Below are positions 1 to 64,000 of a stretch of DNA of 64,000 bases, in pieces. Both the position numbers and the translations under genes were made by a program. The number at the start of each line of letters is the position of its first letter. Within the stretch, counting starts at the first letter, position 1. The notes beneath the pieces were generated by a model. The model did no database searches. It was given only the letters and a program-made list of their open reading frames with translations, and was not told the origin of the DNA. The DNA is taken from assembly GCA_010909165.1 (NCBI GenBank), contig MU008188.1, forward strand, positions 62,001 through 126,000. Reading direction: 5' to 3'. The stretch comes from Anthoceros angustus. Taxonomy: Eukaryota; Plantae; Anthocerotophyta.

Positions 1-920
1 TCACTACGGCCTTCTTCTTCTTATTTTTGCGGCGGGGTTCTTCCTCCTCCATAGAGACTTCGGACTCTACCTCGGAGATCTCCTCTTCCTCCGAAGAAAT
101 CTCAGTCTCTTCACCTTCCTCTTCCAAGGGCTCCTCATCTTCAGACTCCGAACTCCGTCTCTTCTTCTTCCCTCCTTGGGTCGTCCTCGTTCTTCGTTGG
201 TGCATCGATTCTTCATAGTTCTCGGCCGCCCGGACCGCTTTACTCACATCCTTCTCGGCCAGCAACAGCACATGCTTGGCCATTGGCTTAGGTAGGCCGG
301 CCACGAACCATCGCACTGCCTGCATGGTGGTGTGGGTGGGATGTCACCCGGAGGCGTGAGAACCCGCTTCGATATACGAGCCCTTCCGTTTCCCCTTCGT
401 GTTCTCGAGCTTGGACAGGACGTAGCCTTCCTGGTCAATTCACCGGAATCTTTCCGGGAAGGCATCCTTCAAAGCTTCAAAGGTCGAGGGCGTGCTCGGG
501 TTCAGCGCTTCGCCGGTACCACTGAGCCTTGCAAGGACCCCTGAAAGCTTGATGAAATGCGTCAAGGCGTGCCCCAGCCTCTCCAGGTTGAAGTTTGCCC
601 GGGACACAAAATCCTCCACGAAGGTTTCCTTGTCCCTCTCCTTCTTACCCCCAAAGAGGGAGTGTGCTTGCTTTGTTGACGTCGTAGCTACCGCCGCCCA
701 AGGGATTGAGGATTCACCGTCCCCCTTACTGCCGCCGAAATTTGCACTCCGTCCTCCTCGCGGTCTGACAAATCTACCACGCTCACACTTACTTGCCTGC
801 TGGGACCTTTGCGTTGAGCCTGCCGCCGCTCACGTTCTGAGCTCAAAGGCTCATGGTTAATGACGTCTCTCACCCAAAGTTGCCTAACCCCTCACTCGTC
901 CTCTACGTATCTCAGACTCT
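1..920 (-). mobile_element. Ty3/Gypsy (Athila/Tat-like) element A, 5' internal region with degenerate gag; continues off the window start
   Basis: Minus-strand translation gives VVDLSDREE...ATTSTKQAHSLFGGKK...ETFVEDF...TFEALKDAFPERF. This is homologous to the gag at 9972-10517 (+) and resembles a retrotransposon gag domain. Frameshifted. Confidence 0.8.
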
Positions 921-3900
921 TGTGGCGCGACCGAGGACCAGGCGCACAATCCCGTGTGGTTGTAGCAAAGGGTCCGTTCCCGAGAGAATGATAGGCTCCG
1001 TTTGGCACGTTTTCAACCGATTCTCACCTCAACGTAGTGACCATTCGGACTCAAGCGCGCGCGTCCGCAGTTTTACGAATAACTACTCTCACGTTCACCA
1101 AACAGGCCCGGTGTGGCCAAATGTTTAAGGACTCGTTCGCGTCCGTATCCTATCAATTCGTTCCTTGTTCGTCTAATCCGTTCTCCTCGCCTCTCTCTCT
1201 ACACTCACCATTCTTTGGAAAAGAGTGGGTGGGCTGCGGGTCGGATCTCTTAAAATGCGTTATCTTGGTCTCCGTCCGGGCTCTACACGCCTCCGGAGTT
1301 CCTTGACTCGCCATCGTCGTTCCCACCGTCGGTCCTTTGCCTGGAAGGCGAGGTCTTTGATCGCCCACCCACGCACACACCACCACACGTTAGGGCCCGT
1401 CACGGGACCTTGATCAATCGCTCCGGTCATGCACGCCTCGATGACTCGGGACTCACGTTGCAAAAGACGACAAGGGTCTACAAGGAAAGCAGCGGTATCC
1501 ACCCCAAGAAAAAGATGCTTTACTAGAGCAGCCGCCCCTCTTATACTACATCGAGCGGCTTTATTACACTCCTATTACATTTTGTTGCCCCATTCGATTA
1601 ATATAATCGACCGCCTACTACCTCCCCCTCTTCCGCCTATCTCCTTCGCCTGCGGCGGCTGAGGAGTGCTCTTGGTTCTGCCTTGGCACTGGTGGCCCAA
1701 TCCTCGGCCACGGCAGTTCAGGCACCTAATCGGATGATCCGGCGGCGGCCCTTCCCTTCGAGACACAGCCGAGGTTCGGCTCACGGTGGCGGTTTGACAA
1801 CGCGGTAACCACCACATCCTCCTCTCCACTGCCCCCAGTGGGTCCACCGCCTGGGACCACCAGGAGTGTTGCTCACTTTGCAAGTCGGTGGTAGTCCCCT
1901 CACCTCCCGAGTCCGGGACCGGGTCCACTGGGCACTGGGGTCCGATCCTCGGGGTTGGCCTTATTTGAGTCCGGACCTGTGGTCCGTCTGAGGTTCGGAC
2001 CTCGGGTCCGACCTTTCACTCACTCGGGGTCCATCCCCACTCACCGGACCCCCCTCCTAGCTCGGGTCTTGCTGGTCTTCAGCCTTCCCCCTTTGGGGCC
2101 CTCGTCCTTCCCTGAGGAGGGTTCTGCTTACCTCAGGCCTGTATGGTACCAAGGCCTGCCTCACGCTCCTCTCCGCCTTCCATGCTGCCCCCGAACACGC
2201 CACCAAGGCCCGTGGCAGGTGCTATCCCAGACCCTTCTTCTCCTCCCCTCCTTCCGATCTCCTCAGGAAATCAATTTGTGGTTGATGCAAGACCTCAAGG
2301 CTTTGAGGAGCGTGGTAGTAGGCAAAGTCCGAGTGACTTGTTGGATTACCTCTTCCACATGGGCCCAGTGCAGGTACTCCTTCGCAGTAGGTACTCCCGG
2401 CGGTTAGGCGTCTTTGCAAACTGGCCTGCCTCCATCGCCATCGGACTGAGCTGGGCCGGAATCTCTTGAGGCCACCAAGGAGGCCTCATACTTCCTCGCA
2501 GCCTCGCCTCTCGCTTACTCCATCTCCCCTCCGCTTCGCACCTCAACACTGGCATGGCAGCGCCCCTCCGCCTTCCTCAACATTTGGACCAGCAGGCTTC
2601 TTCTTCCGCCTGTGGCCCTCGCTCCTCCATTCATCCACGGCAGAGCTCGCATCTCTCTTCCTGGGTGGTCCGGCAACGGTCCCTTGCCTCGCCCAAGTTC
2701 TTCTCCAGGTGTCTCGGCCATGACACTTCACGCACATGGACGAGTCCGGGGCTCGAGACATCGGGTGCATTTCTCGCACATCGACCATGCACTACGCTTA
2801 TACGAGACTCAACGAATATGCATTGCTATACATAAGAACGGTCCGAACACGGCCACAATGGGTCTATTGTGGTGAAAGCCTTGCCTTGAGTGATTAGGTC
2901 GCGACATGATGAATGCATTCATCATATGCATGTAAAGGACGATGTCTGCGCGTGGAAAGACCGCATTGAACCCGCAATTGTAAATAGATTCCGGATGGTG
3001 TCCGAAAGACCGTATGAAGTTGAGATTCTATCGATTTCGGGCATTGCAACCTCGGGTCAGACCTAATGGATTCATACCATTCGCATTCATGGATGTCCAA
3101 CAAGTATAGTACAAGTCGCTCCTTTTCTCGTCAATCTACTGGACCCTTAAACTCATTTTGTGGACCTTTTTTAATATCCATTTGTGTACTATAAATTGCA
3201 TGTATTCTTAAAGAATTGGCAGTTGATTCATGAGAACTTGGAGGAGTGTAGACCATGTGAAGGTCTTATTACCTTAAAACCATTGAAATGCATGGTTTCA
3301 TTCTTAAAGTCACATCTTTATCATGCAATTTTTTTAAAAAAATTCTGCAAATTATGAAATTCAGGCTTTTTTGTTTCCAGGCCCCAAATTTCACCCCTCC
3401 AAACCAGAAACGAGGAGCCGTCTCCTAGTCTTAGGAGACCTTGTTGGTCCGAAATTTGGGTAGCGCTTGGTGACAATGTTCCGTTCCACCAAGCGCCAGG
3501 GCTCCCACACTTCCGCCACCTTCTTGGGCCCCATTGCTGTGCTCCTCTTGTTATGCTGTTGGGGGTTGAGGCTCAGCAATTCTCCGTCCTCACGGTCATT
3601 GCGTACGGTCGCTCCGCTGGAGATGAGCCGCCGAAGGGTGCGCGCTTGAAGAGACAACGCTGAGAGCAGGTGGTGTCGAGGCCGAGAACCTCATGCGAGT
3701 CGCTTTAGAAGAATGACTCGCCAGGGCTGCAGCGTCGAGAGTAAATCAAAGCTGGAGGGCGCCCTTCACGCCTGAATCACAAAGGCACCATGGCTTTCTC
3801 TAGTTTGTACGCTGGCCGATCACAGACGCTTTTACTGGCACTGCATTTCTGAGCGTGAATACCGCTATAACGCACGGGCAACCCTACTTAGCCTCGGGTC

Positions 3901-4232
3901 CGCTGCATGCTGCCCACCTCAAGACTGGCCCACGTGGCCCCTCCTGCCAAAATACGCTCCCTGCTCCAAAGTTCCTTTCCTTGACATACTTATCGCGACT
4001 TACTCCGGAGTGCAGTCCGGACTTACCATGGTTTACTCAGTGTGCCTCAGTATCCGCTGTGAAAAGGTCCTAGCCACTCCGGGAGTGCAGTCCGAGTCTC
4101 TCCTACTCAGGATGCAGCTGGAGTTACTCCGGCCTTATTTCTTCCTTTTCGCCTTATTTCCCACTCCACACTTACGAAAAAAAACAAAACCTAGCTTATT
4201 CCCTGCCCAAGGGGAAGAGCCCATAGCCCACA
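921..4232 (-). repeat. 5' LTR of Gypsy element A (about 3.3 kb including an about 0.5 kb insert)
   Basis: On the minus strand it begins TGTGG at 4232, similar to the post-PPT LTR start at 15116. It ends GTCGCGCCACA at 921, the same terminus as the LTR end at 9893. It shares the TATA-region block with 9300-9500 and 40370-40580. It abuts and truncates a protease ORF at 4233. Confidence 0.75.
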
Positions 4233-6150
4233 TTACCTCGACAAAGGTGAAGTCTAATGTTCTTGGTTTGAATGAAACCTTCAGCTTGTACCTTGTCACC
4301 CCCAACACATGCTCCGTGGTCCCAGCTGCGGTCTGGATCTTCGACTTGGTTTCCTTCAACCTTTCTTGGTGGAGACCCAATGCTTCCTTCACTCTTCTTC
4401 CAACGATCACCGGCTGTGCTCCGGTGTCAATCAACACCCTCCTTGGTGCGAATCCATTGATTTCAATGTGCCTCTCCGATTGTTGACCAAAGCCACCCCA
4501 CTGCGGCGTTCTTCTCCGAGATGCTTGGCTTGAGGTCAGCAATGACATCAACTGTTGTGGCACAAATCTTGGACACTTGCTTCGTCTTCAAGGGTTGTCA
4601 ACATAGTCAAACCCTGACTTCCTTCCGCTCAACCCCATGTCTTGTAGGTGAAACATGGCATCTCGAAGCTTTTGTGCCATCGTCTCTCGACAATCTGCGC
4701 ATGGGTTTCTCCACGCCCACTGGACTTTGATGTTGCTCCAGTTGCTCCTGTTGGCAATGGCTCAAGCGACTTTGGCATCTTGGCATAGGTTCGGGAAGAG
4801 GATCCGAAGCTTCCTTCGTGTCTTCCGCTTCTGCGGTGTCAAGACATCCTCTTCTTCCTGAGCTATCTTCTCTCGTAGGAGGTTTCTTCCTGCCCTTGGA
4901 TGGTCACAGTCGCCATGTATCAAGCTTGTGCTCATCTTCTTCGTCCTCGATGATGAACTGCTGCTCTCCTTGATCTTCGCCTTCCGCTTCTCCGCTTTGC
5001 GTGCCATGGTCATCTCTTCTTTGATGCTTCCGTTTCTTTTGTCCACGGACTTGCAGTGCCTCCTCCACGCCTTTGCTCTTCGATTTTGTGGATGAGGTTG
5101 GCGAGATGCATTGGCGGGGTTGCTGCTCGATAACCCGTAGGCCGCAATTCGGATGCTTCTCCCAACATGCCGCTTCATTGTGCCGTACCTCCACACCTAG
5201 GGCATGGCTCCTCACCCTTGACTCCTCCGATGCATGCTCGCACTCATGAGAATGGTCCGTCCCTCGGCACCTCACGCGGGGCTCGTCACTTGGGGTGGGG
5301 TGGCTTGTCTCGTGAGCTCCTCCACTCGACCTCCAGCGTCGGTCATGTCGTCCACCACTCCTACTTGTCTTTGGAGTAATCACTTGCACCCAGAGAGTCG
5401 CGGGCCCTATCTTGTCGACCATCGTACACTTGTGAGGGTGTGTGTGCCACGCTTGCACCTTCATGCATGCAATGCATACAATGCCTGACCACTTCTCTGC
5501 GATGTCATGATCTTGGTGTCACGTAACGATTCTTGATAAGCCATCTTGCTGACTTCATCTTGAAGTGTGCGGAGATCTTCTCATCCGTGCTTGCGAAACT
5601 CCGGTAGGAAGATGTCAAACATCTCTTGATGGGATCGTGCCCACTTGCCACTGCTCGTGCCTGGTTCCTTGAGCTTGAACTGCTACTCATGGTCCTCCAT
5701 GTGGCTCAACAACCTCGCCTTGTGCTCGCGATAACGCCAATGCTTCATCCCCAAGTACTTGGCATTTGGATGAAGCCGTATCGCTTCGTGTATCCGGTCT
5801 TCAATTCCATCTCCACACCGCCGTACTTCTCGATGAAGTCCTCCGGTGGCAAGGTGCCGCTCGTCTGTGAACAACTCCATTCGATCCTTGTCTCCTCCCA
5901 TCTTGGCGACTCAAAGACAAGTCCTCCTCGCTCGCTTCCATGAGTTGTCCGGCACTGCGTGTCTTGTGTGTTGCCACTCACAGATCCTTCAAAGATTGTT
6001 GATTGTGTCATTTGGGTTCCTCCGTGTCCTTGGTACCAAAATCGAGTGTTCGCACTTCTCTCTCTTGGTCGGGACTTGAATTCGCTCGATGGACTTGGTT
6101 GGTAGCTCCGTCCGGATCGAGTGTGTCGAGCATGCACTCCAGGCGGTTAG
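4233..6150 (-). mobile_element. Ty3/Gypsy element C: degenerate gag plus aspartic protease (DTGAQPV type)
   Basis: ORF 4135-4563(-) reads RRVLIDTGAQPVIVG...QTAAGTTEHVLGVTRYKLK, an aspartic protease D-T-G motif. Upstream broken gag-like ORFs include an HNEAACWEKHP zinc-knuckle-like remnant. EHVLGVTRYKLK recurs at about 26060. Confidence 0.75.
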
Positions 6151-6530
6151 TGGCTAGATCAAACCCTTAATCAAGGTTAACACACCCCGCTATCTTAGAT
6201 CGATCGTGATTAGTGAAACCTCTAAGTATCTATGCATGTTAAATTGCATACAAATACTCTGCATGAATGTGAGCTGGGTGAGTTGGATAGCAAAGGCATA
6301 AGAACTCGAGTTAAGCACCCGTGGGTGGATCGATTACACGGATGGGGTGCCCAGGAGTTTTGGACGAAAGTGAAATCAAATGGACTGATGACATACCCAT
6401 GTCCCACTCTCCCTTATCCCTTGGAATCCGGGCCCAAGTAAAATACTCTTGTTTCTCCCTTGGTTGGTTGGCCTTAAAAGGCCAGCCCCCAGAGCCTCAT
6501 TCCTCTCTCTCCTTGGTATGGGCTTCTTGC

Positions 6531-6665
6531 CTCCTCTCCTTGGCCTTGGACTTGGGCTTCTTCGCCTCCTCTCCTTGGCCTTGGACTTGGGCTTCTTCGC
6601 CTCCTCTCCTTGGCCTTGGACTTGGGCTTCTTCTCCTCTCCTTGGCCTTGGACTTGGGCTTCTTC
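6531..6665. repeat. Tandem repeat, about 4 copies of a 33-35 bp unit (CTCCTCTCCTTGGCCTTGGACTTGGGCTTCTTCGC)
   Basis: Copies at 6531-6565, 6566-6600, 6601-6633 and 6634-6665. Related diverged copies at about 16545-16625. Confidence 0.9.
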
Positions 6666-6849
6666 ACCGCGATCATGCCGACCGGGAGGCAAGGGGTCGG
6701 CTCGAACCCCTCACCTCCGAGCCCCAGGGACCAAGAGGGCAAATAAGGAATTGCGGCAAGAGGGCCAAGGAGGGTGAAGCTCGGGAGCTCACAATCGTGA
6801 CCTAAGGGGCCGATTAGTCAGAGAACCCAGTCGGGACTTACTCGGGATG

Positions 6850-9800
6850 TGATCCTTGGTATGGACCGTGAGGATGCCCGCCCCACTCACGGACTTCTTG
6901 GGGTCTCACTGGCGGCCGTGGAAGAGACACGGGTCCTCACATCATGGATTCGGTATGCTTTGGGGTCTCGCGGACGAAGACCCGAAGTAAAGCCACCAGA
7001 GGCGCATGGTGCTCCTCCGTGAGGCTTGGAGGCAAGGAGGAGCGCTCTCGGCCGCATCAAAGAAGGGAAACGGAGGCCGAGAGGAAGTCTCGTCCCATTG
7101 ACAGACTGACTAAATTCCTTCACTAGGTGGCGGTGAAGCGAGCCTGGGAGGCCCAAGCACGGGTGAAGACCTCTGCGGGAGAGGAGTAGCCAGGAGGCGT
7201 AGGAGGCCGGCGCAAGCGGAGAAGGCTCGTGACTTGGGCGAGGCCCGGCTGGACCAGCGCCAAGTGGGCGTGACCAGTGGAAGAAGTGAGGAGGCGGAGG
7301 AAGTCTAAGATCGGACCCGATCACTATCGGCGTGATCGGAACCGTGGAGGGAGACCGAGGGGATAGGTGGCTAACAGAAGGAGGAGGCGGCGGGAGTGCG
7401 GCCATGCGAGAGAAGGAAGCCGCTGCAAGGAGATGGAGGATCTCCAGGTCTGGAGCGTGAAGTGGATGGCGGAGATGGAAGACGCAGGAGACTCGAGCTG
7501 CGGCTCAAGTTACCATTGAGAGGAATGGTAATGCGGGCGTGATCTCGGATCACGAGCGAGAAATAGAGCGGCTCACTCTGTGGCGGACGGAGGAAGTGAG
7601 GCGATGGAACAGAGCCGGGGCGTCGCCGAAATGGAAGGACGTGAAGCCTGCAGAGTTGCCCGGCCACTTTGGAGAGAGGAGATGGGCGGGCTAACGGCGA
7701 AATAAAGCGGGGAGGCGAGAGCACAGGGGCAGAAAGAAGGCTGGTCAGGTTAAGGAAGGTGAAGGGAGCGCTATGGCCGATGGTCGGAAAGCAGGCGGAG
7801 CGAAACGGAGCTGGAGCAAAGCGGACAGCCCCGGCGATTCAGGAGGTGGCAGGCAGCCCATGGCCTCACGAGATCGGCCCGGCTCCGGCTAACGAACTGG
7901 CAGAGGGATGGTCCAAAAGCCGACAAGACACGCTCGACTCCGAGCACCAATGGCGAAGGGGTATCGGGTGCTCCACATGTGGAAGAGCAATCCAACAAAT
8001 TGACTCGGTTTGCCTACTACTACGAGCTCCTTAAGGCATTGGAAGTCTCTGACGCCGCTACACGACGGACCCTGAGGGTCGAGGGAAGGGATGAAGGGCA
8101 TGGGGACAGACGGGACCCTAGTGGCCCGCTTGGAGGCGATGGTGGCGGGGAGAAGACGAGGAGGAGGAGCGGGACGCGCCAATACAACGAATCCCAGGGT
8201 AAGTCGGCTGCAACCTGCTCGGGAAGAGAGACGGCGGCCCCAGAGGGTGGAAGGAGGAAGCCAAGGCCAAGACAGAGGAGTCGGTGGAAGGGATGAGGAC
8301 CCTAGCAGAAGGGGTCCAGAGATAAAGGGGTCCGAGCTTGGGGACCCGACCCCGTGTGGTTGAGACCGAGGTCCCAAACCCGATGAGACCGAGACCCAGT
8401 GACCGGACTTAGAATAAGGCGAGACTCCCAAAGTTCGGACTTCCGGAGTCGAGACGGGGTCCTGACTCACCTAGACTAGAGAGGTGTTTCACCACGTCAA
8501 ATCTCTGAAGATCCTACTTATTTTCCTGGCTTTTTCTTTCCTTGCTCTTGTGGCCTTTAGTCTTGGTTTCCTGCTGATCACCTCCTTTGTTACACCAGAA
8601 ACTTTAACTACATTCCACACGCCTGATCCTATTCGATACATCTTCGGGTAAATGCATGACGCTTACTGCGGCGAAGCATCTGTGTCAGTCTTTTAGCCAC
8701 CAAATAGAATAGGAGACGAGAGGGCAGTTATAGTGTGTCATAGTCTTGGGGTTTTCCAGCATACAGTGGTGTTATAAGAGATGCTTTTGAAAGCACCCCG
8801 GCAATGGCCGAATCCCAAGATTCTCTTCTCAGTCTGCCATGGAGATGGCTTTAATCTAAAACCAGATGAGTGATCCCAATCTCAAGTAGTTCGTTTGGTA
8901 TATGGATTTTCTGCAGCCAGACAGAGGTAGGAGTCCCCAGGTCTAAACCTATGGCCCTTTGGCCCTTATTTATTTTATATTTATTCTACAAGGGTATACT
9001 TTCAACTATTTGGAAAATTTCGGACAAGCAAGGAGGAGTCCCCTCCGACTTACTGGGAGAGCAGTCAGTGGCCGGAGGGACCGGGGCGGGGACGATGTTG
9101 TGGTGCCGGTCGTCAGACCCGGCCGCCGAACTCTGTGATTCCGGAAGAGGAAGGGACAGCCGCGATCATCCGATTGGTGTACAGACGACGGAGATTGGAC
9201 CACCAATCCGGGGCGAACCAGGACCTTCCAGCCGCCGTGAGAAGGAGATAGGAGGAGGAATAGGATGGTAGGCGGCGATTAGGGGTGTCTTGCTGCCACC
9301 ATTTCGGAATAGTGTAATAAAGGCGACTTGGGCGTGGTATAAGAGAATTTGAGGCTGCTGAATAAATCATCTTCTCTTGGTGTTGATGCGCGTTCTTGCG
9401 AGACCTGTGTCTCTTCCTTGCGTGAGTCACGAGTCAGCGACGAGCGGCTCAGGCCAGTCAAGGTCTGTGGCGGACCCTAACGTGTGGTGGTGTGTGCGGG
9501 GAAGGGTGGCGGGACCGTGTTCGTCGAGCGGCAGTGACGTCGAGCAGGGCCGGAGCGTGTGGAGCGGAGGAACTCCGGGAGGCGTGAGCCGGACGGAGGC
9601 CAGTGAGCAGCGGAGGTCGGGTGTAGCCACTGCGTTCTTTTCAAGGTTGATGAGTGGAGTGGGAGTGATGAGGGACTAAAGGGTGAGTGCGGCGAGCAAT
9701 CGGACAGGTCCTTAAGCGTTTAGCCACACGGGCTGTCTGGTGAACGTTATATGAGTAGTTAGGCAAAAGTGTGTGTTAGTGAGCGGGCAAAGTAAGGAGT

Positions 9801-9893
9801 CGGCTGCAAGCGGAGCTATCATTCTCTTGAGCGGACTCCTTCCTACAACGACACGGATTGTCTTGCGGTGGCCATCGTAGAAGTCGCGCCACA
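6850..9893 (+). repeat. 5' LTR of Gypsy element B (5'-truncated; left boundary approximate)
   Basis: Ends GTCGCGCCACA at 9893, directly followed by a PBS-like TTTTGGCGC. TATAAG at 9338-9343. Homologous to the LTR A and element E LTR blocks. Confidence 0.7.
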
Positions 9894-9910
9894 TTTTGGC
9901 GCGAGCGGGA
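9894..9910 (+). promoter_or_regulatory. Primer-binding-site-like sequence of element B
   Basis: CA|TTTTGGCGCGAGCGGGA junction, the pattern typical of Athila/Tat-clade LTR/PBS boundaries. Confidence 0.65.
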
Positions 9911-12900
9911 ATGAGATCGTTCGTTCCGTAGGAAGGTGCGTGGAGGGCGTGAGGTAGAGAAGAGTTCTTGAGTGAGTCGGACGTTGGGCCCGGGCGCTCG
10001 GCGCGGGCACGTGAAGCGGCGGGCTCGGCGAGACCTCCAGGTGGCGTGGTGGGACTTGTCGGATCGTGAGGAGGAAGTAGCACCAAGTCGAGGCGGTGGT
10101 AAGAGGCGGTTCCTCAACCCTTGCCGATCAGCGGCGATGGCAACAACGTCGACCAAGCAAGCGTATTCCCTCTTTGGAGGTAAGAAGGAGAGCGAAACCT
10201 TCGTGGAGGATTTGTGTATCGCGGGCAAACTTCAGCGGAGAAGGTTCGGATCGCGACTCATCCAGTGTTCCAAGGGGTCTCGAGGACTGACTCGGTATCG
10301 GAGAAATGCGCCTGAGCGCTCCCCCAACCTTGAAGCATTGAAGGATGCCTTCTTAGAAAGATTGGAATCGATCAAGAACTCGTCTTGTCAAACTCGAGAA
10401 CGCGAGGCAAGGCGGCGGAGATCGTATCGCCGAGCGGTTCTCGCTCTTGGGACGGCACCCCACCCACACCACCATGCGGTGATGCGTTGGTTGGTGGCTT
10501 ATCAAGCCAATGGCTAAGCACGTCTTTCTTTGGCGAAGAAGGATGTGAGCAAGGCGGTCGGCGGCGGAGAACTATGAAGAATCGATGCTGCGAGGCCAGG
10601 GCGCCTCGGAGGAAGAAGAAAGAAGAAGCGGGGTCGGACTCGAGATGAAGAACCCTCGGAAGAGGATGATGAGGCGAGGGCATCGGAGGAAGAGGAAGAG
10701 GACTCAGAAGAAGAATCAGGGATGGGGAAGAAGAACCCGGAAGAAATAAGAAGAAAAGCCCGTAGTCGGTGGAGGGGAGAAGGAGGTCATGATGCACCAG
10801 TGAGAGGTCCACTGACTCCTTTGAAGGAAGTAGCGGGGGTTGAGGAAGATCTAGAGCAGGTAATGAAGAGGGTGGAGGTTGATCAACCAAGTGAAGGATA
10901 AAGAGCGTAAGGCGGCCACCGCAGTCCGGACTCATACATGGTGTGCGGTGTGTCACCAACATGGGCATTCGAGGCTAGCGCCTCGGACCCGTGAACCGGT
11001 GGAGTGACTACGGGAAGAGTCAGGAGCGTGGGAGGATGCATACCAAGTGCAAGAAGCACCACGGGCGCGGTATCCCGGCGATGTACCACGGTGGTCCATC
11101 GTGCATCGACCTCCGTCTGACACATGGGAGCCCCTCCGAATTCTCGGCGGCGGTGGTCTGCTGGGCATGGGAACCCGGCACTACTCCAACGTGTCCATAC
11201 CCCACTCGGCAAGGCAGGGGACTTTGAGCGCTGTGTGGAGATTGTGGCGGGCGGGGCACATGGCGGCGGTACCTTGTGTCAGAATCCTCGTTCGAGGGCG
11301 GCGCTCGCCACCCGGCGGGGAGCCGCACCTCGCCTCCCTCCTAAGGCTGCGCCCGTGCTACAGATTGAAGGCCTGGTGGCGGAGTGGGAAGGCGGGAACT
11401 TGGAGCAGTGGTGCAAGCGAGTTCGGCTAAGGAGAAGAGGCGGACACAGGTCTTGGAAGTGTCAACCGCGCGAAAGGAGGCGAAAGGAGAGGAGCAGTTT
11501 AAGAGGAAGAAAATGATAGTCCACGGATACGGAGGGCAGGACACTGAAGGAAGCTCCGCCAAGGAAGGCGAGTTAAATCAGGCTACGCGGAAGGCGAAAC
11601 CAAAACCCCGGAAATGTTAGGAAGCGGACTCACCCAACACCGATTCCACGGATGTGGTTGAAGTGGCGGAGATGCTTGAGGAAGAACTCGGCGGGACCCA
11701 GTGGTCCGACCACCACAGGCGGTGGCGGAGCTGGAAGGTCAAGCGGGCAGCGTGTGAGAAGCCACCGCCTTTCAAGGTGGCCGACTTGATGATGGATCAA
11801 CAACACTTGGTGTCCCTTAGGCAGTTGTTAAAGACAACCCAGTATCGGAAGTCAGGAGGCCATCGAGGAGACACAACCGCGAAACTCCTTGGGAAGGAAA
11901 CGTGGAGGTAAGTAGTATCTCATACGGACCGGGCGCCGATGGTTCGTAGAAATTGCGGGTGTGTGATTAGAAGCTGGACACGGGTCGAGTGAACCTCATC
12001 ACGGAGGCCCGCAAGGCGGTTGGGGTTCACCACCTTGAGCCATCCACCAAAACCCTCGGGATGGCGGACATGTCGCGTGGCGCCGGTGAGTTGTCGGGTC
12101 AAGCCACCATAAGCGGGAGCACCCTATACATTGGACTTGTGGTCATCGGACCGGACCTCACAGGGGTACGAGGGTCTTGGGGCGACCAGGTGGGACTCGC
12201 TCGAGACAAAACTACACTTGGAAGGAAGGAGATACACTTCAAGCCGTGGCGGATCAGAAGGTGAGGGGAAGGACGGTGGCGACAGGAGTAAGGACACATC
12301 TTTGTGGTGAAATAAGCACCACGGAGGGTACACCTCCGAAGGCAGTGGGGATGAGCGGATACGAATGAGGACTACCCTTTCCAAAAATCGTGGTCAGAAG
12401 AAGATGGACTACGGAGGGACACTTTGGAGGCGGAGGTGTCGATTGCTTAGTGGTGAAGACTCGGAGGAGGAGGAAAAAGGAACCGGATGGAGGACCCAGA
12501 AAGACAGTTCACCTCGACGAGCTCTTGGGAATGGGGAATGCGTGAAGATGAACCCGGATGGAGGATGATGGCTTTGGGCGTGGCAGCGGCGAGGAAAGAG
12601 GCGGTCAATCGATGATGTGGAAGGCGTGGAGGTTCGCCGGGAAATTCCATTCCGCAGGCATGGGGCGGAGTTGACCCTCACCGGTGTTGGGGAATTTAGT
12701 GAGGTGTTTGCTTTCAAGGTCACGGACATGAAGGGCATTAAAGCGATGGGGCGAACAGGATAGATGAAGCCGGGGAGGCTGCACGGATTAATATAAGCTG
12801 AATCCCAAGCACTCGCTCAAGGTCAAGGAGTCTGGATAAATCTGAGGCGGACATCATCTTCCCAATCGTGAGCAGCGAATGGGTGGCGCCCATTGTTGTA

Positions 12901-15115
12901 AGAAAAGCGAAGGGCGGTCAGTATGCATCGGGGAGAAAGCTCCGCCGCCCGGAAGGACCATTTTCCCATGCCCTTTGTAGGCGACATCTTGGACAAGGTG
13001 GCGGGGACGGAGTACCTACTCCTTCTTGGATGGCTACTCGGCTACAACCAGCGCACCTAAGGGAGTGGGATAAGACAATTCACCGGAGTGGGGGCGTTTG
13101 CCTACAAGCAGCGCCTTGGGATGGCAGGAGCACCGGATCATTTATGCGGATGGTGACCAACGTCTTAGGATTTTGAGGACTTCATGGAGGTGTTCTTGGG
13201 CGACTTTGCGTGCGGAGGAGGACAAACACGTTGGACATCTGCGGAAGTGCTTGGAGCGACTGTGTGCACATCAGAATGCTACTTGGTATGCGGAGGGAAT
13301 CTTGTTGGGACAGCGTGTCGGGAGAGGATAGAGGTGGATCAAGACAAGGTGAAGGTCATCATCCTGCGGCCGCCTCACGAACTTGAAGGAGTTCTGAGTT
13401 CACAGGCATGGTGGGTTACTATAGGCGTTTCATCCAAGACTTTCAAAGCGGGCCCAAGCTAGCTACTCGGGAAGGAGGAGAATGGCACTGGACACCAGAA
13501 AGGGAGGCATTCGAGACCTACAAACCACTCGATCGGTGCCCAGATTGAAAGGTGGGAGGGAAGCGATTCCATGTGTATGTGGATGTGTCGGCCTTTGCCA
13601 TTGGGTGTGCTCGGCCAAAAGGGCGACAAGCGGAGGATCATCAATCTACTGGCGGAAGAAGGCGGCTCACGCGGAGCGGTACACTACTACGGGCGTTGGG
13701 GATGGTATCTGATTAAGAAATTCGACATTACCTTCGCCCAATGAGTTTGTGTTTTATGTTGATCACTTGGCTCAAGCATTTGGTGAACAAAAGCGGACTT
13801 GTCCGGGCGGTGCGAGGTGGATTACAGCTGAGGAGTTCACATTTGAGGTGGAGACGGGCGGCGGCACCAGCGACTTCTTGTCTTGTCAGTTAAAGCGGGC
13901 ACATCTGCAAGATCGGGAGGGCGCCTTCCGGATGAGGAATTGGTGGCGGCGATAGAGGAAGAGTGCGGTAGGACAAACCCTGAAATGGCGGACCACCGGC
14001 GGAGAAGGAGGCGGGCCGGGGGCCCTCTTATGGAGTTGGAGCAGTACCTATGGGAGATGGGAACTAAGCGGATTGGCGGGTCGAGCCTTTGTGCACTCAC
14101 TGCCCTTTTTAGGTTGTATAACGCATCTTTAAGGTGGGGGACGTGGAGCAGGTACCTCCAGCAGTGAGGCGGAGGTGGTAATAAAGGGATGCACGAAGGA
14201 CGGTGGACATTATCGTAAGTCACCACCAAGAAAATCTTGGAGGCTGAATGCGGTGGCCCACCATGTATGGAAACACACCAATTGTGAAGAGTGTGATGCT
14301 TGTCGTGGATCGGGCGGCCCACAACAATGGCCGTTGGTGCCCCATGGCACTACGCCTTTTGAGAAGTGGGGCATCGACTTGGACCTATCGATAGGACACA
14401 CACAGCGGTACATCTTGGTGGCAGCGGACTCGCACCGGTGGGTGGCGGTCGCTACTAGCGGACTCTGCACGGTGGCCAAATTCCTCTCTGAAAACATCAT
14501 CACAAAATGGGTGTCGTTGCGGTGAGCGATGGGGATTTCCTCAATGATGTGATAGCGCAATGACGGACTATTTTGGCATCACACATAAGCGGCCCCTAGG
14601 CCAGCTTGTGGAGAAGACCAGCTTATGCATCTCAATAAACTACGGTTAACTATGCTCGGGATACAAAGCTACCATCGGTAGCTATGGGCCTTGAGCGGCG
14701 AAGGTAACCGAACTCCGTATTACACCTATGGGCACTCACCCGTTATGCGGTGAGTTTGAGGTGCCAACACTCATCATGATGGAGAGGCGCTTAACGGATG
14801 AGAGCCAAGCTGGGCGCTTGCTAGGGTTTGTTCGCATCTGGAGGGTCGGGAAGAGCGCGCGGATGCAAGCAGTGAGAATCAGCAAGTTGTGCAGGAGGCT
14901 CGAGTATGTGAAGGAGGAGATTTGGCCCTTCTTTATGACGCCGCCATATGCACTTCGGGTAAACTCCACCTTGATGGATGGGACCTTACCAAGTGGTATG
15001 TCATATGGGTCAGTTCAACCCGGCGGTTGGATGGTGGTGCCCACTCGGGTGAGCAGGTGGCGGTGAAAAAGTATCATGCCTAGTGTTGGCGGGCGTAGCG
15101 GATGAGAAGGGAGTA
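9911..15115 (+). mobile_element. Ty3/Gypsy element B internal region: degenerate gag-protease-RT-RNaseH-integrase plus PPT
   Basis: gag at about 9972-11620. Protease VEIAGC..LDTG..VNLITE at about 11930-12010. RT KDHFPMPFVGDILDKVAG..DGYSGYNQ at about 12955-13050 and MEVFLGDF at 13184. RNaseH at about 13450-13960. Integrase PFEKWGID at about 14355 with a GPY-like tail to 15083. PPT GATGAGAAGGGAGTA at 15101-15115. Many frameshifts. Confidence 0.9.
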
Positions 15116-16540
15116 TGTGGACTACGGACTTCCCTTGGGGGTTAGAAATAAGTGGGTTTTGTTTTTTCGTAGGTTGAATAGTAAAATAAAGGCGGAAAAG
15201 GAGGAATAAGCGGATGGTGCTCGGGGCACTCGGAGTATACTCCGGACTCGGGAGTGACCCGGGCTATGAGCTGGGACTACATGGGAGTAGCAGGATAAGT
15301 CCGGACCCACTCAGGGTCAAGCAGGATAAATGCGCCGAAGTAATTTAAGTTGAGTCGTGAGGGACGGACTAAGCGGCGCCACGTGGGGCGGCCGAGTGGA
15401 GGTCGGGCATCGGCAGCGGGGCCTAACCTTGCGAGTTATAGCGGTATTCACGCCCAGGGCGCGGCGTAAGGCAGCTGCAGCGTAAGGCGCTGCAGCGGGC
15501 GTAAGGTCGAGTAAGCCATGCAGACCTGGCGATTCAGACGGGAAGAGGCACCTTCCGCCCAGTTACTCAGCAGCCGAAGAGGTCATTTCTGTGCGACCTC
15601 GAGACAATTCTCGCGATCTCTTGCGCTCATAACCCGGCTCTCTGGCGCTATCTCTTTGAATGCTCGGGCATCTTGGCGCGCGGCTCACGTTGGGGTTGGG
15701 CGGCGGCGAGAGGCGCATCGTGCCGGCGGTCTCCAGCGGCTCTGACGAAGGGAGAAGATGGCACCCAAAAACTGCGGAAGTTTGGGAGCCATGGAACCTG
15801 AGGCGCAACATTGTGACAGCTATCGGACTTTGGGCCATGGAGGCGGGAGGATTAGTCGAGAGTGGCATAGGCGTGTTCGGTATGCGGGCGTTTGGCGTCA
15901 CTCTGGTCGGAGATCGCCCGGGAAGATGTTGGCGGCGGCCAAGGAGTTCGATCCAAGAACCTCGGGAGGATCGATGGACCTTGGAGGTCACGAGGCGGCC
16001 TACAACCCAGCGGAGGATGGGGGCGTGGTCGAGCCCCTCAAGGCGAAGATAGAGGCGGCAAGGGCGGCGTCTGAGGCCGGAGCGGCGGACAACCAGGTGG
16101 TTGATATCGGACTGGACAGTGAGTGGCTGGCCGGATCATCGTCCACGGAACTTGCTCGGGTGGATCACCTTGGTGATAATTTCTTGTGTTCTGCATGCGT
16201 TGCGGCGTGGGGAAGAGGCGGATGAGGAAGGATCATCTTGGGATTCGTGAGGCCTGAGAGAAGCCCTCGGCTCGGACTATCCCCATACCGATCCATGTAT
16301 GGGGACATTACAACTTCAAGGATGGGGAGATAGAGCGGCGCTCGGAAAGGTTGGCCCTACCGAGCGGTGAGCAGGCGCGGGGAGAGGCCCACAGGGCCAA
16401 ACGGTCGAGGAGAGGACGATCGGGAAGGATATCGGACTCCATACGTGAGCGGGCCTCACCACCTGTGGGAAGATATCCCGCTTCCTCCTCTTAAACTCAT
16501 GGGCGAGAGATCTGGACGAGGAGGCAGGCTGCCACAATCT
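15116..16540 (+). repeat. 3' LTR of element B (5' half only, truncated near 16540)
   Basis: Starts TGTGG immediately after the PPT. Homologous to the reverse complement of 3400-4232 and 24700-25668. Confidence 0.75.
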
Positions 16541-17769
16541 AAACAGAGGATTGGACTTGGGCTTGCCGCCTCCTCTCCTTGGCCTTGAATTGGGCTTCTT
16601 CGCCTTCTCTCCTTGGCCTTGACTTGGTCCCCTCTAGTCCTCAAGCCTTGGGACTGGGCCTCCTGGCCTTGGGCCCCTCCTAGGCCTCAAGCCGGGGCAC
16701 ACTTTAGAGAGTCCCTTGCCCACTTGTTTAAAGAGCTAGGTCGCCGCCTAGCACGGCCTAGCACGCTTAAGGTCGCTTAGCATCACCTAAGATCGCCTAG
16801 CCACCTAGCATCGCCTAGCATCACACTGCTTCAGCACTACTTACCCAGTGCACACACGGATCATAGCTTGTAACAACAGGAGGAGTAGTCATGACCGGGC
16901 ACAAACACACCTCCCCACGAGAACAACACACAAATTCCTCACACATTGCTCCTGAGTCATGGCTTGGCCTCCTCATAACACCCTTGCATCAGATATCTAG
17001 AGGACAAGCCACATCCGAGCTTGTCCTTAAGGGTTTGTATACTAGCCGCCTCGCATCGGCATATTCCTAAGATATCCTATTGGCATCAAAGATACGCTCG
17101 GAAATATCCTAAGAATACACTATAATATGCAAGGAATATGCTAAATCATATTACTTGAGCTTATCCAAGCTAGCTATTGTATCCTAAGAATACACTATAA
17201 TAAGGAATATGCCAAAGCATATTACTTGAGCTTATCCACTTATATATTACTAACCATGTTTAATTAACACTAATCAATGCTTAATGAACATAAGCACCTT
17301 TTGAATTAATACTAATTACTTACTTAAAGATAAGTAATTAGATTAATTAATGATAATCAAACACTAAACCCAAGTGCAGAGATTAGTATCACACGACATG
17401 ACATCGAGGAGTTCCCTTGTGATGCGGAGCTCCTCCCTAAGTCCTCTAGCCACGTTATCCCATTCCTGCTTCTCACTTGCTAGACCATCGGATTTCCCTT
17501 TGTAATACTCCTTCCGTTTGTCCATGGCTAGCAATCTCTTCTGTAGGAGGTCCTTTTCATCTTCAAGGTCATTCCGGCCTTCGGCTTTGGTAGTAGCCTC
17601 CTTCTCTCAATTCACCTCTCCTACCCTTTTAGGGCCGTTCTCAAACGTTCCTCCACACGATTCTTGGTGGCTTCCATTTCTTTAGCCTTCTTGGTGGGCT
17701 TCCCTAAGACTTGGTGTATCATCTCCCACACTTTGACCAATCGTGCGCCCAATGGAGTGACGCCGCACT

Positions 17770-18110
17770 CTACCAAGGTTTAGGCCATCCTTCAAGTCAA
17801 GGAGCCTACCAATGTTTCGCGCCACGAGCTTTCTTGGGTCTATGCACTACTCTGAGTATACATCCAAAGCTTCACACCAAGCCCCTAAACGACCCGCTGC
17901 GCAAGGATGTCAATTGGGAATGGACAGAGGCGGTTCAGCAAGCCTTCGAATCCTTGAAGGCAAGGCTGACCGAGGCACACGTCATGGCCAGGCCAGATTT
18001 TGGGAAGCCCTTTGTGGTCCACACTGACTAGAGCATCTTGGGACTTCGAGCGGTGCTGGCCCAGCTAGATGAGGAAGGGTAGGAGCGAGTGATCGCCTAT
18101 GCCCAAGAGG
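17770..18110 (+). mobile_element. Gypsy RT-C-terminus/RNaseH fragment
   Basis: RAFLGLC...PLNDPLRKDVNWEWTEAVQQAFESLKARLTEAHVMARPDFGKPFVVHTD...AVLAQLDEEG.ERVIAYA. Closely related to 35500-35750(-). Confidence 0.85.
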
Positions 18111-19037
18111 CCTCGTATTAGAGAGGAATTGCTGTAGCCACTAATGAGGAGCTTCCTAGAGAAAATCTTAGTGATCAATGGTCTGCAAGAATCCCTGGAG
18201 CTGCCTAGTTGAGGTGGGCCTACGGGATATTTGAGGACGAGAGTAAGGGCTTTGAGGGGGATCATTGAGTTTATGGTACGGCACAAGCCTTGTATTGAGA
18301 GAGCTGTGGAGAGCCTAGCTAGTGAGTTTGTTGCTGAGTGAAGGGCAGTAGCCAATTGGGTGTAGATAGCCAGACTCAAGTGTGTATTCTATGAATAAAG
18401 AGTAGCACCTTGAGGAGGTGGCCTACGAGTCGTCGATGGACAGCGGGCTACTTGGAGCCTAGTGTTGCGTCTTGAGATTGAGAGCTCTGAAAGTTGTGCA
18501 AGTTTCTCGGTGGAGTGATTGACGAAGTCCTAAGACCGTTGGAAGCCAGCACTTACCGCTTCCTTACCGGCTGCCTAGTGAGGGGCGTTAAAGGTAGTGA
18601 GTAAAGTATTCAGTGATTGCCCACGGAGTTGAATAAGCTAGATATTCAGATTTCTTTATGGCAGTCTCTACTTTTCCTGCCTGTATTTAGCAAGAGCGTC
18701 GATCTACCCCGATTGCGTTGTGTGTCATAGCTTGCTTTGACCAAGGGAGGGCACTCGGAATGAATGTGGTACTTGAGTTTTTAGGTGGCGAGCTATTCAG
18801 TAGAGGTAAAAACAATGGGCTTCACTTGTTGGCATCGTCGTTTTGTCTCTCTGCGCGTGATTCTCTGCACAGAGTTGGCTGGGCAAGCCCTGTGCGCCCT
18901 TCCACGCCTGCGAAGCCTGTGATGGATCTGTCGCTCTGTTGAATCGAAATTCGCTATCTGAATAGTTTAGAAACCACAGTGCGATGGGTTTCCGGTCCTT
19001 ACATTACGGATAAAGGTCCTTGGACTTGAGGACCAGG

Positions 19038-22000
19038 ATGTGGGAACTGCTATTTCGGCATACCGTTCATCGGTCCGCTGATTGCACTGGATGTAACTGT
19101 AGTAGACCGCTTGTTGGTGGCTATGTTGTCGAGAATAATCGCCAGCTCAGCACCGGAAGGTTGGCCGCAAAATGGTGGGGACGCTCGAGCAGCAGTTTAG
19201 TCCGCCCCACGACGGTGTTCGCCAGTCAGGGCCGAAGATTTGGGAAAATGTGGTGGTACAACCAATTACTGGTCCTATGGTTTATTGTGGGGTTCTGCAG
19301 CTCTGTGTTCTTGTATCATCATCTCGATACTTCAAATCTGGAGCGCCGACAGGAGACTCTCTCAAGTATGTGCGATGAACGGGCCCGGATGCTGCAAGAT
19401 CAATTTGTTGCAAGTATGAATCACGTCCGAGCGCTTACAGCACTGGTCACTACCTTTCATCTTGAAAAACAGCCATCAGCATTAGACCAGGTGAGAATTG
19501 TATCAGCTAGGTTCGTCTCCTGCTGTCGATAACACGAAATTGGGTACCTACTCAGACAACGTGCATTTTGGACTTTACTGAGAATTGGCCAAGGGCTCCT
19601 CAGTTCTCAACTTCCCTGATACGGTCTCGCTTGTGTTGTTGCGTTTGCGCAGAAAACTTTTGCTACCTACGCTGCCAGGACAGCGTGTGAACGGCCACTT
19701 ATGAGTGGAGTAGCGTATGCGCAAAAAGTGCTTCATCAGGAAAGAGAGGCTTTTGAAAAGGAGCAAGGGTGGAGTATTAGAAAGATGCACTCCAGGGACT
19801 GGCAGCTTGTAGAAGATGAGTATGCGCCTGCTACCCTGACACAGGATACAGTTGGGTATTTGACATCGCTAGACCTCATGTCGGGCCAGGTAATATACTT
19901 CTGAGTGGTTCGTAGTCGGCTCCTTGAGGTTCTGGCCAACCATCTTATGATAACACGTTATCATGGTTATGTAGGAGGATAGGGAAAATATCTTACGTGC
20001 CAGAGCGTCAGGCAAGGGTGCATTGACAAGTCCCTTCAGGCTTCTTACAAACCACTTGGGGATTGTATTTACTTTCGCTGTGTATACGGACGATCTCCCT
20101 CCAGATGCCACCCCTGAACATCGGATTGCACATTGTGCTGGGTAGGTGCTTTGTCCACTTATAACACAAGGATGCCTAATGTGCGCATGTAGACAGAACT
20201 TTTCTTCTATGACTCAGCACATCAAGCACTTCGTTTTCCACTGTGCTAGAGGTCACAATTGTGTTCGGTGAATGTTGCAGCTATCTTGGTGGGGCATTTG
20301 ATGTGGAGTCCCTAGTGGAAAAGTTACTGCGGCAGCTTGCTGGAAGTTCCACAATTGTGGTTAACGTTTATGACACTACCAACCATTCACTTCCACTTGT
20401 CATGTATGGATCCTCTCCTGACAATGAGAACCACTACGTTAGCAGCTTGGACTTCGGAGATCCTTTACGAAAGCATGAAATGCGATGCAGGTAAGTATGG
20501 TGAAAGAAGCCTGTAGATTTATTACAGTTCTGTCTGGATAATTGACCCTGCGTCACTGTACAGGTTTGTGGACCCACGACCTGTGCCATGGTCAGCCGTA
20601 TGGGCATCTGTTGGGCTTTTTGTAATCTTCCTGCTACTTGGTCAAATCGGGTTTGCAGCTTTGCGAAGAATTTCCCAGGTGGAGGAGGACTATAAGAAGA
20701 TGGAAGAATTGAAGCTACGAGCAGAATCTGCTGATGTTGCTAAGTCTCAGGTGAGGTGCATCCACTCAGTCCACATGTGTTGCTTTTATAGTTGCGGTGC
20801 TGACTCTCAACATGTTTTACTCTTGCCTGATGTGGGCTACTGTGCTGAACCTTATGCAGTTTCTTGCAACAGTCTCCCATGAAATTCGCACTCCAATGAA
20901 CGGAGTACTTGGTAAGCAGAGCGAAAACTGAGTGTCTTGTTTGACCTCTTGAGTAGCTTGGTGATAGTCAATCAGTGATAAGACCTAAAAGGCTGCATGT
21001 TGTACAGGCATGCTGCAGATGCTTATGGACACAAGTCTAGATTCGACTCAGATGGATTATGCGAGAACAGCTCAAGCTAGTGGGCAGGCATTGATCACTC
21101 TTATAAATGAGGTTCTGGATCAAGCGAAGATTGAATCTGGACGGCTTGAACTCGAGGCTGTCCCTTTTGATTTAAGTGCCATTCTTGATGACGTTGTGTC
21201 TTTGTTTTCATCCAAGTCACGCGACAAGCACCTTGAGGTTCTTCCTCACTCTACTTGTTTGGAGGACATAAACTTTTGTTATGTGGGTTTCCTTGAAGTC
21301 TTTTGAGCTTGCACGTGCCTCTGATTTTTTCCTGGACCGTTTGCAAGCTATTGATGGAGTGAATGCTTATTTTAAAGTGTGGTTGGTGTGTGAGCAGCTT
21401 GCGGTCTTTGTTTCGGACAGGGTGCCTCAGATGTTGGTAGGAGATCCAGGCCGGTTCCGACAGATTATCACTAATCTAGTGGGGAACTCTATAAAGGTCA
21501 GTGGTTGTTCGGATGGCCATCTTCGGTTTGATTGTGGTGATGTTGTGCACTTGTGTATGTCTGAAAAAGTAGCTAGTAGGCCGGCTATGTGTTGACTCAG
21601 TTGTTTAACCTCATAACTGGGTCACTCGGCCAGACTCTGTTGAATCATCGTAGGTGCGCCACATTGGTCTAGGTGTCGAGCTCCCTTGATCTTTGAGACC
21701 ATCACCCAATTAGCCTGCTGGGACCTTTCTGCTTACTATTTTTCAGAGGATGCTAACATTTTTTGTCATTAGTGGACCAAACTTAAGATTCTAGGTCTAT
21801 GGTTGTGCGCTTTCGGGAGATACTGCTTTGCATACAGGCCTTCACTGCATCGTTTCTCTTAGGCCCAAAATGGGAACTAAGGGAGTTGATTACGCTAGAG
21901 GTGATTAGAAATGACTGACGCAACTTGCATGCAGTTCACCGGACGTGGACACATTTTCCTTTGTGTGCACTTAGCTGAAGATATGGATACGGTGATGGAG

Positions 22001-23794
22001 GCATTGGAGCATGATAGCACCAGTCTCTGTTGTGAAGAGGGTACAGACGGTGTAATCCGAAAGTCTTGTGACTCGCTCAGTGGGTTTGAAGCTGCAGATG
22101 GCCGAAATTGTTGGAACACATTCAACCTCCTGCTACAGAAAGGGGGCTCATCGAGGGCAATCACAGATACATCTGGTAGTTCAGATGATAAAGTCACCTT
22201 GTTTGTTAGTGTGGAAGACACTGGTGTGGGGATTCCTCTTCATGCGCAGGAACGTGTGTTCACTCCCTTTATGCAAGCAGACAGCTCGACGTCACGCACG
22301 TATGGAGGAACGGGGATTGGACTGAGTATCAGCAGATGCCTTGTCGAATTGATGAGCGGCGAGATGAGCTTCATCAGCCAACCAGGAGTTGGAACAACGT
22401 TCACATTTACTGCAGGCTCAAAGGCAGCATCTGGCATGCATGAGGGCTTGAGGTACCCATTGCAGGTTTCAAACCAATTCACGGGTAAAAGAGCTCTTGT
22501 TGTGATGGAGGCCTGTCCGGCACATGTGACTCAGCAGCACTTGCGGCGGCTGGGAGTTCAGTGGATATAACCATATTCCCTCTGCCATGTCGTTCTTCAC
22601 GTGGCAAGCAGACATTGTATCATCAACAAACAGTCGGTATGCCATTACATATCCTAAGTAGGCTCTTTCCTTTGCTGTTTGCATGCCGTATTGCCAGCAT
22701 AGATCTTCAAACTGAGGACAGCTTTTTTGTTCTGATACAAGGTGGAGACTGTGTGTAGATAGTTACATTCCCAAGTGCAATCGAGTGTGTGGAACTTGAC
22801 TCTTTACGACCTTGTTCTTTGCCTTATTCTCTTTCAGGTCAACAAGCACTGTCGATATGGTTCTGGTTGACAAAGATTCCTTTGGTCCTGGTACTGGCCT
22901 TTCTTTTCCTCGACATATTCTACTATCAAATTTTAGGTCTGGGTCGTCTGTCAAACTGCCTGTCCTTATTCTTGTTGCCACCTCACTCACTGATGAGGAG
23001 CTACAACACGCAAGACGGGCTGGATATGAAGACTTTGTTATTCGAAAGCCTCTGCGGGCGAGCATGCTTGCTACCAGTCTTGAGCTGGCTTTAGGATTGC
23101 TCAGCAAGGGTGACCAAGGGAGGGAGCTCTCTCAAAGTTTCCTAGCTCTTCAGAAACTTCTTTCTGGAAAATGTATTCTGGTGGTGGATGATAACATAGT
23201 CAATCGCAGAGTAGCTGGAGGGACACTCTCGAAGTATGGAGCCAAAGTTGAATGTGCTGAAAGTGGGAAGGCTGCAATCAAGATGCTTCAACCACCCCAT
23301 GACTTTGATGCCTGCTTTATGGATGTTCAAATGCCTGAGATGGATGGGTAAAATCACGAGCCTCCTTTTTGCTAGGCGATTAAGTCGTCATTGTTTTGCC
23401 ATTTCCAAGGCTGTCATCCAATTCCAGCTGTGAAGCTAGTTCACATCATCCAGCTGATTATATTTTGAGATTGTTCGGTTTCTAGCTTATATCTGGGCTG
23501 ACATAGCCGGCTTGTTTCTCATCTTGTGATCGCATGTGCAGTTTCGAAGCCACGAGACACATTCGTAAGGCGGAGTGGGCAATCATGCAAGGACTCACTA
23601 GTGAGATGAATGGAAACATAGTGCGGAAGTCTGATACATGGCATACACCGATACTGGCAATGACTGCTGATGTAATACAAGCCACACATGAGGAATGCTT
23701 GCGCTCTGGTATGGATGGCTATGTTGCTAAGCCTTTTGACGAGGACCAGCTGTTTAAAGCCGTATCACAGTTTTTTCAATCTTCCAAAGTGTGA
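19038..23794 (+). CDS. CHK: CHASE-domain hybrid histidine kinase, cytokinin receptor (CRE1/AHK2-4 family)
   Basis: Spliced model with GT-AG introns and consistent phases. Exons: 19038-19490, 19653-19889, 19975-20141, 20281-20490, 20564-20750, 20860-20911, 21008-21237, 21398-21496, 21935-22636, 22838-23347, 23542-23794. Features include a TM segment, CHASE ([34 protein letters not shown]), H-box [10 protein letters not shown], HATPase ([26 protein letters not shown]), a receiver-like domain (VDMVLVDKD) and a receiver ([21 protein letters not shown]). The start codon is uncertain, and exon 9 has apparent frameshifts near 22500-22580. Confidence 0.95.
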
Positions 23795-24599
23795 AGATTT
23801 TTATTGATTGATTGGATATGTTGTTAAGCCTTTTGACGGAAACTTCCTTCACTTCACAAAACTAAGGTTTACGACGAAGACCAGCGGTTGAACCTGCAGA
23901 TCACTTTTTTACTCCACTCGATTGAGAATATTTTCTCTTACGTTGAAGAGTTTGTTACAAGGAACTGGGTGTTCCTTCCCTTGAAACCATGACCGCGGTG
24001 AGAACTTTGTACACCAAATCTGAACACTGGTGTATTACATTTTTTATGAGAGTCGTCCTCGTGTCACTCCCAGGTTGGACCGGACTCATGAAAGGATGTG
24101 GAAGACTCACAACTACATTATAAAAGGATGCGTTAGGCTTGAAATAACTACGCATGCCGATCGCAGCGAGGTGATGTGCAACTCAAGTTTGACAACGGAT
24201 CTTCATTCATGTCAAGGACGTTAGGCATGTTCCGTTGACAAAGAGCATGATTAGCGCAGATGCTTGATGATGCTGGTTACCATCACCGGTTTGGGGATCA
24301 CTTTGGAAGATCTCCAAAGGTTCTTTGTGTTAGCTCGTGGATCAAGTGTGGCACTTTGTACTCACTTCGTGTAAACATCACAAAGATCATGTGATCTGTA
24401 ATGAGCAGCCAAATGTTTCCTTGTGGCATTGCTTTAGGACATATGTCTCAAGGGAATGAAGGTTTTATCTCGCTCGTTATATCCTCGTTTAACTTCTCCG
24501 ATCTCGATGTGTGAGCACTTATATGGGAAAATGTATAAAAATCATCACATCGAACAAGAGGTAAAGGTAGGAGTAAACCTCTTGAGTTGGTTCACAGCG

Positions 24600-25668
24600 G
24601 CGATATATGACCTATGCCTACCCCACGCCATCATTTATTAGGTCAGACGCTACGAATATCTAAGAGAGCCTGTTTCGCCCTGCTCACTTATGAAGTGAGC
24701 ACCAAAGTATGCTTGCAACCCCAAAGTCGGGTGGTATATCCCGGTGACAATGTTGCGGCCCAAGCGCCACATTGCCCCTCCCACTACCGCCTTCGGGTCC
24801 CATCGCCGCTCTTTCTTCGCTTTACCGGCCGCTGGCGATCATTGTGTCGTAATACCCATCGCCTGGCTGCCGCTTTGCCGCTTGTCATTCCAACCATGAC
24901 TAATGAGCCGAGCTGCTGTGAGAGTGCTCGGAAAGGACCAAAAGATAGCGCTAAAGAGCCGGTGTGATCTGGAGCGCGAGACTACGAAACCGGCCGCGAG
25001 GTCACGAAAATTTTCCCTAAAAACGGCTCCTTCCGCGACGCTCGGGAGAAGCTGGCCGAGCTGGGAGGGTGTCTCTTCGCGCCCAGAATCGCTGAGGTCC
25101 GCATGGCCGATTCATTCTCACCTGGCACGCCCGCGCTTACTCGCCTTACGCCGCCACGCGATTTAGCCTTTACGCCGGGCTGCGGCTGCACTCCGAGCGT
25201 GAATACCGCCTATAATCTGCCCACTCCGGCAGCCCTATGGTCCTAGTCTCACGCCGCATGCCACTGCTCACCTCTCGCACTGCCCCACATGGGCCCCTGC
25301 CTCGCCTAAAATACGCCCAACTCCTAAGTTACTTTACATTTTTATGCATATCTATCCCCGCCCCTACTCCCGTGGAGAGCGTGGTCCTGATTTCACACCG
25401 GATCTGAGTGTGGTCCGGACTACCCCATGCATCTGAGTGTGGTCCCTGGATTGCGCCCCAAGAGACCCGGAGGTGGTCCGGACCTCCCCTCGTAATGTAG
25501 TCCCGAGGCTCCTCCCGAGTGTGCTCAAGTCCTTTAGCCTACTCCAAAGTGCACTCCGGAGTATTCCGAACTTATTTCTTCTTTTCCGCCTCATTTTCCG
25601 CTCCACGCCTACGAAAAACAAAAAAACCTGACCCATTTCCTACCTAGAGGGAGAGTCCATGGTCCACA
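24600..25668 (-). repeat. LTR fragment (5' part) of the A/B Gypsy family
   Basis: Minus-strand start TGTGGACC at 25668. Homologous to 3750-4232 and 15116-15600. Contains a third copy of the W(R/N)LxRNIVT motif at about 24743-24770. Confidence 0.75.
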
Positions 25669-25899
25669 GGTGGAGGCCCAGAATCACGAGAGACCGGACC
25701 CCTGTCCCGGATCCGAGGCAAGACCGACTCCCAGGTCCCGGGATCAAGCAAGACCGGGACTCAAGTCCTGGACGCAGGAGGGGGGAGGGGTGAATGAGGA
25801 TCACCTCAAATTTTTCCACCTAAAAGTAGCTGGGTTCCTGAGTGGGAGTTCTAAGCAGGTGGTGACCCACCAACGAGTTAAGAGAGGGGGGCTACCAGG

Positions 25900-26705
25900 A
25901 GACTTGTGAGGACCGGTGGGAATTGCACGGCGGGCCAGTCGCCGCTGCAAGAGCGCAGCCTCCGAGTCTCGTAGTCTCGGAAGAGGGAGAGCCCGCATCG
26001 CTGGATCATCCGAACATTGGCACGCCGCAAGTGGAAGATCGGACTGAGCCGGACCACGAGCATGTGTTGGGGGTGACGAGGTACAAGCTAAAGTTTCATT
26101 CAAACCAAGATCATCCGATTTATCTTGGTGGTACACCGCTTGGTCTGATGCAAACACATTTGATGTCTTCTTTGAGTGACGCTTTGTACAAAGAGTCATG
26201 GTGGATTTGTGGGCGGAGACAATCTACTAATACGTGCTTGAACCTCTTGGGGTGTGTCTAACAACGCGGTACATAATGGAGGATTTGAGGAGGAGGAAGA
26301 CAAGCTAGGGTTGCAACTACCCTCAGAGGAGGTTCTTCAAGTCAGCCGGACGGAGCTGGTGACTACAGCAATGAGCCGTGCAAAAGTTGTGGAGGATGGT
26401 GCAAGAGGACCAGTGTTCTATGAGCCGGAGAACTGCTGTAAGTTCTTGTCTAGGGTTGAGCCTGTTTGTGACCTAAACACCCAAGTGATCACATGGCGAC
26501 CTCGGGAAGACAACATAGTGCTGGTGGAATTCTTTGGAGGTATCAGTACCGGCTTGAAAGCAGTACTGAAATGTGGCATCAAAGTACAAAGATAAGTGCA
26601 TTGTGACCGGATGCGAAAGCGAGTTGTGTCACTTTGAAGCGTAAAGGACTTGATGGGGGAGTACCCTAACCTCATGACGTGGGAGTCAGTGAAGGGTTAC
26701 CAGAA
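25900..26705 (+). mobile_element. Gypsy pol fragment: protease C-terminus, linker and C5 DNA-methyltransferase motif I relic
   Basis: EHVLGVTRYKLK and (shifted frame) DANTFDVFF..VDLWAETIY resemble the protease C-terminus. Then IVLVEFFGGISTGLKAVLKCGIKVQR*VHCD (26515-26606), resembling DNMT motif I and the adjacent strand. Truncated by a Copia LTR at 26706. Confidence 0.7.
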
Positions 26706-26974
26706 TGATGAAATATATGTAGTTTAGGGCACTATTTATTAGGGCACCTTTACTTAAACATTAGTTTCCATCTAGGGCTTTAAGTAGTTATTTAATTAGT
26801 TGCTCTAGGTAGTTAGTTGTTATATTAGTTGCAACTACCTAGTGGTTACAACAACTTATGGTTGTAACCACTTAACCACCTAACCACCTAGCCTATATAA
26901 AGGCTTGCACTCTTTACTTTCTTAATTCAATTGTATTGTAGCACTTTGTGCCTAAGAGCTATTGATTCTCATCA
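26706..26974 (+). repeat. 5' LTR of a Ty1/Copia element
   Basis: TGATGA...TCATCA inverted termini, AT-rich, TATATAAA at 26894-26901. Followed directly by the PBS. Confidence 0.85.
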
Positions 26975-26986
26975 TGGTATCAGAGC
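26975..26986 (+). promoter_or_regulatory. Primer binding site, tRNA-iMet type
   Basis: TGGTATCAGAGC immediately after the LTR-terminal CA. Confidence 0.9.
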
Positions 26987-27998
26987 AAGCAGCTCTCTAT
27001 GCTTGAGCTCTACACTCCCTTCTGCCCAATGCTACTCTAGCTTCCTTCTATTGCTAATTATGCATCGTGGAGACTTCATTCTGGGCAGCAATCGAGTGTA
27101 GCATCAAGTGTTCTAAGGATGCACAATTTGTGCATCCATCTCTGCTTCTCAATGGATTCTCTCAATCCTAGCGAACATGGAAGAAGGTGGAAAGTTAAGA
27201 CACAGAGAAGGAGGAGGCAACAACAAAACTTCATAGAAGTATCATCAGAGGAATTTGATACTTACTCCCCTATTGAATATGATATGCTTGAAGTCCATGT
27301 TGGTAACCTTATATTTGCTCCTCTCTGAGTCTGAACACGAAGCAAAGTCCATCTCCCTAGCTAGAAGAACTTTGCTTTCAACATTTAGTCTTTATCAAAT
27401 AGGATGTATTGAGTCTGCAATTATTCAATTCATCAACAAAAAGACTACAAATTTCTTCCCAAATCCAGACAAACTACAGAAAACACTCAACTCCATTAGA
27501 TCAGAAGCTATTCAAATATATACTTCTACTGATGAGAGATTGGATTATCTTACCCAAGAGATACATTTAATCTCTACAGCTGTTGAGAAACTAACTGTTA
27601 AAGAAGTTGATACTTCTGACCTTTCTGTTTGGAGCAATACAAATACTTGCAAAAGAACAATGAAGAAATGCAGCACGTGCTCACGCGTCATTCCCAAAGT
27701 TATTAAGAGAACTCACACAAGAAGCGATCCAAATTATCTTCATTGATATTGAACATCACCGCAATGTTTGAGCAAGTGGTAAGACGGTTACAAATTCGCA
27801 GACGAGATAAACTTAAAAATGGCTTGTCAAGAAAGAGCCAAATGGGAAGAAGAGGAAAAGAAAGACTGACTGCACATACAAGCGTGGTTCATGGAGAAGG
27901 CTTCAAGGAGAAAGATAGATTCAATGGAAAAGGATATGACGTTTGGCAAATACGTGCCAAAGGAGTACTGCGACAACGTGACTTATGGGATAAACATT

Positions 27999-30558
27999 AT
28001 AATTTTTGAAGGGGGTGAATAATCTCAAAGGGGGTTTTCCGTAAATAATCTCTGAAGGGGGTTTTTGATGGGCCCTAAAACAACGTTCTTAAGGCATTCC
28101 GGAAAACATCTCCAAAAAAAAGGGTGTCACCCACTAAAGTTCCTACTTTCCATCCAGCAATGTTTCTATCGAATGGTGGTTGCAAACTCGAACCTATGGG
28201 ATTAATGCAAAGTAGGAACAGTAAGGAAGGTCGTTCCTGCCGGGAAGGGACGACCGTAAATTCAGTTTTGGGAGGAAAATGTGGTTTAGTAAGGACACAA
28301 CAAAAGCCACGGACAGGGTATTTCCAAAACACAATAACATTTGGAACCGGATGTTCAATATTCACTCACGGGACCCGGGACAAACGTGATTTCGATTTCA
28401 CTCATCACGAGTTCAATCCTTCGTCATCACTTGGTCCGACTTCTCCGGCATTGTCATCACTATCTTGACACTTTGACTGCAGTTGTATGAAGCGCAACTT
28501 GAGCTTATCCCTTATCGCTTTTTGTCCACGCATACACATGTTTCGTTCAACACAAACCCATGTCTGAGGATGGTTGTTTCATTCACAAACACCTCCTGTA
28601 TGTTTTTAGTAATGGACCTTATTCCCTTTTTCCTCGGCATCGGACCGGATGGGTTGGCACTCGACGGACTATGTATTCTACATATCTCCTTCATGCGCAT
28701 CATGTGCTCGGTCGATACGATAAGAAAGTGAGGTCGTGGTGCATCTAGCAGCGTCAATGACTCTCCCAATCCGAGAATGGCACATTATGTGTCCATAGTG
28801 CACGCGCGAAACATCCCCTTCAAGATTTCCATTATGTCCCCATTCATCGCGCCATTCCACTGTTGCCTTCGGCATTTTGATATGCCCCAAGTACATATCA
28901 CTGGGAGGTCCTCAATAATGCCTCATCTAGCAAAGCTTCATCAGCACTTGAAGTGGTCGGTGTATGATCCATACGCGTGAAAACCACTTCCAAGGGCGTA
29001 GCACTAGCCCAATGTTATTCTCCACAATGATAGCAATCTCCTTCCGGTCCACCCAAAAGGCTTCCACCACTTGTACTCTTCGGCGATCACCTATGGACGC
29101 AAATCTTTAACCCTTCCGCAAATGGGCCACACCTTCCATCGGTGATAGGATACACTTTCCTTCTTGTCCCCCTAGCTTCACCCGCATGCACCGTAGGATG
29201 GTGCTAAGGGGAGGCAGGCGCCCTCCCCAGACCTGCTCATGGCAGGCCGGGACGCCCTACCATGCCCATGGGGCCGGCGGCGCGCCCTACCATGCCCATG
29301 GGCCGCGGCCCCCAACACACCACTGCCACGCCCATGGGCGCCGGGCGCCTCCCTAGCACACCACCATGGGCGGCCGGCCGTGCCTCCCCTAACAGCCCAT
29401 GGGCGCCGGCGCCCTCCCACCACCACCTTGGGGCCGGTGCCTCCTAGCACACCCCCGTGGGGCGGCAGACCCCACCCCCACCGCCACCCGCCCCGCCACA
29501 CCGGCCGGGCGCCCTCCCCTAGCACACCCTGCCCTACCCATGGATGGGCGCGCTCATTGTCTTTAAGAAGATAAATATTGAGCGGCTCAACAATATTCAA
29601 CTTGGGACTCAAATGGCTTAGTCAAATGGACACACATGGTAAGAAGTATAGTTGGTACACTACAAGCGGGATGATTACCTAGAGAGGAATGCCTCACGTT
29701 GCACTAGTTTACTCCATGGAGCAAGTTTTATTAATGTGTCCTTAGTGGACTTCAAATAATTTGTTTGTTTGTTTGTTTGTTGGTCAGTGTTTGGGAAAAA
29801 AGTGTAGTAATGAGTAGGTCTCGTGTTCAAACCCATCTAACATTTGTTGATTTTAAGGATGCTTGCATGGGCGCATGGGCAACTAACTTTGTTCATTTTA
29901 AGGACGGCATTGCCTTAAAGCCCAAGTGGTTGCATTGAGTGCGAGAAGGTTGAAGACCACGGTTGGCGACCTTTTGGATGAGGTCGGACCCTAGATCTTT
30001 GTGTGGCGATCGGCGGATGGACGCTAGGCCCAAGAATGGTACTATTGAAGGCGAGCAAGCAATGGAGGAGAGCGACAACTTTGAGGCGGAGGATATGGAC
30101 CGCCTCGAATATGGCGGTGGTACTTGACTCGATTTGGCGCAAGGCATGGATGAGTCGCCAGCCGCACTCTTGAATGACTATTCGATCTTGATGACCACTT
30201 CCTCCTTTAGCGGTTGTTTGTTGCAATGTTCTCACGACCATTGAAATGAGACTCCGCTACTATAGGATTGTTTTCATTGTGTTCCACCACTTGAAAGTAA
30301 AAGTTTTTGGTTGTAATAAACATATGAAAATGGCAGCCTCTATGCATTCTACAAAAATGCGGGGGCCCACACCTAATGTGCTCCAGTTCTCGGGTGTAGA
30401 CTTGAAAGTGCGTCTTTTATCAAAGGTATGACCTCAGAAAGGGTGTGCGCATTATCAAAGTAGGGCAGATATGCTGTTACAGGAAGGGTGTACATCGTGA
30501 CAAAGGGGTGTTGTCTCGACCGAAGGAGGTTACTATATTCCCCCCCTTCAAAAATTAT
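27999..30558. mobile_element. TIR-bounded insertion (putative DNA transposon, superfamily unassigned)
   Basis: Inverted termini ATAATTTTTGAAGGGGG (27999-28015) and CCCCCTTCAAAAATTAT (30542-30558). Flanks CAT(T)/CAT(G). Removing it restores the Copia gag frame (DLWDKH|VDIVSHD). Confidence 0.8.
29245..29545. repeat. GC-rich diverged tandem repeat (CGCCCTACCATGCCCATGGGCCG-like units)
   Basis: CCCATGGG/CCATGGG cores recur several times with CCTAGCACACC sub-motifs. Sharp GC contrast with the flanks. Confidence 0.6.
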
Positions 30559-32863
30559 CATGTTGATATTGTTAGCCATGATATTGATCGTCCCCTCTGG
30601 AATCAGGACTCTAAAGCAAAATGGGACATCAAGGATCAGAAGGCTCAAGATATCATCATAAGTGGACTTATCAATCAATGGTTAGACAAGTCTCAAGCAT
30701 ATACCTCCAAGGAAATGTGGGACCGTCTTGCTCAAATATATGCTTCAAATGATGTGATGAGCATATTGACGGCCACCCGAAATTTCTAGAATCTCAAGAT
30801 GAGAGAAAACGATTCCATTGAGAGCCATATTAGTACTTTTAGATTGGCTAAAAATAACCTTGAAGCAGCATCTGGCGAGAAAATCTCCGAAAAGAATGCA
30901 TTCATTAGTCTCTTATCCACTCTACCACCTTCCTATCGGGCGTTCGTGACAACATAAAATGCCGTCCTTCGTAATGCACAGAAGACAATGGCATCTGACG
31001 GTTCCTCAACGTTGGATATCGCAAATGAGCTCATAGGAGCCATAATACAGAGGACTCCGCCGCCACGACACTCGCTCCACGGCATAACAAGTGATGTTCC
31101 TTTGGAAGAGGCAGAGGTAGAGGCCGAGGCCGTGGCCAAGGCAGAAGACCCAATACCTCTCGCCCATATATCAACTTCCCTCATGGAGAATCTACATCTT
31201 CTTCAACGCCTGCAAAAGGTAAAAAGAAGATTGGAGTTATTTGTAATTGGTGTAGAATACCGAATCATATGGAGAAGGACTGCAACAAGAAGAAGAATGG
31301 CGAGCCTAGAAAGGAGGCCGCACCTGGAGCACATATTGCTGTGAAGAAACAATCTTCGTCAACACCATCAGCTCTCACTGTATGCTTGGCATCATCGAAG
31401 CCAACAAACCCATATTGGTACTTGGACAGTGGAGCTACATCACACATCTGTCACAACAGAAACTCTTTTGAGTCCTATTACCACAGGACACCATCGCCCC
31501 ATCGATGACCACAACCTCCCCATCTCTAGTGTCGTCGTTCCGTCGTTCTGTCGTTCTCAGATGTTCTTCAGGCCAAGTTCTCTCTCTCTCTCTCATGTCC
31601 TTCATGTACCATCCATGTGTAAAAACTTAGTGTTTGCTGCTAGCTTATGTTTAGAACATAGTATGCAAGTCATTTTAAACGCAGATAGTTGTCTTATCTC
31701 TTATCTTCCGAGTAAGTCACACACCATCTGCTCAGGCACTTTAGAGGACCGGTCATATAAACTGTGTGTCCAAGTGGGTTCCTTACATGATAGAATACAT
31801 GTAGCTTCCCAAAATTCTGCAACATCCTCCAACACCATACTTTGGCATTGCCGTTTACGTCATCCTAACAGCCAAAAACTCGTTCAAATGTCTAAGGGAA
31901 ATCTCTATAGAAGTCCTTCCCTTTCCATGATAGAACCACTATCCTGGTGTGAAGCCTATGTCGTAACCAAAAGACATCAAGCTCCCTTCTAAAATAACTC
32001 TCCACAGCAGGCTATATCACCCCTTCAGTTAGTTCACATAGACATTTGCGGCCCAGTTTCTGCACCATCCTTTAGTGGTTGTAAATATTTCCTTACTTTC
32101 ATTGATGATTTCTCCCGTTTCACCTCAACATATATCCTTAAACACAAAAGTGAAGCTTTTCAGTACTTTAAGGACTACATGATGTGGGCGGAGAGACTTA
32201 CAGATAAGAAACTCAAGACCCTCCGCTCCGACAATGGCGAAGTTTACTTCACATGCCTTTCCTGATTTTTGTCGAGCTCAAGGCATTGCTCAACAACTCA
32301 CAGTTGTATATACGCCACAGCAAAATGGGGTAGCAGAAAATAAGAACTTACGTCTTCAAGAGATCGCAGGTTGCTTGCTCTCCCAGGCCAAATTAACCAA
32401 ATCATATTGGGCAGAAGCAATGCTTACAGCAACGTATCTCATTAATCGAATGCCAACCTCTGCGGTTAAAGGTATGACACCTTATGAAGCATTCACTGGC
32501 AAAAAGCCTTCTATAGATCTTCGGATTTTTGGCTGTACCGCTTATGTTTTTATTCCTAAAGCACAGCGCAAGAAACTAGATGATAAGGCTGCCAAGTATA
32601 CTTTTATTGGCTACACTGAAGGCATTAAAGGATACAAATTATTTGATCTTGTTACCAAGAGACCAATATACTCTAGGAGCGTTACCTTTCATGAGTCTCC
32701 AATACTATCTCCTTCAGTGGATTCTCCTGTCTTCTTCCTGATGAGAATCATCTGCCTTCGTCTTTTGATGATGACTGTCGTGAAGCATGAAAAGTTTGGG
32801 ACTACCGGTGTCCCGAGTATGAGCTTGTCCCGGGGCAACTCCACCAATCTTAGCTGTGAGGAC

Positions 32864-33046
32864 TATGGGACTGCCTTGTCCCATAGCTGGGACAGTCCCG
32901 GCAGTCCCGGCTGTGGGACTGCCATGTCCCAAAGCTGGGACAGTCCCGGCAGTCCCGGCTGTGGGACTGCCTTGTCCCATGGCTGGGACTGTCCCGGCAG
33001 TCCTGGCTATGGGACTGCCATGTCCCATGGCTGGGACAGTCCTGGT
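32864..33046. repeat. Minisatellite, about 3.8 copies of a 48-bp unit rich in GGGAC/GTCCC palindromic motifs
   Basis: Units start at 32864, 32912, 32960 and 33008 (T[A/G]TGGGACTGCC[T/A]TGTCCCA..GCTGGGAC[A/T]GTCCCGGCAGTCC[C/T]GGC). Confidence 0.9.
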
Positions 33047-33694
33047 TGCAGCTCCCTTGCCTCCTGTTACCAGCCCACTTATCGTCCACTCCGATTCGGA
33101 TGTAGCTTTGAATGGGGCCAAAGTCGGCCCCAAGTATGAGTCCGCCACAAAGGGTCCCTTGCAAAGAACAAAATATGCCGAGAGCATCTGCCTCCTAAAG
33201 GGATCCGCAAGCAATGGCGGAATCACGAGATTTCTTGAAGATTTCTTGGCCAGCCTGGCTGGCCGAGCTAGAATCGAGCCTTGGCGCCTTGTAGGAAGCA
33301 CCGAGCAAAAACACATGATCTAATCGATCTTGGATTTCATTGCAAGGGTTCACAAAGTGCTTTCCTCCCTAACTGGCGCGCCGCACGATTTCAAGACTAC
33401 CCTCCGTTCCTTGCCCCACGGTCCTCATTCCCGCGCCATCATCTCCACGCCAGCTCGATTCCTGATGTTTGCGCCATGATGCGAAAGCAACCCTCACGCT
33501 TGGTGGTGCTCCTCCCACGTTGATCGTGCCTTGTTTGGGTTTGGGTCCGGTTTGGTTTCACACCTAAACTAAGTGGCTTTGTCTAGCCTACCTAGTTATC
33601 CGTTCATAACGGATCTATTTCCTATAACTAGTATTTAAAGGAAATGAATCCTTGGACTATGGGCCAATCAAAATAAAGGATATGTTTTCATGTC

Positions 33695-34377
33695 NNNNNN
33701 NNNNNNNNNNNNNNNNNNNNNNNNNNNNNNNNNNNNNNNNNNNNNNNNNNNNNNNNNNNNNNNNNNNNNNNNNNNNNNNNNNNNNNNNNNNNNNNNNNNN
33801 NNNNNNNNNNNNNNNNNNNNNNNNNNNNNNNNNNNNNNNNNNNNNNNNNNNNNNNNNNNNNNNNNNNNNNNNNNNNNNNNNNNNNNNNNNNNNNNNNNNN
33901 NNNNNNNNNNNNNNNNNNNNNNNNNNNNNNNNNNNNNNNNNNNNNNNNNNNNNNNNNNNNNNNNNNNNNNNNNNNNNNNNNNNNNNNNNNNNNNNNNNNN
34001 NNNNNNNNNNNNNNNNNNNNNNNNNNNNNNNNNNNNNNNNNNNNNNNNNNNNNNNNNNNNNNNNNNNNNNNNNNNNNNNNNNNNNNNNNNNNNNNNNNNN
34101 NNNNNNNNNNNNNNNNNNNNNNNNNNNNNNNNNNNNNNNNNNNNNNNNNNNNNNNNNNNNNNNNNNNNNNNNNNNNNNNNNNNNNNNNNNNNNNNNNNNN
34201 NNNNNNNNNNNNNNNNNNNNNNNNNNNNNNNNNNNNNNNNNNNNNNNNNNNNNNNNNNNNNNNNNNNNNNNNNNNNNNNNNNNNNNNNNNNNNNNNNNNN
34301 NNNNNNNNNNNNNNNNNNNNNNNNNNNNNNNNNNNNNNNNNNNNNNNNNNNNNNNNNNNNNNNNNNNNNNNNNNNNN
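33695..34377. other. Assembly gap (683 N)
   Basis: Run of N. ORFs spanning it are artefacts. Confidence 1.
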
Positions 34378-34485
34378 CGCAGATCGAAACATTCCGTTGA
34401 TCAGGACGCAGCTTCTTTCGCTGAACGATCTGCGGGAAATTAGGGGCACCGGATGACCGGCCCCACCCCTTGCAGGAGATAAATC

Positions 34486-34752
34486 ATGAAGCTCTATTTC
34501 CACCGCTGTCCGGCCACTCGCACCGTGCCCAGCTGTTCCTCTCGCTCCTCGGCACCCCCGAGATTGTCGAAGTCGATCTGGCCAAGGGCGAACACAAGTC
34601 CCGAATACCTGAAGCTCAATCGTTTCGGTCAGGTCCCGCTGCTCGATGACAATGGCACGCTGATCTCCGACTCGATCGCGATCATGATTTATCTGGCCAG
34701 GCTCGGCCGCACCGATTGGCTGCCCGAAGACGCCCTGGGCGCCGCGAATGTT
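34486..34752 (+). pseudogene. gst: Bacterial-type glutathione S-transferase N-terminal fragment (truncated, frameshifted)
   Basis: After restoring 1-bp losses: [87 protein letters not shown]. Shine-Dalgarno AGGAG at 34474-34478, no introns, strong G/C at third codon positions. Confidence 0.85.
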
Positions 34753-36400
34753 GGCGCACATCCCTTGCCAATGGAAATGTGGGAGGAGCAAACTGTAAGT
34801 ACGCTTGACTCCAAAATGGCCCATGTCATCGCGTGCACTCGACAAATCAGCTGCTCCCTATCAGTGGTGGCACCAATCGTTCCAGCCCATTGGTCAGCCT
34901 CCTCAGCAAATGCCCATCACGCCATTGATACTTGGAAGCTATAGAATTCTTTCTTGCTCAGCGTGCTCAATGGCTGATCCAAATTGTCCTGTTTGGACAA
35001 ATAGGAGAGTTTCGAGTCTTCCCAGATGTCCTTGGACCTCCTGTCCCCAAAGATATGTGCTCAATGCTAAGGACTGTCCCATACGGATTGTCCCATACGG
35101 ATCACCTGTGCTTGTCAAAGCCACCATCGCAGCCACCGACACATGCTGCAGATCTCCATCATCTTGGTCCTGTCTGTAGAACATCTTCGCAACTAGCACT
35201 GGGATTCCGAGAGAGTGTCCGCGTTTTGGTGTGTGACTCGGTGCACCACTTGAAATTCATAGTCCTGCAAGATCATGGCCCACCTTGCAAGCTTCCCACT
35301 CAACTTGGTGTTGGTCATCAGCCATTTGAGGGGCTGATGGTCGTGACCAGCGTGAAGGGCTTGCCATGGGGCCTAAATGACAAACCGCCCATACGGCTAG
35401 ACACTCCCTTGGTAGCTCAGAGTTGGCTTCAGCACGATTGTTGCTGCGCATACGCAACCACCCGCCTTTCCATCTTCATCTTGTTGGGCTAGCCTAGGCT
35501 AAGATGCTCCAACTGTATGTACCACAAACGGCTTGGAGAAGTTGTCCATGACAGAGCTTCCATCAAGCTCCAGCGCGTGTCGAAAGCTTGCTGGGTCTTC
35601 TCGTCCAGGCCCAAACAACATCCTTCCGCAGCAAGTCATTCAAGCTTGGCACCGGGTCAAGTCCCGAATGTATACTCGGTAATAGTTGCATAGGCCGAGG
35701 AAAGCTCGCAGGCGAGAGGTTGTGGGCTCGCACCTGCAAGATGGCCTGTACCTTGGCAGCATGAGGCATGACGCCGCCGTGCACCCTATGACCAAGGTAT
35801 GCCACGGTGTCCATGCCAAATTCACACTTGGCGGGTGACATGTCAATCGCCTTCGCAATCTCTTGAACAGATCTTCCAGGTGCACCAAATGAGACTCAAA
35901 GTCCTCGCTGTGGACCAGGACATCATCAATGTAGCACATGAGGTTCAACCTCGCAAGTACTATGTCCATTACGCTGGAAAGTCCCGCTGCTTCTTGAAGC
36001 CAAAGGGCATCACCAGCCATTCCCACAGCTATTGAGGGCCGTGGAAGGCTATCTTCTTGATGTACTCTTCAGCAACAAGCACTTGATTGAAGCCTTGACG
36101 CAGATCCAAAATCGAGAAGTAGGTAGACTTGCCAATGTTGTCGAAAATCTCCTCCGGCGTTGGCATGGGGTACCGATCCTGGGCTGTCACCGAGTTGATA
36201 GGACGGTAGTCTCCACATCCTCTTCTCCGCCCACATCCCGCTGCTGTCCTTCTTGGGAGGCATCGTGGCGCAAAGACATAGTCGAGCTAGAGGGCACGAG
36301 CCCCAAGCAACTCTTGACAGAAGAGGCTTGCAGATGTCTGGTAGGGGACGATCCCGAGGAGAGGAACACGGGAGATCACCCCCGCCCGCTACTGCAAGAG
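34753..36400 (-). mobile_element. Ty3/Gypsy pol fragment: RT-RNaseH-integrase zinc-finger
   Basis: MPPKKD..EKRM, DRYPMPTPEEIFDNIGKS, LVMPFGLK, CYIDDVLVHSEDFESHLVHLEDLFKRLR, RAFLGLCNYYR, KPFVVHT, YQGECLAVWAV and the integrase HH motif [23 protein letters not shown]. Confidence 0.9.
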
Positions 36401-39400
36401 ATTTGCGCTTCACGGAGGAATCGGGAGAGAGAGATTGCCGCCGCCCTCGCCCAACCGGGAGGAAGATGCCGGGCAATCGAAGAGGGGACCAGCCGCGACG
36501 CTGGAGGAGAGAGACCGGAGGTAGACGGAGGCCGGGCGAGGAGGTAGGAGCGAGCCATCGACAGTGGAAGGAGGTTGTGGAGGAAGTGTTGGTGTCGAGG
36601 AACGAAGAGGAGACATCCTCTCCCGAGCGCGACCCCCACTTTGCGACCGTCGCGGAGTTTCCACGCCGCTGGACCTTGCGAGGCGGCGATTCCACATCCA
36701 CCTCCAGCGAAACTGACAGCGACGACGAGGTCGTGAGCAGTGGAGAGTTTCAGGCCTGGTCGGAGGACTTGGCTGAACGCCTCGATCGCATCACTGCTCA
36801 GCTCGATCTTTTGGGACGGACCACAGGGGAGGTCGCTACTCCTCTGGCGGTTCAGGATTTCAGCACCCAAAGATCCCGAACGGTTCTCTGGTCCACCGAG
36901 GGAAGAAGAAGCATAGGGGTAGCGGGAACGATCGAAACGAGCAACATGAGTGGAGCCGCTGGAGGAGGAGGGCCACCCACACGCCAGACGACACCAAGTA
37001 GAAAAAGAAGGAGACGACGCGAGGCGCTCGGAGAACTTTGAGCACGCCTCCCACGCTTAATTTGGAGGATGGAGTCGATCGATCGCGATCTTCCGAGAGG
37101 GCACGCACAACAGTGGTATGGGCGCACCTACAATGCGGTGGCGCCAACGGATTGGGAAGCCCTCAAAGCAGCCTTCTTGAATCGGTTCCGAGGTCTCAGT
37201 TATGCACACCATACTTTGGCAAAGCTGAGGACCCTTCGAAGGAAGAAGCGAGAATCTCTGTTCGATTATGTGGAAAGGTTTTACGGGTATCTAGACCGAG
37301 TTCCGAAATGTGCACCCGAGAGGCCGGGGGATCCACCCACCTCTGGGTACTCACAAGAGCAAGCGCTAGATTGGTTCGTGAGTGGCTTGTCTCGGAAAAT
37401 GGAGGTACACTGCAGACGCGGGACGAAGACGCGGGAGCCTCCGATCGAGGAATGGGAATCCGAGTTAGGGAGGAGGAGGAAGAAGAGGCAAAGTCATAAG
37501 AAGAGGAAAGGGTCGAGGAGGTCGAGCCTCGCCTTCCTCTCGCCTCCTCCAGCGCCGCCTCATCCTCATCGAAGAGGAGCGGAACTCAAGAAAGTTCCAC
37601 ATGGATGAAGAATCGAGAAGGCCTAAACGAAATGAAGAAGGACCTGGAGAAGGTCAAAAGAAGGTGAAGAGGCGGAACGCTAGCTGGAGAAGGAGAGGAA
37701 AGGAAAGACGGTCCGTCGGATGGAGAAGGGAGAAACGTCCAGCAGGAGGTGGAATTGCGGGACAAGTGGAGGCTTTGACCAAGAGATTGACCGAATTAGA
37801 GGTCAAAGTTGTGAAAGAATCAAGCTCCACGGAGATCTCCTCACCGTCGAGACAGTTGGTGTATTGCTCAATTTGTCATCAAACGGGCACACCAATGTGG
37901 AATGTATTCACCACACGCGGTAAATCATGTGGATACCGCCATGCTGGGGATTATTGGTATGTGGATGAAGCTTACCAGGTGCAAGCGGTCACTGGAAGTC
38001 GGCCACCTCAATCAATGAGGGCGACTTACCAACCTGCTACACCGGTTCCCTCGAGGTATGGATCGCGACCGACATCGCCAGGACCATGGAGACCGGATTC
38101 ATCACAGAGGCCGATGACGATTCCACAAGGATGCTGCTATAATTGCGGAGCACCAGGTCACTACTCAAACGAATGCCCAGAACCACGAAAGCAAGTGGGT
38201 TATGTCCCCTTTTGTCAAGTCTGCAAGGAATTGGGACATAAGATGGGGGATCCCAGATGCTCGGGTGTGGCGCGAGTAACACCAGCACGACCGGGGGTCA
38301 GGTTTACGGAACCGGTGGTAGAGGAGGCACGACCCAACCCCGAGACCGCGATTACCGTGACCACGACGCCGGTGTTGAAGGTGGAAGCGGAGTACGATTT
38401 CCTCGACGAATCCAGCGTGACATCGGGAATCGTGGAGGAAGGGTACAGGAGAGATCAGCGCGGATGAAGGATTGATGGTGGCCAAGGTGACCACCAGATC
38501 GGAGCGACGGGAGAAAGGCCGGAGGACGGAAAAACGGCGTGAGCAGGAGGAAAGGAAAAGGAGGAAGGTGAGGGACGACTCACCTTGGCCTCCGGAAACG
38601 CGCGGCGTCCAGTCGCGTGAGAAGGAGAAGGAACGGGCCCACCCAACCGAAGCGGGCGTGCTACCCCAGATCGGCACACGGGTAGACATACCCCGTAGGG
38701 GCGAAGAAGGGCCAAGGGAAGGAGAGGAACGGACTGCGTTCCCTCCCGATATCAGCCGCGAAGTGGCGGCGATGCTGGAGGATGAGCTGAACAAGCTCAC
38801 CCAGCACGTGAAGAAGAAGGCGGAGCCAGAAATGTTGATCCGCCGGGTATAGGGTCCCACCCGACAGGAGGGACCATGGAATCAGGAACTTTACCAATAA
38901 GGTCGGAGTCGACCAGCGTCAGGGCTGCAAACGGGGAGGAAACCTTGTCAGATAAGATCTCCGCACGATTGCTTGACCGCGAATTTGTGGGCTTGAGAGG
39001 CCATGTGAGTCCGAGATCCCGCAAAATTGTGAAGGAAGCGATCAGGGGAATCCCTGAAGTAGTGGGGGTGAGGAAACGGCCGGTGGAGGTAAATGTGGTT
39101 GAACTTGTTGATTTGGGGGCACCCGAAATTGAGGTTGAAATTGCAGGATGCTTGGTGCCCAATGTGCCATTGGATTCGGGATCGGGAGTCAACTTGATGA
39201 CGGAGGAGACAGCTCATCAACTTGGGTTCACTAAGTTCCACCCCGCCCGAGTGTTTTTGCGGATGGCCGACCAAACAAGAAGGAAGCCACTGGGAGTGTT
39301 GAAGAATGTACCAACTGTGATTGGGGGGCTCACTTTCCATCTCACTTATATTGTGATGCGGCCAGTTTCGGATTTAGGCTACAAGGTTTTGATAGGCGGC

Positions 39401-40858
39401 CTGCTTGTATGGTAATCGCATGTTTTTGATTTCCCTTGGCTCAATGGCGAACATGGCGATGGAGACGGGCCGGCAAAGACGGCCACCGCTGAGCACCTAT
39501 GGCGAAGGGAGTCGGTGCTCCGGGCGCATGTGGAAGAGGCAATCCACCAAGTCGACTCGGACTTTGCCTACTACCATGCTGAGCTCCTCAAAGCTTTGGA
39601 GGTTCCGCGTCACCCACGACAACTGGACTGACCTCCGGAGGGATCAGAAGGAGGGGGAGGAGAAGAAGGGCCCGGGGACAGCACCGGGGCCTTGGTGGCG
39701 TTGTTCGAGGACGACGGCAGCGGTGGAGAGGAGCCCTAGGAGGAGCATAACGGCGTGGCGACGGGGCATGAGGTGGCCGGCGCAACCTCGGGGAGAATAG
39801 GGCATTCCGAAGAGCGGAGGAAGGAGACGACAATCAGGACCCGGGCCGGGAGGGGTGTCCGGTGAGTGGGAATGGACCCCCAGAAGTCCAAGAACCGGGG
39901 AGTCCGAGACTTGAGGTCCGGACCCGTGTCTTCTCAGACTCGAGGTCCGAAAACCGAGCAAGGAGACCGAACCCCGAGGTCCAGACTGTAAAAGGACCCC
40001 GAGGATCGGACCCCGGAGTCGAGACCGGACCCCGAGGTCCGGACTCAGGAGGAGAGGGGGAGTCACCACCGGCTTGCTCAGGCGGAGCAGTCACCTAGTA
40101 GTCCACAGCGTGAGGAACGGCCGTGGAGAGGAGGATGTGGTGGTTACCGCGGTTGTCATACCGCCGCCGGTAGCCCAACCTGACAGGGTCTCGGGAAGGG
40201 GAAGGGGCCCCGCCTCGCGAATCATCCGATTAGGTCTTGTAGCTGCCGAAATTGGTCATCGGGCGCCAAGGCGGAACCAAGGGCACTCCCAGGCCCACCG
40301 CCGACGATGGAGATAGGCAGAAGAGGGGAAGATAGTAGGCGTGGCTAGGGCACCGAGGGGCAACCACCGTAATAGGAGTGTAATAAAGACGCCGCCCTTG
40401 GGCGTAGTATAAGAGGGCCGGAGCTGCTCTAGTAAAGCATCTTTTTCTTGGGGTGGATACCGCGTTTCCTTGTAGACCCTTGTGCGTCTTTTGCTAATGT
40501 GAGTCCTGAGTCACTGAGCAGGCACGACAACCCCGGAGAGACTGATTAAGGTCCTGGTGATGGACCCTAATGTGTGGTGGTGTGAGCAGGGTGGACGATC
40601 AGAGACCCTTGCTCTTCCAGAGCAGCGGCCCGACGTTGGACGGACCGGAACGCATGAGCTGGGGAACTCTGGGAGGGCGTGTAGAGCCCGGACGGAGAGG
40701 TCTGGCGGAATGACGGAGGAGGTCCGGACCACGCAGCCAACCCACTCTTTTTTCAAGAGCGATGAGTGTATTGAGAGTGGTGAGGAGAACGGACTAGACG
40801 AGGAATGTGATCGATAGGGTAGACGGAGCGAATCTAGTCCTTAGCGTTGGCCACCGGC
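36401..40858 (+). mobile_element. Gypsy element E (A/B-related): gag, zinc knuckles and protease joined directly to the 3' part of an LTR; RT/RH/INT deleted
   Basis: gag DWEALKAAFLNRF...RESLFDYVERF (37069-37608). CYNCGAPGHYSNECP and CQVCKELGH (37601-38467). Protease VPLDSGSGVNLM (38876-39415). DSDFAYYHAELLKALEV at 39526-39603. LTR TATA block at 40370-40580. Confidence 0.8.
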
Positions 40859-43743
40859 TGTGGGAAGGAAAACTCCGGGGCTCGAGGCTTCCCTCCAGCG
40901 GCCACACTTATCCCACCGCCGCTTCAGACGCTGGGTTTCGTCCCATGAGACTTGTGTGAAAGTTCGAGGTCTTGTGATGCCGATCGCTACCTGCAGGTGA
41001 CACACTTCAGCCTTCTAAACAAGCAAGGCGCCTCTACTCTCATGCAAATGCACCACTTGCATTGCTCAAAAATCACCAATCCTCGACCTACAACGACACA
41101 ACACAATTGGTGTCCCGCCTTAGGGAGCCTATCACGGGCGCCCAGGACCCCCGATCCACACCGTCCCTACTTCTAAGACCACTCTTCTCCACTCGGAGCT
41201 CTTTTACTTGCATTTGGGATTCATCCCTTAGGCTCGTGGCCTTCCACTAACACCTACACTCTAATCCTCTACTCATCTCCTCATCCTTCCTCCTATTCTA
41301 ACCTCGCCTGGGCTTATCGGCTTCACGGCACAACCGCCTGGGGCCTCCAGCAAGTTCTTCCTTGGGCGGTTGCTATGAGTTTGACACGACAACGAGAACC
41401 TCCAGGAGTCTTTCCTGTAGTCTACCCTCAAGCCGAGAGTTCCCTGGGCATTGCCACACACCCAAAGCAAAGCAATTTCACAGCAACCATTCACAAGGGG
41501 AGCAACTCGTTTAGGCGCTTGCAGTGAGCAAGCCCTCCACCAAGCACTCCGACCACCGCGACTTCCTCTACTACGCATGTTGGCTCACACCGCACGAAAT
41601 TCCTTTAATGGCAAAGGACTCGGAGTGGAAGCGCAAGACATGATACTTTACTTTGTGAAATCCTCCTCCTCTTATAGGAGGCCTTCCACATACAACCTCC
41701 CTTGGGTGACCCCTCTGCAGTCACCTTTTCCAATATTCTATTATTTCCTACCGCCAAGATTTAAGGCTGGCATCTAAGTCTCTCGATCCTAGGTAAATTC
41801 TATTCTAGCAACTTCACCTATGGCCACTCTTTAATGTTGCCAACCTACACCACCTATCCTTCCCATTCCCCAAAGCTCATTTATGGTCATTGACAATTCT
41901 CGGTCCTTATCTTGGGTGGCGACGGGTTCCCTGTTGGTCTTCTCATCCCCTTTTGCGCTGGTCTTCCCCTGACCCCTCCCGACTTTTGGGGCACACCTTC
42001 CCGCCTCCGACTTTTGGGGCAAGTACCTTCGCCCTTCCTTGGGGCAAGTACCTTCCCTTCTTCCGCGGGCGCGCCGATTCCTCTTGCCATCCGTGCAATC
42101 GCGCCCTTCCGCACTCGAATGGCCCATCTTCTACCACGACCGCGCTCCTTCAAAGGGCACCCTACCGCGGTAGTCTGGCAGACTACTGGGGTAGGCTGAC
42201 TACCTATCATGGTAGTCGGTCCCTATCTCCTTCCCTCTTCCTCATCGGTGATGGTCCACAGGGTTGAGATCCTCTTTGCTTCTTTCCTCCTGTTGTTTGA
42301 TTTGTCCATACCTATCATGGAGCATGTCTTCAAAGGTTCCTCCCCATTTGTTGACCGATGTTGTCACCTCGCTAATTCCTCCGGGCCTTCTTTGCGTTGG
42401 TCTCCTCTCCGGCCTGGCTCCTCCCTTATCCGTGGGGTGAGGGAATTTCTTACCCTCCTTCCTCACGGCCATACCCCGCCCTTGTCTTCCACCGGTGGCA
42501 TTGCTCCCACCGCCTTATCATCCTATCGGGGGTGTATTGCCGACCCCGGCCTTCATCCTCAATCAGCCTCGTGGCCTGGCTCCCCTCGGTCCCACGCCTG
42601 AGTACCGCCTACCCCGTAGTCCGGCACACCGGGCGAGGGTGGTGCCTACCACGGTAGTCTGGACTACCGTGGTAGGGTGTCACCGAGGGGGTGACCCCTC
42701 CCCTGCGCCATCTCTCCTTCCTTGGCGCGGAGGACTCATCCTCCTCTCCTTCACTTGTGGAACAAGTGACCTCCTTGCTCCCACACTTATGTTGGTAGGT
42801 TGAGCTCCTCTTTGTGATTTTTCATTCTCCTAGGGAGACAACCTCCTCCTTAACATCTCCTACGGGGGCCAAAGTACTTGCCTCCCTACCATCGCACCCC
42901 TCAATAGCCCTTGCATCCATTGCCTCCTTCGAGACGGACCTCCCCTCTGGTGCCTCCCTGACTGCCTCCCACGGCGGTAGGCTGCCTCCCTGTAGGCTGC
43001 CTCCACCTCCTCCTTATGCTATGGGCTCCTCTCGCCATTTCTTCTCCAAACTCCTGAGTCCATATCGCTTGTGACCTCATCAAAGTCTAAGGGCCCTGGC
43101 TTAATCTGCATGAGGGCCTCCCTATCATCATCGTGTGGCCCAAGCATCCTCCTCTTCACAATTATTGTAGGCCTCCACACACACCGTGCCATCGCCCAAT
43201 ATTTTTGGCAATGGGTTTACACTCCAAACTACCACCATGCGCTTCATGAGTTGGGGTTTCTTGGCCTTCAGAAACCCTTCACGGCATCCACACCTGGCTT
43301 CCTCCGAACCAGCCTCATCCTTGCAGCTTGGCTCTTAGTAATCCCATAAGGAGAACAAACACCAAGCTAAGCACCAGGAACACTAAGGACGTCCCTCTCT
43401 TAGAAGAAATTCACTCTCAAAACCCAGCCAAGGCACACCAAGACCCAAGAAATTGGTGCCACAAGAAAAGAGAACACCAAGAGGAGATGGCGGCATCACT
43501 CTTAAGAAGGCACACACACAGGCAGAGGGCGCACACACAAGCTCTAGCTCACTCCTCTCGCACTTTTAGACCCGGTCTTCTCATGCGACAATTATAGCAG
43601 CTCCTAAATTGCAGCCATAGATTTGAGTGGTTGCTGCAAGCATGTGGCCATATCTCATCCATTATTTCGCACAGCCAGCCATAACCTCTAATTTCTATAG
43701 TGGCCATCAATCCCCACCATGAATCTAAGGATCCTTTCCATCC
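40859..43743 (-). repeat. Older long-LTR relative (element X), 3' part of the LTR in minus orientation
   Basis: Reverse complement of 40859-41830 matches the LTR end at 46600-47761 (...GTCTCATGGGACGAAAC...TTCCCACA). It is split from its 5' part (56433-58042) by the 43749-56427 insertion. Confidence 0.65.
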
Positions 43744-43748
43744 ATCTT

Positions 43749-46700
43749 TGTGGAACGCAAAAGTTTGGGCAACTGGTTTAAGTGAGTTGTTTTTGAACAG
43801 GTCCGAATGCTTTTGATAGAAATGGTTTGGTGGAAACATGCGAGAAATGTTTTTGTTCCGATTGAAGCCGGAGTGAGGATGCCGGAAGGCAGAGAGGATA
43901 CTTAGGGAAAAGAAACGGATCAAATGACCTTCTAGTGAGGAGGGTAGGAGACATATGTGAACCAGGAGATGTCCTACCGTGGTAGGAGGTATCCTACCAC
44001 CGTAGGAGAAACTCCTACCACGGTAGGCTAAGTGGAGAGAACTCACCCCATAGGTATGGGTAGGAGAATGTCCCACCACCGTAGGTAAGCGCCCAGCTAG
44101 CTGCTTTTGATGACCTCAGGAGTAGCTCCTACCACGGTAGGAAAGGGTGAAGGCAATTAAGCCAAGGAAGTAGCTTGAGGTTGCTGCACAAGCTGTTGAT
44201 AGGCTTGCAGAGGCAAAGGCCTGATTATTGGGGCCACCACCAAGTTTGAGGGAAGGCAAAGTAATTTGCCACATGTGTGGAAGAAGTGAGACATGGGCGG
44301 TGCTCATATTGCTGAGATTTTGCGAAGGAGGACTGCTAGGTAGAGATGTGTGGCAAGGGTTGCTGCAGGAAGATGGGCCAAGTGCCCGTAATGGTGGAAT
44401 TGTGGGATCCGCAGGGCTCTAGGTTGGGAGCTCAAGATGCAGAGAGGAGCAGAATCGGTGCAAGGATGGGAGCGAGGAGCTCATGTTGAGGTGAGCAGCC
44501 ACAAGGGTTGCAAGAGGAGGCCATGGCGGTGCCGAGGCACATGGAAGTGCTCAATGGAGTCACGATGGGAGGATGGCATGATAGGGCCGTGTTGAACTAG
44601 GAAAGGCCATGGTAGAGCACTCACGGGCTGAATTTGTAGATGGGCTGCAAGATGGAGGTGTGGCCAAACCATAGGAAGGCAAGGTGTGGCCGCAACATGG
44701 TGAAGGGATCACAACGGGTGTGCATCATGACGGCGGAATTTGCGGGGCTGCAAGTCAAAGTGAAGGGAGGCCGTTGTGGTGGCCGCGAGGAGAAATGGAT
44801 AGCAAGGAGGGTTGATACGAGATGTTGTTGAGGCGTGAGGAGTTCACCGGGAATAAGTTCATTTTATTCTTGAGTGTTATGCACAAGCCAATTGGGTGTG
44901 TTGGACAATGGAATGTAAGAACCCGAGTTAAGCGTCCTAGGGGTGGATCAAGAGGGATGGGGCACCTTTTGTGTGAGGTGTTTCAACTTATTATATTTGC
45001 AGAAGTCACATGAGAGCCCTACGAGGGAGAAGGTGGTGGTGGACGTAGGGCATGGCACCCTACAGGGAGGAGGTGCACCCATGGGAGGTGTGTAGGGCGA
45101 CAGGGCCCCACGAGAATGGAGAAGGTGTAGGGGTGGTAGTGGAAGGGCACTCACCGTAGGGGGAGGTGCACCACGGAGGTGTGTAGGCAGGGGGTCCCAC
45201 GTTAAGGTAGCACGTAGGGTAACAAGGGGACCCTACATAGGGGTGGTCCCTACATGTGTATGTGGGTAGGATGCGTAGGGATGGGTAGGGCGGGGTCCCT
45301 ACATGTATGTATGTGGGTAGGACGGTGCAGGATGCGGTGCGTGTCCACGTGACATGTACCCTAGGTGTAGGGAGGTGTGTAGGCACCGAGGTAGGGAACA
45401 AGGTAGGGAACAAGTAGGGGTGAGATGGGTAGGATGTAGGGTAGGGGCTCCTACGCATTAGTTAGGTAGGTAGATAGGTAGGATGAGAGTGTCTCCTCAC
45501 CGTAGGAGTGGTGAGGTCTCCCACAAGGCGTGAGGTGGTGCACACCTACTTGGATACAAGGTACAAACCTAGGAAGTTGCTAAAGAGGGTGCACAGGCAA
45601 GGCAAGGTTGTGGATAAATAGGATATATTAGGAATAATAGCACATAAATATGTGGGTAGGTAGTGTAGGGTGTGGCCATGCAAGCGGGTGTGTAGGAGTG
45701 GCACCTAGGAAGCTGCGAGGAATTGCAGGAAGAGCTTGTGCATGCACGGAAGAGCTTGTGCATGCAGGAAAGCTAGAGCAAGGACTTGGTGGAACGCAGC
45801 CCGTGTGTGTGCAAGGAGAAGGAGGTGTGCGTGCATAAGGAGTTGTGTGTGAAGGGATTTGAAGCACGTGAAGAGGGCAAGGGCGCTGAATTTGTGCCTA
45901 GGACCTTGCAAGTGAGGGATTTGGGCACATAAGGAGGTGTATGTTGTGAGGACATCAAGTTTGAGCTAGGTGGGACCGTGGAGTGAAGAGGAAGTAAGTG
46001 GAAAAGGGTGAAGTTGCTCTCTTGGTGGATCTTGTGGCGAGTGAAGAAATCTCAATTGTGTGTAGACACTGAGGTGACAACTAGGCGGAAACGAGCACGT
46101 GGGCGTGCCCAAGCTTGTCTTGTTTGTGCAGTTATTTTGAAGGTGCAAGATGGTGAAAGCGCCTGCACCTAAGAAGGGCAAGTTGGTTGCTAGGGAGCCG
46201 GGGAAGAGCCCAACACATCCGGCTGTGTATATGGAAGGCCGAGAGGATGACTCGGAGGAGGAAGAGGAAGGCATGGAGCAAGATCCGCCACGGGAGACCT
46301 TCTTGCGTGGAGAGTGTGGAGGCGAGGGGCCATAAGAAGTTGACCCCACGTCCGTAGGGAGGTGTAGAGGGTGGCCCTACATCCGTAGGATCACCAGCGT
46401 GCGACGCGAGACGCATCTAGAGGTAATTGAAGAGGTTGGTGGTAGCTTGGAGCGTGGGCTCATTGCTTGGGGAGACTTTCTTTAGAGGAGGACAGATTAA
46501 TGCTTGTCAACCCGAGGGTGTGTTGACTAGCTAGATAGGAATGTTGACAGAGCCATTAAGGCTCACATAGGTGAAGTTGCTAGAATAGAATTTTACCCAA
46601 GATGCTTGGATGTCGAACTTAAAGTCGACTAGGGATACACTAAAATAAGGAGTGAGGCAGGCCAAGAGGGCGCGCTGTGGGAGGCTGTATGTGAGGACCT

Positions 46701-47761
46701 CCCTATAAAAGGAGGGAGCTTGTGAAGTAAAATTATCGTGTCTTGCGCTCCCTACCGCGAGTCCTTTGCTCCTTGTGAAGGAAGTTCGCGTACCGCAAGC
46801 TAACGAAGGCCCCGGGTAGAGAGGGAGTTTGTCGGAGTGCTTGGCGGAGAGCTCGCCTCCTGCGGCGCCCGCAGTTGCTCCTTGTGAATGGTTGTGAAAT
46901 TGCTTTGCTTTGGGTGTGTGGCGATGCCCAAGGAACTCGGCTTGAGGGTAGACTACAGGAAAGACTCGGAGGTTCTCGCTGTCGGTGCAAACTCATAGCA
47001 ACCGCCCAAGGAAGAACTTGTTGGCTTGTAGGCGCACCCTGCCAGCCGTAAGGGCGAGCTAGGGCCAGTGAGCTTGAAGTAAGGTTAGATTAGGAGGATG
47101 AGGAGTTGAGTTGAGGTGAGTGTTGAGGAGAATGTGGAGCTGAATGTTGAGTAGAGGAGTAGGTAGAGATTAGGAGTAAGAAGAAGGCCCAAGTCAGAGC
47201 CTAAGGGAGGGGTCCCAAATCTGCACCAAACCGAGACTGGAAGCTGGGCTAAGGTCTCAAAATCACGGGGTGGAGAAGTCACTGAGGGGGTCCCTACGCG
47301 AGACGGTGGACCTACAGGGACCTCACGACCAGGATGTCGTAGGTCCAGGGAGTGATTCGACGAGCAAAGGCGGGAGTGGCGGGCCGCCGAGTTGGTGGTT
47401 GAGGGTGTGCCAATTGTGGGAAGGCGATGGGAAAGGAATAGTAAGATCACGGGTGGTGCGCGCTGCAACGTAGGGGGTCCCTACGCGTAGTCACCGACCC
47501 ACCGGTGTGGACCTATAGTCGAGGGTGTCGTTGTAGGTCTAGAAGCGGTGATTGACGAGCGCATGGTGAGGCGTGGCTGCTGTGTGGAGTGAGTTGAAGT
47601 TGCTCCACTGTGTGAGGGAGCTTGGGGTGTGAAGAGGCGTGGTTTGTGCCTTGGATGTTGGTGACCGACAAACAAGAGTCTCATGGGACGAAACCTATTG
47701 TACTTAGCGGGATAAGTGTGGCCACTAGAGGGTGAATCTAAGCCCCGGTTTTCCTCCCACA
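43749..47761 (+). repeat. 5' LTR (4013 bp)
   Basis: Colinear with 52458-56427. TATAAAA at 46704-46710. Confidence 0.9.
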
Positions 47762-49541
47762 TTTTTGGCGCTGTCGGGACTCTTTGCTTTGGCAAGTCGG
47801 TAGTGGAAGAGGCATGAACATTGTTGAGAATCTCTAATCGGGGATGAGAAGAAGAAGTTTTATTGCAGCATAGAGAGGAGATCGCCCGCTGATTTTTGCA
47901 AGTGGTGTGAGAGTTGCATGACGGTAGAGGAAGAAGCGGAGGAGAGAACTCTGAGGAGGAAGCTACATGTGCTAACATTTTCAAGGGTTCCGTTGAGGAA
48001 GAAGAGGTAGTTGTCTAAGAGGAGGAGAAGGTTGTGCTCACGACAACAAGAGGAAGGAAGTTGTTGCCGAGGAGTTGCCGATCAAGGGTGAGGGTCAAGA
48101 ACGAGCCAGTTAGTAATTTCCGAGGTACATCTTCCGTTCCTGCAAGAGGAGGACTTTTTCGGCGTGGATTGTCGAGCTCTTCTAGCTCGATTTTGTCGTC
48201 GTTAGAGGAGGAAGGCAAGAGGGTGAGATTTGGCAGTGGAGAAGTTGGGGTATGAAATCTAACGGCTAATATTTCGCAAGGTCTTGATCGAATTATTGCC
48301 CAACTTGCTGCCCTTTCAACCTTGCTTGTTAGGAGGACTGAGGCGCTTGTGTGCCCAAGTCTGTGTATAGTACATCCCGCTTGCAGATTTGTTTACGCCA
48401 GATTGCGGTGGAATTGCTGGGAGGTGTGCCCACGTTTTGTGGACGCCCTTGACCATGATAGGAGGAAGTGAGGTGGTGGGAGTCACCACCCAACAGCCAG
48501 CAGATGTGAGATTTGGGGAGAAGAAACGAGATCACATGTTGGTCCTTGAGAACTCTAAGGAAGAGGGGAGTCTTTGTATGATTATGTAGAGGGATTTATG
48601 GTTACTTCAAGAGAGTACCACCACGTCCGCAAGGAGTGACCTTTTCCGATAAAAGTTCGAGAAGTGAGGGAATGTATGATGCTATAGAAGACGAGAGCTA
48701 GAGTCCGTAAGGTAGCAAGGATTTCTAAGTACCTAGGTGTAGAGGAGATGGTAGAGTTGAAGAAGTTGCGGGGGAGCAACATGTGAATGAAAGTTTTATT
48801 TTTCGACTGAAAACTGGAGAACGACTTGAGGCCACATATGACCGATTTCTTGACGAGGAGTTGGTTGCCACAGCCTAGGTCGAAGGGGGAGGACGTGAGC
48901 ATGTTGTAGACAGCCTAAGAATTGATCAGCAAGACTTGTTGCCAGCAGAGAGGCCAAATGAGCAAGAAGGAGCGCAGCAGAAAAGCCGCAGCAGACAACT
49001 GGAACCGAGAGAGGATAAGGGGCGCCAGCATGGGCGCAAAGGAGGAGGCTGAAATGATCCTCAAGGGTGAGCAGTCGAGGGCTGCAAGTGGAGGCCATCA
49101 CGATGGCAAAGAAACAAAGAAAACCACACGGAGCACCGCTTTTCGAACAGGAAGGCGCCCACTTGGCGAGGTCAAGGGGCGCCATGAGGCCGCAAGGAGG
49201 AGAAGGCCCTAGGGAGGTGGACACACCAGAGGGCGAAGGAGGAGATGCGCTTCATGAAAAGTTTGAGCGTAAACCGCAAGGGAGAGTTGGCGATCCGTGG
49301 GCAATCACCAAAATTCACCATGGAGGTGCAGCAAGGCGAGGAGGTCGCCATGGGAGCGCAATCTGACCTGGACATGAGGCTAGGCCAACAAGAAGGGAGG
49401 AAATCGGAACTTGGTTGGAAGGGAGTCACAACCGCAAGCCGAAAACTTGCAAAGATTGGCAAAGGTGGAGGAAACGGTTTTGTGAATGAGGTTGAGCATG
49501 CCGTGGCAACAACGCAGGTTTGCTGGTAAGCGAGCTAGCAA

Positions 49542-52230
49542 GAGACCACAACGTTGGCAAGGATGATGGAGAAATTGCAAGAAATCGCAATTTGGAGGAA
49601 GGAGAAGTGGCACACAAAATGGTGTGCCGAGTCAGGTGCGCTAGAGCCCGTGAGCGAGGATGGCTCTATGGTGATGTGTATGAAGGAGGATTGTGGAGAA
49701 ATCACACCTCAAGATATGCTTGCGTGGAATTGCAAGAAGGAGCGCCGACCAATTCACGGTCGATGGAAATTGCTGCCGTGAAACCGCAGCAACGTAAGGA
49801 GATCGCTGCTAGAGCGATCTAGGGCTAGACATGAGTCTAGAAGGTCGGGAGATGGTGTACCAGCGATGATGCATGTGTCCACGACTGGCACCTGGATGCC
49901 CGCAGATCGACGCAGGTGGAGAAGCTAGTTTTGTGAGCCGAGTTGAAGGCGTGGCCAAAGCACCAACATCCACCGGTGAACAAGCTAGATGGAAACAAGC
50001 AAGGCGTGGCTGGCCTAGAGGTCAAGAGCAAGTCTTGATGCTTAGAAAGCCAAGGATCCGTGAAGGGAGTTTTGTGCGTGAGATGCCGCAACCTAATGAA
50101 TTGGGGATCGAAGGAGAAAGGGTGAGCCAAGAGGGCTGCAAGTGGAGGCCACGTTGGCAAAGGGAGAAGAGAAAACGGAGAAATCGGAGGGACTCCCACA
50201 CATGGCGGTGTGGGAAGAGCGATGATGGAGCCTCGAGTAGGGACGGCTCGAGGATGGTGTGCATGGAAAGGAGCGGTGAAGAAACCGCGATCCAAGGGGA
50301 GCTTGCAGAAAAGGAATTGGCGAATTCATGGGCGCCAAGGAAGCCACTTTTGTGGAGGTACGGCATGTCGAGAGTATTGTCGAGGAGCGCGAGCTAGCTC
50401 GGGCCAGAGCCTAAGGTTATCATGGCGTGACCACCGCTGCAAGAAGAGTGTTGACGACGTGAGGCATGGATACCGCAGCCACGATGCAAGGAGCAAAAGG
50501 CCCACGGGTCATAATGTACATGGGCTGCGCCGTGGTGGTCCGCTTGGTGAGGTAGGAAGTGGCAAAAAGTGCATGCAAAAGAGGTTGGAGGCCATTATTT
50601 AGTGTAAATCACGGTGAAGAAGATCTTAGATGCAAGCATTGTGGGCTTACTGGTGAAAGCGGAGAAGTGACTACCAAGAAGACTCTATTATTTAACGAGG
50701 ATGTCCATTGAATTTGAGGTACCTACCTATAGAATCATGGAGGATGAGCGAAATTGCAAGAGGAGAGTCGTGAAGTTAGAGTCTTTCATAGAGCATGAGG
50801 AATGTAGGGAAGAGGCTTTAGAAGAAACCCAAATAATTCGAGCTTAGAAAGGAGAGGCATGATGGGAATTAAGGAAGCAAGAGACCACAACGCTGGGTGG
50901 CAAGGATGATGGAGAAATTGCGAAGAAATCGCAATTTGGAGGAAGGAGAGGTGGCACACGAAAATGGTGTGCTGAGGAGGTGTGTGCGCTAGAGCCCAAA
51001 AGCGAGGATGGCTCTATGGTGAGGTGTATGAAGGAGGATTGTGGAGAAATTACACCTCAAGGTATGCTTGCAGTGGAATTGCAAGAAGGAGCGTCGACCA
51101 ATTCACGGTCGACTGGAAATTGCTGCCAGGAAACTGCAGCAACGTAAGGAGATCGCTGCTAGAGCGATCTAGGGCTAGACATGAGTCTAGAAGGTCGGGA
51201 GATGGTGTACCAGCGATGATGCACAGGTCCACGACCGCAGTACGATGCCCGCAGATCGACGCGGTGGAGAAGCTAGTTTTGTGAGCCGAGTTGAAGGCGG
51301 GTTGTGGCCATAGCACCAACATCCACCGTGAACAAGCTAGATGGAAACAAGCAAGGCGTGGCTGGCCTAGAGGTCAAGAGCAAGTCTTGATGCTAGAAAG
51401 CCAAGGATCCGTGAAGGGAGTTTTGTGAGATGCCGCAACCTAATGAATTGGGGATTCGAGCGAGGAGAAAGGGTGAGCAACAAGAGGGCTGCAAGTGGAG
51501 GCCACGGTTGGCAAAGGGAGAAGAGAAAACGGAGAAATCGGAGGGACTCCCACACATGGCGGTGTGGAAGAGCGATGATGGAGCCTCGAGTAGGGACGGC
51601 TCGAGGATGGTGTGCATGGAAAGGAGCGTGAAGAAACCGCGATCCAAGGGGAGCTATGAAAAAGGAATTGGCGAATTCATGGGCGCCAAGGAAGCCACTT
51701 TTGTGGAGGTACGGCATGTCGAGAGTATTGTCGAGGAGCGCGAGCTAGCTCGGGCCAGAGCCTAAGGTTATCATGGCGGACCACCGCTGCAAGAAGAGCA
51801 AGTTGACGACCGAGGCATGGATACCGCCGCCGATGCAAGGAGCAAAGGCCCACGGGTCATAATGTACATGGCGGCCACGCCTGTCCACAGGGCGAAAGGA
51901 AGTGGCAAAAAGTGCATGCAAAAGAGGTTGGAGGCCATTATTCTGTAAATCACGGTGAAGAAGATCTTAGATGCAGCATTGTGGGCTTACAGAAAGCGGA
52001 GAAAGTGACTACCAAGAAGACTCTATTATTTAACGTATGATGTCTCCATTGAATTTGAGGTACCTACCTATAGAATCATGGAGGATGAGCGTATAATTGC
52101 AGAGGAGAGTCAGGAAGTTAGACTAGAGTCTTTCATAGAGCATGAGGAACGTAGGGAAGAGGCTTTAGAAGAAACCCAGCGAATTCAGGAGCTTAGAAAG
52201 GAGAGGCATGATGGGAAATTAAGGAAGCAA
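49542..52230 (+). repeat. Tandem duplication of about 1.34 kb inside the LARD-like element
   Basis: Copy 1 at 49542-50880 and copy 2 at 50881-52230 both begin GAGACCACAACG. AGCAAGAG microhomology at the junction. Confidence 0.85.
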
Positions 52231-52457
52231 GAGGCTATCATGGCCGGGGATTTGGTTCTTCTATATGATGGTCGTTACATGGATTTCCCAGGGAAGCTTA
52301 GGACCGTATCAGGTGGTGGCAGTGTATGAGAATGGATCCGTGCAAACACGAGTGCTGGATGGGGATTTGCTACCAACTAGAGTGAATGGGTGGAAGGTTA
52401 AGAAGCACCTTCACCCGAGATGCTGTTTGCAGGACGCAAACAGTGAGGAGGGGAGTA

Positions 52458-55400
52458 TGTGGAACGCAAAAGTTTGGGCAACTGGTTTAAGTGAGTTGTT
52501 TTTGAACAGTCCAATGCTTTTGATAGAAATGGTTTGGTGGAAACATGCGAGAAATGTTTTTGTTCGATTGAAGCCGGAGTCAGAGGATGCCGCCGGGAAG
52601 AGAGGATACTTAGGGAAAAGAAACGGATCAAAATGACCTTCTAGTGAGGAGGGTAGGAGACATATGTGAACGGAGATGTCCCACTGGTAGGAGGTATCCT
52701 ACCACCGTAGGAGAAACTCCTACCACGGTAGGCTGGTGGAGAGAACTCCTACCCCATAGGTATGGGTAGGAGAATGTCCCACCACCGTAGGTAAGCGCCC
52801 AGCTAGCGTTTTGATGACCCACCGGAGTAGCTCCTACCACGGTAGGAAAGGGTGAAGGCAATTAAGGAAGTAGCTTGAGGTTGCTGCACAAGCCTGATAG
52901 GCTTGCAGGCAAAGGCCTGATTATTGGGGACCACCACCAAGTTTGAGGGAAGGCAAAGTAATTTGCCACATGTGGAAGAAGTGAGACATGGGCGTGCTCA
53001 TATTGCTGAGATTTTGCAGAAGGAGGACTGCTAGGTAGAGATGTGTGGCAAGGGTTGCAGGAAGATGGGCCAAGTGCCCGTAATGGTGGAATTGTGCAGA
53101 TCTGCGGTGGCTCTAGGTTGGGAGCTGAGATGCGAGAGAGGAGCAGAATTGGTGCAAGGATGGGAGCGAGGAGCTCATGTTGTGGTGAGCAGCCACAAGG
53201 GTTGCAAGAGGAGGCCATGGCGGTGCCGAGGCACATGGAAGTGCTCAATGGAGTCACGATGTGAGGATGGCATGATAGGCCGTGTGTTGAACTAGGAAAG
53301 GCCATGGTAGAGCACTCACGCAGCTGAATTTGTAGATGGGCTGCAAGATGGAGGTGTGGCCAAACCATAGGAAGGCGCGGTGTGGCTGCAACATGGTGAA
53401 GGGATCACAACGGGTGTGCATCATGACGGCGGAATTTGCAGTGCAAGTCAAAGTGAAGGGAGGCCGCTGGTGGCCGCGAGGAGAAATGGGTAGCAAGGAG
53501 GGTTGATACGAGATGTTGTTGAGGTGTGAGGAGTTCACCGGGAATAATCATTTTATTCGTTGAGTGTTGTGCAAGCCAATTGGTGTGTTGGACAATGGAA
53601 TGTAAGAACTGAGTTAAGCGTCCTAGGGTGGATCAAGAGATGGGCCTTTGTGTGAGGTGTTTCAACTTATTATATTTGCAGTCACATGAGAGCCCCACGA
53701 GTAGGTGTAGGGTGGTAGTGGACGAGGGCATGGCACCCCACGTAGGGAGGGAGGTGCACCCCACGCGGATGTGTAGGGCGAAGCTGGCCCCACGAGAATG
53801 GAGAAGGTGTAGGGTGGTAGTGGACGTAGGGCATGGCACCCCACCGAGGGGGAGGTGCACCCCACGAGTAGGTGTAGGGCGGAGGGTCCTGTGGGGTAGT
53901 ATGTAGGGTAACAAGGGGACCCTACATGTAGGGCAGGGGTCCCTACATGTATGTATGTGGGTAGACGGGAGGGATGGGTAGGGCGGTGTCCCTACGCATG
54001 CCCGTACCACCGATGTAGGGAACAAGGTAGGGAACAAGGTAGGGAACAAGGTAGGGAACAAGTAGGGACAGAGATGGGTAGGATGTAGGGTAGGGTGGCT
54101 CCTACGGGGCATTAGTTAGGTAGGTAGATAGGTAGGATGAGAGTGTCTCCCACCGTAGGAGTGGTGAGGTCTCCCACGCAAGGGCGGAGTGGGGTGCGAC
54201 ACCCTACTTGGATACAAGGTGTACAAACCTAGGAAGTTGCTAAAGAGGGCTGCAGGCAAGGCAAGGTTGTGGATAAATAGGATATATTAGGAATAATAGC
54301 ACATAAATATGTGGGTAGGTAGTGTAGGTGTGGCCATGCAAGCGGGTGTGTAGGAGTGGCACCTAGGAAGCCCGCGAGGAATTGCACTAAGAGCTTGTGC
54401 ATGCAAGGAAAGCTAGAGCAAGGACTTGGTGGGAACGCGAGCCTGTGTGCAAGGAGAAGGAGGTGTGCGTGCATAAGGAGTTGTGTGTGAAGGGATTTGA
54501 AGCACAACCGTGAAGAGGGCAAGGGCGCTGAATTTTGTGCCTAGGACCTTGCAAGTGAGGGATTTGGGCACATAAGGAGTGGCCGTGAGGACATCAAGTT
54601 TGAGCTAGGTGGGACCGTGGAGTGAAGAGGAAGTAAGTGGAAAAGGGCTGAAGTTGCTCTTGGTGGATTTTGTGTGGCGAGTGAAGAAATCTCGCAATTG
54701 TGTGTAGACCGAGGTGACAACTAGGTGGAAACGAGCATGTGCCCAAGCTTGTCTTGTTTGTGCGCTTATTTTGAAGGTACAAGATGGTGAAAGCGCCGCA
54801 CCTAAGAAGGGCAAGTTGGTTGCTAGGGAGCCGTGGGAAGAGCCCAACACATCCGATAGGTATATGGAAGGCCGTAGAGGATGACTCGGAGGAGGAAGAG
54901 GAAGGCATGGAGCAAGATCCGCCACGGGAGACCTTCTTGCAGTGGAGAGTGTGGAGGCAGTAGGGCCATAAGAAGTTGACCCTACGTCCGTAGGAGGTGT
55001 AGAGGGTGGCCCTACATCCGTAGGATCACCAGGCGGTGCGACGGCAGACGCCGCTAGAGGTAATTGAAGGGGTTGGTGGTAGCTTGGAGTGTGGGCTCAT
55101 TGCTTGGGGAGACTTTCTTTAGAGGAGGACAGTATTAATGCTTGTCAACCCGAGGGGTGTGTTGACTAGCTAGATAGGAATGTTGACAGAGCCATTAAGG
55201 CTCACATAGGTGAAGTTGCTAGAATAGAATTTTACCCAAGATGCTTGGATGTCGAACTTAAAGTCCGAACAGGATACACTAAAATAAGGAGTGAGGAGGC
55301 AAGAGGGCGCTGTGGGAGGTCAGATGTGAGGACCTCCCTATAAAAGGAGGGAGCTTGTGAAGTAAAATTATCGTGTCTTGCGCTCCCTACCGCGAGTCCT

Positions 55401-56427
55401 TTGCTCCTTGTGAAGGAAGTTCGTGGCCGCAAGCTAACGCAGTCTGTAGAGAGGGAGTTTGCATGGTCGGAGTGCTTGGCGGAGAGCTCGCCTCGGGCGC
55501 CCGCAGTTGCTCCTTGTGAATGGTTGCCGTGAAATTGCTTTGCTTTGGGTGTGTGGCGATGCCCAAGGAACTCTCGGCTTGAGGGTAGACTACAGGAAAG
55601 ACTCGGAGGTTCTCGCTGTCGTGCAAACTCATAGCAACCGCCCAAGGAAGAACTTGTTGGCTTGTAGGCGCACCCTGTGCGCCAGCCGTAAGGGCGAGCT
55701 AGGGCTGAGCTTGAAGTAAGGTTAGATTAGGAGGATGAGGAGTTGAGTTGAGGTGAGTGTTGAGGAGAATGTGGAGCTGAATGTTGAGTAGAGGAGTAGG
55801 TAGAGATTAGGAGTAAGAAGAAGGCCCAAGTCGAGCCTAAGGGAGGGTCCCAAATCGCACCAAACCGAGACCGAAGCCGGGCTAAGGTCTCAAAATCACG
55901 GGTGGAGAAGTCGCTACGCCGAGGGGGTCCCTACGCGCGACGGTGGACCTACCGCATAGGGTGGGACCTACGATCGTAGGATGTCGTTGTAGGTCCAGAG
56001 TGGTGATTGACGAGCAAAGGCGGGAGTGGCGTGGCCGCCGAGTTGGTGGTTGAGGTGTGCCAATTGTGGGAAGGCGATGGGAAAGGAATAGTGGACGATC
56101 ACGGGTGGTGAAGTCGCTGCAACGTAGGGGGTCCCACGTGCGTAGTCACCCACCGCTGGGGTGTGGACCCATAGTCGAGGGTGTCGCGTTGTAGGTCTAG
56201 AAGGTGATTGACGGAGCGCATGGTGAGGCGTGGTCTGTCTGTGGAGTGAGTTGAAGTTGCTCCACTGTGAGGGAGCTTGGGGTGTGAAGAGGCGGTGGTT
56301 TGTGCCTTGGATGTTGGTGACCGACAAACAAGAGTCTCATGGGACGAAACCTATTGTACTTAGCGACAAGTGGGATAAGTGTGGCCACTAGAGGGTGAAT
56401 CTCTAAGCCCCGGGTTTTCCTCCCACA
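52458..56427 (+). repeat. 3' LTR (3970 bp)
   Basis: Starts TGTGGAACGC after the PPT and ends TCCCACA followed by the TSD. TATAAAA at 55339-55345. Confidence 0.9.
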
Positions 56428-56432
56428 ATCTT

Positions 56433-58042
56433 GCACAAATTAAGACTCTTAGCCGGCTTGCACCAAGAAGGCTCTTAAGTCATCAATCCTTCGCCTCCGC
56501 AAGAACAACATTCCTTGCATCTCCTTGGCTCCCAGGCCTCCATAGACCATCCTACCCAAAGAAAACCCAAGGAAAAGCTCAATCCTCACCTCCAAAATCG
56601 GCGCCAGTCAGCGCCTGCAAACCCCTACTAAGAACTTTCCCAATCAGCTCCCATGTGTCTTTTGCAAATATAAGCTCATACTCCTCACACAAAAGGTACC
56701 CCATCCGAGTACTGATCCGCTCAAAGGACGCTTAACTTTGGAGTTTTTATACCCCCATATCCAACACAGCAAGTTTGCTTGTGCACATTCTTCCAAATAC
56801 ATTTTACTCATTGCTTATTGAACTCCTCACCAAGCTCCTTCTCCACATTTCTCCTTAGCGAACTCCTTGACCAACTCTTGAATCAGCCTACCTTGCTGCC
56901 CAATTCTCCTCGCGGCCACCACAACGACCTCCCTTCACACCTACTGCACCCAACCGCGAATTTTGCCTTCATGATGCACAATCCCTGCTGTATTCTTCAC
57001 CATATTGCAGCCCATCCTACGCTCCCTGTGGGTCAAGCTACCTCCATCTTGCAGCCCAGCTGTAAATTCAGCTTGCTATGGCCTCTCCTAGTTCAACACA
57101 TGCCCTTATCCTTCCTTCTTTTTCTCTTGTTGCACCCCCCTACTTGTCTTGCCTATTTTCCTCCTCTCAATGCTTAGCTCAAGGCCTCTTCTCCATCTCA
57201 TTGCACACGTACATCACAATACTTATGTGGGGCTCTTCTACAGCTCTTGGTGTGGCGGCGCCTTCCCCGTATTGTTGGCGCTCACCTTCTGTTGTGACCT
57301 CCCACACATGCAAGCAGATTATAAAGATAATTTGGGGTTAGAATGGTAACTACCAATCTACTCGCCTTGGATATGCCCCCATGCAGCACCTTTTCCATCG
57401 CTTGATTGAGTTTCCTAATTCCTCTTATACTAAGATACTATTTTCCCCTAGTTTCCTAACGCCAATCTAGCTTTTAATTTCTCGACCCATTTATCTAGTC
57501 CACTATTGGTGGGCATATATAGTGGATATTCCCTCATCCCATCCCCTTCCCTTTGTTCGAGATGCCTCATCATGTAGTCCGTCGCCACCACCGCCAGGTA
57601 GTCTGCCTTCCTCCTTGTAGGAGTTACTCCCACGGGCGGTAGGATACTTCCTACCTCTCCTACCATGGTAGGAACTATTCCCACACCGGTAAGGATCAAA
57701 ACACTAGCAGGTGTGGTCATTCTCCCACTATGGTAGATCTTCCCACCCTCAGCTCACCATGGTAGGAGTTTCTCTGCCTGCAAGTGTGGACACCCCCACC
57801 ACCGCATGTAGGTTACCTTTCTCCTCACCGCAAGGTCGCTTTTGACCCGCTTTCTTTTCCCCGTCGCATATCTCTTCTCTCGCCTTCCGACATGGTCCCA
57901 CGACCGCTCAAAAGGAGCAAACATTTTCCTTGCATGTCTTCACCAAACCATTTCTAGCAAAAGAGGTGAGCCTCCTGTTTCAAATGAACTCATTTAAGTT
58001 CGTTGCCCAAACTTTTGGTATTCCATTAATTGCTTTCCACAA
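56433..58042 (-). repeat. 5' part of the element X LTR (minus orientation)
   Basis: Reverse complement of 57900-58042 matches the LTR start (..CAAAAGTTTGGGCAAC..AAATGGTTTGGTG..ACATGC) at 43749 and 52458. Confidence 0.6.
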
Positions 58043-60120
58043 ATGCACCAAATAGGTGCTAAGGTATGTGGCCTTGGCCCTTCCTCATCCAATATTTGGC
58101 TTGAGGAGCTCCTGGTGATGTAGGCCTCTATACATGATGGTGCCCCAATCTGCTTGGCTCCTCTCGAAATCTTCCACAAAATTGCGGGAAGTTGGTGAAA
58201 TAGGAAGTCCTTTGGTAATTTACCAACCCCAAAGCACAATCTTCGAAAGAGCCCACTTCAGCTCTTGATGCTATCTGCTTTTCCAGCCATTCTTGGCATG
58301 GGCCTTCACCTCCGTCCATCATGTCGAGGAGCTCCCGCGAATTTCGAGAGGGCCGCCCTCTTCTCCACTCCATTCTCGAGGAGAGCAATTAGCTCTCCTC
58401 CTCCTGGCCTCCCATACACTGCAATGCTCCTTACGGTCCAGCAATGAGGATCCGCTCGAGCATTCCTCTCCTAGCGCGGCAAGGGCTGCTCGATTGATGG
58501 AGATTGATGAAGCACTCAATCAACTCCAAATTGGTGTAGGCCCATTGGCGCCATACACCCATCCCAATTGGATGTTATCCTCCCCATTGCCGAAAATCAA
58601 CCAAATCTGGGGTTGCTGCCCGCAAAACAAGTGAATTGGGGCATCTCGACTTCACCCCTCCGGCGGCGCTCCGCTTCTTTTCCTTTCCTCATGAGAGGAG
58701 CCTTCATGTGTGGCTCCTTCCCTTGCTTTCCGCTCGAGGCATGGTGGCTCCTTCCCAAGCTGCTAAGGAGTGAATCACTCCCAATTGGCAACCTCAAGAC
58801 TTTGCTCTCAAACGCTCCTTCCTCGAGTCCGCAAGAACCTCAACAATTTCAACGTTAGGCTTGGTGATGCTTCCTGTTGCCAATTTTCCTCGTGATTTCT
58901 CCTCAGGCGCCGATAGGTGGTCGTGGTCCTCCTCCTTCACTCTCAATTTCACCTTGCGCCCGCTTCGGCCCCGCCCGCGCCTCCGCCTCGACGGCTCAAG
59001 ACTGCGACTCCTAGCGCTTCCTCTCACGGCCAGGCTTGAAGGTCTCCAACGCCTAGTGTTTACGCCTCTTCTCCTCCTCGCCCACTTAGGGTTCCCTCTC
59101 CTTCTTCACCAGGCGCCCTTTGCGCCTGGCCCACTGGGCAGCTGGTGAGGGTGATGGCGGCCCTCCTCCTCCTCGCCTACGCCTAGCGGGCCCCTTCAAG
59201 TGAGAAGTTCGGGAGTTGGCCGCCCAAACTGCACTTTGCCCTCCTTGGATTGCTGCCACCTGGAGAGTTCCCAACCCTAGATCTGTTCAACATCCTAAAT
59301 TACCAAGCCTGCCTAAATTACCTATTTTCCTGCCCTATCCGCAACCCCAAATTAATTACCTTCTAATTAATCCTATTGGTCTGCTCCCCTATTGGTGAGC
59401 ATATATAGTGGATATCCCCCTTTATTCATTGCTTTTAGCCGAGATTTTGCACCACCGCGGTAGTCCGCTTTTCTCATTTCACCGGGTAGTGTGGCAGCCT
59501 ACCGGTAGTCCGGCCACCTCCTTTGATCGCCATTCTGCTCTCTGGGGTCGTTTTGACCCATTCTTTCCCGGATATCCTTTTCAACTTCCTAACCACATCC
59601 ATACAACTCCAGCTTCAAGATTCTCGGAAAATTTTCCGGCATGCTCCTCCTCAATCGCTTTTAGCCAAAAAAATCAAACTTGTTTGTCTTCGGCTCTTTT
59701 GGGCTGGTTGCCCAAACTTTTGCGCCCACATACCCCTTCTCACCGCTTTTGCCCTCGCAAAACAACAAAATTTGAAGGTACTTAACCTTCCACCCATTCA
59801 CTCTGGTCGGCACTGCCTAATACCCGGAGTTGTGTAGATCCATTCTCATACCGCTACTACCTCGTAAGGTCCCATCCATCTAAGCCTAAGCTTCCCTGGA
59901 AGTCCAGGTACCACCATCGAGAGAAGAACCAAATCCCCGCCCGATAGCCTCCTCGCTTCCTCACTTTTCCATCATGCCGCCTTTTTGAGCTCCCGAACTG
60001 TTTCTCTAAAGCATCTCCCCACGCTCCTCCCGCCTATGAAAGATTCTAGCCTAGTTAATCGACTATCTTCTACAACATGCGCTCATCCTCCATGATCCTG
60101 TAGGTAGGTACTTCCAATTC
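58043..60120 (-). mobile_element. Gypsy element Y fragment: integrase tail, PPT and start of the 3' LTR with an ORF remnant
   Basis: Minus strand KLRLRWMGPYEVVAV and RVNGWKVKY at about 59780-59900. PPT GGTGAGAAGGGGTA (59744-59731). LTR start TGTGGGCGCAAAAGTTTGGGCAAC at 59730. Confidence 0.75.
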
Positions 60121-60849
60121 ATGGCACTGTGCCACATTCTATACGATAATAAGGGTCTTCGGTTACTCTTCTCCGCTGTCTCAGAAGCTGGTCAATGCAA
60201 CTTAGCATCCCACCACATGTGTGTCGATTACCTTGGTGAGGATGGTGGCAAATCCGCTCGCCTTCTCGCCAATTGCTCGCTTTGGGGTTGTAGGGGGGTC
60301 GTTCGTGCCGAATGTGAAGTAGGTGGTCGGGACCCACGAGGAGAGTTGAGGAAATGTGTCCTCGACCGCCACCAACCCTAACCCTTTTGGTTGCCGCCAT
60401 CCGGGACGCCCAAAGGTTGATGTTCTATGGGCTTCTGGCAGTATCCATGTGAAATGTGAAAGAGATGTAGTGTGGCAAAATGCAAGTGGACAACAAAGTT
60501 GCAAGCGTCTGCGCTTGCAAGACGAGAATGTCCAAGGGTTGCTGACCTAGCCTTGCACAAAGCCAGAGGCATCGGGGCATTGGAGTCCAACATCGGAGAG
60601 GAGGAGGGCGCATTGCGTGCATGGAAGCGTAATGGTTAGTGCCAAGTCGTTAGGTGTCTACATCTTGCCGAGGTTACGGGCATTGCTCATTATGCTTACC
60701 TCGACGGCCGGGTACTCGTACCACGGAATTGGTGCGAATGCACTTGAAAACCAGAAGGTCAACCGGAGAAATCAGCAGACTCCAACACGTGAACCACCTT
60801 CCACTTGCCAAACATGTCCACCAGGTGCCCAGCAATCCCTCTTTCATGG

Positions 60850-61760
60850 GCGCTTCAGTCAAAATCGCATGCACCTTCCAGTTCACCACATTTTGCATAC
60901 ACGGCGCCAACCAACTGCGCTCGCCAGCAACATCGAACATGGTCATGATCCATCAGGCCAAGCTGACTATGTTAGTTTTTGCTTTGAGGCAAAAGAGTAA
61001 CATGGTCACTTCATCACATATAGATTACATGTGCACGGTGTCGCCACATGATGCATGCACTCAAGATCCGGTGATGCAATCGTGAAAACATTTGGAAGCA
61101 TATGTGCCAATGAAGCTCTCCTAAAAACATAGCATGAGTACAAGGAAACGCAGAGAGGTAGAGGTGGCCACGATCAAGACTCTACAACACCCTTAGGCAA
61201 GAGACATGCACCACCATCTATGAGTGCAATCGTTCATTAATTTGTGAGTGCACTACGTGCCCTTTTGCATCTTCCGACTCACCATATTTCGCAGATCTCT
61301 TTCATGGGTCGTTCAACCCACAAAAACTTAAGGTGCATTTTCCATTCACCAAATTTTGCATACATGTCCACGGTGGTGCCCACCACTACATTCTCCAGTG
61401 CAAAGCCGAGCCCTTTGTTGTACCCATAAGGGCATTCCATGTCACCACATCCCCGACAAAGCAAGCAAGACTACAAAAATGAGGTCGGGAATCACCACTA
61501 GTTGTCCATCATAGTGAAGACTAAACCGAGGTTCTTTGAAATCAAGACACCATCCCCACTTGCCAATTAAGACGATCCATCTAACGTAGGGGTTGCGACA
61601 GTCATTCCATCATAGCACTATGATGGATGTAACCAGAGAGACAGAACCAGAGATTCTTGGAACTCAAGAACAGATTATCCCCACTCGCCAAGACCACATC
61701 CATGGTGCTCCCATTCCACCTCCATAAGATGATCTAGGCCACGAGGGGATGTTCCTCCCA
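60850..61760 (-). pseudogene. Degenerate PLS-class pentatricopeptide repeat (PPR) gene fragment
   Basis: Minus-strand GDVVTWNALMG and ENVVVGTTVDMYAKFGE (61330-61460), and VYAKCGELEG (about 60870-60910). These match the PPR consensus DVVSWNALI..GY / ALVDMYAKCG. Heavily frameshifted; boundaries approximate. Confidence 0.6.
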
Positions 61761-61782
61761 GACAAAGATTAATTAGCGACCG

Positions 61783-62062
61783 TGTTTTACAACACGGTCC
61801 GAAAGCCCAATTGTACGTTGTAAAATGTTTGAGACGGCCAGATCGTGCCTCTCTCATGTTTTACAACATACGTAACCTAATCTAATTTACAACACGATCA
61901 ATTGCAACCACTGACATTTGTAAAACGTTTAAGAGAGGCCAAGATAGGCCTCCCACGAATTTTACAACATAGTCTAATTTACAACACAGCCTGCTGTAAA
62001 GCGCACTGACTTGTATGTTGTAAAATGTATGACAAGGCCGGATCAGCCGCACGCTTTTACAC
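61783..62062. repeat. About 100-bp-period array, each unit with an about 50-bp hairpin (GTTGTAAAA...TTTTACAAC)
   Basis: Arm starts at 61817, about 61917 and 62017, with return arms at 61859, 61960 and 62055. Confidence 0.75.
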
Positions 62063-62499
62063 CAAATTCACAACGTAGTCTCATACACAAGGTCCATTGC
62101 AAAGCGATCTTGCACGCTTGTATACGCCTACTGGTTTCGCCATTGACAAATTCTAAGCGTAGTGCCATTGACAATTCACGTGGAGCCACCGGGCGGCAAT
62201 GCAGAGAGAGACACAAGCCACGCCCCCAAGCTATACCATTTGCTTCGTGCCTCACATAAATCATAGCAAGAGTTAGAAACGACAGAGCCGGAGTCGCCGC
62301 AACCAAGACTCCACAACACCCTCGCAAGAGAGATGCACCACCTTCAAGCAAGAGACATGCACCACCTTCGTGCAAGAGACATGCAATTCTCATGTGTCCT
62401 CTTCAAACAAGAGCAAATTACTCAAGTTGGCCGAGGATTAAACTACTAAGGACAAGGCTTTGGCCGCTAAGTTTAGCAAGAGCAAAAGTTGAGGGGTAA

Positions 62500-64000
62500 G
62501 GCACCGCAAGCACCAAGAATGAGTCAAGCTCAAGGCTCCTCGCCGAAGGCAATTGCAATTGGTGTGGTGTCGCCGCCATTGGGCACGTGATGCTACGTAA
62601 AGAAATCGGTGAACCATGTAACCACGGATTGGCGCTGTACCGCTAGTGTCCCGTGAAGGACAAAGTCGGCCGAACACTCGAAAGCAACGCTAAAATAGAC
62701 ACGCTCATCGAGCTCATTACATGCTTGATGGTGGGTGGTACCGATCTGTGAGCTACCGCCTAATATCTCAGAATGAAAGAGCACAATTCTTTGTGTTGAT
62801 CTTTCCCCCGAAAGAACGAGTTTTACTTGGGATGAGTGTAACAAAACTAGCTTGCCACATTCTCGGGACGGGCATTTGTAAGTTTCCACTTCTGGTACTG
62901 CGTTTCTAACTTTGAACCCGTGTTATATGTACCTCGATGGCAAGAACCTCCCATTCATGAGCAAAAGTTAATGGGACAACGACTTTTGAGATGAAAGCTA
63001 CAACGATGGTTGTCGCTATGGTCAGCTGGTGCCCTTAAAATGTGTGTTGAGGGTATACCACGTGATTTATCTATATCGTCCGGACATCTCCTCAGAACCC
63101 ACTCTCGAGGCAGCTATTCCATGTGCCTCGCGCTGCTCTTCTTCAAATGGCCTCATTGTAGCATGCTGCCTAGGACATGCCAATGCATATGTTAATTGAT
63201 ATGTCCGTGAAAGGTTGCTGGGAGCCATTACCCAACTGCTTCAAAGACTTGCTGCTGATGTAGTCTTGTATTCAAGCGAAGCAGAGGGAGCTTCCTTTCC
63301 CGAAGAATGCTCACAGGCGTGACACACTCGATTAGTGCATGCGATATTTCTGGAAAGATTCACCAACCCTCTCTAGGAGGAGCCTTATACTACTTTCATA
63401 TCGACCGGATGACTATAGCTCAGACTCGGATATTCCCCATGCGCCTGGGGTGCGACACATTTTCACTCTTCAAGGATTGTTAAGCTGACCACCAGCCGAC
63501 AATCGTGTCAATTGCTCAAGGTCCCGAGGACCGATAATGGGATGTAGTTTGTGAATACTGCCACTTTTCTACAAGAGCGGGAAGGCAAGCTCATAGTCCC
63601 TTATACGCCCAACAATGTAAGGTGTTGCAGAACGCAAGAACCGGACTTCCGGGTGGCGACGCTAAGCATGCTCCATGGGTCAAGGCCTCGTGGTTATTGG
63701 GCAGGCCGAGTGTAGCCTACCTATGTCCCGAAGAAGCTCAACCCGCCTGCACTGTGTAAGACGCCGTATGAAGTTTTCTGGCGCAGGAAACCTAGCCTCT
63801 TGCACTGGAGTGGCTCCCCGCCTTTGCTTACATCCCCGCATAAGAGAAAGTTAGATTCCCGAGCCAAGAGGTTGATTTTTGTAGGCTACAGTGAACATGT
63901 TAAAGCTTACAAGTTGTATGATCCTGTCAATCAGACTATCACCTTGGCCAGGAGCGTTACCTTTATCGAGCCTTCACAGCTTTCAAATGATCTTCATTCG
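62500..64000 (+). mobile_element. Highly degenerate Ty1/Copia pol remnant (protease-integrase); continues off the window end
   Basis: Remnants LVH.DI.G (about 63330), DDYS, IPYTPQQ (63596), KTPYEVFW.RKP and KLDSRAKRLIFVGYSEHVKAYKLYDP (63845-63925). Left boundary approximate. Confidence 0.75.

Follow-up and report, generated by a model that had tools for sequence, protein, structure and literature searches.

A candidate protein-coding sequence in the U3 region of a Ty3/gypsy-type LTR family in land-plant DNA

Results

Five pieces of one LTR family lie in the window

The window (the whole 64-kb stretch of DNA analyzed) is land-plant DNA, as judged with the exons of a histidine kinase gene at 19014–23794. 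This gene, at 19.0–23.8 kb, has short introns and open exons, lies amid nested retroelement pieces, and is one that we take to be cytokinin-receptor-like from its motifs. Our sample consists of the window, with five LTR copies of one family (L1–L5), and contig tables of one DNA run. The family and its parts are arranged as follows.

1388..4232, minus strand: L1, a 5' LTR with both ends present, broken by foreign DNA and followed by a PBS-like site and gag
6680..9482, plus strand: L2, the 3' part of a 5' LTR, with alignment to L1 from ~7655
15116..16550, plus strand: L3, the 5' part of a 3' LTR, with ~790 nt beyond the block-1 ATG
24715..25668, minus strand: L4, the 5' part of an LTR, ending just past block 1
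39453..40572, plus strand: L5, the 3' part of a 5' LTR
9483..15115, plus strand: internal region with leader, gag, protease, RT, RNase H, and integrase, and many frameshifts
~15100–15113, plus strand: purine tract before L3
1538..1545, minus strand: TATA box of the element; also at 9338 (plus) and 40408 (plus)
1376..1387, minus strand: PBS-like site; also at 9483 (plus) and 40573 (plus)
2790..3440, no strand assigned: foreign, AT-richer DNA replacing the middle of the L1 U3, with a short hairpin at its start
8470–9021: high-copy insert of 550 nt in L2

The LTR begins with TGTGG at 4232 (minus strand) in L1, 15116 (plus) in L3, and 25668 (minus) in L4. Identity over the 60 nt on each side of this start was 0.33–0.36 upstream and 0.67–0.74 downstream in all three pairs of these copies; the integrase stop and the purine tract lie upstream of L3, and unrelated DNA lies upstream of L1 and L4. 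Toward the other end, L1, L2, and L5 all carry TATAAGAG (the TATA box), then 147–167 nt, and then the PBS-like TGG site, which is present in all three copies with an LTR 3' end. The termini are TG at the start (3/3) and CG, CG, and TG, not CA, on the PBS side (positions 1388, 9482, and 40572 in L1, L2, and L5), and a short GGTCC...GGACC inverted repeat precedes this non-CA end at the PBS-like site. No tRNA genes were found in the 64-kb window. L1 is assembled at 2845 nt, foreign piece included, and the native LTR would measure ~2.5–3.7 kb.

The foreign piece in L1 (~650 nt, GC 0.41 versus 0.60) does not align to any other copy, L2 and L3 included. Directly after block 1 in both L1 (3420–3440) and L4 (~24680–24700), a short perfect hairpin opens the foreign DNA; presumably these hairpins could be Helitron-like ends. 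The high-copy insert in L2 has a summed contig depth, which does not equal copy number, of ~2000 in run X1 (a DNA run with a share of words of 0.11, possibly from a relative) and 22900 in run X2. Run X3, which may be DNA, matched only in short pieces. The L2 segment at 6680–7655 is probably U3.

L2, the internal region, and L3 form a unit (6680–16550) in which both LTRs are cut at their outer ends and share no overlap, and the same tandem array of another element flanks the unit on both sides (6519–6648 and 16558–16687). Two deletions might have produced this unit, or it might be a DNA copy that was captured, end-trimmed or permuted. No insertion in the window retains both outer ends, where a target-site duplication would lie.

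The internal region has the order gag-protease-RT-RNase H-integrase, which is the Gypsy order, in motifs read by eye. The RT matched another RT in the window by tblastx (E = 6.5e-4), while none of 34 pol fragments gave a pol family in Pfam, a scan with little power here. The integrase frame stops ~35 nt before the LTR with the polypurine tract inside those ~35 nt, so there is no space for an ORF between pol and the LTR; nor is there a chromodomain after the integrase. An additional RNase H, a Tat clade feature, was not seen by eye in the ~330 nt between the RNase H and integrase motifs. By these motifs the element appears to be a Ty3/gypsy-type LTR retrotransposon.

Other repeats share the window. 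Another Gypsy family is represented at 37042–39415 by a gag (Retrotrans_gag, zinc knuckle) and a protease, which are nearly in frame and are cut off beside L5. Two 4-kb direct repeats (43749–47767 and 52458–56433, 89%) differ by 97 gap events versus 265 substitutions, which may be assembly error; considered as family members, they were rejected as another family with no coding signal. There is also a tandem of pol-like DNA (49537–52233, 1.35 kb, 91%) and an assembly gap of 683 N at 33695–34377.

Two peptide blocks recur inside U3

Two short peptide-like blocks had been described in these LTRs by a first-pass annotation of the sequence.

3445..3534, minus strand: block 1 in L1, an ATG and 30 open codons
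15758..15838, plus strand: block 1 in L3, with two short gaps relative to L1
24803–24715, minus strand: block 1 in L4
2286..2361, minus strand: block 2 in L1, frameshifted
7976..8050, plus strand: block 2 in L2, frameshifted
39527–39607, plus strand: block 2 in L5, open

We recovered block 1 where the annotation had placed it, at 3534 (minus), 15758 (plus), and 24803 (minus), and likewise block 2 at 7976 (plus) and 2361 (minus); block 2 is also present in L5, but it starts at 39527 (plus) and not at 39526. All five LTR copies hold a block, and only L1 holds both. The ATG of block 1 had been put 640–870 bp into the LTR and indeed lies 698 (L1), 642 (L3), and 865 nt (L4) from its start, with a purine at –3 and G at +4 in all three copies. 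The placement of the blocks between the TG start and the TATA box also held, with block 2 sitting 811–881 nt upstream of TATAAGAG, and at the 5' end the shared TGTGG boundary rules out a location beyond the LTR. Because this start is shared (L1, L3, and L4) and the TATA box and PBS-like site lie downstream (L1, L2, and L5), both blocks are inside U3.

Differences within the blocks follow a coding pattern

The blocks were chosen by eye for their protein-like look. For pN/pS, each block was read in the frame of whichever copy stays open across it, the frame of block 1 being set by its ATG. Pooled pN/pS in these frames was 0.27 (0.20, 0.50, 0.39, and 0.10 in the four pairs), and the eight other-frame readings gave 0.73–2.8. 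A permutation that kept substitution types gave p = 0.004 for L1/L3, 0.30 for L1/L4, 0.58 for L5/L1, and 0.09 for L5/L2, so that one pair of four is significant alone. The differences had been said to be dominated by third-position synonymous changes; third positions do account for 25 of 44 differences over the four pairs, but synonymous dominance was overstated, as 17 differing codons are synonymous and 18 non-synonymous.

A phase-tolerant score on the sense strand reached z = 4.1 for block 1 and 2.2 for block 2 (the pairs are not independent), compared to 5.0 and 4.5 for the gag and RT controls. By the same score there was no significant antisense signal, no significant sense signal in any of eight other LTR and leader segments, and no coding signal in the 5' U3, R/U5, or leader, nor in 244 columns upstream or 358 columns downstream of block 2. 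A family-wise sliding-window test over every 90-column window was passed by none of the four LTR pairs (p = 0.53–0.98; gag control p = 0.007), and a best-phase block test, which has little power, returned only the block 2 core (p = 0.024) and gag (p = 0.013). The coding signal is limited to ~55 codons. Of the earlier proposal of several hundred residues under purifying selection, a likely coding origin survives, whereas the extent and the selection along it are not supported, given a signal of only ~55 codons, blank flanks around block 2, and the failed family-wise test. We consider a coding origin of both blocks quite probable; the window alone makes coding likely, not certain.

Protein searches with the single in-frame stretch of block 1 and with that of block 2 found no homologue, and 70 of 70 U3 fragments had no Pfam match above the cut-off, TRP28 and similar domains included; these searches were without power. 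The element's own integrase stretch found no homologue in a protein search, and its pol fragments none either, so the blanks for the blocks carry no weight. Matches of a block-1 motif scan (two metagenome, one viral) were set aside as chance, and the one viral-contig match to an integrase scan (18 residues) proved unrelated by tblastx. When the 159-codon stop-free stretch of L3 was folded as a single sequence, the pLDDT was 49.5.

No copy carries one open frame through both blocks

None of the five copies has a continuous ORF through both blocks. The protein-coding ORF annotated at 2150..3534 does not stand, since frameshifts and ~650 nt of foreign DNA (~2790–3440) break it. On the sense strand, the U3 pieces stay free of stops for at most 177 codons, short of the open frame of 250 or more codons that marks a plant aORF/eORF. 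Assembly errors may be the reason for these short open stretches: contigs listed over the high-copy insert differ from the window by gaps, without substitutions (for example, 2 gaps in 304 letters and 5 gaps in 76 letters), which makes it likely that repeats in the assembly carry indel errors, and frameshifts are therefore weak evidence of decay.

The extents of the partial copies bear on how far apart the blocks natively lie. L2 aligns to L1 from 7655 (score 110 versus a null maximum of 56), and L3 retains family sequence to at least 16337. The tail of L3 against the head of L2 was unconvincing (score 47 versus a null maximum of 46), and the middle pieces of these two copies do not align to one another. 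From the extents of L3 (to 16337) and L2 (from 7655), the native distance between the blocks is estimated at ~0.9–2.1 kb, which would correspond to ~350–750 codons if one frame runs through. We lean toward both blocks belonging to one such long ORF.

The blocks could instead be what is left of a sequence that formerly coded for protein, or they could be short ORFs or exons separate from each other, with no long protein maintained now. This would fit a signal confined to ~55 codons with none in the block-2 flanks, and the lack of a continuous frame in five of five copies. However, assembly error accounts for at least part of the frameshifts, the extra ORFs known from plant elements evolve rapidly except in short motifs according to excerpts of two papers (PMC6317226; PMC3485330), and block 1 is among the deepest U3 spots in run X1, unlike a neutral relic. 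We regard this explanation as unlikely.

Depth in run X1 has one peak at the start of the LTR (1124) and another over block 1 (2400), where the next bins outside are only 0–63 and the value just right of the block is 63. The matches of 15 X1 contigs end just before the block-1 ATG. Farther into U3, depth is 565 at 15946–16001 and 480 at 16282–16337. At both spots where L3 falls short of the open frame of L1, the deep X1 contigs are longer than L3, and those two breaks therefore belong to the L3 copy or its assembly. We count the peak over block 1, the contig ends before its ATG, the longer contigs at the L3 breaks, and the coverage farther into U3 in favor of the proposed gene.

Such a peak could also mark a cis-acting site at block 1, either an RNA hairpin or an attachment site in the middle of the LTR, as in split-repeat Gypsy elements, with the codon pattern arising by chance. 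Besides the very high X1 depth, L1 and L4 end within a few nucleotides of the same point just past block 1, block 1 has folding z values of –1.8 (L1) and –2.4 (L4), the PBS-side LTR end is not CA in three of three copies, and L2 and L3 share no sequence although they stand on either side of a single internal region. Against a site at this point, L3 continues past where L1 and L4 end, and the drop in X1 depth to 63 just right of block 1 means that the site is not conserved on both sides. A hairpin is further disfavored because L3 does not fold (z –0.7) and those of L1 and L4 pair differently. The split-repeat version is disfavored too: L1 and L4 start at TGTGG with foreign DNA upstream, where an A-ORFs-B-A-B layout needs the other LTR half, and L1 is a whole LTR followed by the PBS and gag. 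A cis-acting site at block 1 is, overall, quite unlikely.

A possible accessory gene with its own promoter

Upstream of the block-1 ATG, the three copies keep a CACGTG-type box (exact in two of three) and a pyrimidine patch, and L1, L3, and L4 have a TTATA box with a 13-nt invariant tail 317–406 nt before the ATG.

3853..3865, minus strand: conserved promoter-like box (a putative role) after TTATA, 331 nt before the L1 block-1 ATG; also at 15441–15453 (plus) and 25197–25209 (minus)

These boxes may be an internal promoter, an assignment for and against which we see the case as evenly balanced. Counting against the proposed gene, other ATGs follow the TTATA box before that of block 1 is reached (two in L1, two in L3, and several in L4).

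We propose that blocks 1 and 2 likely belong to one accessory gene, block 1 as its start and block 2 as a late helix. A promoter of its own, within the first 640–870 nt of the LTR, would drive transcription of this gene, and the transcript would presumably end at the R region of the element. Reverse transcription would give each LTR a copy of a unit placed in U3, and the unit would persist in solo LTRs. The product would likely be a nuclear regulator of the element: its basic start and charged stretches suggest this by analogy to Grande gene23 and Retand TRP28. Vicient and Casacuberta (PMC7264820, as excerpted) offer a precedent in Grande gene23, an additional ORF that has a promoter of its own and whose product is nuclear. 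By analogy only, a regulatory or counter-silencing role of the protein, the latter also suggested by the first-pass annotation (as anti-silencing), is possible, falling somewhat short of an even call, and the mechanism as a whole (a self-contained accessory gene in U3 with its own promoter, encoding a nuclear regulator) strikes us as no less plausible than implausible.

A real gene might instead depend for its expression on the 3' LTR alone, by way of an RNA spliced from a donor in U5 to an acceptor near the LTR start, like retroviral 3' genes. GTGAGT occurs in U5 of all three copies and a T-tract with AG ~55 nt into the LTR in two of three; but the U5 motif is a tandem GAGTCA, which could be a factor-binding site, R/U5 is conserved anyway, and from the LTR start onward 6–15 other ATGs come before that of block 1. 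Splicing is reported for barley Bagy2 (PMC7264820, as excerpted), and we judge this route rather improbable here.

Discussion

Plant LTRs are treated as non-coding, and surveys, in the portions available, put extra ORFs between the LTRs (PMC7264820; PMC6317226). In the excerpts, the extra ORFs of plant Ty3/gypsy elements (Athila and Bagy2 env-like, Grande gene23, Retand TRP28, and rice Retrosat2 ORF0) are found either upstream of gag or in the stretch from pol to the 3' LTR, and many are antisense (PMC7264820; PMC6317226; PMC11963269; PMC3485330). Among these, as the excerpts have it, the Retand ORFs run antisense between pol and the LTR (PMC11963269), and rice Retrosat2 ORF0 lies upstream of gag-pol (PMC3485330). 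The candidate sequence described here would resemble plant aORF/eORF in being extra, fast-evolving coding sequence without database relatives that is kept across copies. It differs in lying on the sense strand inside U3, with pol abutting the purine tract, whereas theirs are in the internal region. In phrase searches of mostly open-access literature, no title or abstract reported an ORF inside a plant retrotransposon LTR, and element tables in supplements could hold a precedent.

If the proposal is true, the U3 gene is doubled at each replication and outlasts solo-LTR formation. Solo-LTR formation is thought to be the main route by which hosts delete such elements. Solo LTRs would then be possible protein sources.

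KnitGypsy-Dnmt3, a split-repeat Gypsy element of Klebsormidium nitens (PMC5890265, as excerpted), shares the Gypsy domain order, and the element here also has an odd LTR end. The A-ORFs-B-A-B layout is, however, not found, as two copies start at a normal LTR edge with foreign DNA upstream. Protease and RT are separated by ~540 nt, too little for a methyltransferase domain of the KnitGypsy-Dnmt3 type, and no Dnmt3 domain was found in pol by eye or by Pfam (a scan with little power).

A further likeness in layout is to retroviral U3 genes. HIV nef and foamy virus bel2 overlap U3. Compared to these and to MMTV sag, the host here is a plant, there is no env, and the likeness is of layout, none of sequence being expected. 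MMTV sag lies in the 3' LTR (PMC11569226, as excerpted), and like it the blocks would be coding sequence on the sense strand of U3 that is doubled into the two LTRs; block 1 in L3 matches the sag-like position, sense and within a 3' LTR. We tentatively suggest that a non-seed-plant Gypsy lineage may have moved an accessory gene of no known protein family wholly into U3 with its own promoter, such that every LTR, solo LTRs included, might supply a regulatory or counter-silencing protein in trans. Plants would thereby have reached a sag-like layout independently, a testable convergence with the U3 genes of retroviruses.

What the first reader, a model, noticed from the sequence alone, without database searches (positions are those of the whole stretch)
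26515..26705. Gypsy retrotransposon carrying a C5 DNA-cytosine-methyltransferase domain downstream of its protease
Seen: downstream of the protease C-terminus (about 26060-26250) and a linker, the frame reads IVLVEFFGGISTGLKAVLKCGIKVQR*VHCD. After a probable 1-bp loss it continues ...RVVSL..VKDLMGEYPNLMTWESVKGYQN, until a Copia LTR cuts it at 26706. Established: the hydrophobic strand plus F-x-G-x-x-x-G and the following strand ending in an acidic residue is the SAM-binding motif I/II region of C5 DNMTs. Capture of DNMTs into retrotransposon coding regions, with de novo CG methylation activity, was described for dinoflagellates and charophytes (de Mendoza et al. 2018, Nat Commun). Inference: this land-plant genome harbours or harboured a gag-PR-DNMT-RT-RH-INT Gypsy lineage that could methylate its own cDNA or nearby host DNA. 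This copy is dead, and the catalytic PCQ motif IV is not in the window.
Basis: partly seen in the sequence, partly recalled or inferred. Interest (0 to 1): 0.85.

Follow-up and report, generated by a model that had tools for sequence, protein, structure and literature searches.

The report
Dead plant retrotransposon with DNMT3 remnant
This is a broken piece of a plant jumping gene that still shows the front end of a DNA-methylating enzyme; complete relatives, likely able to methylate their own DNA copies, occur in mosses, liverworts and green algae, although such elements have been described in print only for algae.

Summary
Confirmed. Window 26470-26705 encodes the first ~78 residues (SAM-binding motifs I-II) of a DNMT3-type C5 methyltransferase. 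It follows a protease remnant and is cut at 26706 by a Copia LTR. A profile of database homologs scores it 58 bits against at most 4.3 for decoys, and 29 bits with the search motif masked. Homologs run on through motifs IV-X in gag-PR-DNMT-RT-RH-INT elements. Named hosts include Marchantia, Calypogeia, Sphagnum, Klebsormidium, Closterium, Mesostigma and chlorophytes. Relatives have the split-direct-repeat layout of KnitGypsy-Dnmt3 (6 of 23 loci). It is thus a new, divergent member (best identity 43%) of a known kind. My paper searches found no land-plant description, and a 2019 review says such elements are absent from land plants. This scan noted it before in moss genomes. This copy is dead; no motif IV lies in the window, no genome was held, activity is untested, and the host's clade is undetermined.

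The parts
25791..26026 (+). Probable LTR of another element (purine tract 25776-25790, TG at 25791, CA at 26016, PBS-like TGG at 26018) that replaces the 5' part of the DNMT element
   Evidence: Motifs seen; no second copy in the window; the reading as an LTR is inferred
26028..26114 (+). Middle of the aspartic protease gene, with several single-base losses
   Evidence: 87% DNA identity over 92 bp to the sister copy 4348-4257
26115..26260 (+). Probable protease C-terminus, decayed
   Evidence: Position only; 1 of 6 frameshift-aware alignments above its shuffles
26261..26469 (+). Protease-DNMT linker, multi-copy in the host
   Evidence: tblastn alignments of P0020, P0006 and P0024 extend into it; X2 summed contig depth about 600-700 over 26242-26509
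26470..26705 (+). N-terminal ~78 residues of a DNMT3-type C5 methyltransferase: motif I from 26515, motif II Asp at 26605, helix after it; stops at 26593 and 26635
   Evidence: 58 bits with a homolog profile, 29 with motif I masked; hit by 35 of 48 and 61 of 146 database homologs
26706..26986 (+). 5' LTR (26706-26974) and PBS of a Ty1/Copia element inserted into the DNMT domain
   Evidence: TG..CA plus PBS; loose ends at 26706 in 6 contigs and one bridging contig; Copia domains at 30.4-33.1 kb
4257..4467 (-). Sister copy: protease with intact DTG, cut before linker and DNMT by another repeat
   Evidence: Pfam E 6e-8; 75 bits with a protease profile from 22 DNMT-element proteins
34744..36283 (-). 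RT-RH-integrase-zinc-finger piece close to the DNMT-bearing lineage; no DNMT attached
   Evidence: 59% aa to L058 RT, E 1.5e-30; 68% DNA over 414 bp; no DNMT profile hit nearby
17748..18193 (+). Second RT/RH piece similar to the same lineage
   Evidence: 47% aa over 100 residues to L058, E 9e-22

Best explanation
This is a dead fragment of a Ty3/Gypsy retrotransposon whose relatives carry a DNMT3-type cytosine methyltransferase between protease and reverse transcriptase, an enzyme that likely methylates the element's own new DNA copy before it integrates. Shown: the homology, the domain order and conserved catalytic residues in relatives, and the destruction of this copy (5' part replaced, one stop shared with a second data set, Copia insertion before motif III). 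Inferred: the DNMT is made with gag-protease, cut out by the protease and packed in the particle; it methylates cDNA with SAM, probably at CG; a DDE integrase (with a PHD finger in some relatives) then inserts the copy with a 4-bp target duplication. Odds: identity about 0.95; active enzyme in live elements about 0.7; cDNA self-methylation as its purpose about 0.5.
For: Profile score 58 bits against at most 4.3 for decoys, 29 bits with the motif masked. L058 holds DNMT+RT+RH in one 847-aa ORF, with protease upstream and rve+PHD downstream. P0079, P0221 and P0226 hold zf-CCHC, DNMT, RT, RH and rve in single ORFs of 2138-2327 aa. Catalytic Cys is kept in 172 of 173 rows, motif VI Glu in 173 of 177, motif VIII Arg in 166 of 174 and 169 of 173. 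The family profile ranks DNMT3A 91 bits, DRM 58-47, M.HhaI 39, DNMT2 24. The L058 domain model (pLDDT 96) matches DNMT3A, E 1.6e-19, TM 0.73. Among 71 distinct copies, shared non-C>T/G>A changes give pN/pS 0.42 in the DNMT, 0.46 in RT and 0.86 in the linker (crude count, no test). X2 contigs show other host copies across motif I (summed depth 225 at 26512-26530).
Against: No DNMT motif IV-X lies anywhere in the window (next best 1.5 bits), and the genome could not be searched, so a full domain in this host is not shown. The Klebsormidium Gypsy DNMT was inactive in yeast, though so was human DNMT3B. Half of the homologs have EC for the canonical PC, with unknown effect. CpG depletion in L058 (o/e 0.31) is equally explained by host methylation. 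The fragment has no supported place in the tree. The two RT pieces in the window are not physically linked to a DNMT.
Confidence: 0.85

Rival explanations
1. Same origin, but the domain no longer methylates and is kept as a SAM- or DNA-binding module.
For: No activity of the Klebsormidium domain in yeast; EC instead of PC in 80 of 172 rows.
Against: Cys, Glu and both Arg residues are kept in 95-99% of rows of a highly diverged family; DNMT3A-like fold over the full length.
Confidence: 0.25
2. In this host the family survives only as deleted, non-autonomous copies that lost most of the DNMT, so the lineage is a fossil here.
For: Neither the sister protease copy nor the two RT pieces in the window has a DNMT attached.
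Against: Those pieces are cut by insertions; X2 contigs show many copies across motifs I-II; what lies beyond cannot be seen because the window itself stops there.
Confidence: 0.35
3. It is a piece of a host DNMT3/DRM pseudogene, or a bacterial or phage methylase, lying by chance next to a protease remnant.
For: Bacterial DNA does occur in the window (GST-like piece at 34.4-34.75 kb); the protease C-terminus is weakly supported.
Against: Alignments to retroelement proteins extend upstream through the linker; no intron; multi-copy in the host; motif I comes first, unlike DRM; bacterial and phage enzymes in the rows shown are only 24-32% identical to the family domain; 0 pattern hits in prokaryote genomes.
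Confidence: 0.03
4. It is a chance resemblance to a Rossmann motif.
For: No Pfam, PDB or word-indexed hit for the fragment alone.
Against: 29 bits with the motif masked against at most -0.9 in 300 shuffles; the part after the first stop beats all 40 shuffles for 6 of 6 homologs.
Confidence: 0.01

Closest known systems
KnitGypsy-Dnmt3 of Klebsormidium nitens (de Mendoza et al. 2018, PMC5890265; parts 1-4 of 7 and passages read; figures not seen)
   Same: DNMT3-type domain in a Gypsy coding region. The same protein family by sequence: K. nitens KFL_000540020 is hit at E 6e-29. Relatives have DIRS-like split direct repeats with Gypsy domains.
   Different: Land-plant host; fragment at most 43% identical to any protein in the tree and not in the Klebsormidium clade; this copy is dead, and its own repeats could not be seen.
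SymbioDIRS-Dnmt3 and SymbioLINE-Dnmt (same paper)
   Same: Retrotransposon-borne C5 DNMT; the DIRS enzyme is DNMT3-type and methylates CG de novo in yeast.
   Different: Tyrosine-recombinase or LINE backbones in dinoflagellates; relatives here have a DDE integrase, TG..CA ends and a 4-bp duplication.
EpiLTRs of Euglena and Cymbomonas (bioRxiv 10.64898/2026.05.21.726589; parts 1-2 of 5 and passages read)
   Same: LTR retrotransposons with a C5 DNMT and a chromatin reader.
   Different: Their DNMT is sister to DNMT4 and comes with DAM and a chromodomain; here it is DNMT3-type, with no DAM seen and a PHD reader in some relatives.
Host plant DNMT3 (PpDNMT3a/b; PMC6453930, passages read)
   Same: Non-permuted DNMT3-type catalytic domain, present in non-flowering streptophytes.
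   Different: Host genes carry a C-terminal DUF3444; no homolog scanned against Pfam here listed it; these sit in retroelement frames.

Membership tests
C5 DNMT (PF00145) | Motif I FxGxG and motif II acidic residue | tested here: met
   Window 26515-26607 aligns with motifs I-II of homologs; the DNMT3A alignment of L058 covers the same stretch
C5 DNMT (PF00145) | Catalytic Cys (IV), Glu (VI), RxR (VIII), motifs IX-X | tested here: inconclusive
   Absent from the window (Copia insertion); present in homologs: Cys 172 of 173, Glu 173 of 177
C5 DNMT (PF00145) | Methyl transfer to cytosine | not testable with these tools
   No assay; the Klebsormidium relative was negative in yeast
DNMT3 subfamily | Closer to DNMT3 than to DNMT1, DNMT2, DRM or bacterial enzymes | tested here: met
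   On homologs, not the fragment: 91 bits DNMT3A, 58 DRM, 39 HhaI, 24 DNMT2, no DNMT1 among 57 hits; all listed Foldseek hits are DNMT3. The tree could not confirm it: long-branch outgroups
Ty3/Gypsy | Order PR-RT-RH-INT with DDE integrase | tested here: met
   In relatives L058, P0079, P0221, P0226; only a protease remnant is linked in the window copy
Ty3/Gypsy | TG..CA ends and short target duplication | tested here: met
   Relatives only: 4-bp duplication exact in 3 of 6, one C/T mismatch in 2, absent in 1; 5' ends cluster at one place
KnitGypsy-Dnmt3 kind | Intronless Dnmt3 domain in the Gypsy coding region | tested here: met
   Protease remnant, linker and DNMT start are contiguous in the window; PR+DNMT share one ORF in L073, L017, P0050, P0016, P0042
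KnitGypsy-Dnmt3 kind | DIRS-like repeats A-coding-B-A-B | tested here: inconclusive
   Met in 6 of 23 near-full metagenome loci, partly in 4 more; not testable on the window copy, whose ends are lost
KnitGypsy-Dnmt3 kind | Purifying selection on the DNMT | tested here: inconclusive
   Crude pN/pS 0.42 for shared changes in 71 relatives, like RT (0.46), no significance test; not testable in this host
KnitGypsy-Dnmt3 kind | Supported clade with the Klebsormidium elements | tested here: inconclusive
   Fragment falls inside the 58-row green-plant retro-DNMT group (SH-aLRT 90) but in no starred set; quick tree, fragment fills 20% of columns
DIRS / tyrosine-recombinase elements | Tyrosine recombinase, no protease or DDE integrase | tested here: not met
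   Relatives have protease and rve; no recombinase family was listed

The most novel reading that the evidence does not exclude
DNMT3 was captured once, before chlorophytes and streptophytes split, by a split-direct-repeat Gypsy lineage with a PHD-bearing integrase. The domain later moved within pol (after the protease in streptophytes, between RNase H and integrase in chlorophytes). It stayed active through land-plant evolution, and this window extends it to a further land-plant lineage, possibly a fern or lycophyte, where such elements are said to be absent.
Probability: 0.3. Interest if true: 0.75.

Novelty: new member of a known kind. Interest (0 to 1): 0.5.

Why it matters
A 2019 review (PMC6338049, passages read) states that transposons encoding DNA methylases are absent from land plants such as tracheophytes, and builds a hypothesis on that loss. 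The 2018 paper treats the Gypsy capture as specific to the K. nitens lineage. Homologs in Marchantia, Calypogeia and Sphagnum, in four charophyte genera and in chlorophytes argue for an old, widespread lineage. Marchantia has long gag-PR-DNMT models (Mp8g17980, 1248 aa), so the open question of why a transposon carries the enzyme that normally silences it becomes testable in a model plant. Such gene models can also be miscounted as host DNMTs. The window's own copy adds only a divergent host record.

Tried and rejected
No genome held: the whole-assembly search was impossible. Pfam, PDB sequences and a word-indexed search (20) missed the fragment; a search with the sister protease found nothing. 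No ESM Atlas result was obtained for the fragment; the homology was settled by other evidence. No RNA holder listed: run X1 is only guessed to be RNA, and its lack of cover on the Copia interior that X2 covers is not used as evidence of expression. X2 has no cover at 26621-26698; not used as evidence that sister copies end there. The fragment has no blastn match to 80 metagenome loci, so its host family is not that one. The rest of the DNMT and the Copia 3' LTR are not in the window. Host clade: supplements of PMC10338860, PMC5975490 and PMC8657898 held none of four kinase motifs; earlier-finding look-ups by place or sequence were empty. The careful tree did not finish; only the quick one is used (72). 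Passages of PMC10952607, bioRxiv 2021.11.30.470311 (79) and PMC10508981 held nothing on this element. The text supplements of PMC5890265 gave no hit for four terms (52). Its figures and the 2026 preprint's supplements were not seen and may list land-plant sequences; the preprint says 'streptophytes (Gypsy-DNMT3)'.

Full report
1. Observation. It lies in one frame from 26242 to the Copia junction, with stops at 26593 and 26635. A short-read contig of run X1 spans the stretch. It differs only in a 33-base patch (one more letter after 26606, two more after 26623, eight other letters) and not at the first stop. X1 may be the sample the window came from, so it is a second data set, not a second individual. 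The Copia LTR spans 26706-26974 with a PBS at 26975; six contigs have loose ends exactly there.

2. Is it a DNMT? Pfam, PDB and a word-indexed search miss the fragment. All 120 read as one family. One of them, L058, has DNMT, RT and RNase H in one 847-aa frame. Its DNMT found 48 proteins among 2704 candidates; 35 of the 48 align to the fragment, best E 5e-12 over 133 residues, up to the junction. A second search gave 146 new representatives, 61 of which hit the fragment region. Because the route began with motif I, I controlled for circularity. A profile of 56 homolog domains scores the window 58.1 bits at 26470-26703, 1.5 elsewhere, and at most 4.3 on six decoy windows. With motif I masked it still scores 29.0, against at most -0.9 in 300 shuffles.

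3. What kind of enzyme? A 45-row profile ranks DNMT3A 91 bits, DNMT3B 82, DRM 58-47, M.HhaI 39 and DNMT2 24, with no DNMT1 among 57 hits. The L058 domain folds at pLDDT 96 and matches DNMT3A at TM 0.73. Across 204 domain rows from 193 proteins, catalytic Cys is kept in 172 of 173 rows that cover the column, Glu in 173 of 177, and the two Arg in 166 of 174 and 169 of 173. The residue before Cys is Pro in 79 and Glu in 80 of 172. These tests are on relatives; the window holds no motif IV.

4. What kind of element? Relatives read gag-PR-DNMT-RT-RH-INT, in one ORF in P0079, P0221 and P0226; L058 ends in rve plus a PHD finger. Several models of 1200-1340 aa hold protease and DNMT but no RT. Six of 23 near-full loci show A-coding-B-A-B repeats, as described for KnitGypsy-Dnmt3. 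Of these six, three have exact 4-bp target duplications, two have one mismatch and one has none. Among 71 distinct copies, private changes look neutral (pN/pS 0.9-1.4) and shared non-C>T/G>A changes are low in DNMT (0.42), RT (0.46) and RH (0.34) but not the linker (0.86); this is a crude count without a test. In the window, the link to a protease rests on 26028-26114, 87% identical to a sister copy with an intact DTG. The protease C-terminus itself is barely recognisable, and everything upstream is replaced by a probable foreign LTR. Two RT pieces close to the same lineage lie at 34.7-36.3 kb and 17.7-18.2 kb, unlinked to any DNMT.

5. Distribution. Names given by the sources: Marchantia polymorpha, Calypogeia fissa, Sphagnum fallax and S. 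magellanicum, Klebsormidium nitens, Closterium, Coleochaete (protease part), Mesostigma, Hariotina, Monoraphidium and Chromochloris (label Chrzof1; the genus is recalled). No vascular plant was named among the 30 clusters looked up or; most proteins are unnamed. Chlorophyte members carry the DNMT between RNase H and integrase and fall in one 19-row clade with support 100. Bryophytes have two separate lineages. The fragment sits loosely (88, unstarred) with the Marchantia/Calypogeia/S. fallax group and unnamed proteins, at most 43% identical; it fills 20% of columns, and the outgroups are long branches. The host has an intron-containing AHK4-like kinase, which fits a land plant; its clade is unknown.

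6. Mechanism. Shown: anatomy and conserved active-site residues in relatives, and the death of this copy. Inferred from Gypsy biology: the DNMT is made with gag-protease, released by the protease, packaged, and acts on cDNA before integration, as de Mendoza et al. proposed. Against this, the one tested Gypsy DNMT was inactive in yeast, and CpG loss in L058 (o/e 0.31) is expected from host silencing anyway.

7. Literature and novelty. PMC5890265 (parts 1-4 of 7, passages, text supplements) describes the kind in K. nitens only. PMC12344493 (passages) and the 2026 preprint (parts 1-2 of 5, passages) say 'streptophytes' and cite that work. PMC6338049 (passages) says such elements are absent from land plants such as tracheophytes. 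Seven searches of the held library listed no land-plant description; subscription papers, figures and the preprint's supplements were not seen. Earlier notes of this scan report the same kind in moss genomes; I tested the claim independently and agree.

8. Verdict. Real and correctly read; a new, divergent land-plant member of the KnitGypsy-Dnmt3 kind. The class is known, the land-plant range appears unpublished, and this copy is a short dead fragment. Interest 0.5.

Noticed in passing
window 34384-34750 (+), right after the N gap: Bacterial-type glutathione S-transferase start, about 74% DNA identity to Azospirillum plasmid genes and matched in 145 plasmid records, joined directly to a Gypsy integrase piece; probably a chimeric gap edge or contamination.
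   Followed up: partly
window 19014-23794 (+): Intron-containing CHASE-HisKA-HATPase-receiver gene like AHK4/CRE1, with short introns; the only host gene seen and a good marker for placing the host.
   Followed up: partly
P0038, P0061, P0046, P0029, P0088, P0109, P0129: Chlorophyte-type relatives carry the same DNMT family between RNase H and integrase, most with a PHD finger after the integrase (P0029 also a Tudor, P0038 a G-patch); one clade. Not found described in my searches.
   Followed up: partly
L058:3803-4957 (-): The integrase of the bryophyte-type element ends in a PHD finger, so it pairs a chromatin reader with a DNMT3 writer.
   Followed up: partly
L025, L050, L052, L053, L058, L005: Split direct repeats (a DIRS/PAT-type layout) combined with TG..CA ends, a DDE integrase and a 4-bp target duplication; how such an RNA is reverse-transcribed is open.
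   Followed up: partly
homolog alignment, motif IV: About half of the family has Glu-Cys instead of the canonical Pro-Cys at the catalytic site.
   Followed up: partly
P0024, P0027, P0032 (Marchantia Mp8g17980, MARPO_0008s0049, MARPO_0084s0073): Marchantia gene models, one labelled a cytosine methyltransferase in UniRef, are retroelement protease-DNMT frames.
   Followed up: partly
window 43749-47767 vs 52458-56433; 49537-50883 vs 50876-52233: Near-tandem duplications at 89-91% identity; may be real repeats or uncollapsed noisy reads.
   Followed up: no
window 25192-25668, 3848-4232 (+), 15116-15210 (-): A repeat that lies next to both protease copies, in opposite orientations; probably another LTR family.
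   Followed up: no
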